Source: Dromiciops gliroides (lineage: Eukaryota). From it: a stretch of DNA of 64,000 bases. Shown here one piece after another: positions 1-64,000 of this stretch. The stretch's first letter is position 1. Each line of letters begins with the position of its first letter. The notes beneath the pieces were generated by a model that was not told where the DNA came from, ran no database searches, and was given only the letters and a program-made list of their open reading frames with translations. The stretch is from the NCBI RefSeq assembly GCF_019393635.1, contig NC_057863.1:490584948-490648947 (forward strand), in the 5' to 3' direction. The translations under genes were made by a program, and so were the position numbers.

Positions 1-122
1 GGTTAAGTGACTTGCCCAGGGTCACAAAGCTACTAAGTGCCAAGTGTCTGAGGCCGGATTTGAACTCAGGTCCTCCTGAATCCAGGGCCAGTGCTCTATC
101 CACTGCATCTCCTAGCTTGCCC
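1..122 (-). mobile_element. tRNA-derived SINE (marsupial SINE1/MAR-type family). The copy is truncated by the window edge.
   Basis: The sequence is ggttaagtgacttgcccagggtcaca...ggccggatttgaactcaggtcctcctgaatccagggccagtgctctatccactgc. This is the reverse complement of the tRNA-like head GGGGCAGCTAGGTGGCGCAGTGGATAGAGC.... Confidence 0.85.
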
Positions 123-1089
123 TTGAGATTCTTTTATTCTCTTTAAGGCTATTCAGGATGAGGAACAATGAAAGACAATTAATTACTTGTTACCATAATT
201 CATTTTCTAGTGGTAGGTTTCTGAACAATTTGATCTATCTCCTATGAAGAAATTTATTTAAAATCATTCTCATATTCTTTAGTAGCCCACAATTCCTTTT
301 CTTCATCAAGGAAGCAAAAAAGTCGGCTCATGTCGAAATCATTCTCAACAAGGTTTCCAGGATGGCAACTGCCAAGTTAGCTCATTCTCTAATGGACAAA
401 GTTATAAATTTATAGTCATAATAAAGACTCATTATCATTCCACTGGCTTTCGACAAGCCGGACATGAAGAGGAAAACTGTACTGCATTTAATCAATTCAA
501 AGTACTCTGTTTTACTCTTATGAAGGTATTTTCTGCAGAGGTTAAAAAGTATTCTCTGATCCACTTTGCACATCTTTCTAAGGACAAATAGGAGGTTCTC
601 TTGGGAAGTCTTCAGATATATCAAAATAAAATTCATCAATAGGACCTAGATCTTAATTATGATACTCTGCTACAGAGAATCTTGCCTAATATTCTTCACA
701 TCCAAAGTTTCCAATCCACCAATTGGACAATTTTGTTCTGTGAAGCCTGATGCAACCTGCTACCCAATAACACTAATCTCCCTGTCTGAGTAAAATCCAC
801 TTGTATTGGAGTTGAGGACTCTGCTCCTCAAGTCAAAATTCATTGAATTTCATTTTTTGGTAGCCACATAATATAATTATTTTGTGCTTCCAGTTACCTT
901 GTCTTTTGAATTCTCCTATTTAAAAAGTATGGACTATTAGGCCCAGAAATTTCATCCTCTACAAAGAATTGGACTATTTGCCCTGTTGAGCTAGGTCCTG
1001 TATACACTGTTAGGTTTAGTAGACTCATATAATCTCAATTTCCAAAGGGAAGGTTGGTTTGCAAATTTTGCCTCTATAAGTGTTTTTTT

Positions 1090-1249
1090 GTTTGTTTGTT
1101 GTTTTTTTTTTGCGCGGGGCAATTGGGGTTAAGTGACTTGCCCAGGGTCACACAGCTGGTAAGTGTCAAGTGTCTGTGGTCAGATTTGAACTCAGGTCCT
1201 CCTGAATCCAGGGCCAGTGCTTTATCCACTGTGCCACCTAGCTGCCCCC
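1090..1249 (-). mobile_element. tRNA-derived SINE, full-length copy with a poly-T (A-tail on the element strand).
   Basis: The sequence is ttttttttttgcgcggggcaattggggttaagtgacttgcccagggtcacacagctggtaagtgtcaagtg...ccacctagctgccccc. Confidence 0.9.
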
Positions 1250-1784
1250 ACTATAAGTGTTTTGATCTCATCTCAGAATGATTAAATCCCCAGAATGTGG
1301 CAGGTTGGGAAAGCAAATAAAAACATCCTGATCTTCTAACAATTCTGTCTGGCTTTATCATCATCTGTTTACTAGATACTTTTGGTCCAGACAAGTGACT
1401 TCACTGGACAATTTAGAGAATTCCATAGTGGACAAACTTCCTTAATAGACACAAATAGGAAACTCATCTGTCAACTATTGTGTTCATGGCTTGCCTGAGG
1501 GCACTGAGAGGTGAAGTCCCTTTTCCATAGGCTCATAGAAATAGTGTATTTCAGAAGCAGTTCTTTGAATCTAGATCTTCCTGATTCCAAGGCCTATTTC
1601 CATTATTCGTCACCTTTCAGAAACTTAACTATTAGAAAATTACTTCCTTCTTACTCAAATTTTTTGTTTGTTTTTTTAATCTATCCCTCTTACCACAAAG
1701 TGACATGGGCAGACATAAGGGTGGAGTAGTAGTTATTCTGATTTCAATCAACATTACAGTCTTACTGATTAAGTTACATGGTCA

Positions 1785-1927
1785 GGGGCAGCTAGGTGGC
1801 GCAGTGGATAAAGCACAGACCCTGGATTCAGGAGGACCTGAGTTCAAATCTGACCTCAGACTCTTGACACTTACTAGTTGTGTGGCCCTGGGCAAGTCAC
1901 TTACCCCTCAATGCCCCCCCCCCAAAA
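1785..1927 (+). mobile_element. tRNA-derived SINE. Its orientation is inverted relative to the copy at 1090-1249.
   Basis: The sequence is ggggcagctaggtggcgcagtggataaagcacagaccctggattcaggaggacctgagttcaaatctgacctcagactcttgacacttactagttgtgtggccctgggcaagtcacttacccc. Confidence 0.9.
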
Positions 1928-2650
1928 GTTACATCGTCCATATAACAAATATGTATTTCTCTTATTTTTAGTTTAGCTTTCCAATAACACAAATTTGATA
2001 CTATCTCATGATTCCCTTCACATCTTTTTGGAAATTGATGGGGTTTAAATCCAAAATAATATCAAATCATGTAACATAAGAAGGAATTCACTGTTGCCAG
2101 GGCCTACATTTGGTAACTAGCAAAGAGTCGCAGATGACATATCAAAGAGCACCAGACATGCTGAATTCTTAGGCAAGGTTTCTCCCTGATAATAGAAAAT
2201 TGAATTTTTTGTTCTAGAAATTTTAAATTTCTACTTTATAGTAGGTATTATACAATTTAAAGGATTTAAAACTTTTTTCCATTTCTGACTAACATGGCAA
2301 ACTAATAAATTAATAGCATGTCATACAGGACTATCCTGATCCATCAAGTAAGCTCCATGGCCTTGACTGATGGCTTCTCTGTATTCCTGATGGGCTTCTT
2401 CCTTTTCCTTGACCTGGAAAAGAGCATTTTAAAATGTTATAACACCATATATGGTGACTTCATTATTTCATGCAGTAGAGCTAATTATTCAAACTCAAAT
2501 CCTAGAAATGTTCATTTCAGAAATGAGTCTGAAATGAATGTAAATTTGAAAAGTAGCCAATAGGTGTAAAATCCCCATCACCCCAGATAAATAAAAAGGG
2601 TGCGTCTGCAGAGAAAGCTGAACAAGTGGGTGTAATTCATTATTCTTTAC

Positions 2651-2782
2651 CTCTCCTATTATATGCTTGCCATTGATGAAAGCTTCAAATCCACACACAG
2701 CTGCTTTGTCATCCAAAGGAAAGACATATTTTGTTTCAATAGGCAGATGACTCTTATTGGTATATGTTTGAAAAACAATGAT
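2651..2782 (-). CDS. PARP4: PARP4 exon (start of the VIT domain). Encodes IIVFQTYTNKSHLPIETKYVFPLDDKAAVCGFEAFINGKHIIGE.
   Basis: The minus-strand translation matches human PARP4 ...VIVFQTYTNKSHVPIEAKYIFPLDDKAAVCGFEAFINGKHIVGE almost residue for residue. The acceptor is tttccag|ATC and the donor is GAG|gtaaag. The exon is 132 nt and in frame. Confidence 0.85.
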
Positions 2783-4679
2783 CTGGAAATAGAACAAAAT
2801 CCACTTTGTTAATGAAATGCTTTGGAAAAATATTTTTTGTGTGATGGAAAAGTGGCCAACAACTCTGCATATTTTGGGTTTAAACTATGCAGATGTTCTG
2901 ATATGTACCTTTGTTTTCTCATGGGTCCTACAGACTGAGGGTTGAGACATCTACAATGCAGAGCCTGAATCGCATGTAACTAAAGTACAGTTTGCTCTGA
3001 CTTTAAGCAGGGGCAGGCTTATTCCCGGTAGAGCTTATATAATGTTTTTTAAAAGCATGGTATAGTGGGGAAAAGTATTGTATGTAAATGAGAAGATCCT
3101 TAAAAATGGGTTGGACTCTGACTACATGTAAAACTAACAAAGATCAAGAGAACAGATTATGAATCATACCTTCTTCAAGACAGAAGTGGCAGACTACTAG
3201 GACAAAATATTGTATACATTGTCCAATACAACTGTATTGTACAGTTACTCAATCAAATGTGTCTGCCTAATGTTTTGTTTCATTTTTTAGTCTGGATCTC
3301 CCTATCTTGTCTAGGTTGTAAGTGCAGTGGCCTCTGATCATCTTGATCCCACTGCTGACCAACAGGGAAGCTTCACCAGACTCTGTCTTGAGCCAGTTTC
3401 AATCTCTTGTGGCAGATTGATGCTCTACCTACCACCACTATATTTGTGTTGGACTTAGCTGCAATAGAGCGAAAGCCAATCATGTCTGTCACTAGGAACT
3501 TCTGAACTCAAGTGATTTCACTGGCCTCAGGCTCCACAGTAGCAGTAGCAGTGGGTGTGTGTGCCACATTCTTAGCTTAACTGATTTTCTTGAGGGGGGG
3601 GGTGTTGAATATGGAGGGAATGGGAATTTAGAAATGACAGTGAAGACTAATGGCATTAACAAACCTTTTTTTTTTTTTTTAAAGAAAAAGGATTGTAAAG
3701 GAAAGCCAAGATTCTAGGCCTAGCTCTACCACTTGCTAGAACTGGTGTGAACTAGTCAAGTCAATTCACATCTCTGAGGATCAGTTTGCTCTTCCATAAA
3801 ATAACAGGGTTAGACTTGATGAGCTTTAAGGTTCTAATTCTAAATCCTATCATCCCATATATACTTTATATATAATATATACATCCTAAATCCTATATAT
3901 ACTTTCATCATAACTTGAAAGATCTATCTACTGCTAATGAACCTATAATTACTACCGATTTCTCAAGGCAGTTTTTAAACTTTAAGTCATAGAAATGTAT
4001 TTTTTTCCCAAAGGATGGAAACTCCAACCATTAAAATTATAATTATATAAGTGTACATATATTTTTATACATGTATTGAATAGATGACAAATGATAAGGA
4101 GGAAATTTTTATATTGTTTTGTAGTCAAATATCTCCATCAAGGGGAGGTTAAACATTAAAACATAATTATTAGTAATAACAAAAAAGTATAATACAAGAA
4201 TTGTAATAAATTAATATTTCTTATTAATGTTGCTCATAATCTAGTTACTATAGAAACAAACAGTAATTTTTGTTTTTTGGATCTGTGATTTTACTGGGGG
4301 AACTCCAGGTGAGGAAACTCCCTCTGCCAAACCCAAATAATAATACTAACAATTTTTTAAAAAATCAGTAATTTAATTAAAATGTCTGGAGCCTAACTCT
4401 ATTATGTTGTATAGTAAAATGCCACCCATGGAACTCTAGAAGGTAAAATCTTGGGGTTTCTCAGAATATAGTTTGAAAATCCTTGGCTTAAAGCATCAAG
4501 TACCAAGATATGGGAGGAGGTAATAAGAGTACATCTAACTGTCATTAATAGGTCCAAGTTACCAGGTCTGTACAAACTACATAAAGAGTACTGAAAGAAC
4601 AGGGGGATGTCTTGGCTGAGCTCCCATCCTTGATCCTTGAAAACTCATAAAGGTCAAAGAATATGAAAAAGGAAGCTTT

Positions 4680-5640
4680 TTTCCCTTCCCCTTTGTCTTT
4701 TTTAAAGTAGTATTTTATTTTTTTCTAATTATATGTAAAGACAAATTTTAATATTCATTTAAAAATTTTGAGTTCCAAAATTCCCCCTTTCCTCTCTCAC
4801 TGGCCCCCTTCCTAGAATGGTAATCAATTTGACCTAAGTTATATATGTGCAATCATGTAAAATGTATTTCCATCTTAGTCATGTTGTGAAAGAAAAAAGA
4901 GATAAAAGGAAAAAAAACACCCCAAATAAAACATTTTAATCTGCATTCAGACTCCATCAGTTCTTTCTCTGTATGTAAATAGCAATTTTCCTCACGAGAC
5001 CTTTAGAATTGTCTTAGATCATTGTATTGCTGGGAATAGCTAAGTCATTCAGAGTTGATCAAAGTATAGTGTTGCTGTTCCTGTGTACAATGTTCTCCTG
5101 GTTCTGCTCATTTCACTTTTTATCAGTTCATGTAAATTTTTCCAGGTTTTTCTGAAATAATCTTGCTTGTCATTTTTTATAGCACAGTATTCCATCACAA
5201 TTATATACCACAACGTGGTCAGCCATTCTTCAATTGATGGGCATCCCCACAATTTCCAGTTCTTTCCCACCACAAAAAGGGTTGATATAAATATTTTTGT
5301 ACAAATTGGTCCTTTTCCCTTTTTTTGAAAATCTCTTTGGGATACATTTGATAGTGGTATTGTTGGATCAAAGGGTATGCACAGTTTGACTGCCCTTTGG
5401 ACATAGTTCCAAATTGCTCTCTAGAATGGTTGGTTCAGTTCACAACTCCACCAACAATGCATTAGTGTAGCCTTTTCTACACATCCCCTCCAATATTTGT
5501 TATTTTCCTTTTCTGTCATATTAACCAATCTGATACATGTATGGTAGTATCTCAGAGCTGTTTAAATTTACATTTCTCTGGTCAATAGTGATTTAGAGCA
5601 TTTTTTTCATATGCATATAGATAGCTTTGATTTTTTTTTA
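4680..5640 (-). mobile_element. LINE-1 3' end, comprising the ORF2 C-terminus and the 3'UTR.
   Basis: Minus-strand ORF remnants read ...CAYPLIQQYHY... and ...WLTTLWYIIVMEYCAIKNDKQD..., which is typical of an L1 ORF2 C-terminus. An A/T-rich tail with tttgagttccaaaattcc sits at the low-coordinate end. Near-identical 3' ends recur at 11440-11890, 50540-51190 and 55400-56130. Confidence 0.8.
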
Positions 5641-5649
5641 TCTGAAAAC

Positions 5650-5960
5650 TGTCTGTTCCTATCTTTTAAAAAAGAAAGTTTTAAAAAGAAGAAATATAAA
5701 CTATCAAAACCATATTAAAGAATGCTCCAACATTCTAACACTAGGAGAACTGCACATTAAAACAACTCTGAAGTTCTCTACCTCATATCTATCTGACAGG
5801 GAAAGATGACAAGAGACAAAAATGGCAAATACTGGAGAGGCTGTGGGAAGACAGCCACACTAATGCACTGTAGGAGGAAATTTGTCCAACCATTCTAGGA
5901 AAGGGCTTGGAATTTTACCAAAAAATTCACTAAAATGTATGTGTCCTCTGACCCAGTGGT
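5650..5960 (+). mobile_element. LINE-1 ORF2 fragment.
   Basis: The plus-strand translation reads ...KTTLKFSTSYLSDRER... and is similar to the L1 ORF2 segment (…MQIKTTLRYHLTP…) seen again at 46600-47345. Confidence 0.6.
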
Positions 5961-5984
5961 ACCACTAATTGTTATTTTATAGTT

Positions 5985-6215
5985 GTTTTCAGTTGTGTCT
6001 GACTTTTCATGGCCCTTTTTGGAGTTTTCTGGGCAAAGATACTAGATTGGTTACTATTTCCTTCTCCAGCTCCTTTTACAGATGAGGAAACTGAGGCAAA
6101 CAGGGTTAAATGACTTGTCCAGGGTCACACATCTAGTAAATGTCTGAGGCCAGCTTTGACCTCAGATCTTTCCAATTCTTGGCCTGGCATTCTATTCACT
6201 ATTGCAGGGCCTCTT
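5985..6215. mobile_element. MIR/MAR1-like SINE, an older family with a ~100-bp non-tRNA 5' region plus a shared core.
   Basis: The sequence is gttgtgtctgacttttcatggcccttttt...tttccttctccagctccttttacagatgaggaaactgaggcaaacagggttaaatgacttgtccagggtcacacatctagtaaatgtctgaggccag. The same unit recurs at 9690-9880 and 28020-28270, with a fragment at 26745-26825. Confidence 0.75.
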
Positions 6216-8859
6216 AAAATTTTTCCACTTGTGACCCCTTTTTGCCTGAGAAAATTTTACATGATCCCTGGCATATAGATTTACATGACCTTTTTCTGTT
6301 GCCACATTTTTCACAACTACCAAATTCAGTTATGTGACTCCACATGGAGTCATGACCCATAATTTAATAAGCTTTGCACTATGCTTCCTACATGCCCTGA
6401 TATCACTAATACACATATATAAAACAACAAAATTATATATAGGGTGGAGCCACATATACGAAAGTATTTATAGAACAATTTTTGTAGTAGCAAAGAACTG
6501 GAAGAAAAGCAGGGACCTTCTTTTGCCTTTCTCTGTATCTCCAGCACTTAGCACAATTCTTGGCACATATAAATATGCTTAATAAATATTTAGTGACTGA
6601 CTGACCAAAAGTATGTGCCCAATGAACTGGAAATGGATGAAAAATTGTGGCATACGAATATAATAGAATATTATGCTATAAGCTATGACAAATATTAAGA
6701 ATTTAGAGAAACCTGGGAATGATTGTATGAACTGATACAAAGTAAAATAAAATCAGAGCTAGAAGAACAATTTACCCAATGACCACAATAAGGTCAAGTA
6801 AAACAATATGGTAGTACTTCAGAACTTTGATCATTGCAGTGATCTATCAGCACTCCAGAGGAATGATGGTTAAATATGCCTTCTGCCTTTTGGCAAAGCA
6901 GTGAACTATAGGTCTGGAAAGGGGATACATTTCAAGACCTGGCCAATATGTTGATTTGTTTTTCTTGACCATACTTATCTGTTAAAAGGAAGGGTTCACT
7001 TAGCAAATGAGGGAGTCATGGGGGAGTGATAGGGATGACTGAAAAAAAAGAAACTTAACAAAAGCTTTTTTTTGAGGCAATAGGGGTAAAAAGCCTTTAA
7101 AAAAAAAAAGAAAGACTCATGGGGAAATAGGGGGAAAAACCATTCTAGCTATAATTTATGATGAAAGGTATCACAGGACTCACTTGAGATGGGAAAACAT
7201 GACCCTGATTTTCAAATAGAGAAAGAATCTGGAGGGCTCCATACAAAGACAAATTGTTTCTCTATCTAGACCACAGTTAGCCCTACTAAGAATAGCCACA
7301 GTTAGTCCTACTTCCACTAAGTGTAGATTTGGAGCACTCATGGTTGCTTTTCCTGATATTCACCCTTATACTGTACTCATACAAAAAAGTATTTACCCTT
7401 GACCTATATTTGATGGATCTGCTTTGTCAACCAACCATTCAAAACTGGGTTTAATGTAGTTGTCCCACTTTGTATAGATTTTTAAAGAATATGTATTCAT
7501 GCTACTGTGTCCTTGATTGTAAGCTTAATTAGTCATTTGATAATTTTTAAAATAGTGGTAGAAAAAAGGTACTTTTGCTAGGACAGAAATATGTAGAAAT
7601 CCTGCTTGAAAAGGAGTTTGGCATCTCAGTCCTTTTCATTTCAAAATAAAACTTATAACCTTGGCAGAGTCCATGAAATTAACAAGATATAAATACTGAT
7701 CTCGTTCCAAGAAGAAATGTCTCTATCTCAGAGAAAAATGCACAGGGAAAGCACAAAGTTGCACTACTCTAGAGTTTCTCTTTGTAGGTCAAGGACAGTC
7801 TATGGGCTGGAAGCCCAGTCATAAATTCAACTAAAAGGGTTTTTTTGTGTTTTGTTTTAAAGTATGATTAATTTTCTCTACTGACGACCTTTTTTCAATC
7901 CCTCATTATGATATGGAGGTGACCCTGGGCTCTTGAAGGCAATAAGAACAGAGCACAAACACTGGCAGGTGCTTCCAAGCTGAAAAAAATGGAGTCTAGC
8001 AATAGTCTAGATGTTTGACATCTGAGGTCAAGTGTAGCTAAGTTTAGAAAGACACATTACTAGGCTGATCACTAGGTTATGAATTTTTCAGCATGACAAC
8101 TCTCAAAAGGTCACCTATTAAGTTATAGAGAGGTTACAATCTGTATGAGGGGGTGGGAGTGCCTACAGCAAAAACACAGTTACCTGAAATATTGAAATGT
8201 GAATAATTTAGAGGCAAATTTATCTACAGCAGAAGTCTCATAAGAACATAACTCAATATGAAATGTAAGTACCTCTCTGATGATAAATGGTCAGCCATAT
8301 AGTGGTAAATGGTGTGAATGTCATGACTTGTTAGTTTGCTGGTTCTTGACTATACAAAAAAAATCTCCCCTCCCCCAGAACATACTCTATCTGTTAGAAT
8401 ATAACAGTAATTTAAGTAGATATAATATATTTAGGTTTCAGTAAAGCATTCAAAATGTATCTCACACTGGCCTTATGGATAAGATGGGAAAATGAGGGCT
8501 GGATAATACTGTTAGACTCAGAAATGGCTCAGCAACTGAACTAAAAACCTAGTCATTAACAGGTTTATGCTAAACTGGAGGGAAATGTCTAGGGCAAATC
8601 CTTCAGAGATCTATGCTTGATCCTGTGAAGCTCAATATTTCTGCCAATGACTTAGATAAAGCAATAGAAAGCATATTTATCATATTTGCAGGTGTCACAA
8701 GGCTAGTAGGGATAGCTAACATAGTAGATGAAAAGATTTAAAAAGCTTCTTAGAGGCTAGAATGACAGGCTAAAACAAACAAATAAAATTTAATAAATAT
8801 AAATGTGAAGACCTACATCTTTATTTTTAAAAATATTCTTCCAATTACAAGTAAAAATA

Positions 8860-9660
8860 GTTTTTACATTCTTTTAAAAAATTTTGAGATCCAAATTCTC
8901 CCTCCCTTTCTCCTTTTCCCCCTTCATTGAGAAGGCAAGCAATTTGATACTGGTTACACAGGTGCAGTCTTGCCTTTTAACTTTGTTAAACCTGAGCTCT
9001 GTTCCCAGGGTGGAGGGGTCACTGTTTCAACCTTCATGTTTTATGTGCTGCTGTTTTCAGATCTAGTTCTGTAAGTCTGAAGTTCTTTCAAGGTGGTAGG
9101 TATAATCTAAGGAGAGATGTGGTTACTGCTCTCTGGCCAAATCTCTGGTCTGTGAGTGATCACAAACACTCAGTTTCTGCCCTGCTAGTTCTCCTCCTTG
9201 CCTGGGTACTATGACCTAGAACTACATATGGGCAATGCAACAAAGTCCGGCTCCCAATGTCAGGAAAGTGTCCCCCGTAATCTGACCAGTTGTCCAATGC
9301 CCTTACTGTCTGTGGGCTAAGAGTACTGTTTTAGTCACCTCTAAGGTCTGCTGCTGGCTTGCTGGGAATCAGCCTACACAGCAATAGTGTGCGCTGGATT
9401 GTGTTCCACTCTCACCCTGTTAAGACAGACCTTTATTGCCAACTTTTAAAGTTGTCTTGGACTTTTGCTGGTTCTGACACTTCAGAATTCATTTTCAGGC
9501 ATAATTTTAACATTGTTGGAGGGTAAGCTGCAAGAGTTCAGGTGAGTCCCTGCCTTTATTCTGCCATGTTGGTTCTGCCCCAATCTACATTTTTATTCAA
9601 AGAAATATTCACAATTACAGGACTGTATAGGTAGGACTAGATAACATTCCTGTGAAAAGA
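8860..9660 (-). mobile_element. LINE-1 fragments: a 3'-tail piece followed by a 5'UTR-like region.
   Basis: The 3'-tail motif is tttgagatccaaattctccctccc. The stretch 8990-9600 is homologous to 18560-19190 (…cagcttcttcactgcagtggag… against …ctgctggcttgctgggaatcagcc…). Confidence 0.55.
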
Positions 9661-9689
9661 ATTTGTTGTTGTTGCTGTTGTTCAATTGT

Positions 9690-9880
9690 TTCAGTTGTGT
9701 CTGACTCTTCATGATCCCTTTTGGGGTTTTCTTGACAAAGATACTGGAATAGCTTGCTATTTCCTTCTCCAACTCATTTTACAGACAAGGAAACTGAGGC
9801 AAACAGGGTTAAGTGACTTGCCCAGTGTCACACAGTTGCCAAGACCTGGAAACTCTATCCATTGTACTACCTAGCTGACC
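9690..9880. mobile_element. MIR/MAR1-like SINE copy.
   Basis: The sequence is ttgtttcagttgtgtctgactcttcatgatcccttttggggttttcttgacaaagatactggaatagcttgctatttccttctccaactcattttacagacaaggaaactgaggcaaacagggttaagtgacttgcccagtgtcacacag. Confidence 0.75.
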
Positions 9881-11439
9881 ATGAAAAGGGTTAGGGAATT
9901 TTGACAGACTACAAATTCACTATGATTCAAATGGCTAATATAGCGGCAGAAAAAGTTAACATGATTTTAGGATGTTTTAAGAGAGGCAGAGTATGTAGGA
10001 CTAGGCAATAATCCCACTGTACTTTTACCCTGATCAGACCCCATCTGGAATACTGTGTTCAGTTATAGGCATCACATTTTAGGAGGATGTAGACAAACTG
10101 AAGTATGTCTAGCAGAGGGTAAATAGGGCTGCAATAGGACTGGAAAGACCACACCGCAGAAGAAATTGTTGAAGGAAATGTGGAAATTTAGCCTGGAAAA
10201 AACTTAGGGGCTAATAACAATAATCTTCAGGTCTCTGAATGGCTTTCAAGTAGAAGACATTTAAACTTGTTCTGCTTGCCCCAGAGGACCAAACTACAGG
10301 TGATAGATGGAAGTCGCAGAGAGACAGATTTAGGCTTGATTTAAGAAAAAATTTCCCAAGATTAGAGTTGCCTAATAGTGAAATAGGCTGCCTTGGGAAG
10401 TAATGGATTTCCTCTTACTGGAGGTCTTCAATAAAAGCTGGATAATTACTTCTCAGTGATGGAATAGAGGGGTTTCACAGATAGGCATTGATTAGACTAG
10501 ATTACATGTAACATCCCTTCTAACTGAGATTCTATGACAATGATTATGTGATCCTAAGTCTCTTCATAAGAGATTTTTAAAGTTAAAATGCAATCAGGCC
10601 ATTAGTGTCAGGATCCAACAATGTGTGTAACTATAGAAAGACTTATTTACTTAATAATTTACTACTCTACTTTTAGAAAAGTACATATTTCAAAGAGATC
10701 ACAAAAATGTTATAAAATTCAGAGGATCTAGCTATTGCTGGATTATTTGAGTATGGTTCTTTATTAAATATAGCACAACAAAATAAAGTATACCTGGGCT
10801 ATGAAGTCCATTATTCTTCCCTTGATATGAATCTCTTCAAGTGGGATTTGAATCCCAGAAAGATCCTGAAGGCCAGCTTTTATGTTAGTGTAAGGGTTGG
10901 TATCTGGTAATGCATAATCTAAACAGTAACAATTTAATTGTTAGGTTTTTAAAAAGTGTCTTTGCCTAGTATAATTTTTTAGTTATTTTGCCCCTTACTG
11001 CTTTTCCTTAACCTAATACACTTATACTTTATGGTAAATGTAAAAATAGTCATTTATTTTGAATAACAGAGGATGAAATACAAGAAAATACAACTTTTAG
11101 ACAGCAAAGAGTTGGCAGCATTTGCAAAAACTAGTTTTTTTCTTTTAAATTTTAAGAATCTTGTCCCCCTTCTCTTCTCTCAATGTTTTGAATAACAAAG
11201 TATTTCAACATTTTTAGCATTTTCTTTTTTAAAATATGTAATAGAAATCCAAGTATATTTCTTGAATAGTTGAATTTATCCTTTAGTATACTACTAGGAT
11301 TTGTAACATTCACTATTAAATTCAAGAACACTCTTTGGTTGCTTATGTATGTGATAATTCATAAGCTATCACATGACATCTATGATATAAATATCTGATT
11401 TTTTTCTTTTTAAAATATTTTTAAATTTTTATTATTTAT

Positions 11440-12900
11440 TTTTAGCACTTTTTCTTCTTAAATTTTGAGTTCCATATTCTCTCCTTCCTTCCCATACCCT
11501 CCCCCACCCAGTGAGAAAACAAGCAAAATGATATTAACTATAAATGTGAAATAATGCAAAATATTTCCATATTAGTCATATTTCCAAAAAAGCAAGAAAA
11601 AAGGAGAAATACTTCAATTTGTATCGAGAGTATAACAATTATCTCTCTCTAGTGGTGTACAGTTTTTTTCATCATGAATCTTTTAGAATTGTCTTGGGTC
11701 ATTGTATTGATCAGAGTAGCCAAGTTTTTCACAGTTGATCATGATTATAAAATTGCTGTTACTGTCCATAATGATCTTCTGTTTCTTCTAACTTTACTTT
11801 GCATCAGTTCATAAAGGTCTTGCCATATTTTTCTGAAACCATCCCCCTTGTCATTTCCCAGTACAATAGTATTCCGCCACAATTATAGGAGTTATTTTCT
11901 TTAGAGAGCTTTTGTACCTCCTTTTCCATTTGGCCAATTTGGCTTTCCAAGGCATTACTTTCCTTGTGGGCTTTTTGTACCTGTTTTACCATTTGGCTTA
12001 GTCTGTTTTTTAAGGTGTTATTTTCTTCAGTATTTTTTTGTGTCGCTTTTACCAAGCTGTTGACCTTTTTTTCATGATTTTCTTGCATCACTCTCATTTC
12101 TCTTTCCATTTTTCTTCTACCTCTCTTACCTTATTTTCAGAGTCCTTTTTGAGCACTTCTATGGCCTGAGACCAATTCATATTTTTCTTGGAAGCTTTGG
12201 ATGTAGAAGCTTTGACTTTGATATCTTCTTCTGAGGGTATATTTTGATCTTCCTTGTAACCATAGAACCTTTTTATGGTCAGCATTTTTTTTCCTGTTTG
12301 CTCATTTTCCTAGCCTATTTCTTGACTTTTAACTCTTTGTTAAAGTGGGGCATTGCTTCCAAGCTCCACCACAATTATATACCACAATGGCTGAACATAG
12401 CCATTGTACAAATGATGAGCATTCCCTTGATTTCCAATTCTTTGCCACCACAAAAAGAGCTGATATAAATATTTTGTACATAAAAATCCTTTTCCTTTTT
12501 CTTTGATCTCTTTGAGGCACAAACATAGTAATGGTATTGCTGGGTCAAAGGGTATGCACAGTTTTATAGTTTTTTGGGCCTAGCTCCAAATTTTTCTCCA
12601 GGATGGATGGATCATCCCACTACTCCACCAACAATTCATTAGTGTACCAATTTTCCCCTCATCCCCTTCAGTATTTATCATTTCTGATAGGTATGAAGTA
12701 ATACCTCAGAGCTGTTTTAATATGCCTTTCTTTAATCAATGCGATTCAGAGTATTTTTTCATATGACTATTGATAGCTTTGATTTCTTCTTCTGAAAACT
12801 GCCTGTTTATATCTTTGACCATTTATCAATTGGGGAATGGCTTTTATTTTTATGAACTTAACTCAGTTCTATATTCAGTATATATTTGAGAAATGAGATC
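11440..12900 (-). mobile_element. LINE-1 fragments: a 3' end, an ORF1 coiled-coil remnant and an ORF2 C-terminal remnant.
   Basis: Minus ORFs encode a heptad-rich ORF1-like peptide (…EKEVQKLSKENN…, …EVEEKWKEK…) and the ORF2 C-terminus (…IFISALFVVAKNWK…). The 3'-tail motif tttgagttccatattctctcc is at 11460. Confidence 0.75.
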
Positions 12901-14683
12901 TTTATCAGAGAAACTTGTGGTAATAACATTTTCAGCATTTTCAAGGTAACTCTCTAGGACTTATCCACTATATCATAGTTAGCTTGCAATCTGCATTTGT
13001 GGGAGGAGTTCTCAGAAGAGGAATTCCTTAGCTGATAAAAACTACTGATTCTTCTCTTATTATATTAATTATGGTAAAAAAATAACTTTCAAATAATTAA
13101 TACTTTGAGTATTTATTTCTGAGAAGCAAACATGATATTTATATTTATCCTTTAAAGCTACACAGAGTTTTACAACTTAAAATATATTTTTTGGTCCTGG
13201 GGTCCGTATTTCTTCTCTCTCTCTACACATCTCATTTGGTGAACGTATCATCTCTCATGGATTTAATCACCATACCTCTGCTGATGACTCCCAGACCTAT
13301 GTATTTAGCTCCAGTCTGGCAGCACCAACTGTTTATTGAACATTTAAAACTGGATATTCCCACAGACATCTCAAAAGCAACATTCTCTAAATAGAACTCA
13401 TTACTGTTCCCTTCAAATCCATACTTCAAAACTTCCATTTTTTTTTCTATTAAGGGTATCTAAGAGCTCTTTGATCTCCCTATTTTTTTTGCATCTTCTT
13501 TGACATACTTGACCTCTTAATTTTTTCCTCACCATACACATATAATCAGTTGCCAAATTTGCCAACCCTTATTCCCCACCACATCTTTCATATCTGTCTC
13601 CTTCTCACAGGTGTCAATCTTGACGCTCACATGCCATAAGCCTCAAAAGGGAACCAAGTCAGATTAAAATGCAATTGGGAAATGTTTAAAATAAATAAAA
13701 ATATAATACAACATACATAAAATTAATTTGTGGTTTTCTAAATCAATATGCAGACAGCAGGGATCTGTTTCTGAGTTTGACCCTCATCACCTTTTCACCT
13801 GGACTATTAGAATAACCTAATTGGTCTCCCTGTCACAAGTCTCTCCCTGCTCCAATATATCTTGCAGAAAGCTGCCAAAAAGATCTTCATTAACCATAGA
13901 TCTGACCATGTTACTCCACTACTCAATAAAATCCAGTAGCTCTCTCTTGTCTCTAGGATAAAATATAAACTTCTACTTGGTTTTTAATGCACTTCCCCAC
14001 CTGGACCCAACTAGCTGCATTAACATGCTTCTCATCTGTACACTTTCTTATCTAGTCCAAGTGTCCAAATTGCTGTTCTTCCTACTCGACACTTGAGCTC
14101 TCTCTCAGTGGGCTGTCCACCTCACCACCTCCCCCTCACAGCACTTCTTTCAAGATTCAGCTCAAGCATCACTTTCAATCTCACCTTCCTAAACCCCTCC
14201 CCTGCAAATGCCAGGTACCTTCCCTCCTTAACCATCCTACAGTATATATTTATTCTGTAGATACATACATATGTATATGTTGAGATAACATTGCCCTCTC
14301 CAGCTTCTCCTCTCTCCTAGTATGTAAGCCTCTTGAGAGTAGAGAATATTTCATTTTTATCTCTGTATCTACATTGCCCCATATAGTACTTGTCACAAAT
14401 CAGAATTTTGATAAATGTCTGATTGATTTATTCTGAAGTATCCCAGGGTTTTTTCCAGACAGGAAATTCAGAATCAGCTAGTGCTAAACCTCATTAACCT
14501 AACTCATACAATATAGGAAAAGGAGTGAAATGCTTGTTCATAGCATTGTAGGCATAATTACTAAGTAGGAGGGGAAAGTTCTTTTCAAATATAAAGGAAA
14601 TAATATTTTAATATTTGGAGTGCTCTGACTTAATACCCCTTTCACTAATACAGATCACAGCCCTTCTGTTTTCTTTCTTTCTT

Positions 14684-14828
14684 TTTTTTTTTGTGGGGCA
14701 ATGGAGTTAAGTGACTTGCCCAGGGTCACACAGCTAGTAAGTCAAGTGTCTGACACTGGATTTGAACTCAGGTACTCCTGAATCTAGGGCTGGTGCTTTA
14801 TCCACTGTGCCACCTAGCTGCCCCCCCA
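14684..14828 (-). mobile_element. tRNA-derived SINE.
   Basis: The sequence is tttttttttgtggggcaatggagttaagtgacttgcccagggtcacacagctagtaagtcaagtgtctgacactggatttgaactcaggtactcctgaatctagggctggtgctttatccactgtgccacctagctgccc. Confidence 0.9.
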
Positions 14829-14949
14829 CTTCTGCTTTCTTATAGATGGTGTTCATGAGTTGTCATGGCCAAACAACTTATTACCTGGTGGCCATCTTGG
14901 TGATGAACTTCCCCAAATTTGTCTAAAGCAGTTATGATCTGTTATCAGG

Positions 14950-15480
14950 ATGGTACATAAAGCAATTTGTTTAGTAGAAACTGTGAGAGCTTGCATTCCA
15001 CTGATTGGCTATGTGGTAAAAATTATTTATGGTAAAAATTATTGGAGTTTTAGCGGACTCATTTGGGAGGGGCCACACCTGGCCCACCCTGAAGTTATAT
15101 ATGCTACTGAGGTCAGAAGGAGACCTCTCCATAGGCAGTTTTGAAGGACCTCCCCTTTTGGGGGAGGGAGACTGAACGCTCTCTGAGGGGAGGAGAGCAA
15201 CTTCCAGAATGCCCTCGTGCTCGCCTGCTAGCTCCTTGGTCTTCTAGGTGATGCGGAGAAACTAACAGATATCCCAGGTGTGGGGAGTTTTAAAAACCCT
15301 GCATTCCTTTTAATTAGCCTAATTGGAAATGATCTGGGGATTGCATAGACTTAGTTTAGAGTTAAGAGAATTTATCTGTATTTCTTTTCCCCTATTTCCT
15401 TATCTTTGATTTTTATTAATTTCACCTTTGTTGTTTAATTCCCAAGTAATAAAATCTGATCCTTTTGTGGAAAAGAAGCT
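14950..15480 (+). mobile_element. Solo retroviral-type LTR.
   Basis: It has a TATA-like tatatatgct at ~15097, a U3-R-like region, and the polyadenylation signal aataaaatctga at ~15450. The segment is unique. A CpG-rich homologous fragment lies at 31600-31700. Confidence 0.6.
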
Positions 15481-18400
15481 GTAAGGCTACTTTCTTATTG
15501 GCCTGGGAGAAATATCTAAAAGGGCAGGTCAGAGGGGAGGGAGCTTTGAACCTAGAGGTCTGTCATTATTTCCAGGATCCCAATATTTCGGCAAGTAACC
15601 CAATTAGTGCTCCATATATTAAATTTCGGCCCCTACAGCTATTTCCATGCCTTGATGAGGTATCAAGTCTTCAAAAAAATCTGCAATCTCATCAATGAGG
15701 ATACTTTCTCAAATAATATACATTATGATCCAAACATGCCAGCTTATCCTGTAGGATTCATATCCACCTTTCCTTATAATTTCACCACAGGTGGTTTGCC
15801 CATCATGCTGGGGATTTCCTTGTTTTCTCTTACAGTTAGCTAAGCCTTGGTTTTACCACTTGACCATTCATCTCTTTAACAACATCCTATGTAAAATTCT
15901 TCTTTGTAATTCCTCATGTGTTTATGTCTTGCACCTTGTTCATGCCCACCATGAGGTTCTCCATGGCCTTTGAGATAATTTAGTTTAAATTATTTTGAAT
16001 TGGAAATTATATTATTCCATGACTTGTTATATATCTCTATATAGCTATATATCTCTATCTATATCTAGCTATATTATATAACTATATGTCACCACCAGAA
16101 GAGTATTGGTGTCTGAAAAAGTTTCAAGTAGAAGCTTGTAGTGCTTAAAAGGAACTTTCTAATTACCCAAAGGTAATTCAATCTATCTTCCTACTACTTT
16201 TCAACTCTGAGTCCAATTCAACATCCATTTACAAATACTGGTGGAAGAACTCTACAGGTTACCCATTCAACTGATAACTTTATACTATATAATAGACATT
16301 CTTCATTCACTTGTTTTTCCTGGGTGGATAGTTAGGAGAAACTCTTTCCTGATGACAAATCTAAGCCATGAGGCTTGATGCAATCAACCCAATGTCATCT
16401 GCAAAGAGGATTATATGGAGGAACTCAACATCTATAAAAAATCCCTTTTCAACTTAGAGCTAGCACTGGATTTCTTCTCCATGACAGCAGTAACTACCTT
16501 TGCAAACACACCTTCCTGTGTTATGCCTAGGTTACTTTCAATGATTAGAGTATTCGACAAACAATATCATCTATGTTTTATATCTTAAGGAATTTTGCAT
16601 AATTTTGACACATACATGGGATTTGTCTTGTCATAGAAGAATCTTTAAAGTAGTATGTTGCTCAACTGAATCAAATGCTTTATAATAGTTGAAAAATGAG
16701 TACATTGGGATCCTATATTCTCTACATTTTTTAGTTAACTGTGTCATACTTTGGAATATCATTTGCAAAAGCCTACTATTCTCTTCTAGTGCTTTAAAGA
16801 ATGTCCTCAGTGTATGTGTATATTATTCTCATAAAAACTGTATACTTACTAGAAGGTAAGCATGTGGGTTAGTAGTTATGGATGTTCTCTTGCTTGCCCT
16901 TTTTGCAATCAGGCTTGACATGCTTTCCACACCTTTGGTCTCTTCCTTTCCTTCAGATTTCTTGAATATAAATCTCTTAAGAACCTTACTATCGTAGCCC
17001 TTCTAACAGAGACTTCCTCTGTGTATACTTGGTCTAGTCCTCCTGCTTTTTCCACCTTTCTCTTCAGTGCTTTTTCTATAACGACATCTAGAACTGGAAT
17101 GGTGGAGACCAAGTATGATGGTTCTGTTGTCTTTGATGGCAAAGTTACAAAATTATTTGCAGAACTTGAACATATTTTGTTTATTTGTTGCTCCAATAGT
17201 TTCATCTTTAAATGTCTTATTTAATATCACACCAGAATCAACTTATACCCATACCTTCTGTCTGTGTATACTCCTTCTATCTGCCTTAATATACAGTTTT
17301 CATGAGTTCCAAGTATCTTCTTCCCATGTAGGGATGTAAACATTTTAACCTTATTGAATAACATGTTTTATTTTTTTCCTGTTTTACCTCTTCCTGTGTC
17401 TATTGAGTCTTGTATTTGTAGATTGAGTTTTCTGTTCAGTTCTGGGCTTTTCATTAGGAAAGTTTTAAAGTCCCCTATTTCATTGAATACCCATCTTTTC
17501 CCCTGAAAGATTATGATTAATTTTGCTGGGTAGTACATTCTTGGTTGTAATCCCAGTTCCTTTGCCCTCTGGAATATCACATTCCAAGCCCTCCAACTCT
17601 TTAATGTTGAAGCTGCCAGGTTCTGTGTAATTCTGATTGTTGTTCCTTGATATTTAAATGGTTTCTTTCTGGCTGTTTGCTGAATTTCTCCTTTACTTGA
17701 TATTTCTGGAATTTGGCTATAATATTCCTTGGAGTTTTCCTTGGGGGGGGGGTGTCTCTTTCAGGAGGTGATCGGTGGATTCTTTAGAAGACTAATTTTT
17801 CCTCTGGTTCTAAGACACTGGGTCAGTTCTCCTTGATAATGTCATAAAATATGCTGTCTGGGCTCTTTTTTTGATCATGGGCCTCAGGTAGTCCAATTAT
17901 TCTTAGGTTGTCCCATCTGGATCTATTTTCCAGGCCTGTTATTTTTCCGAAGAGATATTTTACTTTTCTTCTACTTTTATAGATATTTTTGAGTCTGCTT
18001 TGCTTCTTCCTGTTGTCTCATTGAGTCATTAGCTTCCATCTGCCCAATTCTGATTCTTAAGGAATTATTTTCTCCAGTCAGCTTTTGTACCTTCTTTTCC
18101 ATTTGTCCAATTTTATTTTTTAAGGATTATTTTCTTTTTCCAAGCTATTGACTTTCTCTTGCATAACTCTCATTTCTTTTCCCAGTTTTTCTTCTACCTC
18201 TCTTATTTGGTTTACAAATTCCTTTTTGAGCTCTTCCAAGAGGGCTTGGTTTTGAGACCAATTCCTCTTTCCCTTTAAGGCTCACATATAGGAATTTTAA
18301 TGTTGTTGTCCTCATCCGAGTTCATGTTTTGATTCTCCCTGTCACTATAGTTATTTTCTTTTTAAAAAATGTTTATTTATTTATTTTTTTAGTGAGGCAA

Positions 18401-19250
18401 TTGGGGTTAAGTGACTCGCCAAGGGTCACACAGCTAGTAACTGTTAAGTGTCTGAGGCCGAATTTGAACTCAGGTACTCCTGACTCCAGGGCTGGTGCTC
18501 TATCCATTGCGTCACCTAGCTGCCCTTCACTATAGTTATTTTCAATGGTGAGGGTTATTTTCTGTTTCTTATTCATATTTTAACCTCTTTTGTGCCTTTT
18601 AAAGTTGAGTTCTGCTCCTGGGGTACAGTGTGCATTGTCCCAAGCTTCTTTTGCTGAGAGCCAGGGGCCCAGTCACTGGTTTTCTGTTCTGAGGCTTCAA
18701 TAGCTTGCAGCTTCTTCACTGCAGTGGAGTGGTCTAGCCTAGTTGGGCCTGTTGTGTAGCAGATACCCCAGCTGGCAGACTTCCTTCTGTGTTGGGGCTG
18801 AAGGCCCCACAAATGGCCTGCTGTACTACTAACCTGCTAAGCTAGGATCTCTGGTCCTCAACTGCTGATCTGCGCGGTGGCTAAAAGCCTTTTACTGGTT
18901 TGCCCAGACACCCTCTGCACTGAGTTGTGCTCCCCCTTTATTCAGATTAGATAGATCTTTCCTGAAGATCTAGCTTACCTTCAGTTGGAAGATTGTTTCA
19001 CTCTGTCTTTTTTGCAGGTTTTGTAGCTCCATAATCTGTTGAGAGGCTTAATTTAATGTTGTTTCTGAAGGAAATTTGGGAGAGTTCAGGAAGCTTCCTG
19101 GTTTCACTTCACCATTTTGGTTCTGCTTCCCTAGCTCTAAATGTCAGTCTCTTGCCAAACACCCTTTACACTGAATTTTTCTTCTACTGCTGTTTTATGA
19201 GATGATACTATTCATAAACTTCCAATAAAATTCTCCATAAAATTTTACAA
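15480..19250 (-). mobile_element. LINE-1-rich block of several rearranged fragments in a large PARP4 intron.
   Basis: Minus-strand ORF1 remnants read …IVRFLRDLYSRNLKERK… (16909-17205) and …LQPRMYYPAKLIIIFQGKRWVFNEIGDFKTFLMKSPELNRK… (17368-17580), which follows the L1 ORF1p C-terminus pattern QPRISYPAKL…. A coiled-coil-region repeat at 17990-18340 is homologous to 11890-12300, and a 5'UTR-like piece lies at 18560-19190. A SINE is nested at 18384-18526. Confidence 0.65.
18384..18526 (-). mobile_element. tRNA-derived SINE inserted in an L1-rich block.
   Basis: The sequence is tttttttagtgaggcaattggggttaagtgactcgccaagggtcacacagctagtaactgttaagtgtctgaggccgaatttgaactcaggtactcctgactccagggctggtgctctatccattgcgtcacctagctgccc. 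Confidence 0.9.
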
Positions 19251-20564
19251 ACAAGTCAAATTCTAAACCTGTGGTGACCTGGCTGCCATCTCCTCCCACA
19301 CTTAAGTTAATCACATGTTTGCTAAGGTACTTTGTAATCCCTTTTTGATCTCCTTGTGATAAACTGATTTATTTCATTTTAACTTCTACATGAAGATTAG
19401 GCACCTAGGCAGCTGGCTGGCATAGTAGATAGAGAACTAGATTTGGAGTTATGAAGAGTTGGGTTCCAATTCTACTTCAGACTTTTCATAGTTGTATGAC
19501 CCTGGGAAAATCACTAACCTCTAACTTAGTTTCCTCATCTGGAAAGTGGGGATAATAATAGCACCTACCTTACATGGTTATTGTGAGGCTCAAATGAGAA
19601 AATATATGTAAAGCATTTGGAAACCTTAAAGCACTATAAAAAGGCAACTTGTTATTTGTCAATACTCTTTCCTCCATCCACTCACGTCTTTTTGCTATCA
19701 CTAACTTATTTAAATTGGTCATGCTAAAGTTTTTATAATTGTATGCTATATATTTTCCTTGTTTTCTATTCCTTCCTCTAGTTTCTCAGTTATTTTGATG
19801 TTTATTGTAACAAGGAGGTAATGACTATATACAGACAGTTAATCCAGAATGATTCTCACTTCTACAATGAATCATTTTCACAAATATTAAGTTATAATCA
19901 ATTTTATTTTTTGTTATTTTATTTATGGCTTGTGATGTATAGTGCCTTCTTATTCTTTTCTTGAAGAAGACATTTATGATGCATAGGTCTGAAGCTTCTG
20001 TATAGTCTATAAATATTTCGACTTTCTCATTTCTTATTTGTGGATCATATTTTTCACTTTTTTTAAACCATTCCTCCCAACTGTTACCTTAGTGTTGAAA
20101 TATCTGAGTATAAAAATATATATATTGATTTAACTTGGAGAGTCTTAGAAAAATCTTCATAGAATTGCTCTAACTCTTCATCCTTTATAACAAATGTTGT
20201 AGGTATTAGAATATAAACTTAAATTATTTTCATTGTAGTCTTTTTGCAAATACTTATGAGTACTGTGATCAATGATGACCCAATTTTTCATGAAATAATG
20301 CATCTTGTTTCTTTTGGGCACATAATAAAGCCACCTCTGTCAATCCCTTCATTTGTCTCCCCAAGGAGAGAGAAGCTATTATCTCCATTCTTTCATGTAG
20401 CTACAACTTTCTTCTGTCTTCTGGCTTTGTTTATAATTAGAACGTCAAGATTGGCATGAGTCAGTTCCTCTAGCAGTATTTACTTTTTGGTCTTTGAACA
20501 AAGATCTCACTTCTTGAGTATCAATAATTAAGGTTTATAGATACTCTTAAAAAAAACTATGATT

Positions 20565-20688
20565 TTTTTTTTTAGTGAGGCAATGGGGGTTAAGTGACTT
20601 GCCCAGGGTCACACAGCTAGTAAGTGTCAAGTGTCTGGGCCAGATTTGAACTCAGGTCCTCCTAACTCCAGGGCCGGTACTTTATCCA
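20565..20688 (-). mobile_element. tRNA-derived SINE, 5'-truncated, with a target-site duplication.
   Basis: The SINE body runs tttttttttttagtgaggcaatgggggttaagtgacttgcccagggtcacacagctagtaagtgtcaagtgtctgggccagatttgaactcaggtcctcctaactccagggccggtactttatcc. It is flanked by direct repeats aaaaactatgattttt at ~20551-20566 and ~20688-20703. Confidence 0.85.
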
Positions 20689-21092
20689 AAAACTATGATT
20701 TTTAACATCCCTCTTCCCTATTTTCCAATATTCTACCACCCTTTCTGAAGAAGGAGAAAGAGGTCACACAAAGCTGAGGGTCATTTTATATTTTTCTTTG
20801 TTTTGTGGGTCACAGTTGCCCAGGAAATTCATCACCAAGTGGCCAATCTACCTGTGTTCAACATCTCCATATGTGGTTAGGCTGGACTTACAGCAGACAC
20901 AGTCTTTCACTAAGTCTTTCCAGCATAGTAGGAGAGCTGGAGCTTGCACTTCATTGCCCTAGGTCTTGAGACTCTGGCTTATCTTCACCCAAAGAGGAAA
21001 CTTTGGAGTAAAATTTTGTTCTATAAATATTATCAAACATAGCTATTTGGTAAATGTGTTAAAAATGAATTAATTAAATTTGAGACACTTAC

Positions 21093-21252
21093 CTTTAAGC
21101 TGTAAATTATCATTTAAAAACTCAGGTCTATTTTCCTCCCATTCAGTATTAGCAAAAGGACAAAAGCCCTTTATTTGGTCTCCAGCCATACAAAAATTAA
21201 CAAGGTATTTCATTTTAACCTGACTGGTTTTGTATACAACAAATTCATCATC
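21093..21252 (-). CDS. PARP4: PARP4 exon. Encodes DDEFVVYKTSQVKMKYLVNFCMAGDQIKGFCPFANTEWEENRPEFLNDNLQLK.
   Basis: The translation matches human DDEFVVYKTNQVKMKYIIKFSMPGDQIKDFHPSDHTELEEYRPEF. The acceptor is tcctag|GAT and the donor is AAAG|gtaagt. Confidence 0.85.
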
Positions 21253-21754
21253 CTAGGACAAATAAAATAAAATCCTTAATAAAGTGGTGGGAAAATTACA
21301 GCAGCAGTTATTTTCATAAAAAATATGTATATTTGTAAGCTAATTTAGAGCAAGTTCTGGATTTGTAGTGAAGAGTCCAGGTTCAAATCCTCACTCTAGC
21401 ACATACTGGCAGTATCGCTGAGCAAATCATTCACCTTCTCTGGAACTCAGTCTTCTCAATTATAAAATGGGGGTGAAGGGCCTGTTGGACTATATAACTT
21501 CCGAGATGCCTTATAGTTCTAAACACAATTTCTACTAGTTCTACTAGCTCCTTAAGGGCAGAGATCATGTCTGATCTAAATTTTTCATCTGCTCCAGGGC
21601 CTAACATAGTGTTCTGTTTGTCATGAACATTAAAACATGTTTACTGCACTGTATTAATTTAAACATTAACATATTTGATTCAAGGGGCTAGAATAACTAA
21701 AGACTCTTCTTTTACTATTCAATGGCTCCCCTGATTGCATCAATACATAAATAC

Positions 21755-21938
21755 CTCAAAGTCTGAGATGATATGTTCTGTTCTCCGAATTCCATGCACA
21801 CTGTCATAACCTTGTGGTGGCTCAGTTAATGACAAATTTCTCTTGTGTAAATTCATACAGGATCCAAGGGCAACATCACAAACAACCAGGAATCTAGTTC
21901 CATTAATTTTATTTGGTTGTGAGTACTTCATGCCTGTA
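21755..21938 (-). CDS. PARP4: PARP4 exon, C-terminal part of the PARP catalytic domain. Encodes (S)TGMKYSQPNKINGTRFLVVCDVALGSCMNLHKRNLSLTEPPQGYDSVHGIRRTEHIISDFE.
   Basis: The translation matches human SIKYSHPGETDGTRLLLICDVALGKCMDLHEKDFSLTEAPPGYDSVHGVSQTASVTTDFE. A pyrimidine-rich acceptor ...tctttcatatatag|T precedes it and the donor is GAG|gtattt. Its phase is continuous with the flanking exons. Confidence 0.85.
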
Positions 21939-23334
21939 CTATATATGAAAGAACACATGTCATCTTGGTGAACTTGTATGTTTTGTTTTTTTAAGGACAA
22001 TATAAAAATGTAAATATCTTATCAATGGACTTGGTTATATTAGAAAAAAATATTTATTAAGAATTTGTGAAATCTAAGCAAACAGCTCAAAGCATTTACA
22101 ACTTTTCAAGAAGCTAAATTGATAGAAAAAAAATCCAGAACACCAGATTACATCACCTTTTAAGTTACATAAATGAAACAACAGAGGTCTTTACTATAAT
22201 TGAACCCAACACATTCATATTTCACAACCAATCTTTACTTTGAGACTAAAGTAACCAATAAATATAGCTCAAAAAAGAAATAGAGGAAAAGGAGAAAGAA
22301 TTTCCTAGAGACTGGTTTTTTTCTTGGTGAAGATTTATTCAATTAATTAAAATTCCACATTTTGCTAGTTTTTCTTAGAAAGTCAAAAAGGTTAGGGTCT
22401 CTGTAACTATTGGAATGACGCCACCTGCTGGAGAGCTACTGTAGGAAAGCTCCACCATGAGGAGAAGGCACCTGAGGGCAAGCCATGTGGCTTTTCTTTG
22501 GCATCAGGAAGTGATGTTTGCTTGTGGGAGGAAGAAGGGGTGAGGCTGGCTCTCTAGCTCTCTTTCGTGAGGACTCAGGTGGAGAGTGGAGCTAGAAATG
22601 CACTCTCCCTTTAATAGATAAATGAATCTAGGCCTTTCTCTCTCTCTTCACCAAATTCTTATTCTCCTTAATAAATGCTTAAAAGTCTAACTCTTGCTAA
22701 AGCTTGTAATTTATTGGCAACCACTCATTAGATATTTTAGCTAGAATTTTAGCCCCTTACAGTCTCATTGGTAGTTTACCTATAGAAAAGTGGCTTATCG
22801 TAGTGAGAAAAATTGACTTTGGGGAGCTAACTAAATTGGACAACGTTGCCTCCCACTTCAATTGCCAACTAATTAGTTTATAAAAAGGCTAAGTAGTAGT
22901 TTAACGGAAGAAATAACTTTTCCTTATAGTCTGATTGTATATACAATCCACATATAATGGTGAATAATAATAAATTTAGTAAATTAAGATTATTGAAAGG
23001 CCAGTTCCCCTAAATCCATAAAAACAAAAGACATAAAACAAGGCTTATTGGCACCTACTTGTAGTCCTTGCTGCTGGAGAGGCTGAGGCTGGTGGATTGA
23101 GTTTAAAAGTTCTCAGCTGTGGTAGACTTAGGCTGAAGACTGTCCTTACTAAGGATGGTAAGCCTCCAGTATAAGGGCCACCAGGCTGCCTAAGGAGGAG
23201 CAGACTAGCATAGGTTGGAAAAACTGAGCAGGTCAAAGATTCTGTGTTGATCTATGGTAGAGTCAAAACTATAGGAGTCTGGGCTCTTCCATCTGTGGCA
23301 AGATAGGGATACCTAGTATTTCTACCAAAGTGGT

Positions 23335-23380
23335 GTGCGCACATGCGCACACACACACACACACATACACACACACCCCA
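23335..23380. repeat. Imperfect (GT/CA)n microsatellite.
   Basis: The sequence is gtgtgcgcacatgcgcacacacacacacacatacacacacacc. Confidence 0.9.
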
Positions 23381-23543
23381 AAAGACAATTATACTGTGCT
23401 AAAAAAAAATCAGTCACATTCAGTACATTTGTTACTATGGAGGGAAAGTTCACAAACAAAACAGAAAAAATATCTAGTGGGTACTCAATTATTCACTGGT
23501 AATGAGATGGAGAGAGAAGCATAGTTGGAAATACTGTACTGAC

Positions 23544-23621
23544 CTGAGAGAATCACTGAAGTATATTCCACTACCAAGATTTCCAAAATCTGTTCTTTCT
23601 ATTCCATGATCTTCAACCAAT
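23544..23621 (-). CDS. PARP4: PARP4 exon in the catalytic domain. Encodes (R)LVEDHGIERTDFGNLGSGIYFSDSL.
   Basis: The translation matches human LLLPKVVEDRGVQRTDVGNLGSGIYFSDSL. The acceptor is cccaaaag|A and the donor is CTCAG|gtcagt. The exon is 78 nt and its phase is continuous with its neighbours. Confidence 0.8.
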
Positions 23622-24568
23622 CTTTTGGGTAATAGCAACCCCCTATATACATATATAAAAAACAAAAAAGAATGTCATAGTCATATAGGAGAGAAAATGT
23701 TTCATCTCAGACTCAGAACTGAGGTTCACATACACACAATTTAAAAAAACATAAACCAAACAAATCTTAAGATGCATTTCAAGTTAATACAAGGTGGAAA
23801 AAGACATCAGGGTACTATTTAAATTAAAAAGTCATACTCCTAATTGCCTTATCATAATAGAATTAATATAATCATTTTATGTTTGGACCACTGAAATGGT
23901 CTCCTGTTCTGCTCCCAGGCTTTCCCCATTTCATTTCGCATAACTTCCAAGGTAATTTTTCAATTAAAAAATTTTTCTTTTATTATGCACTTTCTCTGTG
24001 GTTCAGAGAAAACATATCATCATTCATAGCTTCTGAATTACTTCAAACTGTTTATGATACAAATGAGCTTATATAAAAGTCCATATTGTAAAAAAAGACA
24101 AGAATTCCAAATTGCTAAACCAGTTGAAAAATAATGACATTTTCATTCTCTAATAAAAATATTCTTATGGTTTAAAATAAATGGGAATATAGTGGTTAAT
24201 TTAAATGATCTCAAATACTCAAATGCTCATCATGATCACATATGTAATATATATGGAAACACACATATATTTATGTATCAGTATGTTGATATATTAATGG
24301 TGAATCTAAGAATTCTTATTTTCCATTATTTTAAAATTTAAATTAAAAAAATCAATTTGAGTAACAAAGGTACTGAATTTTTCCTTGGCTGAAACTCTTT
24401 TTAAAGAAAATATTGGTTTTCCCATCAGATTTGCTATATGTATAATTATAAAATCATTAAAGAACTAAGATGAAAATAGGAACAAATAGCGAGAATTCTT
24501 GTTTAAGCATGAAAAACTTTAAAATAAGATGAAAAACTTTTGGTGAAATAAAGATAGCATATTATTAC

Positions 24569-24706
24569 CGGGAAAGAATTCCAACAATATTTCTCCCAGT
24601 TGTTCCATGTAGTAAAGACTGCACATTGCCAAGCTTGCTCTGAAATTCCACAGTTTCATTAACTCTGCCAATTCGATATATGTTTAAGATTTCGACTGGA
24701 TTCTTC
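24569..24706 (-). CDS. PARP4: PARP4 exon. Encodes KNPVEILNIYRIGRVNETVEFQSKLGNVQSLLHGTTGRNIVGILS(R).
   Basis: The translation matches human KSPVDVLQIFRVGRVNETTEFLSKLGNVRPLLHGSPVQNIVGILCR. The acceptor is ttttgcag|G and the donor is CCCG|gtaata. Confidence 0.85.
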
Positions 24707-26309
24707 CTGCAAAAATTATGAAAGGAACCTTAAGAGTCTATTACTAACTCACAAAAAATACAAGTTATTATTGGTGCTCGAGGGTCAACTCTACACCAAA
24801 GGTTACACAAAATAAAAAGGGTTATACAAAACAAAAAATCAGGCAGATGACTTCCTATGAAGCTCTATAGGCTGTCTTAATTTTTATTTTCATTAAATAC
24901 TGGTCCTTTGATCACAGTGGCTATAGCCATACTGATGTGAGGGCAGATCTGTTTATTGAAAGTGGGTCTCAAAATGTGCTGTATCTTGTTAAAATCAGAA
25001 GTGTTGATTCTAGCATTTGATGAATATTTTGGACCAATGGGGAAATCTTTCAAGAATCATCATTTCCTAAGAAAACTGATTTGCTCTCTCCAAATCACTT
25101 AAAATTAAATATTAAGTAAATTCTTACCTTCTGAAGTTCATTAGAACCATAAACTAGTATTATGTTAGCATGTGATAATGAGTTTCACTCCATGTACTAC
25201 ACAACCCAGAAAACATAGTCAACTCACATTATTCATAATTCTTAAATACATTTTTCATTGATTACCTCCTGTTTTTCTACAGTTGCCTACCTATCCTAGT
25301 TTGCTTAGGTGAAGGTCTGACTTATTCTCTCTGTAGGAAGGCCAAGTGTTCTTGAAGCCTTGTGGGAATTTCAAAGACCTACACTGCCACTATGGCAGGC
25401 CTCTATTAACCTTGTGGTGGCTCTGGTGAGGGACACTGCAGACAGAAAATCTGTTTAGGGCAAAAAATATCTGTGTTCCTAAAGATTACCCTGAAGAATT
25501 AAGGAAAAGTGATAGAAAGAAATATTCTTCACTATAATGTTACATCGAATGTCTGGGCATTAATTTATTGTGGCATTTAGGAGGCTTATACTGAGGAAAT
25601 GAATAAATACAAGTATATCCTCTGCTCATGGTTATGTATCTTAAAAGATGAATAACTTTCCCAAAATCTACATGGTGGCCTTATTAAAGCAATCAGAAGT
25701 TTCTTGAAAAGATCATTGTAAAGAGGATCAGAGGATGGACTTTAGAAACTTTCCCAAGGTCATATGAGTAGTGGAGCCAACACTGGAACCAAGCTCCCCT
25801 GACTCCAAAATCTAGCCCTCTTTCCACTGCACCATAATATTTGATAAAACTAGAGAATGGCAGGAGGCAAAACATAAAACATTGAGCAGAGGGCCAGGAT
25901 TTTTCCAGGTGTGTTTTTACCAAGTCTATAGTTCTAGTTTTTTCATGCCACATTAAAAAGAAAAACAAAATCCAAATTCAAATTGCAGACCTGGACTTGG
26001 TTTTTCAATGGATCTCCCTATGTAATAGCAAAGAGTCTAGTGTAATTGTAACATACAAAGCTCAAATGCTCTGATTTTAAAAATTTTCACAGAGATGTGA
26101 CTATGGCAAAAAATAAAATGTGAGGTATAATCACTAGGCAGGAAACCAAATACAGAAGATCAAAGGACCTGCTTTCTCATAGCAACAGTAGACTAAGAGC
26201 CAGGGTTTTATTGAAGTTACCTGTTCCCAGTTCTGGTGGTATGGCACTCTTTACATGTATCTGATGGACTAATGTGTAGTTATACAATGCAAAAAACTCT
26301 TTTGCTCAC

Positions 26310-26470
26310 CCATAATTTTTTTGCAATAGCTCTTCTTTAACCTTGGAAAACTCTTTACTGTTCATATCAATGTGCTCAATTTTGCATCTCAGAGCTCGGT
26401 ATTTAGCAAGAGAAGGTGGGTTAGGTCTTGAGAGATTTGCTTCACTGACATTAATCACATCTCTTATGAG
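26310..26470 (-). CDS. PARP4: PARP4 exon. Encodes LIRDVINVSEANLSRPNPPSLAKYRALRCKIEHIDMNSKEFSKVKEELLQKNY(G).
   Basis: The translation matches human LIRDMVNVCETNLSKPNPPSLAKYRALRCKIEHVEQNTEEFLRVRKEVLQNHH. The acceptor is ctctacag|CTC and the donor is TATGG|gtgagc. Confidence 0.85.
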
Positions 26471-26514
26471 CTGTAGAGAAAAGAGTGCAAAGACACCAAA
26501 ATTACTGCATATTG

Positions 26515-26580
26515 GGGGTCACTATAATATATGTATACATAGATGTATATAGATATATGTATATATATACACACACTTTT
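26515..26580. repeat. (TA)n/(TGTA)n simple repeat.
   Basis: The sequence is atatatgtatacatagatgtatatagatatatgtatatatatacacacac. Confidence 0.85.
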
Positions 26581-28019
26581 AGTTTTCTCCTTAGGATGAA
26601 AAAATGCACACAACTTTTTAACAGAAAAACTCTGCTTAATAAATATCAATCTTTCTTGCTCTTGGCATATTAAGTCTTACTCAGAAAGAATTCTAGGATC
26701 ATTGATTTAGAGGGGGAAGAGACCTTAGAGACCATTTCTTCCAACCCCCTCATTTTAAAGATGAGGAAGCTGAGACCAGGAAGGATAAGTGACTTGCCCC
26801 AAGGTCACACATTTCTCTAAGACTTTCTCTACCAAGCCATAGAAACCTCTCCACCCCTTGACTACTTCTATTGGAAGTACCTTCCCCCCTCAACTGATTT
26901 CTTCCAGGACACCCACTTTCAGAGGCTAGCTGGACTTGACTCTCTACTGGTATACAGGACCTTCTCTGCCATGCTGCTGGGAACCTTCACCTCCCTGCTA
27001 CACTTTTTTGTGCTTTCTTCCCTACTAGAATATAAGCTCTCTGAGGGCAAGGACTGTCTTTCTGCTTCTTATTTGTATTCCCAGCACTTAGCAGTGCCTG
27101 GAATATTGTGGAAACCAGTGTGCTTTAAATTATACCACATTGCTTTCCATACCATTATGTTGTCTTGTGACAGCCCAGTATGTAATAATTTATAATTTAT
27201 AATCTAAATTATGCTTTTTTAATTGCACTTGCTGAACTTAACATATTTAGCTTGCATACTACCAACAGAGGCTGCTGCTGCTGCTGCTATTTTACTGAGG
27301 AAACAGAGGTCTAGCGCCTGAACTATCCATCTGTAGGGATTAGATTCACTAGCCTCCCGACCCCTCTCCCCATCAGAGGTTGTGGTTATTAGTAACTCAA
27401 GGCTAACATGAGGAAATTAGACAGGGCCATACCAACCCATCAACATTTGAAATGGAACATGGTGGAAATTTGTGGGACAAAATTGTCTAATAAGAAAACC
27501 TGGCTTACTCAGTACTATCTTTGTAGTTGCTTGTCACAAATATCTAGTACTGGTATGTCTCAAACTTATCTCTTAATGTTCTGCCTCCTTGATCTCTGTT
27601 TTTCTTAAGTAACAAAAAGAGGGTTGTATTTCCTCCAACTCTAACTTATTTAGCTTAGCCCTAACGCAGAATAGCATCTCTGCTAGACTCTGCTAGACTC
27701 TTTCAATGTATCCTATGTAATTCCTATTACTTTGTGAGAAAACTGTCTTACATGTTCAAACTCTTAACAAGTGGAGAAACTAGTTGGTTGGTGTCACCTG
27801 CATTTGAGACTGGTAATTGTAAGTCAAGGGGAAGAGGGCTTTCAGTATGTTGAGCAGTAAATCATCAAAGTGGTAGATATTAGCATTCAACAATTCTTGT
27901 CACATTGAATAGAACCTTGACACCACCCTTCAAGGCCTACCTGGAATGCTACCTTCTCTTATCCCAGTGGAAAATTTTTCCTCTTCTGAATTCCTATTGT
28001 ATTCTTACTGATCTTTTGT

Positions 28020-28270
28020 TCTTGGGCTGTGTCTGACTCTTCAATACAACAATTTGGGGTTTTCTTGGCAAAGATACTGGAGTGGTTTGCCATTTCTTTC
28101 TCCAGCTCATTTTACAGATGAGGAAACTAAAGCAAATAGGGTTAAGTGACTTATCCATGGTCACAGAGCTGGTAAGTGTCTGAGGCTGGTTTTGAAGTGA
28201 GGAAGATGAGTCTTCCTTTCTCAAGCCCAGTGTTCTGTTTACTACTTAGCACCACTTAGCTGCCCCTCTG
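28020..28270. mobile_element. MIR/MAR1-like SINE copy.
   Basis: The sequence is gctgtgtctgactcttcaatacaacaatttggggttttcttggcaaagatactggagtggtttgccatttctttctccagctcattttacagatgaggaaactaaagcaaatagggttaagtgacttatccatggtcacagagctggtaagtgtctgaggctgg. Confidence 0.75.
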
Positions 28271-29139
28271 TTCTTTTACATCCTGGCATTCATTTTATAA
28301 CTCTTCTATCCTATGAGACTGCAAACTTTTGAGGGCAGAAACCATGTCTCATTCATCTTTATATCCCCTAAAGTGCCTTGCTTACTATGTGCAAAGCACT
28401 GTGCTCTCCATAAATATTTGCTGAATCAATTAAATGAATATCTGAGGATTGTTATTGTTGTTTGTCCTTCATTCTTGGAGAGGACCATAACATGGCGGGG
28501 GCGGGGGGGGGGTGATGTCACAACTTGCAGTGAACTGGATTTAAGTGAGGGAGGTCTATGCAAACTCACTGGCCTCACTCTAAAATGAGGATGACGGAGA
28601 GTATTTAATACTGAGTAGAAAACTCTGTAGATATGAAGGCTCAAGGCAACAGGTAGCCATTAGATTGTCACAATTCTTAGTAATAGTATATAATCAATGA
28701 CTTCAAAATCTTTAGGACTGGTCTCAGACACAATGCTGTGTGGCAGAAGCTTTTATTTCTATGATATTATTCTTCAAATGATAATTTTTTATCTGGAGAT
28801 TAGCAGTTATATAGTCTAATTCTTTGTTTGACAACGAGGAAGCTGAATTTGGCAAAGATCATGCAATTAGCAACTCTTTACAGAGGAAATTATTTCAAGA
28901 GAAGTTAAGGATAGGGCCTGGATCTGTGATTTCATGGGTAAAGTCACTCTTGGGTGAGGAAAATCTTTCTACCAATGAAGCTTGGTACCCTTTAGTCTCA
29001 AAGACTAGAGCTTGGAGAGGTTAAGTCATGCAGTCAGTATGTATCAGAGGCAAAACTATAACCCAGATCTTCCTGATTTCAAGGCCATATCTCTATCCAT
29101 TATCCACACTGCCTCTCTATTCTTTTCTTTCTTTTTTTT

Positions 29140-29283
29140 TTTTTTGGGTGAGGCAATTGTGGTTAAGTGACTTGCCCAGGGTCACACAGCTAGTAAGTGT
29201 TAAGTGTCTGAGGCCGGATTTGAACTCAGGTCCTCCTGAATCCAGGGACGGTGCTCTATCCACTGCACCATCTAGCTGCTCCT
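29140..29283 (-). mobile_element. tRNA-derived SINE in a PARP4 intron.
   Basis: The sequence is tttttttttttttgggtgaggcaattgtggttaagtgacttgcccagggtcacacagctagtaagtgttaagtgtctgaggccggatttgaactcaggtcctcctgaatccagggacggtgctctatccactgcaccatctagctgc. Confidence 0.9.
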
Positions 29284-29473
29284 CTATTCTTTTATAACGT
29301 GGAGCCTTTATAGACATGTTTCTGCATTTGGGCTAGAATATCAACATATTTATGAAGAGACTTAAAAAAATCTGACTTAAAGAACTTAAGCACCCATTCA
29401 TCAAAGTTTTTAAAAAGTCTTCACAGAAGTCCTTTTTAGTATCTCAACTTAGCTATAAATTTCAAAGTAATAC

Positions 29474-29644
29474 CTGGCAGAGATCTTCTTCCTTAGATAA
29501 TAGTCTTTGGTTAACTTCATCTTCTGTACTTCTGTGAGGTATAAGTTGGTAGAATTCTGACATCATCTTTTTCAACTCTTCTGTTGTTCCTCCTTTATTT
29601 AATGCTGCCTTAACTTGAAGTAGAATACCTTCAGCTTTGCTCAC
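29474..29644 (-). CDS. PARP4: PARP4 exon. Encodes VSKAEGILLQVKAALNKGGTTEELKKMMSEFYQLIPHRSTEDEVNQRLLSKEEDLCQ.
   Basis: The translation matches human VSKAEGILLLVKAALKNGETAEQLQKMMTEFYRLIPHKGTMPKEVNLGLLAKKADLCQ. The acceptor is tattaaag|GTG and the donor is TGCCAG|gtatta. The exon is 171 nt with phase 0 at both ends. Confidence 0.85.
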
Positions 29645-30749
29645 CTTTAATATAAAATATTATTAAAACGAAATATTGATAAATAGAGCAAAAAATAAAC
29701 AAATCTTTGGTAGCCACGTTGAAACAATCAATTCTAAAGATGAAGGCAACTGGATTCTTCAAAAAATAGTATCAAAAAATTGAACTAAGCTTAGAGAAAA
29801 GAAGTATGATGCAAAATTTTGATAAGTATCATTGTACCTTTAGGAAAATTATTTTCAAATGAATCCAGGAAGATGTCAGAATTAAATGGTATAGAACAAC
29901 AATAAAACTACTATGAAGTAGAATACAAGGGATCCTAATAGATACCTGGTACATAATGTTATTTTCACAACCACAAGTCCAAAAATGATTTCAATACATC
30001 AAGGATATGTGATTCATCAAAAGAGGGCTTGTGATCTATACCTTAGTCTAAGAGTTCTTAACTTTTTAAAGTCCCACCTCTTTGGCACACTGGTGAAGCT
30101 TATGGAGCCTTTCTCAGAAAAATGCTTTTAAATGAATAAAATAAAATACATAAGGATTAGAAAGGAAACTGATTCTACTGAAATACAACTACCAAAATAG
30201 TTTTTTAAAAGTTCATGAACTCCACATTAAGAACCCTTGCCTTATGTATGTGGCCAAAATAAAATCAGCTCATGGAGGCCAGCCTAATGGGAGCAAACCA
30301 CTTTGGTCTTACGTTGATCTTTGGGTAACAGTCATGGAAATCCATTTCCTGGTATGTACTTGAAATCTTTCCACCTTAGTAAGACCTCAGCACTTATGCT
30401 CTGCTATCATGGCCTTTGAGAACTCAGGATCATCCCCTTACACCAAACTTATTTTCAAAAAGTTCAAAATATAATAATCATCACCAAGGTTTTTTTTATT
30501 GGTAATAAATGTAAGAAATGACCAAATTAGCTTTCTGGTACAAATCAGCCTCTTGTGAGTCTAGGTAGAATAAGTCAATTTCTCCAAAGTTTCATCCCCA
30601 CTGAATAAGCTGGCCAGTGAAGTTTTATATCTATTAAATTAACAGTCACAGAATTGTTCAGAAATTTTGTTCTTTTCCTTCACAAGGAAAATGGTTGCTA
30701 ATAATACATGACACTATGCTATTTTTTTTAAGGTAATTTGATTTTTTTT

Positions 30750-30893
30750 TTTTTAGTGAGGCAATTGGGGTTAAGTGACTTGCCTAAGGTCACACAGCTA
30801 GTAAGTGTTAAGTGTCTGAGGCCGGATTTGAACTCGGGTCCTCCTGAATCCAGGGACGGTGCTCTATCCACTGCACCACCTAGCTGCCCCAAC
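30750..30893 (-). mobile_element. tRNA-derived SINE with a target-site duplication, in a PARP4 intron.
   Basis: The SINE body matches the consensus. The flanking direct repeat is acactatgctatt, at ~30712-30724 and ~30891-30903. Confidence 0.9.
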
Positions 30894-31150
30894 ACTATGC
30901 TATTAATGTTCATATGAATGTTTCCAGTTTATTAAATATCATGTTGTTAAGAAATACTGTGTCTACTTCTCAAAATAGTTAAACTATGAAACCCTCACCA
31001 TGATTTTGACTTAACTCAGCTTGCTTTTCTACACCACAGGCAGAATCTGACCACAAATGGATCTGATTATTATGTCTTAAGTTGCTATTCTATAAACAAA
31101 ACAAAACATTTTAAAAGTAGAACATATTTTTTCCAAAATCATTGACTTAC

Positions 31151-31288
31151 ATCATTTAGGCCGATGCTATTTGCTGGTTTGAGAAGAATGTTTTCCAGAT
31201 GGCCAAGAGCTTCCACCCAAATCAACTCCACTAAGGTAGTCACATCTTCACTTATAGTATCTCCATTTAATACATCCTCCAACAGCAA
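31151..31288 (-). CDS. PARP4: PARP4 exon. Encodes LLLEDVLNGDTISEDVTTLVELIWVEALGHLENILLKPANSIGLND.
   Basis: The translation matches human LLLEEVMNSSTLSQEVSDLVEMIWAEALGHLEHMLLKPVNRISLND. The acceptor is ggttccag|TTG and the donor is AATGAT|gtaagt. Confidence 0.85.
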
Positions 31289-31442
31289 CTGGAACCAAAA
31301 AACCACAAGTTACAAAAGTTGCTGTTTATGTGAAGAGAAATGATTATGGCCTAGACTAGGGAGAAGTAACATGGTTATTCTTGGCATTCTACAGCTCCCC
31401 ATCATGGTGCCTCTTTATTTTCTCACTCTTTACTTCTTCTTC

Positions 31443-31580
31443 TTTTTTTTTTTTTAGTGAGGCAATTGGGGTTAAGTGACTTGCCCAGGGTCACACAGCT
31501 AGTAAGTGTTAAGTGTCTGAGGCCGGATTTGAACTCAGGTACTTCTGACTCCAGGGCCGGTGCTCTATCCACTGTGCCAC
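31443..31580 (-). mobile_element. tRNA-derived SINE, 5'-truncated, abutting the CpG-rich LTR fragment.
   Basis: The sequence is ttttttttttttagtgaggcaattggggttaagtgacttgcccagggtcacacagctagtaagtgttaagtgtctgaggccggatttgaactcaggtacttctgactccagggccggtgctctatccactgtgccac. Confidence 0.9.
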
Positions 31581-31599
31581 TGTGGTAAAATATGAAAGT

Positions 31600-31812
31600 T
31601 TTTAACAGTCGGTTAGGATAACTGAAAGACGCCAGTTTTTCAAGGACCACCCTTTTGGGGAGGAGACGAACAGTCCGCCTGCTGCGCACGTCAGACTGCC
31701 TGCGGGACTCGACTTCCGGGGTGGAGAGAACGGAAGTGGGGCTTTTGCCTGCTTGGCGGGACTCCTGACGGCGCGGCACAGACTCTCTCTCTCCAAAGGT
31801 GGCCTTTTCGGT
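31600..31812 (+). promoter_or_regulatory. LTR-derived fragment inside a PARP4 intron that is unusually CpG-rich and ends in a strong plus-strand splice donor.
   Basis: The stretch caaggaccacccttttggggaggagacgaacagtccgcctgctgcgc is homologous to the LTR at 15119-15240 (gaaggacctccccttttgggggagggagactgaacgctc…). It contains about 15 CpGs in ~200 bp (acgtcag, cttccgggg, ggcgggactcctgacggcgcgg). It terminates in ggtttg|gtgagttttt. Confidence 0.5.
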
Positions 31813-32491
31813 TTGGTGAGTTTTTATAAGGAATATAGACTAAGCTTAGACTTAAGACGATTTGTATTGTGTTTCTACTTTCCTATCCTTCTAATCAACA
31901 TCACCTTGTGACTACCATAACAATAAATAAAAAGGTCTATCTAGAAAACCAAAAGCTTCTTCCATTTACTAGTTTGGGAGATAAATTAAGGGAAAGGTTA
32001 AGTAGGGGAGATTTATGATCTAATATCCAATTTTAAATCTCACACCACCTAGCTGCCCCTCACTCTTTACTTCTTGACTGATGCTTTCTTAAGTTCTCTC
32101 TTCTACTCCTTTCTCCCTTTTCTTTTCCTTAGGTTTGTTGACTTTAGGTCCTCCATTAACACTTGTGCTTGGGCTAAAAAGGCATATACTGACATATCTT
32201 ATGGAAGATAATTAAATTATTTGAAACTAAATAGGGTCTGCTGTTTACATACATTACCAAATCAGTAACAGATGTAGCAGATTATCCCATTAGGCTTTTA
32301 TGACCCCTTTTCAAAGCTCTAAGACTAAAAAGCTCTTATTTCTATGGTCTTTTTCTCTACTTTTGCAATTCTTTTCTCTTGTAGTAATTTTTCAGTCAAA
32401 CAAATGCCTTTTCTCTTAATAATACTAAAACAAGTATGTTTAATAATTTGTGACCAGAACAAAGACAAATAAATAAATAAATCAGTCTCAC

Positions 32492-32641
32492 TGCTTGTAA
32501 CTTCTTAGATGCTAGTAGGTTTGCTTCAGGTGGAAAATTTTCTGATGGCAGAAATCCTTGTTTCTTCAGTTCTTCAATATAATTCTCATAGTATTCACTT
32601 GCACCTTCAGATGTATTCTTTCTAGATAAATGTCTTCTAGG
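32492..32641 (-). CDS. PARP4: PARP4 exon. Encodes PRRHLSRKNTSEGASEYYENYIEELKKQGFLPSENFPPEANLLASKKLQA.
   Basis: The translation matches human TRRQFAIKKTSEDASEYFENYIEELKKQGFLLREHFTPEATQLASEQLQA. The acceptor is aattggcag|CCT and the donor is CAAGCA|gtgaga. The exon is 150 nt. Confidence 0.85.
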
Positions 32642-33628
32642 CTGCCAATTATAATACATATCAAAGTGTTAGAATAAGAGTGCTTTATTTACCCAGTAGT
32701 CACTTATCCAGGAATCTTAACTGTTTGGAACACATCCAAAAGTTGTGAGGTAAATAAAAATGTTCTTTCAACAACAAAAAATAGATTTCAAAGGCTATGT
32801 AGTAGAGCTTTTACATACAGTTCTAACAAATTCAGTTATATCATTTCCCAGTTGCAGGCAGATTAAAACAATAATTGCAAGAGGAGAAGGAAGGAGAAAA
32901 AGACTTCCTTGACACAGGAATACCAACAAGGTACAAGACATGACAGTTGACAGCACGTGAGAAGGTAGAAAAACTATAAAAAGCAGATAGTAAATCATAA
33001 AGCAAAGTAGTCTGAGATCTAAAGGAATCCAGAATTTTGTAGGGGCAAACATCTTTATATACTTCATATACTTCAACAGTCCCAGAGTATCGCTGTATCA
33101 TAATATAGCACATTAGTTGATATTAATAATAATGATCTTGAGAAAATGTTAAATTATATGTAAAGTATACTGTTTAAGAAGTCAGACAAATGCTTAGTGT
33201 ATTTCATAAGGAAATTAAATACCCCAAACTAAAATTTTCTGATACTTAAAGGGGCAAATTTCAGATATCTAGAAAATTCACTTAAGTGGAATATCTCATT
33301 CTGTAATAATGCAGATTAAACCGGCCACATCTTTATTGTCACAAAATTGGCTGAAATGTTCAAAGAGTTCAAAATCCAATTGCGCTTATTTTCTGACTAT
33401 TAGAAAGTTTTTATTTAGTAGGGGAAAACACTATCTTAAAAGATCTCTTCCAAAATATACATGAGAAAAGCCTTGTACAATAATAAAAGATACCTTAGCT
33501 ACCATAAGAACAGAAATAACTGTTAGGCCTCCTCTGCACAAAATTGAGATGTATGCTCTCTGATGTAAGGCATTTGCCTCTGTCATGGAAAACATCTAGC
33601 ACGGAATCTAGATAGAAGTAGTATTCCT

Positions 33629-33776
33629 GGGGGCAGCTAGGTGGCATAGTGGATAAAGCACCAGCCCTGGATTCAGGAGGACCCAAGTTCAAATCCAGCC
33701 TCAATTGACACTTATTAGCTGTGTGACCCTGGGCAAGTCACTTAACCCTCATTGCCCATCCCCCCCCCCAAAAGAA
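33629..33776 (+). mobile_element. tRNA-derived SINE with a target-site duplication.
   Basis: The sequence is gggggcagctaggtggcatagtggataaagcaccagccctggattcaggaggacccaagttcaaatccagcctcaattgacacttattagctgtgtgaccctgggcaagtcacttaaccctcattgcccatccccccccccaaaag. It is flanked by atagaagtagtatt on both sides, at ~33612-33625 and ~33787-33800. Confidence 0.9.
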
Positions 33777-34748
33777 GTAAAAAAATAGAAGTAGTATTAC
33801 CTTTAGATGGAGGGACCCTCAAGCTCTTTCTATTTGTGGATGACATTACTGACACTGTTACTGATATATTACAGGACCACAGGGTACAGTATATGCATGC
33901 ATATAGGGGAGCCCAAGCTTCATTCAGTTTGACTCTGACCTTGCAGGGTTAAGTAATTTCTTTCTGGGGAGAAGCCATGAGGTTATATAATATGAAGAAC
34001 GAGGAAGAAGCACGGTTCTTCCATGTGGGCTAACTCCATGCTGTCTAGGACACATGAATAGGGAGCAGAATAATTTAGGCTGGTAGCTTATGCTTAGCTA
34101 TAAGGAGAGAGCAACATAGGTGCTCAACTAAACACCTGAGACCTAGATACTTAACAGGTGCAAGCGAGATGGGGATTGTCTTGGATTCCTGTTACCAGTC
34201 TGACCATATTTCTTACTGTTTCTTCCTTCTAATAGTGTGAAGGAAGAAAAGGAAATGGAAAGGCATGGAAGACTGAAATTCCCTATTTTCAGCCATTTCA
34301 GCTCACATTGTTACTTTTAATTATTATCTGTGATTCTATACTATTTGAAACTACTACTAAAGTAAATGGGCTTGTAACTGATTCTAGTCCAAGCCTACAA
34401 GCATGCAGTTGTAGGTTGAGAAAAGGGGAAGTAAACCACCCGAGAAGCAAACAAAAAGCAGAAGATGGTAGCCAAGTCCTTGGGCTCATCTTGGCCATCA
34501 CATGTTCTTGCTGCCATAAAATTCTAGTCACCATTGCCCCAGAGGAAGGGGATAGTAGAGAAATCTCCTCCCCCTTTACTGGAAGTCCAACATAGAGGAA
34601 GTACTGGAAGAGTTGTAAAGTAAAGAAATGGGGTTGGTTCTCCTCAATAATTTTTTTAGCCCACAGAGTGGGTGGCATCTTGACTCTGTAGCAAGTCATT
34701 TTTGATAGATCTCATGTCACTGGTGAACAACAGGTGCTGCCATATCAC

Positions 34749-34861
34749 CTCAATAAGAAGCATGTCCTTTAGCAAGGGGTGAGAGAGCACATATCCCACA
34801 GAAAGGGACCCGAGCTCATCTCCAGCTCCATAGGAAGTAACCTCACAAAGTTCCTCAATCA
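34749..34861 (-). CDS. PARP4: Tentative PARP4 exon in the poorly conserved linker between the BRCT domain and the PARP domain. Encodes ...IEELCEVTSYGAGDELGSLSVGYVLSHPLLKDMLLIE.
   Basis: The donor GAG|gtgata leaves phase 0, and the next exon (PRRHL...) starts in phase 0. There is weak similarity to human DFEVAKYNTLEKVGMEGGQEAVVVELQCS...SHFLLDDGME, notably SHPLLKDM against SHFLLDDGM and EVTSY against EVAKY. The acceptor is ambiguous and the 5' boundary is approximate. Confidence 0.35.
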
Positions 34862-37800
34862 CTCCCATGATAATTGTGATAAAAGTGTTTTTTGGTTTTT
34901 TTCACTCCCATGATAATTGTAATATGCCTTAGAATACTGCAGAATCTCTTAAATGAGAATAATAATCATTCAAAAGAGTTAAGTCTAATTATCTAGAATA
35001 GAAAAACCTAGTGGATGAAGGATGCCTATTGTTCAGATTGTAATATAAAGTTGCATGTCCAGCAGTTAGAGCTGGTCTGTCAGTACATATATCTCAGACA
35101 GACACAACAATGAATAATGAATGAGTGTCCACCAAGAGTTAAAAAGAAAGTTGCATTTGAGAAATTGTGCAGCACTTTCAACAAACCAAAGCTTTTCCCT
35201 GAAACAAGTAAAAAGCATTATTTTCCTTCAAGTATTCTTCCAGTGATGTTTTATGGCTCCAGATTATGGACTACCACAATCTGTGGAGAAGCAAAATTAT
35301 GATCACCCAAAAGGCAAAGGAGAGGTGGACATCAAAAGGCTGCAATTTATTACCACCAATGAACTGTAGGCCAAAAGGAATACCAAAGATATAAAAAAAT
35401 GAGATGTCTGGCTGGAAAAGGAGGTGATGTAGTCGTGTTACAAAAGAGAAGGACAATCCACGTGCTGTACTGGTATATACATAAAGTCAAGAAACCCAGA
35501 AGAAAGCTCTGGCCTGTTGGGTGGGCTCCATGGAGAATTTATAGGAGGCCATGGACAAGAATAGCATAGAAAAGAAGGCATGTATGGATGGCTATCTGCT
35601 CTTTTGGGTGGGAATACCCCAAACGAGGAGACCACAGACCTACTGAGCTATTAATATATTTTATTTATTCTTCTTATTTAAATAAGTCACAATGTGCCCT
35701 GGGGGAAATATACCCAAATCCTTTTGAAATGAGTCTTGCTAAGGTTGATACAACATTGAGGTAAGAAATGACGTGATGTATGCCCTAATCAAATAAGTTT
35801 CAGAAGCTTTTGAGATTCTAAAATTGGAATTGTGCCCTACGCTTTTTTTAGCTGTTAATACCCCAAATGCATTTATCAGGGCACTATTTTCTTTCCTTCT
35901 CTCTTTTTCCCCCCTTTCTCCTTAACTAGACATTATATGAAACACTAAAGTATAGATAAATTATTTTTTATTAGGTACAAGTGTGTTTGTCTTTTGTTCA
36001 TTGGGAAAGTATTACCCAAAGGGTAGTGGAAAATACAAGCATATACTAATGCTCTACATAATCATACATATTTAACCCATATCTGATGGTCTGCTGTCTC
36101 AGGAGGGGGGGGAGGGAAAGAGGGATAAAAATTTGACTCAAAACTATAAATAAAAATGTTTATTCCAAAAAAAGAAAAAGAAAAATACTAGCAGCAACAC
36201 CTTACCAACAACGAATTACCTGTGAGAAACAGAAATAAAGGTTCTTAGAAATAGAAACAAAAAATAAAGAGAGGAAGCTGTATAGACAGACAAAGGGCCC
36301 AGGGCAGAGATTTCAGCAGAATCTAAATGACTGAATAACAACTGCTACTATTTCTAAATAAAGAAAAGAATATCTTGAAGGACTGTGGAATTGGGGGAGG
36401 ATAACAAGATTTTTCCAAGTACATAATTGAATGAATCTTTTGAAGGGCTCTAATTAGCCTGAAAATGAGCAACCATTTTATGACAGTTATAATAGGCATT
36501 ATTACGTAGTAGTTAGAGAGCTGGCCTCAAGAAGACCTAGGTTCAAATCCTGCCCCTGACACCTGCTGGCTGTGTGACCCCAGGGAAGTCAAAGAACCTC
36601 AAACGGCTCTGGGTGTATCTCTAATATTCAAAGTTGAGAGAAGGTGCTGACCTACATTGGCAGGGGGAGTTCTCCCTACTGATGAAATCACAGGGACATC
36701 TCTAACCCTAACCATTATAAACATGCCTGTAAATAATCTAGAATATTCAAGATATTGCTGTCTTCTCTAAGCAATTTTCTATTCTGTCCATTTGACACAA
36801 TTCTCCTGTCTGCTAATGAGCTGTGGTTATTGATGATAACCTCGTGCTAGCTTTCCTAATTGTTCAGGGGCTGTCAAAGATTGCACTACTGTGTGAAATG
36901 AATGGGGACAGAGACAGGAAGTTCCAGCACAACTGTTGAATTTGTGGTAAATTCTAATAAACATAAAGCATCTGAATTTCATAATAATAATAATTATTAG
37001 TGATACAATTCCTTTATATCAAACCGGTAGTCAGCAAAGTCCCATGAAGCTGATATGGTGATTTGTTGGCATAAATATGTCCAGGAAATGGACTCTATCT
37101 AACAGCTGATGATCACAAACAAAGCAATACAGATACCTTAACTTCTCCTGCCTGCAGAAGATTTGAAGCCACAAGAAAAGAAAATTCAGGATGTTCCTGG
37201 AAGCACTGCAGTTCCACCACCACTACTTCTTTCTCTCCCTCTGATGTCATCTAGAAAAGACACATTATTCTAAATGATGTCACTTTGTCTGTTATATGTA
37301 TATATACATATTTATACATGTATATATATTATGATATAGGTACACATATAAATGAGGAGGTTTTCTTTCAGTTTTTGAAAGAATGTTATTTGATGTAGAA
37401 TTTGGCTCTGCCGTAGATGTCTGTGTAGGGATTTTGTACTCCTGGAACCCTGGAAATAGTTTTCAGATGCAGATAAGCGGAAATAGAACGGGAAGGGAGG
37501 GGAGATCTAGCAATTCCAAGGAGAGGAGTGAGGAATGGTGCTGGCCTGAAGTCAGCCCCACCTCTTCTTAAACACCATTTTTGATATATTCTGGTAGTGA
37601 GCCTTAGGGGAACTCATTGGATTTTTTATTGCCTCAAACAACTCTTGAAGACTAGAGTTACAGAGAAAGTGCCAACAGGCATGGATAGAGTAAATTCCTG
37701 CCTGGGAGCTTCTTCCATTGATGAAATTACATTTCTAGCTTAAGAAAACAACCACTAAGTGAGATAGAGGTCCCAGTGAGGATCTGAACCTTCCCTAATA

Positions 37801-38748
37801 TAGCAGTGTTCTGATGCCTGTCTTCATTTGAGGAATCCTGATTTTGAAAAACAAAACTGTTTTCCTAAATGTAGCTGCTGCCAAAATTTAATATGGCTTT
37901 ATGAAATCTATCTTTTAAGCGGGGAATATTGAAGCTTTTAAAATGAGTAGGAAGAATCAATGAACAAAATATTTTAAAACTATTAATTTCACATACTGGA
38001 TATTAATAAATTCTTACTTTTTCCAGGACACTATACTTTGCAACTTCAAAATCCTGAGGAACATGAGGGATATTGTCATCTTGTGTACAAAATCTGAAAT
38101 TTAAACAATAATTTCTTAAAGTGTGGTTTTGAGCAGAATTTTACATTGCCATAAAGATTTTCACTATCTCATAAATACACTGACCTACATCCACATTTAA
38201 ATGGAAAGAAACTTTAGAAATCAACCAGACCAACTCCCATCTTTTTTAAGTGACATCATGTCTCTGTCTATTGCCCATTTATGCATTATCATAATGGTTG
38301 AGACTGCCAAATAATCCATATTCCTGTCCCACATATATTAAAGCATCATGAATATTTGTATTAGAAATAATAGGACAGAGATAAGTTTTTCCTGAGAGAA
38401 ATTTATATGATGAAGTGTCATACAATGTAAAGTAGAACGAGAATTTGTAGAATGAGCCTGAGAAATTGGTTTTGGGGAAACAAAGTCTAGTTTGTAGACC
38501 TTATTATAGATATAAAGTCCCTCCTTTGACACCACTGGTTTTGTGACCCTGGGCAGGTCACTTAAATTTCTCACTGCTCTAAGCAACTCTAAGGCTCTAT
38601 GTTATAGAGAGCATGGTACCCTGCTTTAGTAGGAGTTTCTTCAGCTGGGAGGTTCTTGTACCAATGAAATCATAGGTCCTGTTTATCACTTCATTAGATT
38701 CTTCCTCCTCCTCCCCATCTTCCTCCTCCTTCTACTACTGCTAAAATA

Positions 38749-38897
38749 AGTCTTTTTTTTTTTAAGTGAGGCAATTGGGGTTAAGTGACTTGCCCAAGGT
38801 CACACAGCTAGTGTTAAGTGTTTAAGGCCACATTTGAACTCACGTACTCCTGACTCCAGGGCCGGTGATCTATCCATTGCGCCACCTAGCTGCCCCT
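38749..38897 (-). mobile_element. tRNA-derived SINE with a target-site duplication.
   Basis: The sequence is tttttttttttttaagtgaggcaattggggttaagtgacttgcccaaggtcacacagctagtgttaagtgtttaaggccacatttgaactcacgtactcctgactccagggccggtgatctatccattgcgccacctagctgcccc. It is flanked by taaaataagtc on both sides. Confidence 0.9.
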
Positions 38898-40194
38898 AAA
38901 ATAAGTCATCTTGATACACAATTTATGTAAAAGACTTTAAAGTGAGCTTTGAGAAAACAAACTTCCCATTAATCCTCACGAAATCCTTTGGCAAGAGGAT
39001 GTCAGTATTTACTTTTGTGGAACCTAATGTAGAATACACAAATGCCTTGATTGAGGTAATTCAGTGGTGGCAAAGAGAGTAGCAAGGCTAGGATTAGAAT
39101 CCAGATCTATGGACTGCTATTTTAGAACTCTTTCTACCTAGGCTCATATAATACTAGGAAATAAAGTAAATCATTATTACTTCAAGTAAAACACTAAATA
39201 AAACAGAGAGCTAAATAAGCATTTGCATGTAAAGCAAAATCTCTTTGACATAGACCCAGACCACCTAAAAGGAGGCACTGGGAGATGCCAGGGCTTTGCT
39301 TCTGTGAGACAGACCTTGCTCACACAGGGACATTTAGCACTGGCCTACCACATACTCGGGGGCGGGGGGGGGGGGGCGAAATTCCTTTTGCATTGGTTGG
39401 TAGCCAAAACTGGTTGCTTTTAACAGTACCTCACTGATAATCTCTCTTTCCAATGATGTTCAGGTGTAAGGGATTCATTCACCAGAGCAGGGCCACCATG
39501 CAGCAGGCTGAGGAAAGAAAGACCTTCTTCTCTCTTTAAACTTGGTGGTCCCAACAAGCAAAGCCTTTTTGGTTTTGTTTTATTTGTTCTTTTCAATTCT
39601 AGGTACAGGGAGTAGATTCTTGAACCTAGAAGCTCAAGCCATGAGGACCTTGGATTCCAGGCCTAGCAGGGAAGACCTGAGAAGACAGGGTCCTGGACAC
39701 AAGCTAGGGGACAACCTTAGATTTGGATGGGAGTGTTCCAAACCTCTGTTACATACTCTAATAGTGCAAGTATTCTACTATTGGACTAATATCCTCTTAA
39801 GTATATAAAAATTGCAGAAGGTTTTTCAGACTCTAGAGAAATAGTCATGATCATTAGAAATGAGAAATTACTTATTGTGCTCCACAATCTCTTCATTCTT
39901 CTCTGCTGTATTATGCAAGTCATCTTTGTCCACTCCTAGAACAGAAGAGATGTATTTACTATTCCAGATAATTCAATTATAACTAGCTTAATAAGATATC
40001 TATAGACAAATAAATAAGGGCTCACAAAATCTGGATCATCAAGACACACAGTCCCGTGCTAGAAAGCCTAGAAGACAGTATCTTATCATTGGATTTAAAC
40101 AGTACAAAGACATAAATGTACCTAAATTTTCTCTGTAGCACCTGAAACATATTCAGTGACTTCTATAAAAATGAGTATTCATAACGATACTTAC

Positions 40195-40402
40195 TGGAAC
40201 TGCTTGTTCTTTCCAAAGAAGGTGAGTGACGAGTGACTCCTGAAGATTCACTGCATCTATAATTCTCAATACTTAAGAGCATTCCTTGTTTGAGGCAGTC
40301 CCATAAAAAATCTATGTTTGCGATGGAGATATGAAACTTCTGGACAGTACTCAGTTCACCAGAGCTCAGAATAGCATCATGATCTAAGATGACATGTGTG
40401 CA
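40195..40402 (-). CDS. PARP4: PARP4 exon in the BRCT domain. Encodes CTHVILDHDAILSSGELSTVQKFHISIANIDFLWDCLKQGMLLSIENYRCSESSGVTRHSPSLERTSSS.
   Basis: The translation matches human CTHIILDNADVLSQYQLNSIQKNHVHIANPDFIWKSIREKRLLDVKNYDPYKP...ASSSEV. The acceptor is ttttttag|TGC and the donor is GTTCCA|gtaagt. The exon is 208 nt. Confidence 0.8.
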
Positions 40403-40849
40403 CTAAAAAAATGTAGAGGAGAATCCATCTTTTATGTATCCTATTATGAACCTGCATTTGTTAACAATTTCCCCCTTTAAAAGCCATGTCTGAAAGTTAC
40501 TTTGCAATGGATTTCTTAGATTTAAAAAACAGCCCTTGGAAAATCAAATAATTTTAGGGTGCACAAAAGTTACCTAAAAGAAAATACTATTACATGGTTT
40601 AGTGATTCCACCATTATTGGAAAGCTTAGCTCACAAGATAAACCATGTCTGACTGAGTGAATTAACTTCTTAGTTCTAGAAAGCAGGAGTAGGTGAGTAG
40701 GGTGGTAGTTAGGGAAGGGCTCACAATTCTGTCTCAGATGCAAATAAATAGGAATATTGTATTTGTAGAGCTTTAGTGTCGAAAAAGAATTTTAGATGTC
40801 ATCAGATCCAAAAGGAAAGAAGCTACTTGAAGTCTTAGAACCCTTCTAT

Positions 40850-41960
40850 CAATTAATTAGTCAATAAGCATTTATTAAGCACCTACTCCATTCCTGGCAC
40901 TGTGCTGGGCATGGGGGAAAATATAACTAATGAGCAAGTCCTACTTTCAAGGCACTTAATTGCAAAGGGGAAAATAAAAAATACATAAATAAGCATAAGC
41001 AGAATAAATATAAATAAATACAAAGTAGTTAAATACAAGGTAGTTTAGAATGGAAGGCATCAGCAAGTCATAGGGCATCCTGAAGGGTTTCATGTAGAAG
41101 ATGATGTTTAAGCTGCATTTTGAAGGAAGGGGCTCTGAGGTGAAGATGAGCCAGGAGTTCATTGTAGGCACAGAGGTGGGGGGAGCCAGTACAGAGGCAC
41201 TGAGGCAAGAGATGTATTGTTAAGTGTGTGAAAAAAGAAAAAGGTCAGTTTGGTAACTATAGACTAAAGGAAGGTAAAGGCCAATGAAGGTGGAAAGGTT
41301 GTTGGGGCTAGCTTGTGACGGGCTTTAAAGTAAACAGAGAACTTTGTACTTGATACTAGAGGCAACAGGAAGCCACTGAAGCCAACTGAGCAGAAGAATG
41401 GTGTGGTCAGATCTGCACCTAAGGAAAATTACATTAGTAGCAGGAGAACTTGAGGCAGGTAGGGAGACCAATTAGGAAGTGATGAGGGCTTCAACTGACC
41501 TAAGGTGGGAATGTCTGAGTAGAAAGAGGGGTCTAATGCTAGAGATGTTGTGGATGCAGAAGTGACAAGATGTGTTAACTGAGTGGATGTGTGTGCTTGT
41601 AGTTTTTTTTTCTTTTTTGAGACAACTGGGGTTAAGTGACTTGCCCAGGGTCACACAGCTAGTAAATTCCAAGTGTCTGAGTTCGGATTTGAACTCAGGT
41701 CCTCCTGAATCCAGGGCCAGTACTTCATCCACTGAGCCACCTAGCAGCCCCAACTGAGTGGACATGTAAGAAATCCAGGAGCTGAGGATAAGACCTGGGA
41801 CATGGGTAGGATAGTGTTGCCTTTGACAGAAATAGGAAAATTTGAAAGAGGGAAGCATTTGAGGCAAAGAAAATGAGTTCATTTTTCCAACTGAAATGTC
41901 CAATTAGGCAACTGATGATTTGGGACTGAAATTTAGGGGAGATACTGGGGCTAAACATAC
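40850..41960. mobile_element. Ancient ~1.3-kb interspersed repeat (unnamed family) with a nested SINE.
   Basis: The motif …gcatttattaagcacctactccattcctggcactgtgctgggcatggggg…ttcatgtagaagatgatgtttaagctgcattttgaaggaagg… is shared with copies at 43130-43500, 45860-46440, 49600-50560 and 63700-64000. Confidence 0.6.
41597..41757 (-). mobile_element. tRNA-derived SINE nested inside an older ~1.3-kb interspersed repeat.
   Basis: The sequence is tttttttttcttttttgagacaactggggttaagtgacttgcccagggtcacacagctagtaaattccaagtgtctgagttcggatttgaactcaggtcctcctgaatccagggccagtacttcatccactgagccacctagcagcccc. Confidence 0.85.
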
Positions 41961-42249
41961 AGGTCTGTAAGTCACTTGCCTGGTGATTTTAGTTAAACCC
42001 ATGGGAGCTGATGAGATTACTGAAAAAAGAGGGCCTACAATAGAACTTTGGGTGACACCCCATGATTAGGGAACGTAATATGGACAATAAGCCAGCCAGC
42101 AAAGAATACAGAGTAATTAATAATAATAATAATAATAAATAACATTAATATAGTGTTTACTATATGCCAGGCACTATGCTATGCATTTTATAATTATCTT
42201 ATTTGATCTCATAACAGCCCTGGGAGATAGGTACTAATATTATCTTCAA

Positions 42250-42380
42250 GAACTGAGGCAAACAGAGATTAACTGATTTACCTAGGGTCACACAGTTAGT
42301 AAGTGTCTGAGGTCATATCTGAATTTGGGTCTTCCTGACTCCAGGTCAAGCACTTTATCCACTGTGCCACCCAGCTGCCT
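42250..42380 (-). mobile_element. An older, more diverged copy of the SINE family, with a MIR/MAR-like head.
   Basis: The sequence is gaactgaggcaaacagagattaactgatttacctagggtcacacagttagtaagtgtctgaggtcatatctgaatttgggtcttcctgactccaggtcaagcactttatccactgtgccacccagctgcc. Confidence 0.7.
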
Positions 42381-43717
42381 AAGAATAGTTATCCTTTTGA
42401 ACACCACTGCTGGTGAGGAACTATTTCTTGAGGCATCCAATTCCATTTTTGGACAGCTCTGATTGCTAAGTAATTTCTCTTTATATTGAACTGAAACCTG
42501 CCACACTGTAACAATGCCATTTCTGATTACATTAATAGTCATCTTAACCTATATTACATGAAATATTACATTCATATTTTTCTCAAAGACTATTCTCATA
42601 CAAAATTCCTTAATGCTATTGAGGGAGCTGATGAATTCTTCCTTGTCCTCCAGACTCTTAGTCTTGAAGTCATTCTTGCCTACTTCTTCTCTCCTTATAG
42701 GTTCCCCGCCCACCCACCTCAAGACTCTTGAGTCTATCCCTTTCTCTCAATTTACCCTTGCTCTTACTCTACTCTAGCTTAGGCCCTCATCATCAGTGTA
42801 GTAAGAATAGGAAAAGCTCTGTTTAGAATATGGAACCTAAACTGAAGCTTAAAGGAAGCTAGCTAGTCTACAAAGCAGAGATGCTGAATAGGTGCATTCA
42901 GACTACCCTTTGATAGTTGTACTGACAACAGAACTTGGGAAGTTTGGAGGGGAAAAAGATTTTGGGAGAAAGGTAAGCATAGTGCTTAACTCATTTTTAA
43001 TATTTATATTAGTGTTTAATATATTGAATATACTAATATTTCATTTATGTATACTAAATTACATATGTAATAAAAATGATATGAGATCAGGATGACATAT
43101 TTCATTTCAATATAAAGAAGAGTCTCCTAACTAGAGCTGTCCAAAAGTAGAACTGATTGGCTTGGAAAATAGTGAGTTCCCTATCATTACAGGTCTTTAA
43201 GCACCAGGTCAGTCACTTAAGAGGCACATTAGACTTGGCAAATGATTGAATATGGGAAGTCATAGTAAAAGGAAGAGTCAAGGATGATTTTGAGATTCTG
43301 AACCTGGGTGGCTAGAAGGATGTTAGTGTCCTCAACAAAAATGGGGAAGTTTGGAGGAAGATGATTTAGTGGGAAAGATTGTTCTGTTTGGGACATTATG
43401 AGTTTGGTGTGTCAAGGTGAAAAGATACAGCAGGCAGTTAGCGATCTAGGACTAGACATCAGGAATGATATTAGGGATGCATTAAAAAAAATTGGTTGGT
43501 GTTTAATAAATGTTTATTAACTGACTGGTAGATATATTTTTTCCTAGATTATTCTAGCTTTCTTCTTGATTTTATTCCCTTACTTTATACTATTCCTCTC
43601 CAGAAAAGAATTGAATTTTCAGTTTATCTCCCTAACCAAATGATATTATTTCTTAATTCCTTGTGGTAGCTTTTCAAAGTTTTAAGGATCTTAAGATTGT
43701 CTAAAGTTTAATAATAC

Positions 43718-43850
43718 CTTACAGTTTAGTATAGAGGAAACAGTTCCATTGTTTTTCTTAATGTTAGCTCTTAGGAGTTTCTTCTGCATGTACTGTAAAC
43801 TGTCATCTTTCAAATAGAATCTGTAATTTGTAAATATTCCCATGGTTATC
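43718..43850 (-). CDS. PARP4: First coding exon of PARP4. It has 7 nt of 5'UTR, then an ATG at 43843 on the minus strand. Encodes MGIFTNYRFYLKDDSLQYMQKKLLRANIKKNNGTVSSILNCK.
   Basis: The translation aligns to the human PARP4 N-terminus MVMGIFANCIFCLKVKYLPQQQKKKLQTDIKENGGKFSFSLNPQ, and the ATG corresponds to human Met3. The Kozak context is gataaccATGG. An upstream acceptor ttttaaacag|GATAACC implies a non-coding exon 1 further 5'. The donor is TGTAAG|gtatta in phase 0, matching the next exon (CTH...). Confidence 0.75.
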
Positions 43851-44242
43851 CTGTTTAAAAAAATGCAGAAAAATGAAGTGAGCAGAACTGGAAGAAGACT
43901 GTAAACCATAACAGCAAAACTGTAACAATGATTACCTGGAAAAGACTTACCTATTCTGATCAATGATCCAAGAAAATTCCAAAGAACCCATGATGAAAAA
44001 AGCTGTCCATCTCCAGAGAGAAATGAATTCTCAATGTAGATTGAGGCATATTTTTTCCCTTTATTTTTTCTTTCATTTATTTGTCTATTTATGTTTTGCA
44101 AGGTGGCTGATAAAGAAATGTTTTGTATGACTTCACATGTATAATGGGTAGCCTACTGCTTGATTCTCTATGAGTGGGGGAGGGGCTGGAGGGAAGGAGA
44201 GAATTTGGACTTCAGATTTTTAAAACTGAATGTTAAAAATAG

Positions 44243-44395
44243 GGGGCAGATAGGTGGTGCAGTGGATAAAGCACTGGCCCTGGATTCAGGAGGACCTGAG
44301 TTCAAATCCGGTCTCAGACACTTGACACTTACTAGCTGTGTGACCCTGGGCAAGTCACTTAACCCTCATTTCCCCGCCAAAAAAAAATCAATTTA
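44243..44395 (+). mobile_element. tRNA-derived SINE upstream of the first PARP4 coding exon.
   Basis: The sequence is gggggcagataggtggtgcagtggataaagcactggccctggattcaggaggacctgagttcaaatccggtctcagacacttgacacttactagctgtgtgaccctgggcaagtcacttaaccctcatttccccgccaaaaaaaaa. Confidence 0.9.
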
Positions 44396-46460
44396 TGAAT
44401 AAAAATAAATAATGAAGATGTATTTTCTATACTGATATACATAATTATTTAATTTTAATTTAAAAATAGAGGCAAGTGCTAGTTTAACAACATTTAAGAA
44501 TGTTTTTGTAAAGTGAATTATTCTTTGCTTTAGGAACATAAAATGAGTTTGTTCAGAGAGATAATCTCTTTATAGTTTTACTTTGTTCTGGATAAATATA
44601 ATTATTACTAAATTTGGGTGGAGCTATATGCATAAAACATATCCACACTAAGTCTGACATCCATTTCACCACCACAAAAATAGCTACTTTTACAATTATA
44701 AGCTAAAATGTGTTGGTTGTGGTATGATGCAACAATAAAAGTTATTCAGTCCAACCTGCTCATTCTATAGAAAGCCAAGGCCCAGAGAGGAGAAGGGACC
44801 TGTCCAAAGTCCTGGCAGAGGGTTAGGATCTGCCCCCAGGTCATTGGACTCCATGGGGTCTACTCATCACACTTTATCTTCTGGCAACCTTTGACATCTG
44901 GGCTGAATATACTATTAAATACAAACTAATACATGAGTCTCTAATAAGATCATAATGAGGACATGTAACAGATTTAAGCTGAAGGTCAGTGATGATTCAC
45001 AATTGTTTATATATTTTTATTTTTCAATGATAAAAAATCATATTTGTGTGGAAATAGAGGACTTTTACAGGGAAGAAACCTGGGTCTTTCCACTAAACTC
45101 TGTAAATTCAGATACTCATCTCTTTTTAGTTAAGAAAAACTTTAAAAAAGTGATCTGAGAGAAATAATTTTTAGTGGCAATAAGTCACTAAAATTCAAAC
45201 ACGAAAGGAGTTATTTGATGAGAAATTATCAAGATGTTTGTGAAAACTTAAACTTACTTTAATGCATCAGAGTACTTTATATATGAATTGTTTCTTAGAA
45301 AATTAAATAATTTTAATGACAATTAAATACATATGCATTTAACAATAAATCAGAGGATACTGATCTAATTCAAGTTTAATCTTTCCCAGTTAGTGGCTTA
45401 CCTCAGAAGTTTTCAAAGTGTGGGACATAAGATCAAAATAATGCTAATATCTTTTAAAATTTCTAAATAATAAATATTGATAAAAATGACCTCTGTAAGC
45501 AAGTTTTTAGAGTTTTTATTAATTTTTAAGAGTGTAGAGGAGTCCAGAGACCAAAAATTTGAGAACTGCTGGCTTACATTTTCTTCTTCCTGTCATAGTT
45601 ATAATTTGGTTAGTCTAAAATAATTTAGTAGGGATGGTTGATTTCAACTTTTATTCTTTTATATTTACATATATTTTAAAGTACTGGATTGAAGATACTA
45701 TAAAATATTTATGATTAGATTTAAGGAATAAATACCAGGATGATGTAGAAGCAATAGATATTAGCACCCATAGTTAGTTCTTGGCATTCTAGCCTTATGC
45801 ACATAGGACTATTTTCATTTGTAAAATGATGTTTTTCAATCAATCTAAAAGCACTTATTAGGCATTTATTCTGAGGCAGGCACTATACTAAGTGCTAGGG
45901 TTAAAAAAAAGGTAAAAACAATTCCTACCTTCAAGGAGCTCGCATTCTATGAAGCAGACAACATGTAAATATCTAGGTACATGAAAGATATATACAGAAA
46001 AGATGGGAGGTAAGCTAAGCAGGAAGGTTTTGGTGGGGAGGATATGGGGTAAGACTAGAAAAGTCTCCTATAGACGGTGAGATTTGAGCTGACACGCTGG
46101 AAGCTAAGAGGTGAAGTTGAGGAGAGAGAAAGTATTACAGGCATGGGGTACAGTCAGTGAAAAATCACACTAAAACATGGAGTTTGTGTGAGGATGAACA
46201 AGTAGTCAAAAGCAGTTGACTCAGAGTGAGTGGAGACAGTAAAGTGTAAGAAAATTTAAAAGGTAGGAATGGGACAGATTATGAAGGGCTTAAATGTCAA
46301 ACAAATGTTTGATCCTAGAGTTAATAAACCCTAGTGACTTTACTGAGCAGGGGGTCACATAGTGAGACCTGTGCTTTAGGAATCTCATCTTGGTAGCTGA
46401 GAGGAAGATGGGTTAGAGTAGGGTAAGATAGTAATAAGGAGACAAATTAAAATACTATTG

Positions 46461-46587
46461 TAAGGGCAGCTAGGTGGTGAAGTGGATAGAGCACTGACTC
46501 TGGAGTCAGAAGAACCTGAGTTCAAGTTCAGCCTCATATACTGACCCTGGGTAAGTTACTTACCCCCAGTTGCTTCCAGTTTTAAAA
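46461..46587 (+). mobile_element. tRNA-derived SINE, a diverged copy.
   Basis: The sequence is gggcagctaggtggtgaagtggatagagcactgactctggagtcagaagaacctgagttcaagttcagcctcatatactgaccctgggtaagttacttaccccc. Confidence 0.8.
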
Positions 46588-46599
46588 AAGTGCTATTAC

Positions 46600-47345
46600 A
46601 AAGACCCAAGCTTTGGAGGCAATAACTCACCAATTGACTAAAATTGCTAGGAAAACTGGAAAGCTATTTTGGAGAAAATAGGCATAGACTAACATCTCAT
46701 ACCATATACTAAGATAAGGTCAAAATGAATACATATTTAAGACATTAAGGGTGAAACAATAAGCAAATTAAGGGAGTGTGGAAATTTTTATCTGTCAGAT
46801 CTATGGATAAGGGGAAAATTTATGACCAAACAAGAGATAAAGGGGATCAAGGGATTATTTCCCATAAATGTATAAAATGGATAATTTTGATTACATTAAA
46901 TTAAAAAGTTTGCGCGCAAACTAAAACAACACAGCCAAGATTAGAAGAAAAGTAGAAGTGGAAAAACTGGGAAAATTTTTTTCTCCAAATTTCTCTGATA
47001 AATACCTCATTTCTCAAATATATAGGGAACTTAGTTGAACTTACAAAAATAAGAGTCATTCCCTAATTGATATGTGGTCAAAGGATAAGAACATGAATTT
47101 TTCAGAAGAAATCAAAACTATTATCAAAAGAAAGTCATATGAAAAAAAGCTCTAAATCACCATTGTTTAGAGAAATGCAAATTAAAACAACTCTGAGGTA
47201 CCCCCTTACATCTCTCAGATGGGCTAACATGATAGAAAAGGAAAATAACAAATGAAAGGTGAAAGGTTATATGGAAGAACTGGAACACCAATGCACTACT
47301 AGTGGTGTCATGACTGGTCCAGCCATTTTGGAGAATAATTTACAA
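46600..47345 (+). mobile_element. LINE-1 ORF2 fragment.
   Basis: The plus-strand translation includes …LIIREMQIKTTLRYPLTSLRWANMIEKEN…, which is a typical L1 ORF2 segment. Confidence 0.7.
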
Positions 47346-48235
47346 CTATGCCCAAAGGGCTATAAAACTGAGTCTTCTTACACTTAATTTCCTCCCCTTA
47401 ATTCCTTTGATGCCCAGTTAAAATGCCATCTTCAACAGGAAGCCTTTCCTAATCTTCTTTAATGCGAGTGCCTTCTCCCTACTTTCCTCTGTATATATCT
47501 TATTTGTACAAAGTTAATTTCATGTTATTTGCCAATGATAGTCTGTGAGTTCCTTGAGATCAAGAACTGCATTTTGTGTTCTTTGTATGCCCAGTGCTTA
47601 GCACAGTGCTTGGCACAGAGTGGGCACTTATGACTGACTAGCTTTTGAATTATAATCAGGAACACATGAGACTCAGAAGCTTCTACTAAAAACCCAATGA
47701 GAGCTTGCAATACTGTACAATTTTCCAAAGGTCAAAAAAGATAGTTTTACAACCAACCTGACATGCAAAGCTAAGTATAATCCTACAAAAGGAAAAAAAA
47801 AGTATCTTTAGTGCAATAAAGGAATTTTCAACACTTTTGATGAAGAGACCAGCACTGAGTAGGAATTGAACTACAAACACAGAAGTCCAGCTAAATTTAG
47901 GAAGGTAAATCTATCAGAACAGATGAAAGCAGCTGTATGATGATGACAGTGATGAAGTAGTGTTACCCTTTTAATATGTGAAGAAAAACAAGTGTCCTTT
48001 AACATCTTCAAAGGGCATTGAGGGGGGTAAATAAGAAAAGAGAAGTGGATTTATTATGCTTATTTGAAGAAGATAAAGGCAGGGATGGCAAAAAGGAATA
48101 CCAGTGTAGAAAGGAGGGAAAGGGGGTAGAAGGTGCTATTTTCTCACTACTGGGGTTTGTCAGAATCAGTATAGAGGGAAGGTGTGGCCATCCAGTGAAC
48201 CTCAGTCTAGTCTGAGAGGAGATAAAGGAGGCTTT

Positions 48236-48239
<4 letters not shown>

Positions 48240-48283
<44 letters not shown>
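48240..48283. repeat. (AC)n microsatellite of about 22 units.
   Basis: It is an uninterrupted acacac… run. Confidence 0.95.
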
Positions 48284-48287
<4 letters not shown>

Positions 48288-48639
48288 TTAATGTAGAAAT
48301 ACCTCTAACTAAAGAGAGAAATATGTGCAATGTTGAGAGAGTTGTTAAGAGGGAGTAATAATACTGGAGAGGAAGGAGTTAGGAGCAAAAACCTATCTGT
48401 TCTCCCATCAGTCAACAGGATGAGGTCAAATTTCATTTCTTACATTTTATTCATCGAGACACTCCCTTGGCTCCCTTCCCACAATCAAAACTTTCCCTGC
48501 TGTCTAACTGTCAGAGGAGTTAGGGAACTAATGGCTATCTCTAACCACATTTTAGTTTCAGAACCTCTTCTGAGAGACAACTAATAATGGAAGAAATAAA
48601 AGCCAAAACCCATAATACTTTAGAGATTGAGGGACCTTC

Positions 48640-48740
48640 CAATCCAACCATTCCTATCTATATCTATATCTATCTATCTATATATACGTATGTATGTATG
48701 TATAGATTTCTATATAAGAACACACACACACACCCACACA
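48640..48740. repeat. Compound (TATC)n/(TATG)n/(CA)n microsatellite.
   Basis: The sequence is ctatctatatctatatctatctatctatatatacgtatgtatgtatgtatag…acacacacacacccacaca. Confidence 0.9.
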
Positions 48741-50215
48741 TATATAAAAGATTATACTAGACAGGCAGTCTACATTATATTCCCAACAATGGGCATTCAA
48801 CAAACATCCCATTTCTCTTTAAGTCTCCTCAAGCTTCAAAACTGAAATGTTTTAAAGAACAAAATGGTGATACATACACTCTGAATATTTCCTTACCACC
48901 ACATCAATTCCAAACTTCTCGTTTTCTTCTTCCTCAAAATCCCACCTTACTACATGAAAGTAAAATAAAACAAACAATTATACCACTTAAGAGTGTTATG
49001 GGAACTTAGAGATCTTCTTAAAGAGAAACTTTATTTAAGAACCAAGTGACCTCAAACATATGGTACATTTAAAAGATAATAATAACCTACCACCTGAACT
49101 TAAGGAAGAATCAATCAGGGGAGGAGATGGTAGTTTAAAGCCAGCTGTCACAGAGCATAAGTAGAAGCAAAAGCACCCCGGGAAAGCAGAGCAGAACAGT
49201 GGCTGGAAAGGGCAAGAAGAGGCTGCAGGTTTAACACAGGGAACAGAGAGATAAAATGGAGTTGAGAGATGGGTTCATACACACCTGGCAGGGGGATTTA
49301 TACCCCTAGATCCAAGAACTTTCTGGTTCCAAGTCCTGGACTGTTTTACAGAAAAGAAAAAACCCAACTCAAAACCAAAAGAAAACGCCCAGTGACTCAG
49401 AAACACTTCCTTTCCCCTCCCAGAAAACACCCTTGGTCAGCTGGCCCATACCAGAGAAGGGAAAGGGGCGGGGGCATGGGAGCAGACTCTGCTCCCTTCT
49501 CCTCCCCCCATCACATTCTGCTGAAAAGGGATGGCAGAAGTGGGGCAACAGAGGACCTAGTGAATTAACCTCTGCTGATGGAACATGAAAAATATACACC
49601 CAAGAGTTTTAATTCTTCAGACAAATACCCTCCTTAGTTGGGGATAAGAGATTTGTAGGTTATAGATTACAAATCTCAGAGGCTGTCAAATGCAATCCCC
49701 TCATTTTACATAAGGGGAAACTAAGCACCAGATAAATTGACTTGTTCAAGGTTATACAGGTAGCAAGTGTCAAAAGTGGGATTAAAATTCAATCCAAGTG
49801 AGAGTTCTAGGCAGAGGGGGCAACCAATGAAAATTTCCAGAGTTGGGAGATGGAGTGCCTTGTGTAAGGAATACTAATATCAAGGAGACCAGTGCCACAG
49901 GTTGCAAAGTCCCTGGGAGCATGAGGATAGAAGGAATTAGAATGCAAAGGCAGAAGGGGTCTGGCTTTGGAGGGCTTCAGAAGCCAGATGATTTTATATT
50001 TGACTTGTAATTTAGGAAGATCACTTTGGCAGCTGAATGGAGGATGGACTAGAGTGGGGACAAACTTAAGGCAGGGATACCAACTAGTAGCTCAGGTATG
50101 ACATGATGAAGGCCTGTACGAGACTGGCAGTATCAAATAATATGAGAAATGTTGTGGACATATAAACACAGGACTTGGCAACTGACTGGATATGAGAGTG
50201 AGGAGTTAAAGATGA

Positions 50216-50352
50216 TACCTAGTGGTGCAGTGGATAGAGCACCGGTCCTGGAGTCAGGAGTACCTGGGTTCAAATCCGGCCTCAGACACTTAACACTTAC
50301 TAGCTGTGTGACCCTGGGCAAGTCACTTAACCCCAATTGCTTCACTTAAAAA
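50216..50352 (+). mobile_element. tRNA-derived SINE nested in an older repeat.
   Basis: The sequence is cctagtggtgcagtggatagagcaccggtcctggagtcaggagtacctgggttcaaatccggcctcagacacttaacacttactagctgtgtgaccctgggcaagtcacttaaccccaattgcttcac. Confidence 0.9.
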
Positions 50353-50539
50353 CAAAAAAAAAGATGGTAACTAGGTTGTGAGACTGGGTGACTGGATGGT
50401 AGTACAGTCAATGGTAATAGAGAACTTAGGGAGAGGTACCCTCCATCGTAATTTGGAAGTTAGGAAGAGGGGAGGTTTTAGGAGAAAGACGTTAAGTTCA
50501 GTTTTGGATATGTTGAGTTTATGTTGTCTACAGCCTATC

Positions 50540-51190
50540 TTCTTTTTTTTTTTAATAAACATTTTCATTTAAAGTTTTGAGTTCCAAATTCTATCCCTTC
50601 TTCCCTTCCTCCCCTCCCCAATTCCTGAGGCAGCAAACAATCAGATATAGGTTATGCATGTGCAATTATGCAAAATGTTACCATATTAGTCATCTTGTAT
50701 AAGAAAACTCGAATAAAAGAAAAACAAGTTAAAACTAACTAGCATGCTTCATTCTGTGTTCAATCAACATCAGTTTTCTTTGGAGGTGGAGAGTGTGCTT
50801 CATCAATAGTCCTTTGGGATTGTCTTGGACCACTGTATTGCTGAGAATAGTCATTCACACTTCTTCATCCAACAGTATTGCTGTCTCTGTGCACAATGTT
50901 CTCTTGGTTCTGCTCACTTCACTATACATCAGTTCATACAAGTCTTTCCAGGCCTTTCAGAAATCATCCTGCTTGTCATTTCTTATAGCACAATAATATT
51001 CCATCACCATCATATACCACAGTTTGTTTAGCCACTCCCTAACTGATGGGCATTCCTTTGATTTCCGCTTCTCAGCCACAAAGGAAAGAGCTGCTTGAAA
51101 CACTTTTGTATAAACAGGCCTTTTTATCTTTTTTGGGGGATGTCTTTGGGATATAAACCCAGCAGTGGTATTGTACAGCCTAACTTCTTA
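50540..51190 (-). mobile_element. LINE-1 3' end.
   Basis: It is near-identical in layout to 4680-5640 and 55400-56130. It contains tttgagttccaaattctatccc and the ORF2 C-terminal remnant …IPQFV…/…HHHHIPQFV…. Confidence 0.8.
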
Positions 51191-52089
51191 AACTGTGGGT
51201 CGAGATCCATAACTGAATGTGGAGGTCAGGAAAAAATTGGCAACCATAAAAGGTTATGTATACCTATTTTATATACCTATACACCCGGGGTCCTGTAAAA
51301 ATTTCTCAGGCAAAAAGGGGTTGTGAGTGGAAAAAGTTTAAGAAGCCCTGGTCTATGAGACATCCAGTTTAAAATGTTCAGTGGGCAGTTTGAAATGTGA
51401 AAGTGGAGGTGAGGAGATAGGTTAGCGCTGGACAAAACTGAGAATCACAGGAGCTGAAGAGATAAAGTAAGAATTGGGTGGCTAGGGCTAACTTTCCCTA
51501 CTTGTCAGACAGATAATTGGGAGATGACTATTTTTGGAGTGAACTTTTAGATACATACCTGCCTACCCCTTGGGAAATTTCAGAATGCTGCTGTGACCTA
51601 ACCAAACAAAAAAATGGGGCCCTCCGCCAAAAAAAAAAATCAACAACAAACCAATGGATATTACCAAAATAGACCTTAAGCAAAAACATCCCCAGTTAAA
51701 ACAACAAAACCCTTGAGAGTTTTGCTCCTTGAAGGTAAGGACAATCTTTTTGCTTCTATTTGTATTCCAGGAGTCCAGCACAGTGCCTGGCACATTGAAA
51801 GCACTTTAAGAGATATTGGTTGACTGTAGCTTTCAAAAGAGGAAGCACAGTTCTAAGGATAGAGTCAGGAAGGCTCTAACCTAGTTAAAACCCCTCCTGG
51901 GACATTAGCCCTATTACTATGGACGCCTCTCTTTCATAATTGTCTGGGCCTCAGTTTTCTAATCTCTAAAATGGAGATAGTACCTGTAGAGCTTACCTCA
52001 TGGTCTCGTTATGGGGCTCTAATGAGAAAACATACATGGACAGTGCTTTGGAGATTTTAAAGCACCAAAGAAACGTCAGTTATTATTGT

Positions 52090-53100
52090 AAACATCTTTA
52101 GCCCCCGGAGGAGCGTTGGCCCTGCTTGACAGCATCAGTTCCAGCTTAGATAAGGCCCCATAAACTTCTTGGTTGGTTGCTTCCTAGTCCTCTGCACCGC
52201 CTTCCGCCTTTGGGAGTTGCTAAAAGCAAATTTCTACTACGAAAGGTGGTTTCTGGAAACGATTCTCACTCAAAGTAAAGGAACCACAGTTCCCAAAGCC
52301 AACCTCCAAAGCCGCCTCCACTCCCGCCTCTCTTTCCAGCATCAGCGGAAGGAGCTTCTCGACCCAGTCAACGACCAGTAACGTCCATTTCAGGGCTGTG
52401 TCCTGGGGGTTGTAGTTCGCAAACCAGCCTGCGGCGCCCTGCCTCTAGGACACTGAAGGCACAGTTGGCCTACATTTCCCAGATGCCTCAGAACCCCGGC
52501 GGGTGGAGCCCCGACGGGGTTGGAGGCGGGGCTTCGGTGGAGGCGGTGGCTCATTTGTAAATGGAGCGGGAGGCGCTGGAGGTGCCGCGGCTCTGGCGCC
52601 GGTTGGGAACTGAACTGAGGGGCCAGAAGAGGCGAGAGTGGTAATTTGGGGCCGCGGGTGGGGTTCGGGGTCGTTTCCGGGTGGTTGAGGCTGGGGGGGA
52701 AAACAGTTTTGTCCTTGGGCGCCTGAGCCCGGCAGCGTTTTGATGCCCTAGGGATGCCCCGGAGCCCCGCTCTGCGGGAGGCCCGGGGGTTTGGGGGAGA
52801 GGGAAGACTGCTCCATGGTTGTCCAGTTCGGGGCCTGGGGTGAGGGTGAGGGCGGGGACGCCCTCTCCACTGTGCCCCCGACTTGTCACAGCTTGCTCCG
52901 GACGCTTTTTGCTGTAGTGAGATGAGGGTCCGGTTTCTGGGAGGTTTTAAAGAGTTTCTGCTTTAAGTCCCCTGCTGGGCTCCTTTCCCTTTTAAAGTCG
53001 CTCTTGATCGTTTTCTGTGCTTTGATGCTGATGGGTTGTGGAACCGTCGCTATCGGTTTCAAGGCTTTTAAATCCTTGGTTTAGAGAAGAAAAGAAAAAG
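52090..53100. promoter_or_regulatory. CpG island between the divergent 5' ends of PARP4 (minus) and CENPJ (plus). It is probably a bidirectional TATA-less promoter.
   Basis: This is the only long stretch with dense CpG in the window, for example ccccggcgggtggagccccgacggggttggaggcggggcttcgg and gccgcgggtggggttcggggtcg. It is GC-rich, unique sequence and begins directly after a MIR-like repeat ends at ~52080. It contains ETS-like CTTCCG/GGAAG sites and a partial ZNF143/THAP11-like ACTACA..TTCCCAG motif at ~52466-52490. Confidence 0.6.
52500..52639 (+). other. CENPJ: Putative CENPJ non-coding exon 1 (5'UTR). The TSS is not determined.
   Basis: A plus-strand donor GCGAGAGTG|gtaatttgg lies at 52639/52640 inside the CpG island. 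Exon 2 (57647) begins 91 nt before the ATG, which implies an upstream non-coding exon. The 5' boundary is arbitrary. Confidence 0.3.
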
Positions 53101-53364
53101 ATAAATCTTTTTTTTTTCTTCCCAAAGCAACAAACTAAATTTTCCGTACCATTTAGTAGACTTTGAAGATGTTGTGATGTTGGCAGCAGTTTGTCAGACA
53201 CTAAAATGACCGTGGCTTTTTTTTTCTTTTTTTTAGAAGGGTGCTTAAAAGTTCTTTTTCCTAGATGCGCTAGGGTTCTCATTCCACCCTTTTTGGAGGG
53301 TGGTAGTGGTGGTAGTGCTCCATTGTCTTATGGAAATTTGTCTCCAATTTCTTTCTTTCTTTCG

Positions 53365-53503
53365 GTGCGGCAGTGAGGGTTAAGTTACTTGTCCAGGGTC
53401 ACACAGCTAGTAAGTGTCAAGTGTCTGAGGTCAAATTTGAACTCAGGTCGTCCTGAATCCAGGGCTGGTGTTTTATCCATTGCGCCACATAGCTGCCCCC
53501 TCC
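53365..53503 (-). mobile_element. tRNA-derived SINE just downstream of the CpG island, in CENPJ intron 1.
   Basis: The sequence is gtgcggcagtgagggttaagttacttgtccagggtcacacagctagtaagtgtcaagtgtctgaggtcaaatttgaactcaggtcgtcctgaatccagggctggtgttttatccattgcgccacatagctgcccc. Confidence 0.9.
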
Positions 53504-54416
53504 AATTTCATTTTAATATTAGTACGATACATACTGAATCATCACAATGCCAAATTGGCTATTTCTCCAGGTAAAATAGGTATCTGCTCCGTGCTCCCCC
53601 ACCCACAGCAGATAACTTATAGAAATGAAACAAATTACTTCGATGTAATTGCATGAACTAACTCACTATTTAGGATTAAAGTCATGAAACATTGAACTTG
53701 AAGTACATTTCTAGAACAAAACAGTGGGAAAAATAAAAGCCAGCAAATATTTCTTAAGCATCTTCTGTGTGTTAGGTACTGGGGTACAGAGACATAAATA
53801 AAAGTTCTTGCCTTTAAAGGGCTTAATTTTTGTTACGGAGGAGACAAATATGGCAGTATATAAAAAATAAATACAAGGTAATTTCCTGGGGGAGGAATAA
53901 GGAAAGCTCAGGAAATGCTTCATGTAGGAGGAAGAAAAGATGGAAATAGCTTTAGTGCAGTGGAATGTTTTCTTAGTCTAGTGAGGAATTCTGCTTTTAA
54001 ATATAACAAAATAATCTTGTAATTTGTTTCTCATCCTGATTTTTTGCTTTTAAAACTTGTTTTCATGTGACCATTTCAATGCCATTTTCAAGTTTACTTT
54101 TAATGAAAAATTACCATTGCTCTAGTTGGATACTTTAAATTAATTACATAATAAAGATGAATAATACATATTAAAGGCTATTTTTTTGGTGACAGTAGAA
54201 GGATACAGATTTTAAAATATTGAATGTTGTGGATACATAGTAATACAATACTTACCTGTATGCTTTTAAAGCGGTTTTATTTGCTTTAAATGGCATGATG
54301 TATTTGTGATATAAGTATTTTAAAGTTTATCTTAACAGGGGCGTGTATCAAGGAATGTTAGTCATAAATGATATTAATTTATTATTCTTGGTACCAAATG
54401 TGTTATTTTCTTTTTT

Positions 54417-54563
54417 TTTTTTTGGTTTGTTTTTTGCGGGGCAATGAGGGTTAAGGGACTTGCCCAGGGTCACATAGCTAGTGTCAAGTGTCCTAGGGAT
54501 TTGAACTCAGGTCCTCCTGAATCCAGGGCCGGTGCTTTATCCACTGTGCCACCTAGCAGCCCT
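54417..54563 (-). mobile_element. tRNA-derived SINE in CENPJ intron 1.
   Basis: The sequence is ttttttttttggtttgttttttgcggggcaatgagggttaagggacttgcccagggtcacatagctagtgtcaagtgtcctagggatttgaactcaggtcctcctgaatccagggccggtgctttatccactgtgccacctagcagccc. Confidence 0.9.
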
Positions 54564-54953
54564 AAATGTGTTCTTTTCTTTCTTTGAACCTACCTTAATG
54601 TCAGTTAGCCCTCGACTATACAAACATTGCATATTCAGGAATAATTCCTACTTCAGTAAAAAGTTGTTTCCTGTCTTTAAAACATCCGTTATGTTTTTGA
54701 TTTAAGCATTGTTTTCTTCAGTGCCCCATATGTCCAGTGTTTCCCATTTTTTTCTTAAAGTATTATAATGTATAGGTATAAGGCTTGTAATCTACAAATC
54801 TTTTGACCAATTTCTTACTCCTGAACTGTATTTTTCAACATTTTTCTTTGCTGTCCTCTCCTGGACTCACCTTTGCATCAATCACTCAGAATCAGAGAAT
54901 ATGTTGAATTAATTTGGAAGTTCTTAATGAATTCTTCATGAAATGTCTCTAGG

Positions 54954-55092
54954 GGCAGCTAGGTGGTGTAGTGGATAGAGCACTGGCCCTGGATTTAGAA
55001 GGACCTGAGTTCAGATGCGGCCTCAGACACTTGACATTTACTAGCTTTGTGACCCTGGGCAAGTCACTTAACCCCCATTGCCCCGCCCAAAA
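54954..55092 (+). mobile_element. tRNA-derived SINE in CENPJ intron 1. Its orientation is inverted relative to the neighbours at 54417 and 55237.
   Basis: The sequence is gggcagctaggtggtgtagtggatagagcactggccctggatttagaaggacctgagttcagatgcggcctcagacacttgacatttactagctttgtgaccctgggcaagtcacttaacccccattgccccgcccaaaaaaaaaaa. Confidence 0.9.
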
Positions 55093-55236
55093 AAAAAAAG
55101 GAAAAAACTATTTACTAAAATGTCTCTAGCCCTTCATTCTCTATAGTAAAAGTTGTTATATAAGCTAGGTATTTTTATGGTCTGCTTTTTATTTTATTTT
55201 ATTTTATTTATTTATTTATTTATTTAATTTTTTTTG

Positions 55237-55396
55237 TTTTAGTGAGGCAATTGGGGTTAAGTGACTTGCCCAGGGTCACACAGCTAGTAAGTTTTAAGTG
55301 TCTGAGGCCGGATTTGAACTTAGGTACTCCTGACTTCAGGGCCGGTGCTCTATCCACTGCGCCACCTAGCTGCCCCTACGCCACCTAGCTGCCCCT
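55237..55396 (-). mobile_element. tRNA-derived SINE in CENPJ intron 1, with a short tandem duplication at its tRNA-like end.
   Basis: The sequence is ttttttgttttagtgaggcaattggggttaagtgacttgcccagggtcacacagctagtaagttttaagtg...ccactgcgccacctagctgcccctacgccacctagctgcccct. The last 19 nt are duplicated. Confidence 0.9.
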
Positions 55397-55399
55397 TAT

Positions 55400-56130
55400 T
55401 TTATTTTTACATGTAAAGATAGTTTTCAACATTTGTAGCCCCTGTTTTTATAGGATTTTGAGTTCCAAATTTTTCTCCCTTCCTTCTTTCCCTTCCCCTC
55501 TTCCCAACATGACAAACAGTCTGATATAGGTTATATATATGTACAATCACATTAAACATATTTCCACATTAGTCGTGTTGTGAAAGAAGAATCAGAACAA
55601 AAGGGAATTAAAAGAACAACAACAGAAAACCCCCAAAAGTAAAAATAGCATGATTAAATCTGCATTCAGACTCCACAGTTCTTTTTTCTGGATGTGGAGA
55701 ACACTTTCCATCATGAGTCCTTTGGAATTGTTTTAGATCACTGTATAGCTGAGAAGAGCTAAGTTTATCACAGCTGATCATCACACAATGTTGCTATAAC
55801 TGTGTACAATGTTCTCCTAGTTCTAGTCACTTCACTCAGCATCAGTCCACTTAAGTCCATGTTTTTCTGAAATCTGCCTGCTTATCATTTCTTAAAGCAC
55901 AATAGTATTCCATTACATTCATATACCACAATTTGTTCAGCCATTCCCCAATTGATGGGCATCCCCATAATTTCCAATTCTTTGCCACCACAGAGAGCTT
56001 CTAGAAATATTTTTGTACAAGTAGGTCCTTTCTCCCTTTTTATGATATCTTTGGGATACAGACCTAGTTGTGGTATTACAGGGTCAAAGAGTATGCACAG
56101 CCCCATAGCCCTTTGGGCATAGTTCATGGT
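55400..56130 (-). mobile_element. LINE-1 3' end in CENPJ intron 1.
   Basis: The minus ORF 55885-56127 encodes NYAQRAMGLCILFDPVIPQLGLYPKDIIKREKGPTCTKIFLEALCGGKELEIMGMPINWGMAEQIVVYE, an L1 ORF2 C-terminus. The 3'-tail motif ttttgagttccaaatttttctccc is at 55460. Confidence 0.85.
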
Positions 56131-56612
56131 CAGCTTTTAAAAAAATGAAATGATCAGACCAACCCTACAAAGTCCTCTATTTGTCTCTCCAAACCTGTGA
56201 GCCACTCTCTGTTTAGCTGTGACTTTTGTCTTCTGGTTTCATTAACAGGGAGAACATCAATCAATATTGATAACGTTTCACTTCCTCTAGTAGAATGTCC
56301 AATCTTTGGTCATTAGACAAAGATGACCAGTTCTCATATTTAGAATACCAATAGCTAATTTTCACAGATGGGCTAAGCAGTGTTTGATTTGTAGCAACTT
56401 CTGTTTTCAGTAGTCTTCCATAGTTGCTGCAAAATCAGAAGGGAGCGATACAGAACTGAGGATCATTTTGTATTTTTCCTTGTTTTATGGGCAACTATGG
56501 CCAAAGAATTTTTCACCAAAGGTGATGAGTCTCTTCATACTTAGCTGACAGCCTCTAGGAACCCAGGGTTGTCTGTCTCCGTGTTATAATGAAACTTCAC
56601 AATAGGATTTTG

Positions 56613-56616
56613 TAGA

Positions 56617-56670
<54 letters not shown>
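56613..56670. repeat. (GT)n microsatellite of about 24 units, followed by an imperfect (TA)/(TATG) repeat zone out to ~56960.
   Basis: The sequence is gagtgtgtgtgtgtgtgtgtgtgtgtgtgtgtgtgtgtgtgtgtgtgtgtaagtg. Confidence 0.95.
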
Positions 56671-56671
<1 letters not shown>

Positions 56672-57646
56672 GTGTATACATATATATGTCTATATATACT
56701 GAGTATGTGTGTATATATATGCACATACTTATGCTATAGCCAAGTCATATCTGTATAATATATACATCCAGATCTATAGAATATATGTATATGTATGTGT
56801 CCATACTATTGTTTTATAATGGTGTCTTTCATAATGGATTGCTGTTTCAGGAGAATACTTGGGAGGGGATGTATATATTCAGTATATATAGACATAGATG
56901 CCAATATCGATATGTGTGTATATGCATATGCATATATACTGTGGGGACCAATTTTTAATTGGGGAGTGTTAGCTAAGCGGCTTGCCGAAATATTGGGGCA
57001 AGGAAGGAGACCGGCAGCCTCCCTCAAAACAGAACAAGATTTATTTTAACAAGAATGAACTTAAAAAAACCCAACACAAACAGGATCAGTAGGATCAAGG
57101 GAAAGGAAATAAAATGGGGAAAGGGAAATTATAATACCTGAAAAAATACCACCGCCCAGGAATCAGCTGAAAATACGCAGCAGAACGCCTGTCGTTTTCC
57201 AGCTTCATACTATTTATTTTATAGTGTTGTCTTTCATAATGGATTGCGGTTTCAGGAGAATATTCAGTTTAATTTGTTAGAACATCTGATAGATCCAATT
57301 ATGCAAACATTATTAAGTGAATATTATGTACAAGGTGCTGTAAGATGTGCTAGAGATAAAAATATGAAAAAACTTCCTAGCTGAGGGAATTCATAGGCCA
57401 GTATTAGAAGAGGGAAAAATGTACCCAGGTAACTACAAGTAAGAATGTGAAATATTCAAAGGAGTGGCCAAACAAAAGGGATAAGCTATTCCAGAAGTAG
57501 TTCTTTTAGTTGGGGGTTCAGAGGAAAGCTTTGTGAAGGTGGTGGTACCAAAACCCTATTTGAGAAGAGAAAGATTTCAACAAGCCTATGATGGGGCTGG
57601 ATGCTTTCTATTATAATGGTTTTAATTGCTGTTTTTCTCTCTGCAG

Positions 57647-58166
57647 GTATTGGATATCAACAGTCAGATCCAACACCTGTATGCTACAAAAGCTTTGACG
57701 CTATTTTAACTTAGTGCTTCAGATTACAATTTTCCTGATGCCCACTTCTTCAGAATTAAATAGTGGGCAAAATTTTTTAGCTCAGTGGATGTCCAATCCT
57801 TCTCGTGCTGGTGTGATACTGAATCGTGGATTTCCTAGTTTGGAAACAGGGAGAGAGAATCAGTCAAATGCAAATAATTCCTCTAGTTTTACTGTTAAAA
57901 GCACAGATTTTTCAGATGGCTGTAGCTTTCTAAGTGATGATTCACTTTGTGAAGAGCAGATCTTGGATTCTAAAAGCCCTTACGGAGTGCAGTCAGATAC
58001 AAAAGAAACACATGCAGTCTTTCTTCACACTAAAAAGACACAACAATTATTGCCATGCAAAGATGCCCTGAGCCACTGGGAAAATGGCAGAATTGATGTT
58101 GAAACTGATGTGGGTGATGCCAAAGAAGCTGCTTATAGAGATCCACTTTTCAAGAAACTTGAGCAG
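57647..58166 (+). CDS. CENPJ: CENPJ exon 2. It carries 5'UTR and then the start codon, with the CDS running 57738-58166. Encodes [41 protein letters not shown]...AYRDPLFKKLEQ.
   Basis: The translation matches the human CENPJ N-terminus [41 protein letters not shown]...KDPLFKKLEQ. The acceptor is ctctctgcag|G and the donor is GAGCAG|gtaaat. The CDS part is 429 nt (143 codons). Confidence 0.88.
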
Positions 58167-58208
58167 GTAAATAAAATATTTGGCCAGATGGATGGATTAT
58201 TGTAGGTT

Positions 58209-58740
58209 TTGTGTACATGGTTTTTATCTTCACTAATAGCTTATATATTTTGTGGGGGAGGGGTTAGACAATTGGGGTTAAGTGAGTGTACATGGTTTTT
58301 AAATGCATTTCTGCCCCCCCCCCAAATTTGTGTCCTTTTTTTTTTTTTTTGGGTGAGGCAATTGGGGTTAAGTGACTTGCCCAGGGTCACACAGCTAGTA
58401 CGTGTCAAGTGTCTGAGGCTGGATTTGTGTTTTTTTTTTTTTTAGTGAGGCAATTGGGGTTAAGTGACTTGCCCAGGGTCACACAGCTAGTAAGTGTCAA
58501 GTGTCTGAGGCCAGATTTGAATTCAGGTCCTCCTGAATTCAAGGCTGGTGCTTTATCCACTGTGCCACCTAGCTGCCCCCTGAGGCCGGATTTGAACTCA
58601 GGTACTCCTGACTCCAGGGCCGGTGCTCTATCCACTGCGCCATCTAGCTGTCCCCTGAGGCTGGATTTGAACTCAGGTCCTCCTGAATCCAGGGCCAGTG
58701 CTCTATCCACTGTGCCATCTAGCTGCCCCAAGTGTCCTTT
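58209..58740 (-). repeat. Compound SINE cluster in CENPJ intron 2. It holds nested or partial SINE fragments and a tandem triplication of the SINE tRNA-like half.
   Basis: The region 58209-58420 contains two partial SINE fragments (...gacaattggggttaagtgagtg... and ttttttgggtgaggcaattggggttaagtgacttgcccagggtcacacagctagtacgtgtcaagtgtctgaggctggatttgtg). A complete SINE follows from 58431 and runs into two extra tandem copies of the ~70-bp unit tgaggccggatttgaactcaggt(a/c)ctcctga(a/c)tccagggcc(g/a)gtgctctatccactg(c/t)gcca(c/t)ctagctg(c/t)cccc, out to ~58735. Confidence 0.85.
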
Positions 58741-59882
58741 TTTTAAACTACAAAGAGTATTAGACTTACAAGTTCATTGCTTATTTTTCTTTTTTTAATG
58801 TTATTTTCATTTATTGAAATATTTTATTTTCATTTATTTTCCTTTTATTTTCAGTTTTGAGGTCCCTCTCTAGTCCCTCCCCTACCCATTGAGAAAGAAA
58901 AAAAAAGTTTACAAATATGTATCATGCAAAAGAAATTCCTACATTACCCATGTCCAAAAAAAATATTCTTCAATTTGCTCTGAGTCCATCACCTCTATAT
59001 TTGGAGGAGGACAGCATGTTTTATCATGAGTCAGGGTCCTTGTTTATTAATAGAAAATCCCTATCCCTTTTCAGAGAACACATAAATGAATGTTACTAAA
59101 AAATTAGTAATTTGTAATGTATCCGTTATAATTTTGTTTTTCTCCCTTGATGCTAGATCTTTCCTAATTATCTTGACTTGCTAGCTATGGGCCAGTAGCT
59201 CTAATGATTATGACATGATTCTGCTTAGAACAAGGTCATAAGCTTCCTACCTATATAGTCCAGATCGATTTATTCGAACAAAAGGCTCTGTTGTCATGGA
59301 CTTTCCCAAAGAGAGGTCTTTTTGGTCCCAAAAGGTATGGTATGGGTTCAGTATAAACCTATAACACTAATGTGAAGATTGCTTCATCTTTCTGGCCCTC
59401 AGTTTCCTAATTTGCAAAATGAAGGAAATGGATTCAGGTATCACCAATGCCCCTTTTAGCCATGATGATCAATGCTGCTATGATTCTATAAATAGGAAGA
59501 AATAAAATAAAATTATAATTTGTAAGACAAAAATTGAAGAGAGATTAATAACTGAGGAAAAGTTGACAAAAATTGTATTATAACATGGAAAAGAGTGAAA
59601 AGATAGGTGGCCTCCTCTGTACTTAGACCATTTGGGCAATAAGATGGTGGATTTGGGCTCTTTTACTGAGGTTGCGACTAGAATTGACATTGTTATGTTG
59701 TCAGGTTGTTGCTTTGTTTCTAAAATGATAGAGGCACATTTAAACATGCCTGACGAACCCCTTTTAAAGTCTTTCCTGATAATGGGGAGGTTTGGGAAGG
59801 AATAGAAGAAGACGCCAGAAGAGTCAACAGGGCTCTGTGAAGAAACATCGGGTTAATTGAACCAAAAAATGTGTTTGAAAAG

Positions 59883-60006
59883 CTCAAAGAAGTCCAACAG
59901 AAGAAACAGGAGGAGTTGAAGAGGCAGCAATTAGAACAGATCCAGAGGCTCCTGGAGGAGCAAGAGAAACTACTGACTATGGTGTCTGGGCAACAGACAC
60001 ACTCAG
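59883..60006 (+). CDS. CENPJ: CENPJ exon 3. Encodes [41 protein letters not shown].
   Basis: The translation matches human [37 protein letters not shown]. The acceptor is tttgaaaag|CTC and the donor is ACTCAG|gtaaga. The exon is 124 nt and starts in phase 0. Confidence 0.85.
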
Positions 60007-61313
60007 GTAAGACTTAGTAGCCATATATGTGACTCAGTTTATATAAATGCTTTATGTTCACTGATTTTCTTTCCATTATAGTGTTTCGATAAGTGGTTGG
60101 TAGGATCCTTTTTCATATATAAAGATCGGTACTCAGGCAATAAAAATATAGGTTTTTGGGAGATGATAGTAGGATAGATATGAACTAGAATCTGGGTTCT
60201 CTTTGTTCACCTACAGAATGGAACTAGAATTGTGTTCTGACACTTTTTATGTTGTAAGCTATAATGAATGATAGACATCGAATCTAGAATAAAGATTTAC
60301 TGTAATGTGTTGTGTCGTGTCTAGAAGAAGGTAACTGGGAAAATGAGAGATCTGGAAACTAAGCTCTGTTAAGAACAGTTAAGTAAAATGGGAATGTTTA
60401 GCTTGGAGAAGACTTAGGTGAGATATAATAGTGGCTCAGCTACATGAAAGGATACCAAAATAGCTTAAACATGTTTGTCTCGAGGGCAACTAAAACTAAT
60501 GGATAAAAATTATAGGAAAGCAGATTCCTGCTCAAAGTAAGGAAGAACTTCCTAATGAATAGAGCTATCTTTATTGTGTGAACTCTTGGCAACTTGCATT
60601 ATTCAGGAAGAAGCTGGATGTCAGAAGTTGTTCCATTAGCAATGAGGTTTGGCTATTTGACCTTTAAAAGTCCCTTCCAACTTTGAGATTCTACAGGTAG
60701 CATGGGTCATAAAGTGGGGAGGGCATGGATGTGATTGGTGGCATTAACTTAGATTTAGAGCACTTCAATTCTGACTTCTAGATGCACGTGAGGTGAGTTA
60801 GGAGAATAGCTGGGATCCCAGTAGCGAGGGAAGTGGTTGTGATAAGGTTGGCCTAGTACTGTTTTGACGTGTGCTTGAGTTACTGATATGTACTGATAGG
60901 GAATTTTTTGTAAGCCATATATCTTTTGGATCCTCAGAAGTATAGGATTAGGAATTTTGGGAGTTAAAGGGAGCATTCTTTGTTCCTTCAAGGAAATGAT
61001 TAAATAAGAGTATAGAGAACTAAATGCATATTCAAGAATGTGCTGCTGGAAAAAAATGTACTTCATTACTGAATAATGCTACTTTTCCTGAATTTGAGTG
61101 CCAACAAATATGTCCCTAATTAAAATCGTGTAGAACTTTGTGTTGAAAATACCAGCATTATTTCATTTAGCTTATTTCATTAAAATGGCACTTTATTTAT
61201 TATTTCATTTCTGGTTAAGTAGATGAGTGGAAGGGATAGGATTGTAGGAGTAGATTAGTAAAATGAGAAAATTTTTCATAAAATATTAATTTTGCTTGTG
61301 TTTTCTTCATAAG

Positions 61314-61625
61314 GCTTGACTTTACTGTCTGAAGATCAGAGCCCCAAATATGGAACTTCCATTAATTCTACTACACACAAAACCATGCATTTCTTGTCAC
61401 ATGTGTACCAGAATCAAACCAGAGAAAAAACTCATGGTCCTGAAATTTCATCTTGTGGTTCTGTACAAGAAAGAGAAATTAATCCGTGCAGGACTATGAG
61501 TAAGGAATGTGTCTTGTCTTCAAAAGGTGGTAGTATTTCTCCAGACTTTTTTCATGAGGCACAGTGTCTAGAAGCATCTGTAAAAACACAGAATGATTTG
61601 AAAGAAGAAAATAAAAATATTTCAG
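61314..61625 (+). CDS. CENPJ: CENPJ exon 4. Encodes (G)LTLLSEDQSPKYGTSINSTTHKTMHFLSHVYQNQTREKTHGPEISSCGSVQEREINPCRTMSKECVLSSKGGSISPDFFHEAQCLEASVKTQNDLKEENKNIS(G).
   Basis: The translation aligns to human [41 protein letters not shown]...[30 protein letters not shown]. The acceptor is ttcataag|GC and the donor is TTTCAG|gtgagc. The exon is 312 nt and its phase is consistent with the flanking exons. Confidence 0.85.
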
Positions 61626-61861
61626 GTGAGCTATCTTTTGAACTTAGTGTCTTTATATCTAAATAATATTCTGAATCTCTCTTTCTATATACCTGTAGGA
61701 ATGCCATTGGGCTATTCCATGATAGAATTCTTTTCTGATACTATTGTTTTGTTAACTTTCTGCCTCCCCTTGTTTGTCTCTCCCTCTTCCTGCTTGTTCC
61801 CTCCCCCACTCATGTGAGTGCCCTTGAGCTCTTGCGCTCTCTCTTGCACTCTCTCTTGCTC

Positions 61862-61869
61862 TTTTGCGC

Positions 61870-61912
<43 letters not shown>
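61862..61912. repeat. (CT)n-(CA)n compound microsatellite just downstream of CENPJ exon 4.
   Basis: The sequence is ctctctctctctctctctctcacacacacacacacacacacag. Confidence 0.95.
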
Positions 61913-61914
<2 letters not shown>

Positions 61915-62559
61915 TTTCATTACAGTAGAAGGTCCAGGATGCTGCAGAGTCACTGAGTTTGGGTTGGCCACAGGTTTTGTGTCTTTTCCACTAGCATTTG
62001 TAACTCTGACAACAATTCAAAATTCTACAGGCTTTTCCAAGTGAAACAAAAGTTTTAAAGCTCACCGTGAGAGGATAGACACAGCTTTTGAGTGTGTAAT
62101 TTTTTTTTTCCTTTTAATCACATACGAATAGGACAGTATGGTAGAGTAGAAGGATTATTAGAGTAGGAACTTGAAAGGCTTTAATTCTAGGCCTACCTCT
62201 GCTCTTTACTAGCTATGTGTCTTCCAAAGAGTCAATTAAGGTCACTGAACCTTGGTTTTGTCATATTTTACATTATCTCTAATACTTGTTAGGATCACGT
62301 AAGATTATATATATATAAAATCATTTTGTAAACTTATATGCTAGTATTATATAATTTTTTTGGTTTGTTTAATTTGTGGCCTGAATCCATCAGTCACCTG
62401 CTTTTGGGCCCAGCATGCTTCCAATGTACTATTGTGCTATACCTGAATATTTTGTATAATTCTAGAGTTTTAAGAACATTTATTTTGGCTCTATATGAAT
62501 TTGAAAGCTTGTGACACTTTGCATATCTTCAACTAAATATTTCCCAATTCATATCGTAG

Positions 62560-62701
62560 GGGAAAGTGTACTACCATGTTGGGAGAAAATGACAGAACAG
62601 TTACCAGAAGGGAAAGAGGTTACAAACTCAAAAAAACCTGGTGATTCCTCTGATATTAACAATGGAAGAAAATTGTTAGCAGTGTCTAGTATTGAAGAAA
62701 G
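62560..62701 (+). CDS. CENPJ: CENPJ exon 5. Encodes (G)ESVLPCWEKMTEQLPEGKEVTNSKKPGDSSDINNGRKLLAVSSIEE(R).
   Basis: The translation matches human [47 protein letters not shown]. The acceptor is atatcgtag|GG and the donor is GAAAG|gtatct. The exon is 142 nt and its phase is consistent. Confidence 0.8.
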
Positions 62702-63002
62702 GTATCTATGTTGATTAACATATTAGATATTACATATATATTTTTTTGCATTAAGGTATTACAGTTGAATATGAGTTATTTGTTAAGTGGTGGGGAATCC
62801 TTTTACTTAATCATGAAAAATATGTTTTAATTCAGTTAAAAGAATTTATTATGTACTTATTATCTACAAGGTATTTATGCTGGGTATGCAAGGACTAAAA
62901 AGTAATACTCATTCTTTTGGAGGAAGAAAATCCAGACATAAGTATAATCCCAAGGTAGGGTGTCACAAGGGCTATTAGGAAAGGGCTATCAAGAAGTTGT
63001 AA

Positions 63003-63158
63003 CTGGGGCAGCTAGGTAGCGTAGTGGATAGAGCACCGGCCCTGAAGTCAGGAGTACCTGAGTTCAAATCTGGCCTCAGACACTTAACACACACTTACTA
63101 GCTGTGTGACCCTGGGCAAGTCACTTAACCCCAATTGCCTCACCAAACAAACAAACAA
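63003..63158 (+). mobile_element. tRNA-derived SINE in CENPJ intron 5.
   Basis: The sequence is ggggcagctaggtagcgtagtggatagagcaccggccctgaagtcaggagtacctgagttcaaatctggcctcagacacttaacacacacttactagctgtgtgaccctgggcaagtcacttaaccccaattgcctcaccaaacaaacaaac. Confidence 0.9.
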
Positions 63159-64000
63159 AAAAGAAGTTGTAACTAAGTTGAATGTTGCAGGAAGAGAAAG
63201 ATTCTCAAAGGTCTACATATGGAGGGAGTATATTCTAGGTATGGGGGTGGGGGTGGGATAGCCAGTGTAAATGTATGACCCATGGGAGATGGCTGTTGAA
63301 TTTCTGGGAACAGTTGGTAGTGCAGTTTGATTATTACATAAACTGTAAAGACAAGTAGTGTGAAAATAAGACAGAATGGTAGGATCTAATTGTGGAAGAA
63401 CTTAAATTTTAGAATAGGGAGTTTGTAGCTTATCCTCTGGACCAGAACTTTTTTGATCATGCACTCCATTAGCAAAAAAAATAAAATTAAATAAAATTAA
63501 AGTTTGTGCATGTACTCCAGTTATGTGTATTTACTTATGTATTATTTACATGTACTATTAATTTTATTTACCTTATAAAGCTTAAAAATAGGTGTGATGT
63601 TTTATCTTAGAGTAACTAGGGAGTCACTGTAATCTTATTGAATAGAGAGATAACATGGTCAGACCTGCACTTTAAAAAAATTCTTTTGGCAGCTGTGTGG
63701 AAAATGAATGGGGGTGGGGTGGGAATTTGAGGCAGAGAAATCAAGAAAGGCTATTGAAATAGCCCAGGTAGGAAGTGATAAGACAACAACATCGTAAGAG
63801 ATGGGGATGTGTGAGATGTGGTAGAGATAGAGATGACAGGATTTGGCAACTGACTAGATATGTGGGGTGAGGGAAGGTTAGATGTCAAAAGAGAAGGACA
63901 ACAGAAACATGGAAATTTGGAAGAGAGTTGAGTTTTGGGAAAAAAGTAATGAGTTCTCTTTTACCTTTGTTGAGTTTGAGATGGCATATCCTGATCAAAA

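Follow-up and report, generated by a model that had tools for sequence, protein, structure and literature searches.

A CpG-rich patch in a marsupial PARP4 intron belongs to the U3 of a solo LTR that is almost certainly young and nested in a SINE

A target-site duplication of 4 bp indicates a class I retrovirus, LTRs are often co-opted as enhancers, and new splice acceptors classically arise from antisense SINE tails. Among marsupials, ERV1 solo LTRs of the Tasmanian devil carry 4-nt duplications, and in the opossum the predominant ERVs are those of class I (PMC4408412). The poly(A)-tailed type of marsupial SINE has been described in the same work, with near-identical young copies reported for the opossum and none reported for the Tasmanian devil (PMC4408412). 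Young LTRs in human are CpG-rich and are mainly silenced by DNA methylation (PMC6071641). Within introns, ERVs and solo LTRs show a significant antisense bias, which has been ascribed to selection against sense-oriented elements (PMC1794541).

The segment considered here (31600-31812) lies in a window of 64 kb, the whole stretch of DNA analysed, and had been read in an earlier note as an LTR fragment that might act as a promoter inside PARP4. The gene context given there, between PARP4 exons at 32492-32641 and 31151-31288 and antisense to the gene, holds. Each of the two has an open frame on the minus strand, with AG and GT at its borders; spliced together, they align gaplessly with PARP4 residues 199-293 (E 7.7e-35, among the sequences of solved structures). 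The region between them is therefore a PARP4 intron, and the LTR is antisense to the gene. Protein searches with the PARP4 exons returned fragments 67-74% identical; the 96-residue exon peptide alone had no match in Pfam, and in its best homologue fragment PARP_reg falls just under the Pfam cut-off. Along the minus strand, more PARP4 peptides are found between 40.4 kb, where the BRCT region lies, and 2.7 kb, where the VIT region lies. Because an antisense bias of intronic elements is known, the orientation of the LTR is that expected of a tolerated insertion and is not a sign of function; the LTR gives the PARP4 strand no AATAAA.

The segment stands out by composition. Its 213 bp hold 15 CpGs, with a GC content of 0.577 and a CpG observed/expected ratio (o/e) of 0.85, while the window as a whole has a GC content of 0.37 and an o/e of 0.139, so the high density of about 15 CpGs reported earlier is borne out by the count. 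In a 200-bp sliding scan of the 64 kb, comparable density was found at one other locus only (52.2-52.9 kb). Under the definition of Gardiner-Garden and Frommer (at least 200 bp, GC at least 0.5, o/e at least 0.6) the segment is a CpG island; under that of Takai and Jones, which asks for at least 500 bp and was designed to exclude repeats, it is not, the CpG-rich part being ~230 bp long and the whole LTR having a GC content of 0.44. No match to Rfam was obtained at gathering thresholds anywhere in the window, and the GC-rich patch therefore does not stem from a structured-RNA gene.

The sole other CpG island of the window (52200-52950) is ~700 bp long, with up to 17 CpGs per 200 bp and a GC content of up to 0.685. 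It lies upstream, in the orientation of PARP4, of the first recognised PARP4 exons at 40.4 kb, and is probably the promoter and first exon of that gene.

The CpG-rich segment is the U3 of an LTR, and hence a promoter/enhancer region by origin. What had been described as an LTR fragment of ~200 bp turns out to be the 5' part of an intact solo LTR of 464 bp, whose LTR-derived origin is confirmed by its TG...CA termini, by a 4-bp CCAC duplication and by homology to an LTR at 15 kb. The element begins TGTGG and has 4-nt inverted ends (TGTG/CACA). Its flanks read ...ATCCACTGTGCCAC on the left and CCACCTAGCTGCCCC on the right, while uninterrupted SINE copies in the window read ...CACTGTGCCACCTAGCTGCCC, with CCAC once only, and other copies run ...CCACTGTGCCACCTAGCTGCCC unbroken; the 464-bp unit was thus inserted into a SINE, duplicating four bases. 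At its 3' end the LTR abuts the duplication and then the remainder of the SINE, and since neither a primer-binding site nor any internal retroviral region follows, it is a solo LTR. At the level of motifs, its signals run from ETS and CRE motifs through TATAAG (31825) and a block at 31835 to AATAAA (31922/31926), after which ~115 nt of AT-rich U5 lead to the end of the element. With the usual spacing of 25-30 nt from the TATA box, transcription would start at ~31850-31858. The coordinates of all these features are given in Table 1.

Table 1. Features of the PARP4 intron, the nested SINE and LTR, and the related LTR at 15 kb (positions in the window)
Feature	Position	Strand	Details or basis
Divergent solo LTR, 626 bp	15012-15637	+	Starts TGTGGTAAAA, ends CTACA
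PARP4 exon downstream of the intron, ~residues 249-293	31151-31288	-	ORF and homology
SINE target-site duplication, left copy, 17 bp	31422-31438		CTCACTCTTTACTTCTT; direct-repeat comparison
Acceptor-like 23-nt polypyrimidine tract and AG (25 nt)	31433-31457	+	Antisense SINE tail; pattern only
Host SINE, 3' part (body and A13 tail), cut by the LTR	31439-31580	-	SINE alignment
LTR target-site duplication, left copy, CCAC	31577-31580		Flanking comparison
Complete solo LTR, 464 bp	31581-32044	+	Starts TGTGGTAAAA, ends TCACA
CpG-rich segment, bulk of U3	31600-31812	+	CpG count, GC 0.58, o/e 0.85
Half-CRE CGTCA (TGACG on minus)	31689-31693	-	Motif scan
Inverted pair of ETS cores	31712-31738		ACTTCCGG (31712-31719) and CGGAAGTG (31731-31738); motif scan
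Second half-CRE, TGACG	31766-31770	+	Motif scan
Donor-like TTG/GTGAGT, GT at 31816-31817	31813-31821	+	Rough PWM 8.8
TATAAG, presumed TATA box of the LTR	31825-31830	+	Motif scan
ATAGACTAAGCTTAGACTTAAGA, block at the U3/R border	31835-31857	+	Shared with the 15-kb LTR (15345-15367)
Two overlapping AATAAA (31922, 31926), in R	31922-31931	+	Motif scan
LTR target-site duplication, right copy, CCAC	32045-32048		Flanking comparison
Host SINE, 5' head, GGGCAGCTAG on the minus strand	32049-32058	-	SINE alignment
SINE target-site duplication, right copy, 17 bp	32059-32075		100% identical to the left copy
PARP4 exon upstream of the intron, ~residues 199-248	32492-32641	-	ORF and homology

The segment had been placed directly next to a SINE; the LTR in fact lies inside that SINE, and both pairs of duplications are intact. 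With its two parts rejoined, the host SINE needs no gap to align with 19 further copies. The family has 31 matches in the window, 20 of which are near full-length and were aligned, and among these 20 the host SINE is the least diverged from the overall consensus (3.7%). Measured against the consensus of its own subfamily, which was built from six copies in the window with the host SINE among them, it has 2 changes in 135 positions (1.5%), one of them a CpG transition. It keeps two of the three CpGs of the consensus, and its A13 tail is uninterrupted. The element has many dispersed copies, the A13 tail and a perfect 17-bp duplication, long target duplications being typical of L1-mediated insertion. 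The family is probably the poly(A)-tailed, tRNA-derived marsupial type (SINE1_Mdo / WSINE1; PMC4408412); a literature search with the SINE sequence gave no match. The SINE type marks the host as a marsupial, and near-identical young copies of this kind would hint at an opossum-like genome. Since the LTR interrupts the host SINE, it must be the younger of the two, an age bound for which the basis is two substitutions and a consensus from few copies. That an intact, young solo LTR is nested in this SINE is almost certain.

The density of SINEs is very high for a single family in 64 kb. The 20 aligned copies diverge by ~4% to 13% from the family consensus and the six copies by 1.5-9% from the subfamily consensus, and retention of CpGs broadly follows divergence, so that the copies are usable as an internal age scale. 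At 58335-58728, on the minus strand, four pieces of SINE lie head to tail (two 74-nt 5' halves, one full copy and one 3' part), as though SINE sequence had been duplicated locally in tandem.

CpG sites decay roughly ten times faster than other sites, and at a non-CpG divergence of ~1% the loss of methylated CpGs would amount to only a tenth to a sixth or so. As the LTR is recent, few CpGs can have been lost, and the sixteen now present need no protection from methylation. The retained CpGs had been taken as a sign of activity; they are explained by age, given a host SINE that is 1.5% diverged and flanked by a perfect 17-bp duplication. A young insertion was also the point that the earlier note had itself named as speaking against an active promoter, and it is the nesting order, not a family name from RepeatMasker, that brings it to light.

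The history that best fits these features would have begun with the entry of a poly(A)-tailed, tRNA-derived SINE of marsupial type into the PARP4 intron, with a target duplication of 17 bp. A provirus of class I or ERV1 type (gammaretrovirus-like) would then have integrated into the SINE, antisense to PARP4, duplicating CCAC, and recombination between its two LTRs would later have deleted the internal region and left the 464-bp solo LTR. The sequence of provirus and recombination is inferred, as is class I membership, which the 4-bp duplication suggests. On this account the U3 would owe its CpGs to the promoter and enhancer motifs of the virus itself, the insertion being too recent for methylation-driven decay, and the LTR would now be a methylated, silent and neutral intronic insertion. 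Because young LTRs are mainly methylated in human, silence is the default expectation for 31581-32044, and by this analogy the element is most likely methylated and silent. As a whole, with a young solo LTR in a SINE, CpGs due to youth and silence at present, the explanation is probable. Exact-pattern scans with the U3 block and with a block conserved between the two LTRs found no other copies in metagenome contigs, and exact-pattern scans of viral contigs likewise found none; a protein search with the joined stop-free six-frame pieces of the LTR gave 8000 word candidates, none of them significant. The element is an ordinary genomic repeat, a feature of an already known kind.

The U3 does contain motifs of the promoter type. 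The CRE-like and ETS-like motifs that had been pointed out are both present, as CGTCA at 31689-31693 and ACTTCCGG at 31712-31719. CGGAAGT cores occur three times in the whole window on both strands, and two of the three form the U3 pair, inverted, 12 nt apart and with half-CREs on either side; 5-mers of the half-CRE type are common (16 in the window) and so are weak evidence. With its inverted ETS pair, half-CREs and TATA box, the U3 carries a credible promoter grammar.

The splice donor is another matter. The strong donor reported at 31812 exists as a GTGAGT, but its GT is at 31816, so that an exon would end at 31815. The sequence TTGGTGAGT matches 7 of 9 consensus positions and scores 8.8 on a rough PWM, and the two adjacent real PARP4 donors score below it on the same matrix (5.1 and 7.4). 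The site ranks 40th among the 3267 plus-strand GT sites of the window; 40 sites on the plus strand and 36 on the minus strand score at least as high (~1 per 1.6 kb per strand). Its GT lies within U3, 9 nt upstream of the TATAAG at 31825, and the donor would therefore be absent from any transcript started at the core promoter of the LTR. Downstream of the TATA box the LTR has no plus-strand donor scoring at least 5, and a transcript with the canonical start would reach the AATAAA of the LTR after ~70-100 nt. An LTR-derived alternative promoter with a spliced first exon has its donor downstream of the LTR start, which is not where the GTGAGT at 31816 lies. Strength of the donor had been offered as a sign of activity; with the site on the wrong side of the TATA box and with ~40 equal or better plus-strand matches in the window, that argument falls, and the GTGAGT is most likely a chance match in U3. 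The major splice donor of retroviruses lies in the leader beyond the LTR and is lost from a solo LTR. The GTGAGT was also considered as that major donor and rejected, as the leader is absent here.

An unmethylated, active LTR promoter, giving a plus-strand transcript antisense to PARP4 with a first exon ending at the GTGAGT, would be in keeping with the promoter-type motifs of U3, with its standing as a CpG island at 200 bp and with a donor that matches 7 of 9 positions and outscores those of the adjacent PARP4 exons. It is nevertheless unlikely, because it needs a non-canonical start inside U3, upstream of a donor with ~40 equal or better matches per strand in 64 kb, because a transcript from the predicted start would meet the AATAAA of the LTR so soon, because the CpGs are explained by age, and because young CpG-rich LTRs are typically methylated (PMC6071641). 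The broader proposal, that the LTR has escaped methylation and is an ETS- and CRE-driven promoter of a PARP4-antisense RNA, with a start in U3 and splicing at 31816 or with an exon formed from the SINE-tail acceptor and the LTR donor, seems from the sequence distinctly unlikely; if it were true, the LTR would be a lineage-specific and possibly polymorphic regulator of PARP4. A young LTR such as this may be switched on in certain tissues or at certain stages of development.

Instead of a promoter, the U3 might be an orientation-independent enhancer for PARP4 or for a neighbouring gene. Clustered ETS and CRE-type motifs would suit such a role, but so recent an insertion has hardly had time to be co-opted and most such LTRs are silenced (PMC6071641), and we consider the enhancer very unlikely.

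A related LTR at 15 kb bears on the possibility that the element is old. This second solo LTR is flanked by a 4-bp duplication, GCTA (15008-15011 and 15638-15641), and has a CpG o/e of 0.25, or 0.23 when slightly different bounds are taken. By nhmmer the two LTRs match with E values of 2.5e-8 and 9.8e-10, covering positions 51-439 of the 31.6-kb LTR, and their global alignment scores 207, against 110 ± 11 for shuffled sequences (~8.5 sd above). They have in common the first ten bases, the length of the duplication, the start of R and the positions of AATAAA. The best-conserved part between them is the 23-nt block ATAGACTAAGCTTAGACTTAAGA, which has two matches in the window where none is expected by chance. 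Inside 31600-31812, BLAST aligns only ~35 nt to the 15-kb LTR (31637-31671, 82%); R-U5 (31835-32010) is the better-conserved part, with a stretch 61% identical. The homology that had been claimed for the segment is therefore significant by nhmmer and by shuffling, but it is distant and patchy and falls mostly in R-U5, outside 31600-31812. The corresponding position of the 15-kb LTR has neither GTGAGT nor TATAAG, and this LTR is longer by ~100 nt close to its 5' end, TTATATATGC at ~15093 included. With no homologous TATA box and with this extra 5' sequence, U3 has been remodelled between the relatives while R-U5 stayed alignable. Judged by these alignments, the two LTRs are related families or subfamilies and not copies of one family. 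A mapping CpG by CpG onto the 15-kb LTR was dropped, the U3 alignment being too gapped to trust.

A third LTR-like piece lies on the minus strand at 56940-57206 and ends GGTCCCCACA at 56940. In its U5 end it is similar to the 15-kb LTR, with CTTGCCGAAATATTGGG in common (nhmmer E only 0.81), and it includes an AATAAA as well as several CpGs. Together with a TA/TG-rich simple repeat, the piece lies between the two copies of a 49-nt direct repeat (56809-56857 and 57214-57262; 92% identical).

If the element were old, the CpGs of its U3 could have been preserved by an unmethylated germ-line state, like those of a CpG island under selection, while the rest decayed. The sharp contrast between U3 (o/e 0.86) and R-U5 (0.19) would fit, as would the CpG-poor state of the LTR at 15 kb. 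Decay of R-U5 should have left an excess of TG and CA, but the two stand at 0.65 and 0.79 of expectation, so R-U5 was CpG-poor originally and the contrast with U3 is built into the element and is not a product of local protection; CpG poverty of R-U5 as the result of decay was rejected for this reason. With an LTR younger than a SINE of 1.5% divergence that has kept its A13 tail and perfect 17-bp duplication, and with the target duplications of LTR and SINE both intact, great age is highly improbable. The faintest chance of all is left to exonisation, by which the SINE-tail acceptor (31433-31457) and the donor at 31816 would bracket a hypothetical cassette or terminal exon of 358 nt (31458-31815) in a plus-strand RNA that crosses the intron, for although a 23-nt pyrimidine run with AG has a good donor 358 nt further on, the plus strand shows no evident gene, PARP4 is on the opposite strand, and the pattern was noticed only once it was sought.

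As a young solo LTR within a SINE, the element is of little importance in itself, being one of the great many solo LTRs that a marsupial genome rich in repeats contains. The lesson is one of method: where a CpG-poor genome shows a short CpG-rich patch, the U3 of a young retroelement should be the first candidate to check, and nested insertions with intact duplications can bound an element's age from a single window without any repeat library. Should the insertion prove polymorphic, it could be used as a marker in populations or as a test case for the speed at which a new LTR is methylated.

Among known systems, the element is most like the class I/ERV1 solo LTRs of marsupials, which have TG...CA ends, a 4-bp duplication and a length of a few hundred bp (PMC4408412); it also shares with class I/ERV1 solo LTRs the order of U3 (enhancer motifs, TATA box), R (AATAAA) and U5, the lack of internal sequence, and an intronic, antisense position. 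The only relative compared, the LTR at 15 kb, has diverged so far that most of the U3 cannot be aligned. Like LTR-derived alternative promoters, it is an LTR with promoter motifs inside a gene and has a GT donor nearby; those promoters start at the R border and have the donor downstream, whereas the only strong donor in 31581-32044 is upstream of the TATA box. Like CpG-island promoters, it has a dense segment (213 bp, GC 0.58, o/e 0.85) with ETS and CRE-type motifs, but the segment is far below 500 bp, the probable host-gene island at 52.2-52.9 kb being three times longer, and its origin is retroviral and recent, so that the CpG density of U3 is uninformative on its methylation state.

Follow-up and report, generated by a model that had tools for sequence, protein, structure and literature searches.

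An ancestral head-to-head PARP4–CENPJ pair in a marsupial genome and a CpG island that may serve both genes

Within the 64-kb stretch of Dromiciops gliroides DNA analysed here (the window), minus-strand PARP4 and plus-strand CENPJ form an ancestral amniote head-to-head pair, with their 5′ ends facing across 13.9 kb from ATG to ATG. A single CpG island lies between them, and its alignments identify it as orthologous to the core promoter and first exon of CENPJ. Whether the island also starts PARP4, and is thus a bidirectional promoter, we regard as evenly balanced.

Gene identity and gene order

Minus-strand exons at 40.4, 38.0, 32.6, 31.2, 29.6, 26.5, 24.6, 23.6, 21.9, 21.2, 10.8 and 2.8–2.3 kb draw database matches named PARP4, and the BRCT, WGR-like (WGR-like_PARP4), PARP catalytic and VIT exons are ordered on this one strand, identifying the gene as the orthologue of PARP4 (vault PARP). 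The facing gene is the CENPJ (CPAP) orthologue: its ATG exon is 54% identical to that of marmot and 45% identical to that of turkey CENPJ, with matches named centromere protein J, further plus-strand exons lie at 59.9, 61.3 and 62.5 kb, and its promoter and exon 1 blocks align to marmot and to the eutherian transcript L008. The strands of these exons and the sole island (Table 1) bear out an earlier note on this DNA, which had described a head-to-head pair with one CpG island between the genes. A gene between 44 and 52 kb would have spoken against that description; scanning the window revealed no open reading frame, Rfam family or tRNA there or elsewhere between PARP4 and CENPJ.

Table 1. Coordinates of features in the window and of the PARP4 promoter island in comparative loci (a slash marks an exon boundary)
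Feature	Position	Strand	Remarks
Second PARP4 coding exon, in the BRCT region (CTHVILDHD...)	40238–40402	minus	bounds approximate
PARP4 first coding exon	43718–43850	minus	ATG 43843–43841; donor AAG/GTATTA (43718/43717)
PARP4 ATG-exon acceptor and polypyrimidine tract	43851–43880	minus	ag 43852–43851
PARP4 intron 1 and/or intergenic DNA	43870–52095		CpG-poor; no gene, Rfam match or tRNA
SINE copies	43870–44412, 46446–46589, 50219–50378		
L1 ORF2 fragments	47097–47252; 50960–51187	plus; minus	decayed
(AC)n run	48239–48283		
MIR-like elements	~49600–49850; ~51940–52095	minus; plus	recognised by eye
Sole CpG island between both genes	52151–53050		GC 0.59, CpG o/e 0.64, 50 CpG
Candidate PARP4 exon 1 donor TTCTCACTC	52263–52271	minus	GA/GTGAGAA; GTGAGA 52269–52264
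ETS/GABP-like block AGCGGAAGG	52344–52352	plus	conserved in marmot
Exact M4 motif ACTACAACCCCCA (ACTAYRNNNCCCR)	52404–52416	minus	points to PARP4
M4-like motif CCTACATTTCCCA	52469–52481	plus	1 mismatch; points to CENPJ
CENPJ non-coding exon 1, minimal extent	52519–52640	plus	5′ end from alignment to L008
CENPJ exon 2 (ATG exon)	57647–58166	plus	acceptor ...tctctgcag/GTATTGG; ATG 57738; donor CAG/GTAAAT
CENPJ exon 3	59883–60008	plus	
Eutherian PARP4 promoter island	murid L009 1451–1800; langur L002 3151–3950; camel L003 from 4911		camel island runs into assembly gap

PARP4 and CENPJ are likewise adjacent in non-primate amniotes (goat chr12, turkey CM000962.2 and camel KB016566.1). The goat chr12 gene list reads ATP12A, RNF17, CENPJ, PARP4 and MPHOSPH8 (PMC11874128), and in camel an MPHOSPH8-like gene comes after PARP4. 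Turkey CENPJ (minus) and PARP4 (plus) also lie head-to-head, in the same divergent orientation as in the window, with the sole strong CpG island adjoining the CENPJ ATG exon, but with 3.7 kb rather than 13.9 kb from ATG to ATG. Within the block ATP12A–RNF17–CENPJ–PARP4–MPHOSPH8, CENPJ and PARP4 are thus immediate neighbours in the window, in turkey and in the goat list; PARP4 and CENPJ each run past an end of the window, beyond which RNF17 and MPHOSPH8 would lie. On human 13q12.12 the same genes share one chromosome arm, in what we take to be the order PARP4 ... ATP12A, RNF17, CENPJ, but PARP4 and CENPJ are apart. A human 2-Mb CNV interval runs from SGCG to SPATA13, PARP4 and ATP12A, without RNF17, CENPJ or MPHOSPH8 (PMC3279563); because it contains PARP4 and ATP12A but not CENPJ, PARP4 does not adjoin CENPJ in human. 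The turkey pair, the goat order and the content of the human interval together indicate that the arrangement in the window is ancestral, in agreement with the earlier suggestion of a non-human, possibly ancestral gene order. The adjacency is already visible in public annotation and is not new, and the finding is an ordinary one concerning two ordinary housekeeping genes.

That the adjacency could instead be an artefact of assembly or of a lineage-specific rearrangement is raised only by the differing human order, and nothing was found in its favour. The head-to-head pair recurs in turkey and the neighbour order in goat, the promoter module occupies the same place in marmot, and the window contains no N runs. 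We consider this explanation effectively refuted by the turkey pair, the goat order and the shared module, and give it almost no weight.

The CpG island and the CENPJ promoter

The island stands out from a window background of 37% GC and a CpG o/e of 0.14. Its CpG density is asymmetric: relative to a divergent pair of M4 motifs, most of it falls towards CENPJ. The island aligns both with the marmot island and with L008, an adapter-capped eutherian CENPJ transcript whose alignment sets the 5′ end of CENPJ exon 1. An exact M4 motif and two further ones with a single mismatch occur within the island. The divergent pair is of the ACTACA..CCCA type (M4/ZNF143-type, or THAP11/ZNF143-type), and its gap is 53 bp in the window against 51 bp (marmot) and 52 bp (turkey); the PARP4-facing motif is conserved at marmot 4998–4986 (minus) and turkey 6250–6262. 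The element GGCGGCnCnTTYGTAAnTG (GGTGGCTCATTTGTAAATG in the window) follows 76 bp past the CENPJ-facing motif, within exon 1 (52545–52563). This module of two M4 motifs and an exon 1 element is found exactly once in each of the window, marmot and turkey, and shuffled 64-kb windows yield 0.1 such motif pairs.

The M4 motif is defined in PMC5006282, and its identity here follows that paper and PMC3082894. Like promoters of the ZNF143/Staf–THAP11 M4 class (ACTAYRNNNCCCR / ACTACANNTCCC), the window combines a CpG island, M4 motifs and an ETS-like GGAA block and, as in that class, the two motifs diverge and flank the presumed region of transcription start sites (TSSs). Human bidirectional promoters are enriched in ACTACANNTCCC/SBS sites, and one SBS fragment drives transcription in both directions (PMC3082894). 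In the literature searched, CENPJ and PARP4 are absent from the pairs studied.

Homology to L008 puts the start of CENPJ transcription near 52.52 kb, with exon 1 predicted to be joined to the ATG exon that begins at 57647 and has a conserved acceptor. The earlier note's placement of CENPJ exon 1 in the island, joined to 57.65 kb, holds; the donor that it named is at 52.64 kb. In its minimal extent, exon 1 ends there at a conserved G/GTAATT (52640/52641); L008, however, reads through the GTAA(TT), so that this site is not the sole candidate, and the donor may alternatively be at 52658 or 52840/52846.

The 5′ end of PARP4 and its counterparts

The PARP4 ATG exon, which reads MGIFTNYRFYLKDDSLQYMQKKLLRANIKKNNGTVSSILNCK on the minus strand, begins at the 3′ splice site ttttaaacag/GATAACCATGG and matches the ATG exons of langur, camel, murid and turkey and the transcripts L006 (bird) and L007 (eutherian) in tblastn and blastn searches. 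In each of the five genomes compared (the window, a murid, langur, camel and turkey) this acceptor precedes the aligned start codon by 7 nt, and both spliced transcripts part from the genomes exactly at this point. Given this conserved position and its use in a bird and a eutherian, the ATG exon must be preceded by a non-coding PARP4 exon, as the earlier note had argued from the acceptor.

Eutherian PARP4 has a promoter island of its own, conserved in murid, langur and camel and separate from the CENPJ module. Its conserved blocks are an ISRE-like GAAAGTGAAA, then CGGAAGCAC, then the end of exon 1 (...GGCGGGATCyTCCGrGCAG/GTGCGTGGG). In langur, exon 1 ends at 3490 and the ATG exon lies near 10000; the corresponding murid positions are 1739 and 10168. 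These CpG-type promoters thus lie 6.5–8.4 kb upstream of the ATG exon, matching the 8.4 kb that separates the window island from its own. The eutherian island has a short non-coding exon 1 but neither the M4 pair nor the CENPJ exon 1 motif. A profile that finds the camel promoter (E = 8e-12) gave no nhmmer match in the window, where searches with the eutherian promoter blocks did no better than on shuffles. The eutherian PARP4 promoter was likewise not found in marmot in the 5 kb extending from the module towards PARP4, nor was the CENPJ module found within 10 kb upstream of the PARP4 ATG exons of langur and murid. In turkey, a galliform, the PARP4 5′ UTR exons (7903–7990 and 8088–8240) lie outside the island in CpG-poor DNA, 1.65 kb from the PARP4-facing motif. 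PARP4 5′ ends in the comparative loci are therefore at least 1.65 kb from the CENPJ module.

Candidate starts for PARP4 in the window

The island is the only CpG-rich stretch between the two genes, as the earlier note had stated. Only 31 scattered CpGs occur between 43850 and 52150 (8.3 kb), and the 13.9 kb from one ATG to the other contains no other CpG cluster, which favours a shared promoter. The note's description of this DNA as almost entirely repeats was borne out in part: 28% of 43850–52150 has a second copy within the window by self-comparison, and L1, (AC)n and MIR-like pieces add to this. A shared promoter is also favoured by the agreement between the island's distance and that of the eutherian CpG-type promoters, by the over-representation of the SBS/M4 class in bidirectional promoters (PMC3082894), and by two features of the minus strand: no AATAAA or ATTAAA hexamer occurs in the 1.9 kb below 52.52 kb, and the 9-mer containing GTGAGA, present on the minus strand as the earlier note had reported (TCTCAC, 52264–52269), recurs unchanged in the marmot island at about the equivalent position. 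The genes lie on opposite strands with facing 5′ ends and no gene between, and their CpG island contains ACTACANNTCCC/SBS and GABPA-type motifs, as in bidirectional pairs. In such pairs the TSSs are by definition <1 kb apart (quoted in PMC3082894). A GC-skew flip at the island is equally present in marmot and so does not discriminate.

Were the island to start PARP4, the PARP4-facing M4 motif (52416–52404) would also launch this gene in the window species. A short non-coding exon 1 would start at about 52.35–52.40 kb on the minus strand, end at a donor in or just outside the island (52269 GTGAGA, 52303, or 51996 GAG/GTAAGC) and be joined, by splicing across a repeat-rich intron of about 8.4 kb, to the acceptor conserved at 43851. 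In that case the two genes would share in the island a single bidirectional promoter of the ZNF143/THAP11 type, their TSSs no more than 150 bp apart, and with it a common housekeeping on-state.

Against this, the PARP4 5′ ends visible in eutherians and turkey lie away from the CENPJ module, the CpGs of the island cluster towards CENPJ, and the TGA/GTGAGA donor is weak (3.7 on a rough position weight matrix, versus a locus mean of 6.3). Other minus-strand donors at the island score 5.1 (52303) and 10.9 (51996), but the latter lies in a MIR-derived SINE. The conserved PARP4-side blocks, being less than 200 bp from the CENPJ TSS, could simply be CENPJ proximal elements. Of the earlier proposal of a shared promoter, the divergent genes and single island therefore stand, whereas PARP4 exon 1 within the island is called into question by the eutherian island, the turkey distance and the donor score.

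The same evidence lends some plausibility, short of an even chance, to separate though closely spaced promoters, with the island serving CENPJ only (plus an unstable divergent antisense RNA) and PARP4 starting from a CpG-poor promoter and non-coding exon within 44–52 kb, as PARP4 apparently does in turkey and, from an island of its own, in eutherians. The CpG-poor surroundings of the turkey 5′ UTR and its 1.65-kb distance from the module, the dedicated eutherian promoter and the skew of the island towards CENPJ all fit such an arrangement, as do several strong minus-strand donors in this interval (51558, 49284, 48945, 48896, 46630 and 45401). Yet 43.85–52.4 kb contains no CpG cluster, homologue of the eutherian promoter blocks or nhmmer match, and much of it is SINE, L1 and MIR debris; langur and murid PARP4 use CpG-type promoters, and the bird transcript contig may be 5′-incomplete. 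Overlapping genes, with PARP4 exon 1 beyond the island in CENPJ intron 1 (53.1–57.6 kb), are very improbable: such 5′ overlaps exist for other divergent pairs, but 53.05–57.6 kb shows no CpG enrichment or conserved block, about one third of it consists of SINE copies, and in none of the comparative loci does PARP4 5′ sequence lie beyond the module, towards CENPJ.

Extending the shared promoter to its history, we tentatively propose, as a scenario that is possible but rather doubtful, that in marsupials, and perhaps ancestrally in amniotes, one ZNF143/THAP11-type promoter with an M4 pair about 52 bp apart drives both genes, and that eutherian PARP4 later acquired an ISRE-like island several kilobases away. 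Promoter turnover of this kind would have uncoupled the two genes and, if the scenario is true, let a later primate rearrangement part PARP4 and CENPJ harmlessly.

Gene order and the DNA between PARP4 and CENPJ

The window (GC 37%, CpG observed/expected 0.14, zero N runs) carries PARP4 on the minus strand and CENPJ on the plus strand (see the table). The PARP4 exons are 48–78% identical to langur, and PARP4-named database relatives contain BRCT, WGR-like_PARP4, PARP and VIT domains; CENPJ exon 2 shares 54% of its residues with marmot and 45% with turkey. These identities, like the repeats, fit a non-eutherian mammal, probably a marsupial. The eutherian CENPJ start MFLMPTS... reads ..IFLMPTS in the window (57729–57740); because the first Met is absent, translation is expected to start at the second (ATG 57738). 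The start codons of the two genes lie 13.9 kb apart, and this span holds exactly one CpG island, at 52151–53050, so the exon strands and the single island bear out the earlier note's description of two genes facing each other across one island. On the PARP4 side, an 8.3-kb stretch contains 31 scattered CpGs with no cluster, and no notable ORF, Rfam family or tRNA was detected there (Rfam, ARAGORN). Repeats are plentiful between the genes (SINE copies, decayed L1 ORF2 pieces, an (AC)n run and MIR-like elements), which supports part of the statement that this DNA is almost entirely repeats; its extent is only partly checkable, as 28% of the PARP4-side stretch is demonstrably repetitive from window-internal copies. 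One SINE-family repeat (43870–44412), of which the window has as many as 26 copies, starts a mere 20 nt or so 5′ of the PARP4 ATG-exon acceptor, abutting the polypyrimidine tract. A GC-richer stretch at 48.3–50.1 kb was weighed as a possible hidden promoter but looks like a MIR-type SINE accompanied by otherwise unremarkable sequence. A blastn comparison of the whole intergenic region with the marmot, langur, camel and turkey loci gave no significant non-SINE match to the window, and intergenic homology surfaced only in targeted MAFFT alignments.

Within a PARP4 intron, beside a SINE, a small CpG-rich patch (31600–31850, plus strand; 17 CpGs) carries the ETS-like sites CTTCCGGGG and ACGGAAGTG and terminates in TTG|GTGAGT, a strong donor on the plus strand and thus antisense to PARP4. 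This patch could be an intronic antisense promoter with its first exon.

In turkey, CENPJ (1261 aa; Tubulin-bind_CPAP and Tcp10_C domains) and PARP4 are also head-to-head on opposite strands, with ATG codons at 5565 and 9280 (3.7 kb apart) and one strong CpG island (5801–6650) adjoining the CENPJ ATG exon. Goat chromosome 12 reads ATP12A, RNF17, CENPJ, PARP4, MPHOSPH8, PSPC1 ... (PMC11874128). A chromo- and ankyrin-domain (MPHOSPH8-like) gene follows PARP4 in camel, where the model at L003 40578–46830 is an artefactual fusion of that gene with the PARP4 C terminus. A 2-Mb human duplication interval spans SGCG to SPATA13, PARP4 and ATP12A without RNF17, CENPJ or MPHOSPH8 (PMC3279563). Since this content is incompatible with the goat order, and turkey and goat match the window, the window order is the ancestral amniote one and the human order derived, in agreement with the non-human, ancestral-type arrangement proposed earlier. 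The order is already known, being visible in public annotations of goat, turkey and other species. The 10 kb upstream of langur PARP4 (L002 1–10000) contain no CENPJ promoter module of the kind described below, an absence compatible either with separate promoters in eutherians or with an Old World monkey gene order rearranged as in human.

The CENPJ promoter and first exon

A eutherian CENPJ transcript (Logan contig L008) opens with an Illumina adapter (L008 1–24), so its 5′ end is a cDNA end. Its exon 1 was placed in the marmot island, some 4.8 kb 5′ of that species' ATG exon; a '203 aa gene' there (L001 4879–5570) is an artefact, an ORF within the CpG island. Alignment of L008, the marmot island and window 52440–52720 revealed four blocks of identity and put the counterpart of the L008 5′ end at about 52519. 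Conservation extends to the exon 2 acceptor (tctctgcag|GTATTGG; exon start 57647), the very point at which L008 departs from both genomes. Judged from these alignments, the island is the CENPJ promoter. The earlier note had set the exon 1 donor at about 52.64 kb: the GTAA is indeed conserved but is not the sole candidate, because L008 runs through it and uses one about 150 nt further on, leaving all the donors in the table as candidates. An upstream ATG from the conserved TAAATG of exon 1 opens an ORF (window 52561–52644; L008 70–144) of 27 codons in the window and 24 in L008, both stopping at the conserved GGTAAyT. At the same position marmot has 3 codons only and turkey replaces ATG with CTG, so conservation may act at the DNA or RNA level and not on the peptide.

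Upstream of the CENPJ start, blocks conserved with marmot comprise AGCGGAAGG (ETS-like), AACGTC and an opposite-strand ACTACA..CCCA motif. The core-promoter motif 'M4', ACTAYRNNNCCCR, binds THAP11/HCF-1 and overlaps the Staf/ZNF143 site (PMC5006282). ACTACANNTCCC is among the motifs over-represented in human bidirectional promoters, and a single Staf-site fragment is enough for two-way promoter activity (PMC3082894). The window, marmot and turkey loci each contain exactly one module in which a PARP4-facing M4 is followed, after a gap of 51–53 bp between M4 5′ ends, by a CENPJ-facing M4 and, 66–79 bp on, by the exon 1 element GGCGGCnCnTTYGTAAnTG; shuffled 64-kb windows held a mean of 0.1 divergent M4 pairs. 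By sequence, the CENPJ core promoter architecture is conserved across birds, marsupials and rodents, which is the firmest new detail of this analysis. A metagenome scan with the exon 1 motif returned 33 matches, none of which carried the module, so all are chance. The literature searched held no meaningful link between the CENPJ promoter and ZNF143. Towards PARP4, the island also has a third M4-like motif, ACCACAGTTCCCA (52283–52295, plus strand; 1 mismatch), 12 nt from the candidate GTGAGA donor.

Features of the PARP4–CENPJ locus (module positions are 5′ ends; donor scores are indicative only)
Feature	Sequence	Position	Strand	Detail
PARP4 ATG exon	Window	43850–43718	minus	MGIFTNYRFYLK...
Subsequent PARP4 exons	Window	40.4, 38.0, 32.6, 31.2, 29.6, 26.5, 24.6, 23.6, 21.9, 21.2, 10.8, 2.8–2.3 kb	minus	
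CENPJ ATG exon	Window	57647–58166	plus	ATG 57738
Later CENPJ exons	Window	59.9, 61.3, 62.5 kb	plus	
Candidate CENPJ exon 1 donor	Window	52641	plus	score 4.9
Candidate CENPJ exon 1 donor	Window	52658	plus	score 9.6
Candidate CENPJ exon 1 donors	Window	52840/52846	plus	score 10.4–10.5
PARP4-facing M4; CENPJ-facing M4; exon 1 element	Window	52416; 52469; 52545		gap 53 bp
PARP4-facing M4; CENPJ-facing M4; exon 1 element	Marmot (L001)	4998; 5049; 5128		gap 51 bp
PARP4-facing M4; CENPJ-facing M4; exon 1 element	Turkey (L004)	6250; 6198; 6132		gap 52 bp
Identity block 1	CTACAyTTCCCAG			immediately upstream of L008 5′ end
Identity block 2	GG(C/T)GGCTC(A/T)TT(C/T)GTAAATG			within CENPJ exon 1
Identity block 3	GGTTGG...TGAAC			
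Identity block 4	G|GTAAyT			

The PARP4 promoter

In the window, langur, camel, a murid and turkey alike, the PARP4 acceptor precedes the aligned start codon by 7 nt, and bird (galliform; L006) and eutherian (L007) PARP4 transcripts part from the genomes at this acceptor. A non-coding exon upstream of the ATG exon, as the earlier note had deduced, therefore certainly exists. In turkey, the galliform 5′ UTR maps to 7903–7990 and 8088–8240, which places it 1.65 kb past the PARP4-facing motif and 1.25 kb clear of the island, although the contig is possibly 5′-incomplete. A murid genomic contig (L009) has a single island upstream of PARP4, 8.4–8.7 kb from the ATG exon and with neither an M4 pair nor the CENPJ exon 1 motif. 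This island is homologous to the langur PARP4 island, the shared blocks being the ISRE-like GAAAGTGAAA, CGGAAGCAC and ...GGCGGGATCyTCCGrGCAG|GTGCGTGGG. A murid and langur island profile recovered the camel orthologue (E = 8e-12), and the window, turkey and the 5 kb of marmot DNA flanking the module towards PARP4 yielded no match; searches of the window for eutherian PARP4 promoter blocks likewise gave nothing above chance. From these homologies and absences, eutherian PARP4 has its own promoter; the distance to the CENPJ module exceeds 5 kb in marmot and 1.45 kb in the murid. Local alignment of the 62-nt L007 exon 1 to langur, camel, marmot, window and turkey scored no better than shuffles, and a gapped alignment to the langur island was suggestive only. 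An exact-pattern metagenome scan for the 6.8 kb lying 5′ of this murid sequence found no match. The conserved ISRE/IRF-like GAAAGTGAAA (L009 1484–1494; L002 3217–3227) lies about 250 bp upstream of the PARP4 exon 1 donor. It hints that the eutherian PARP4 island may be interferon-responsive, whereas the CENPJ-type module has no such element.

That the island is a shared bidirectional promoter in the window, unlike the eutherian arrangement, is plausible, and we rate it an even chance. In favour of sharing, no other CpG-rich DNA is on offer, eutherian PARP4 uses CpG-type promoters, and a conserved M4 in the island is oriented toward PARP4. Consistent with sharing, the island lies 8.4 kb from the PARP4 ATG exon, the same as the murid PARP4 island distance, and the minus strand has no poly(A) hexamer over 1.9 kb. 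The proposed GTGAGA donor of PARP4 exon 1 fares less evenly. In its favour, its 9-mer is common to window and marmot, but since PARP4 in marmot presumably starts at the eutherian promoter, the 9-mer cannot be a conserved PARP4 donor there. Furthermore, the donor scores low (3.7; locus mean 6.3) on a matrix that is roughly calibrated, picked an incorrect GT for the PARP4 ATG exon and yields indicative scores only.

A separate, CpG-poor PARP4 promoter within 44–52 kb is a serious alternative that we hold to be somewhat improbable, and other layouts share the remaining probability. Also counting against sharing, a stronger minus-strand donor at 51996 falls in a MIR-like SINE and the CpG density of the island is mainly CENPJ-side. 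Because the conserved PARP4-side blocks lie less than 200 bp from the CENPJ transcription start, they may serve CENPJ only. GC skew was rejected as a discriminator of two-way transcription, as the flip is equal in marmot and hence uninformative. The comparative evidence does not put PARP4 exon 1 at the CENPJ module, and no paper in the literature searched treats PARP4 and CENPJ together with 'bidirectional'.

Significance for the locus

The observation is real and the locus ordinary, a CpG island between divergently transcribed genes being a textbook arrangement. The CENPJ core promoter conserved in bird, marsupial and rodent offers a well-defined target for studying how this microcephaly and centriole gene is regulated. 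If marsupial PARP4 does share this promoter while eutherian PARP4 uses an ISRE-bearing island, the locus would neatly illustrate promoter turnover ahead of a primate rearrangement.
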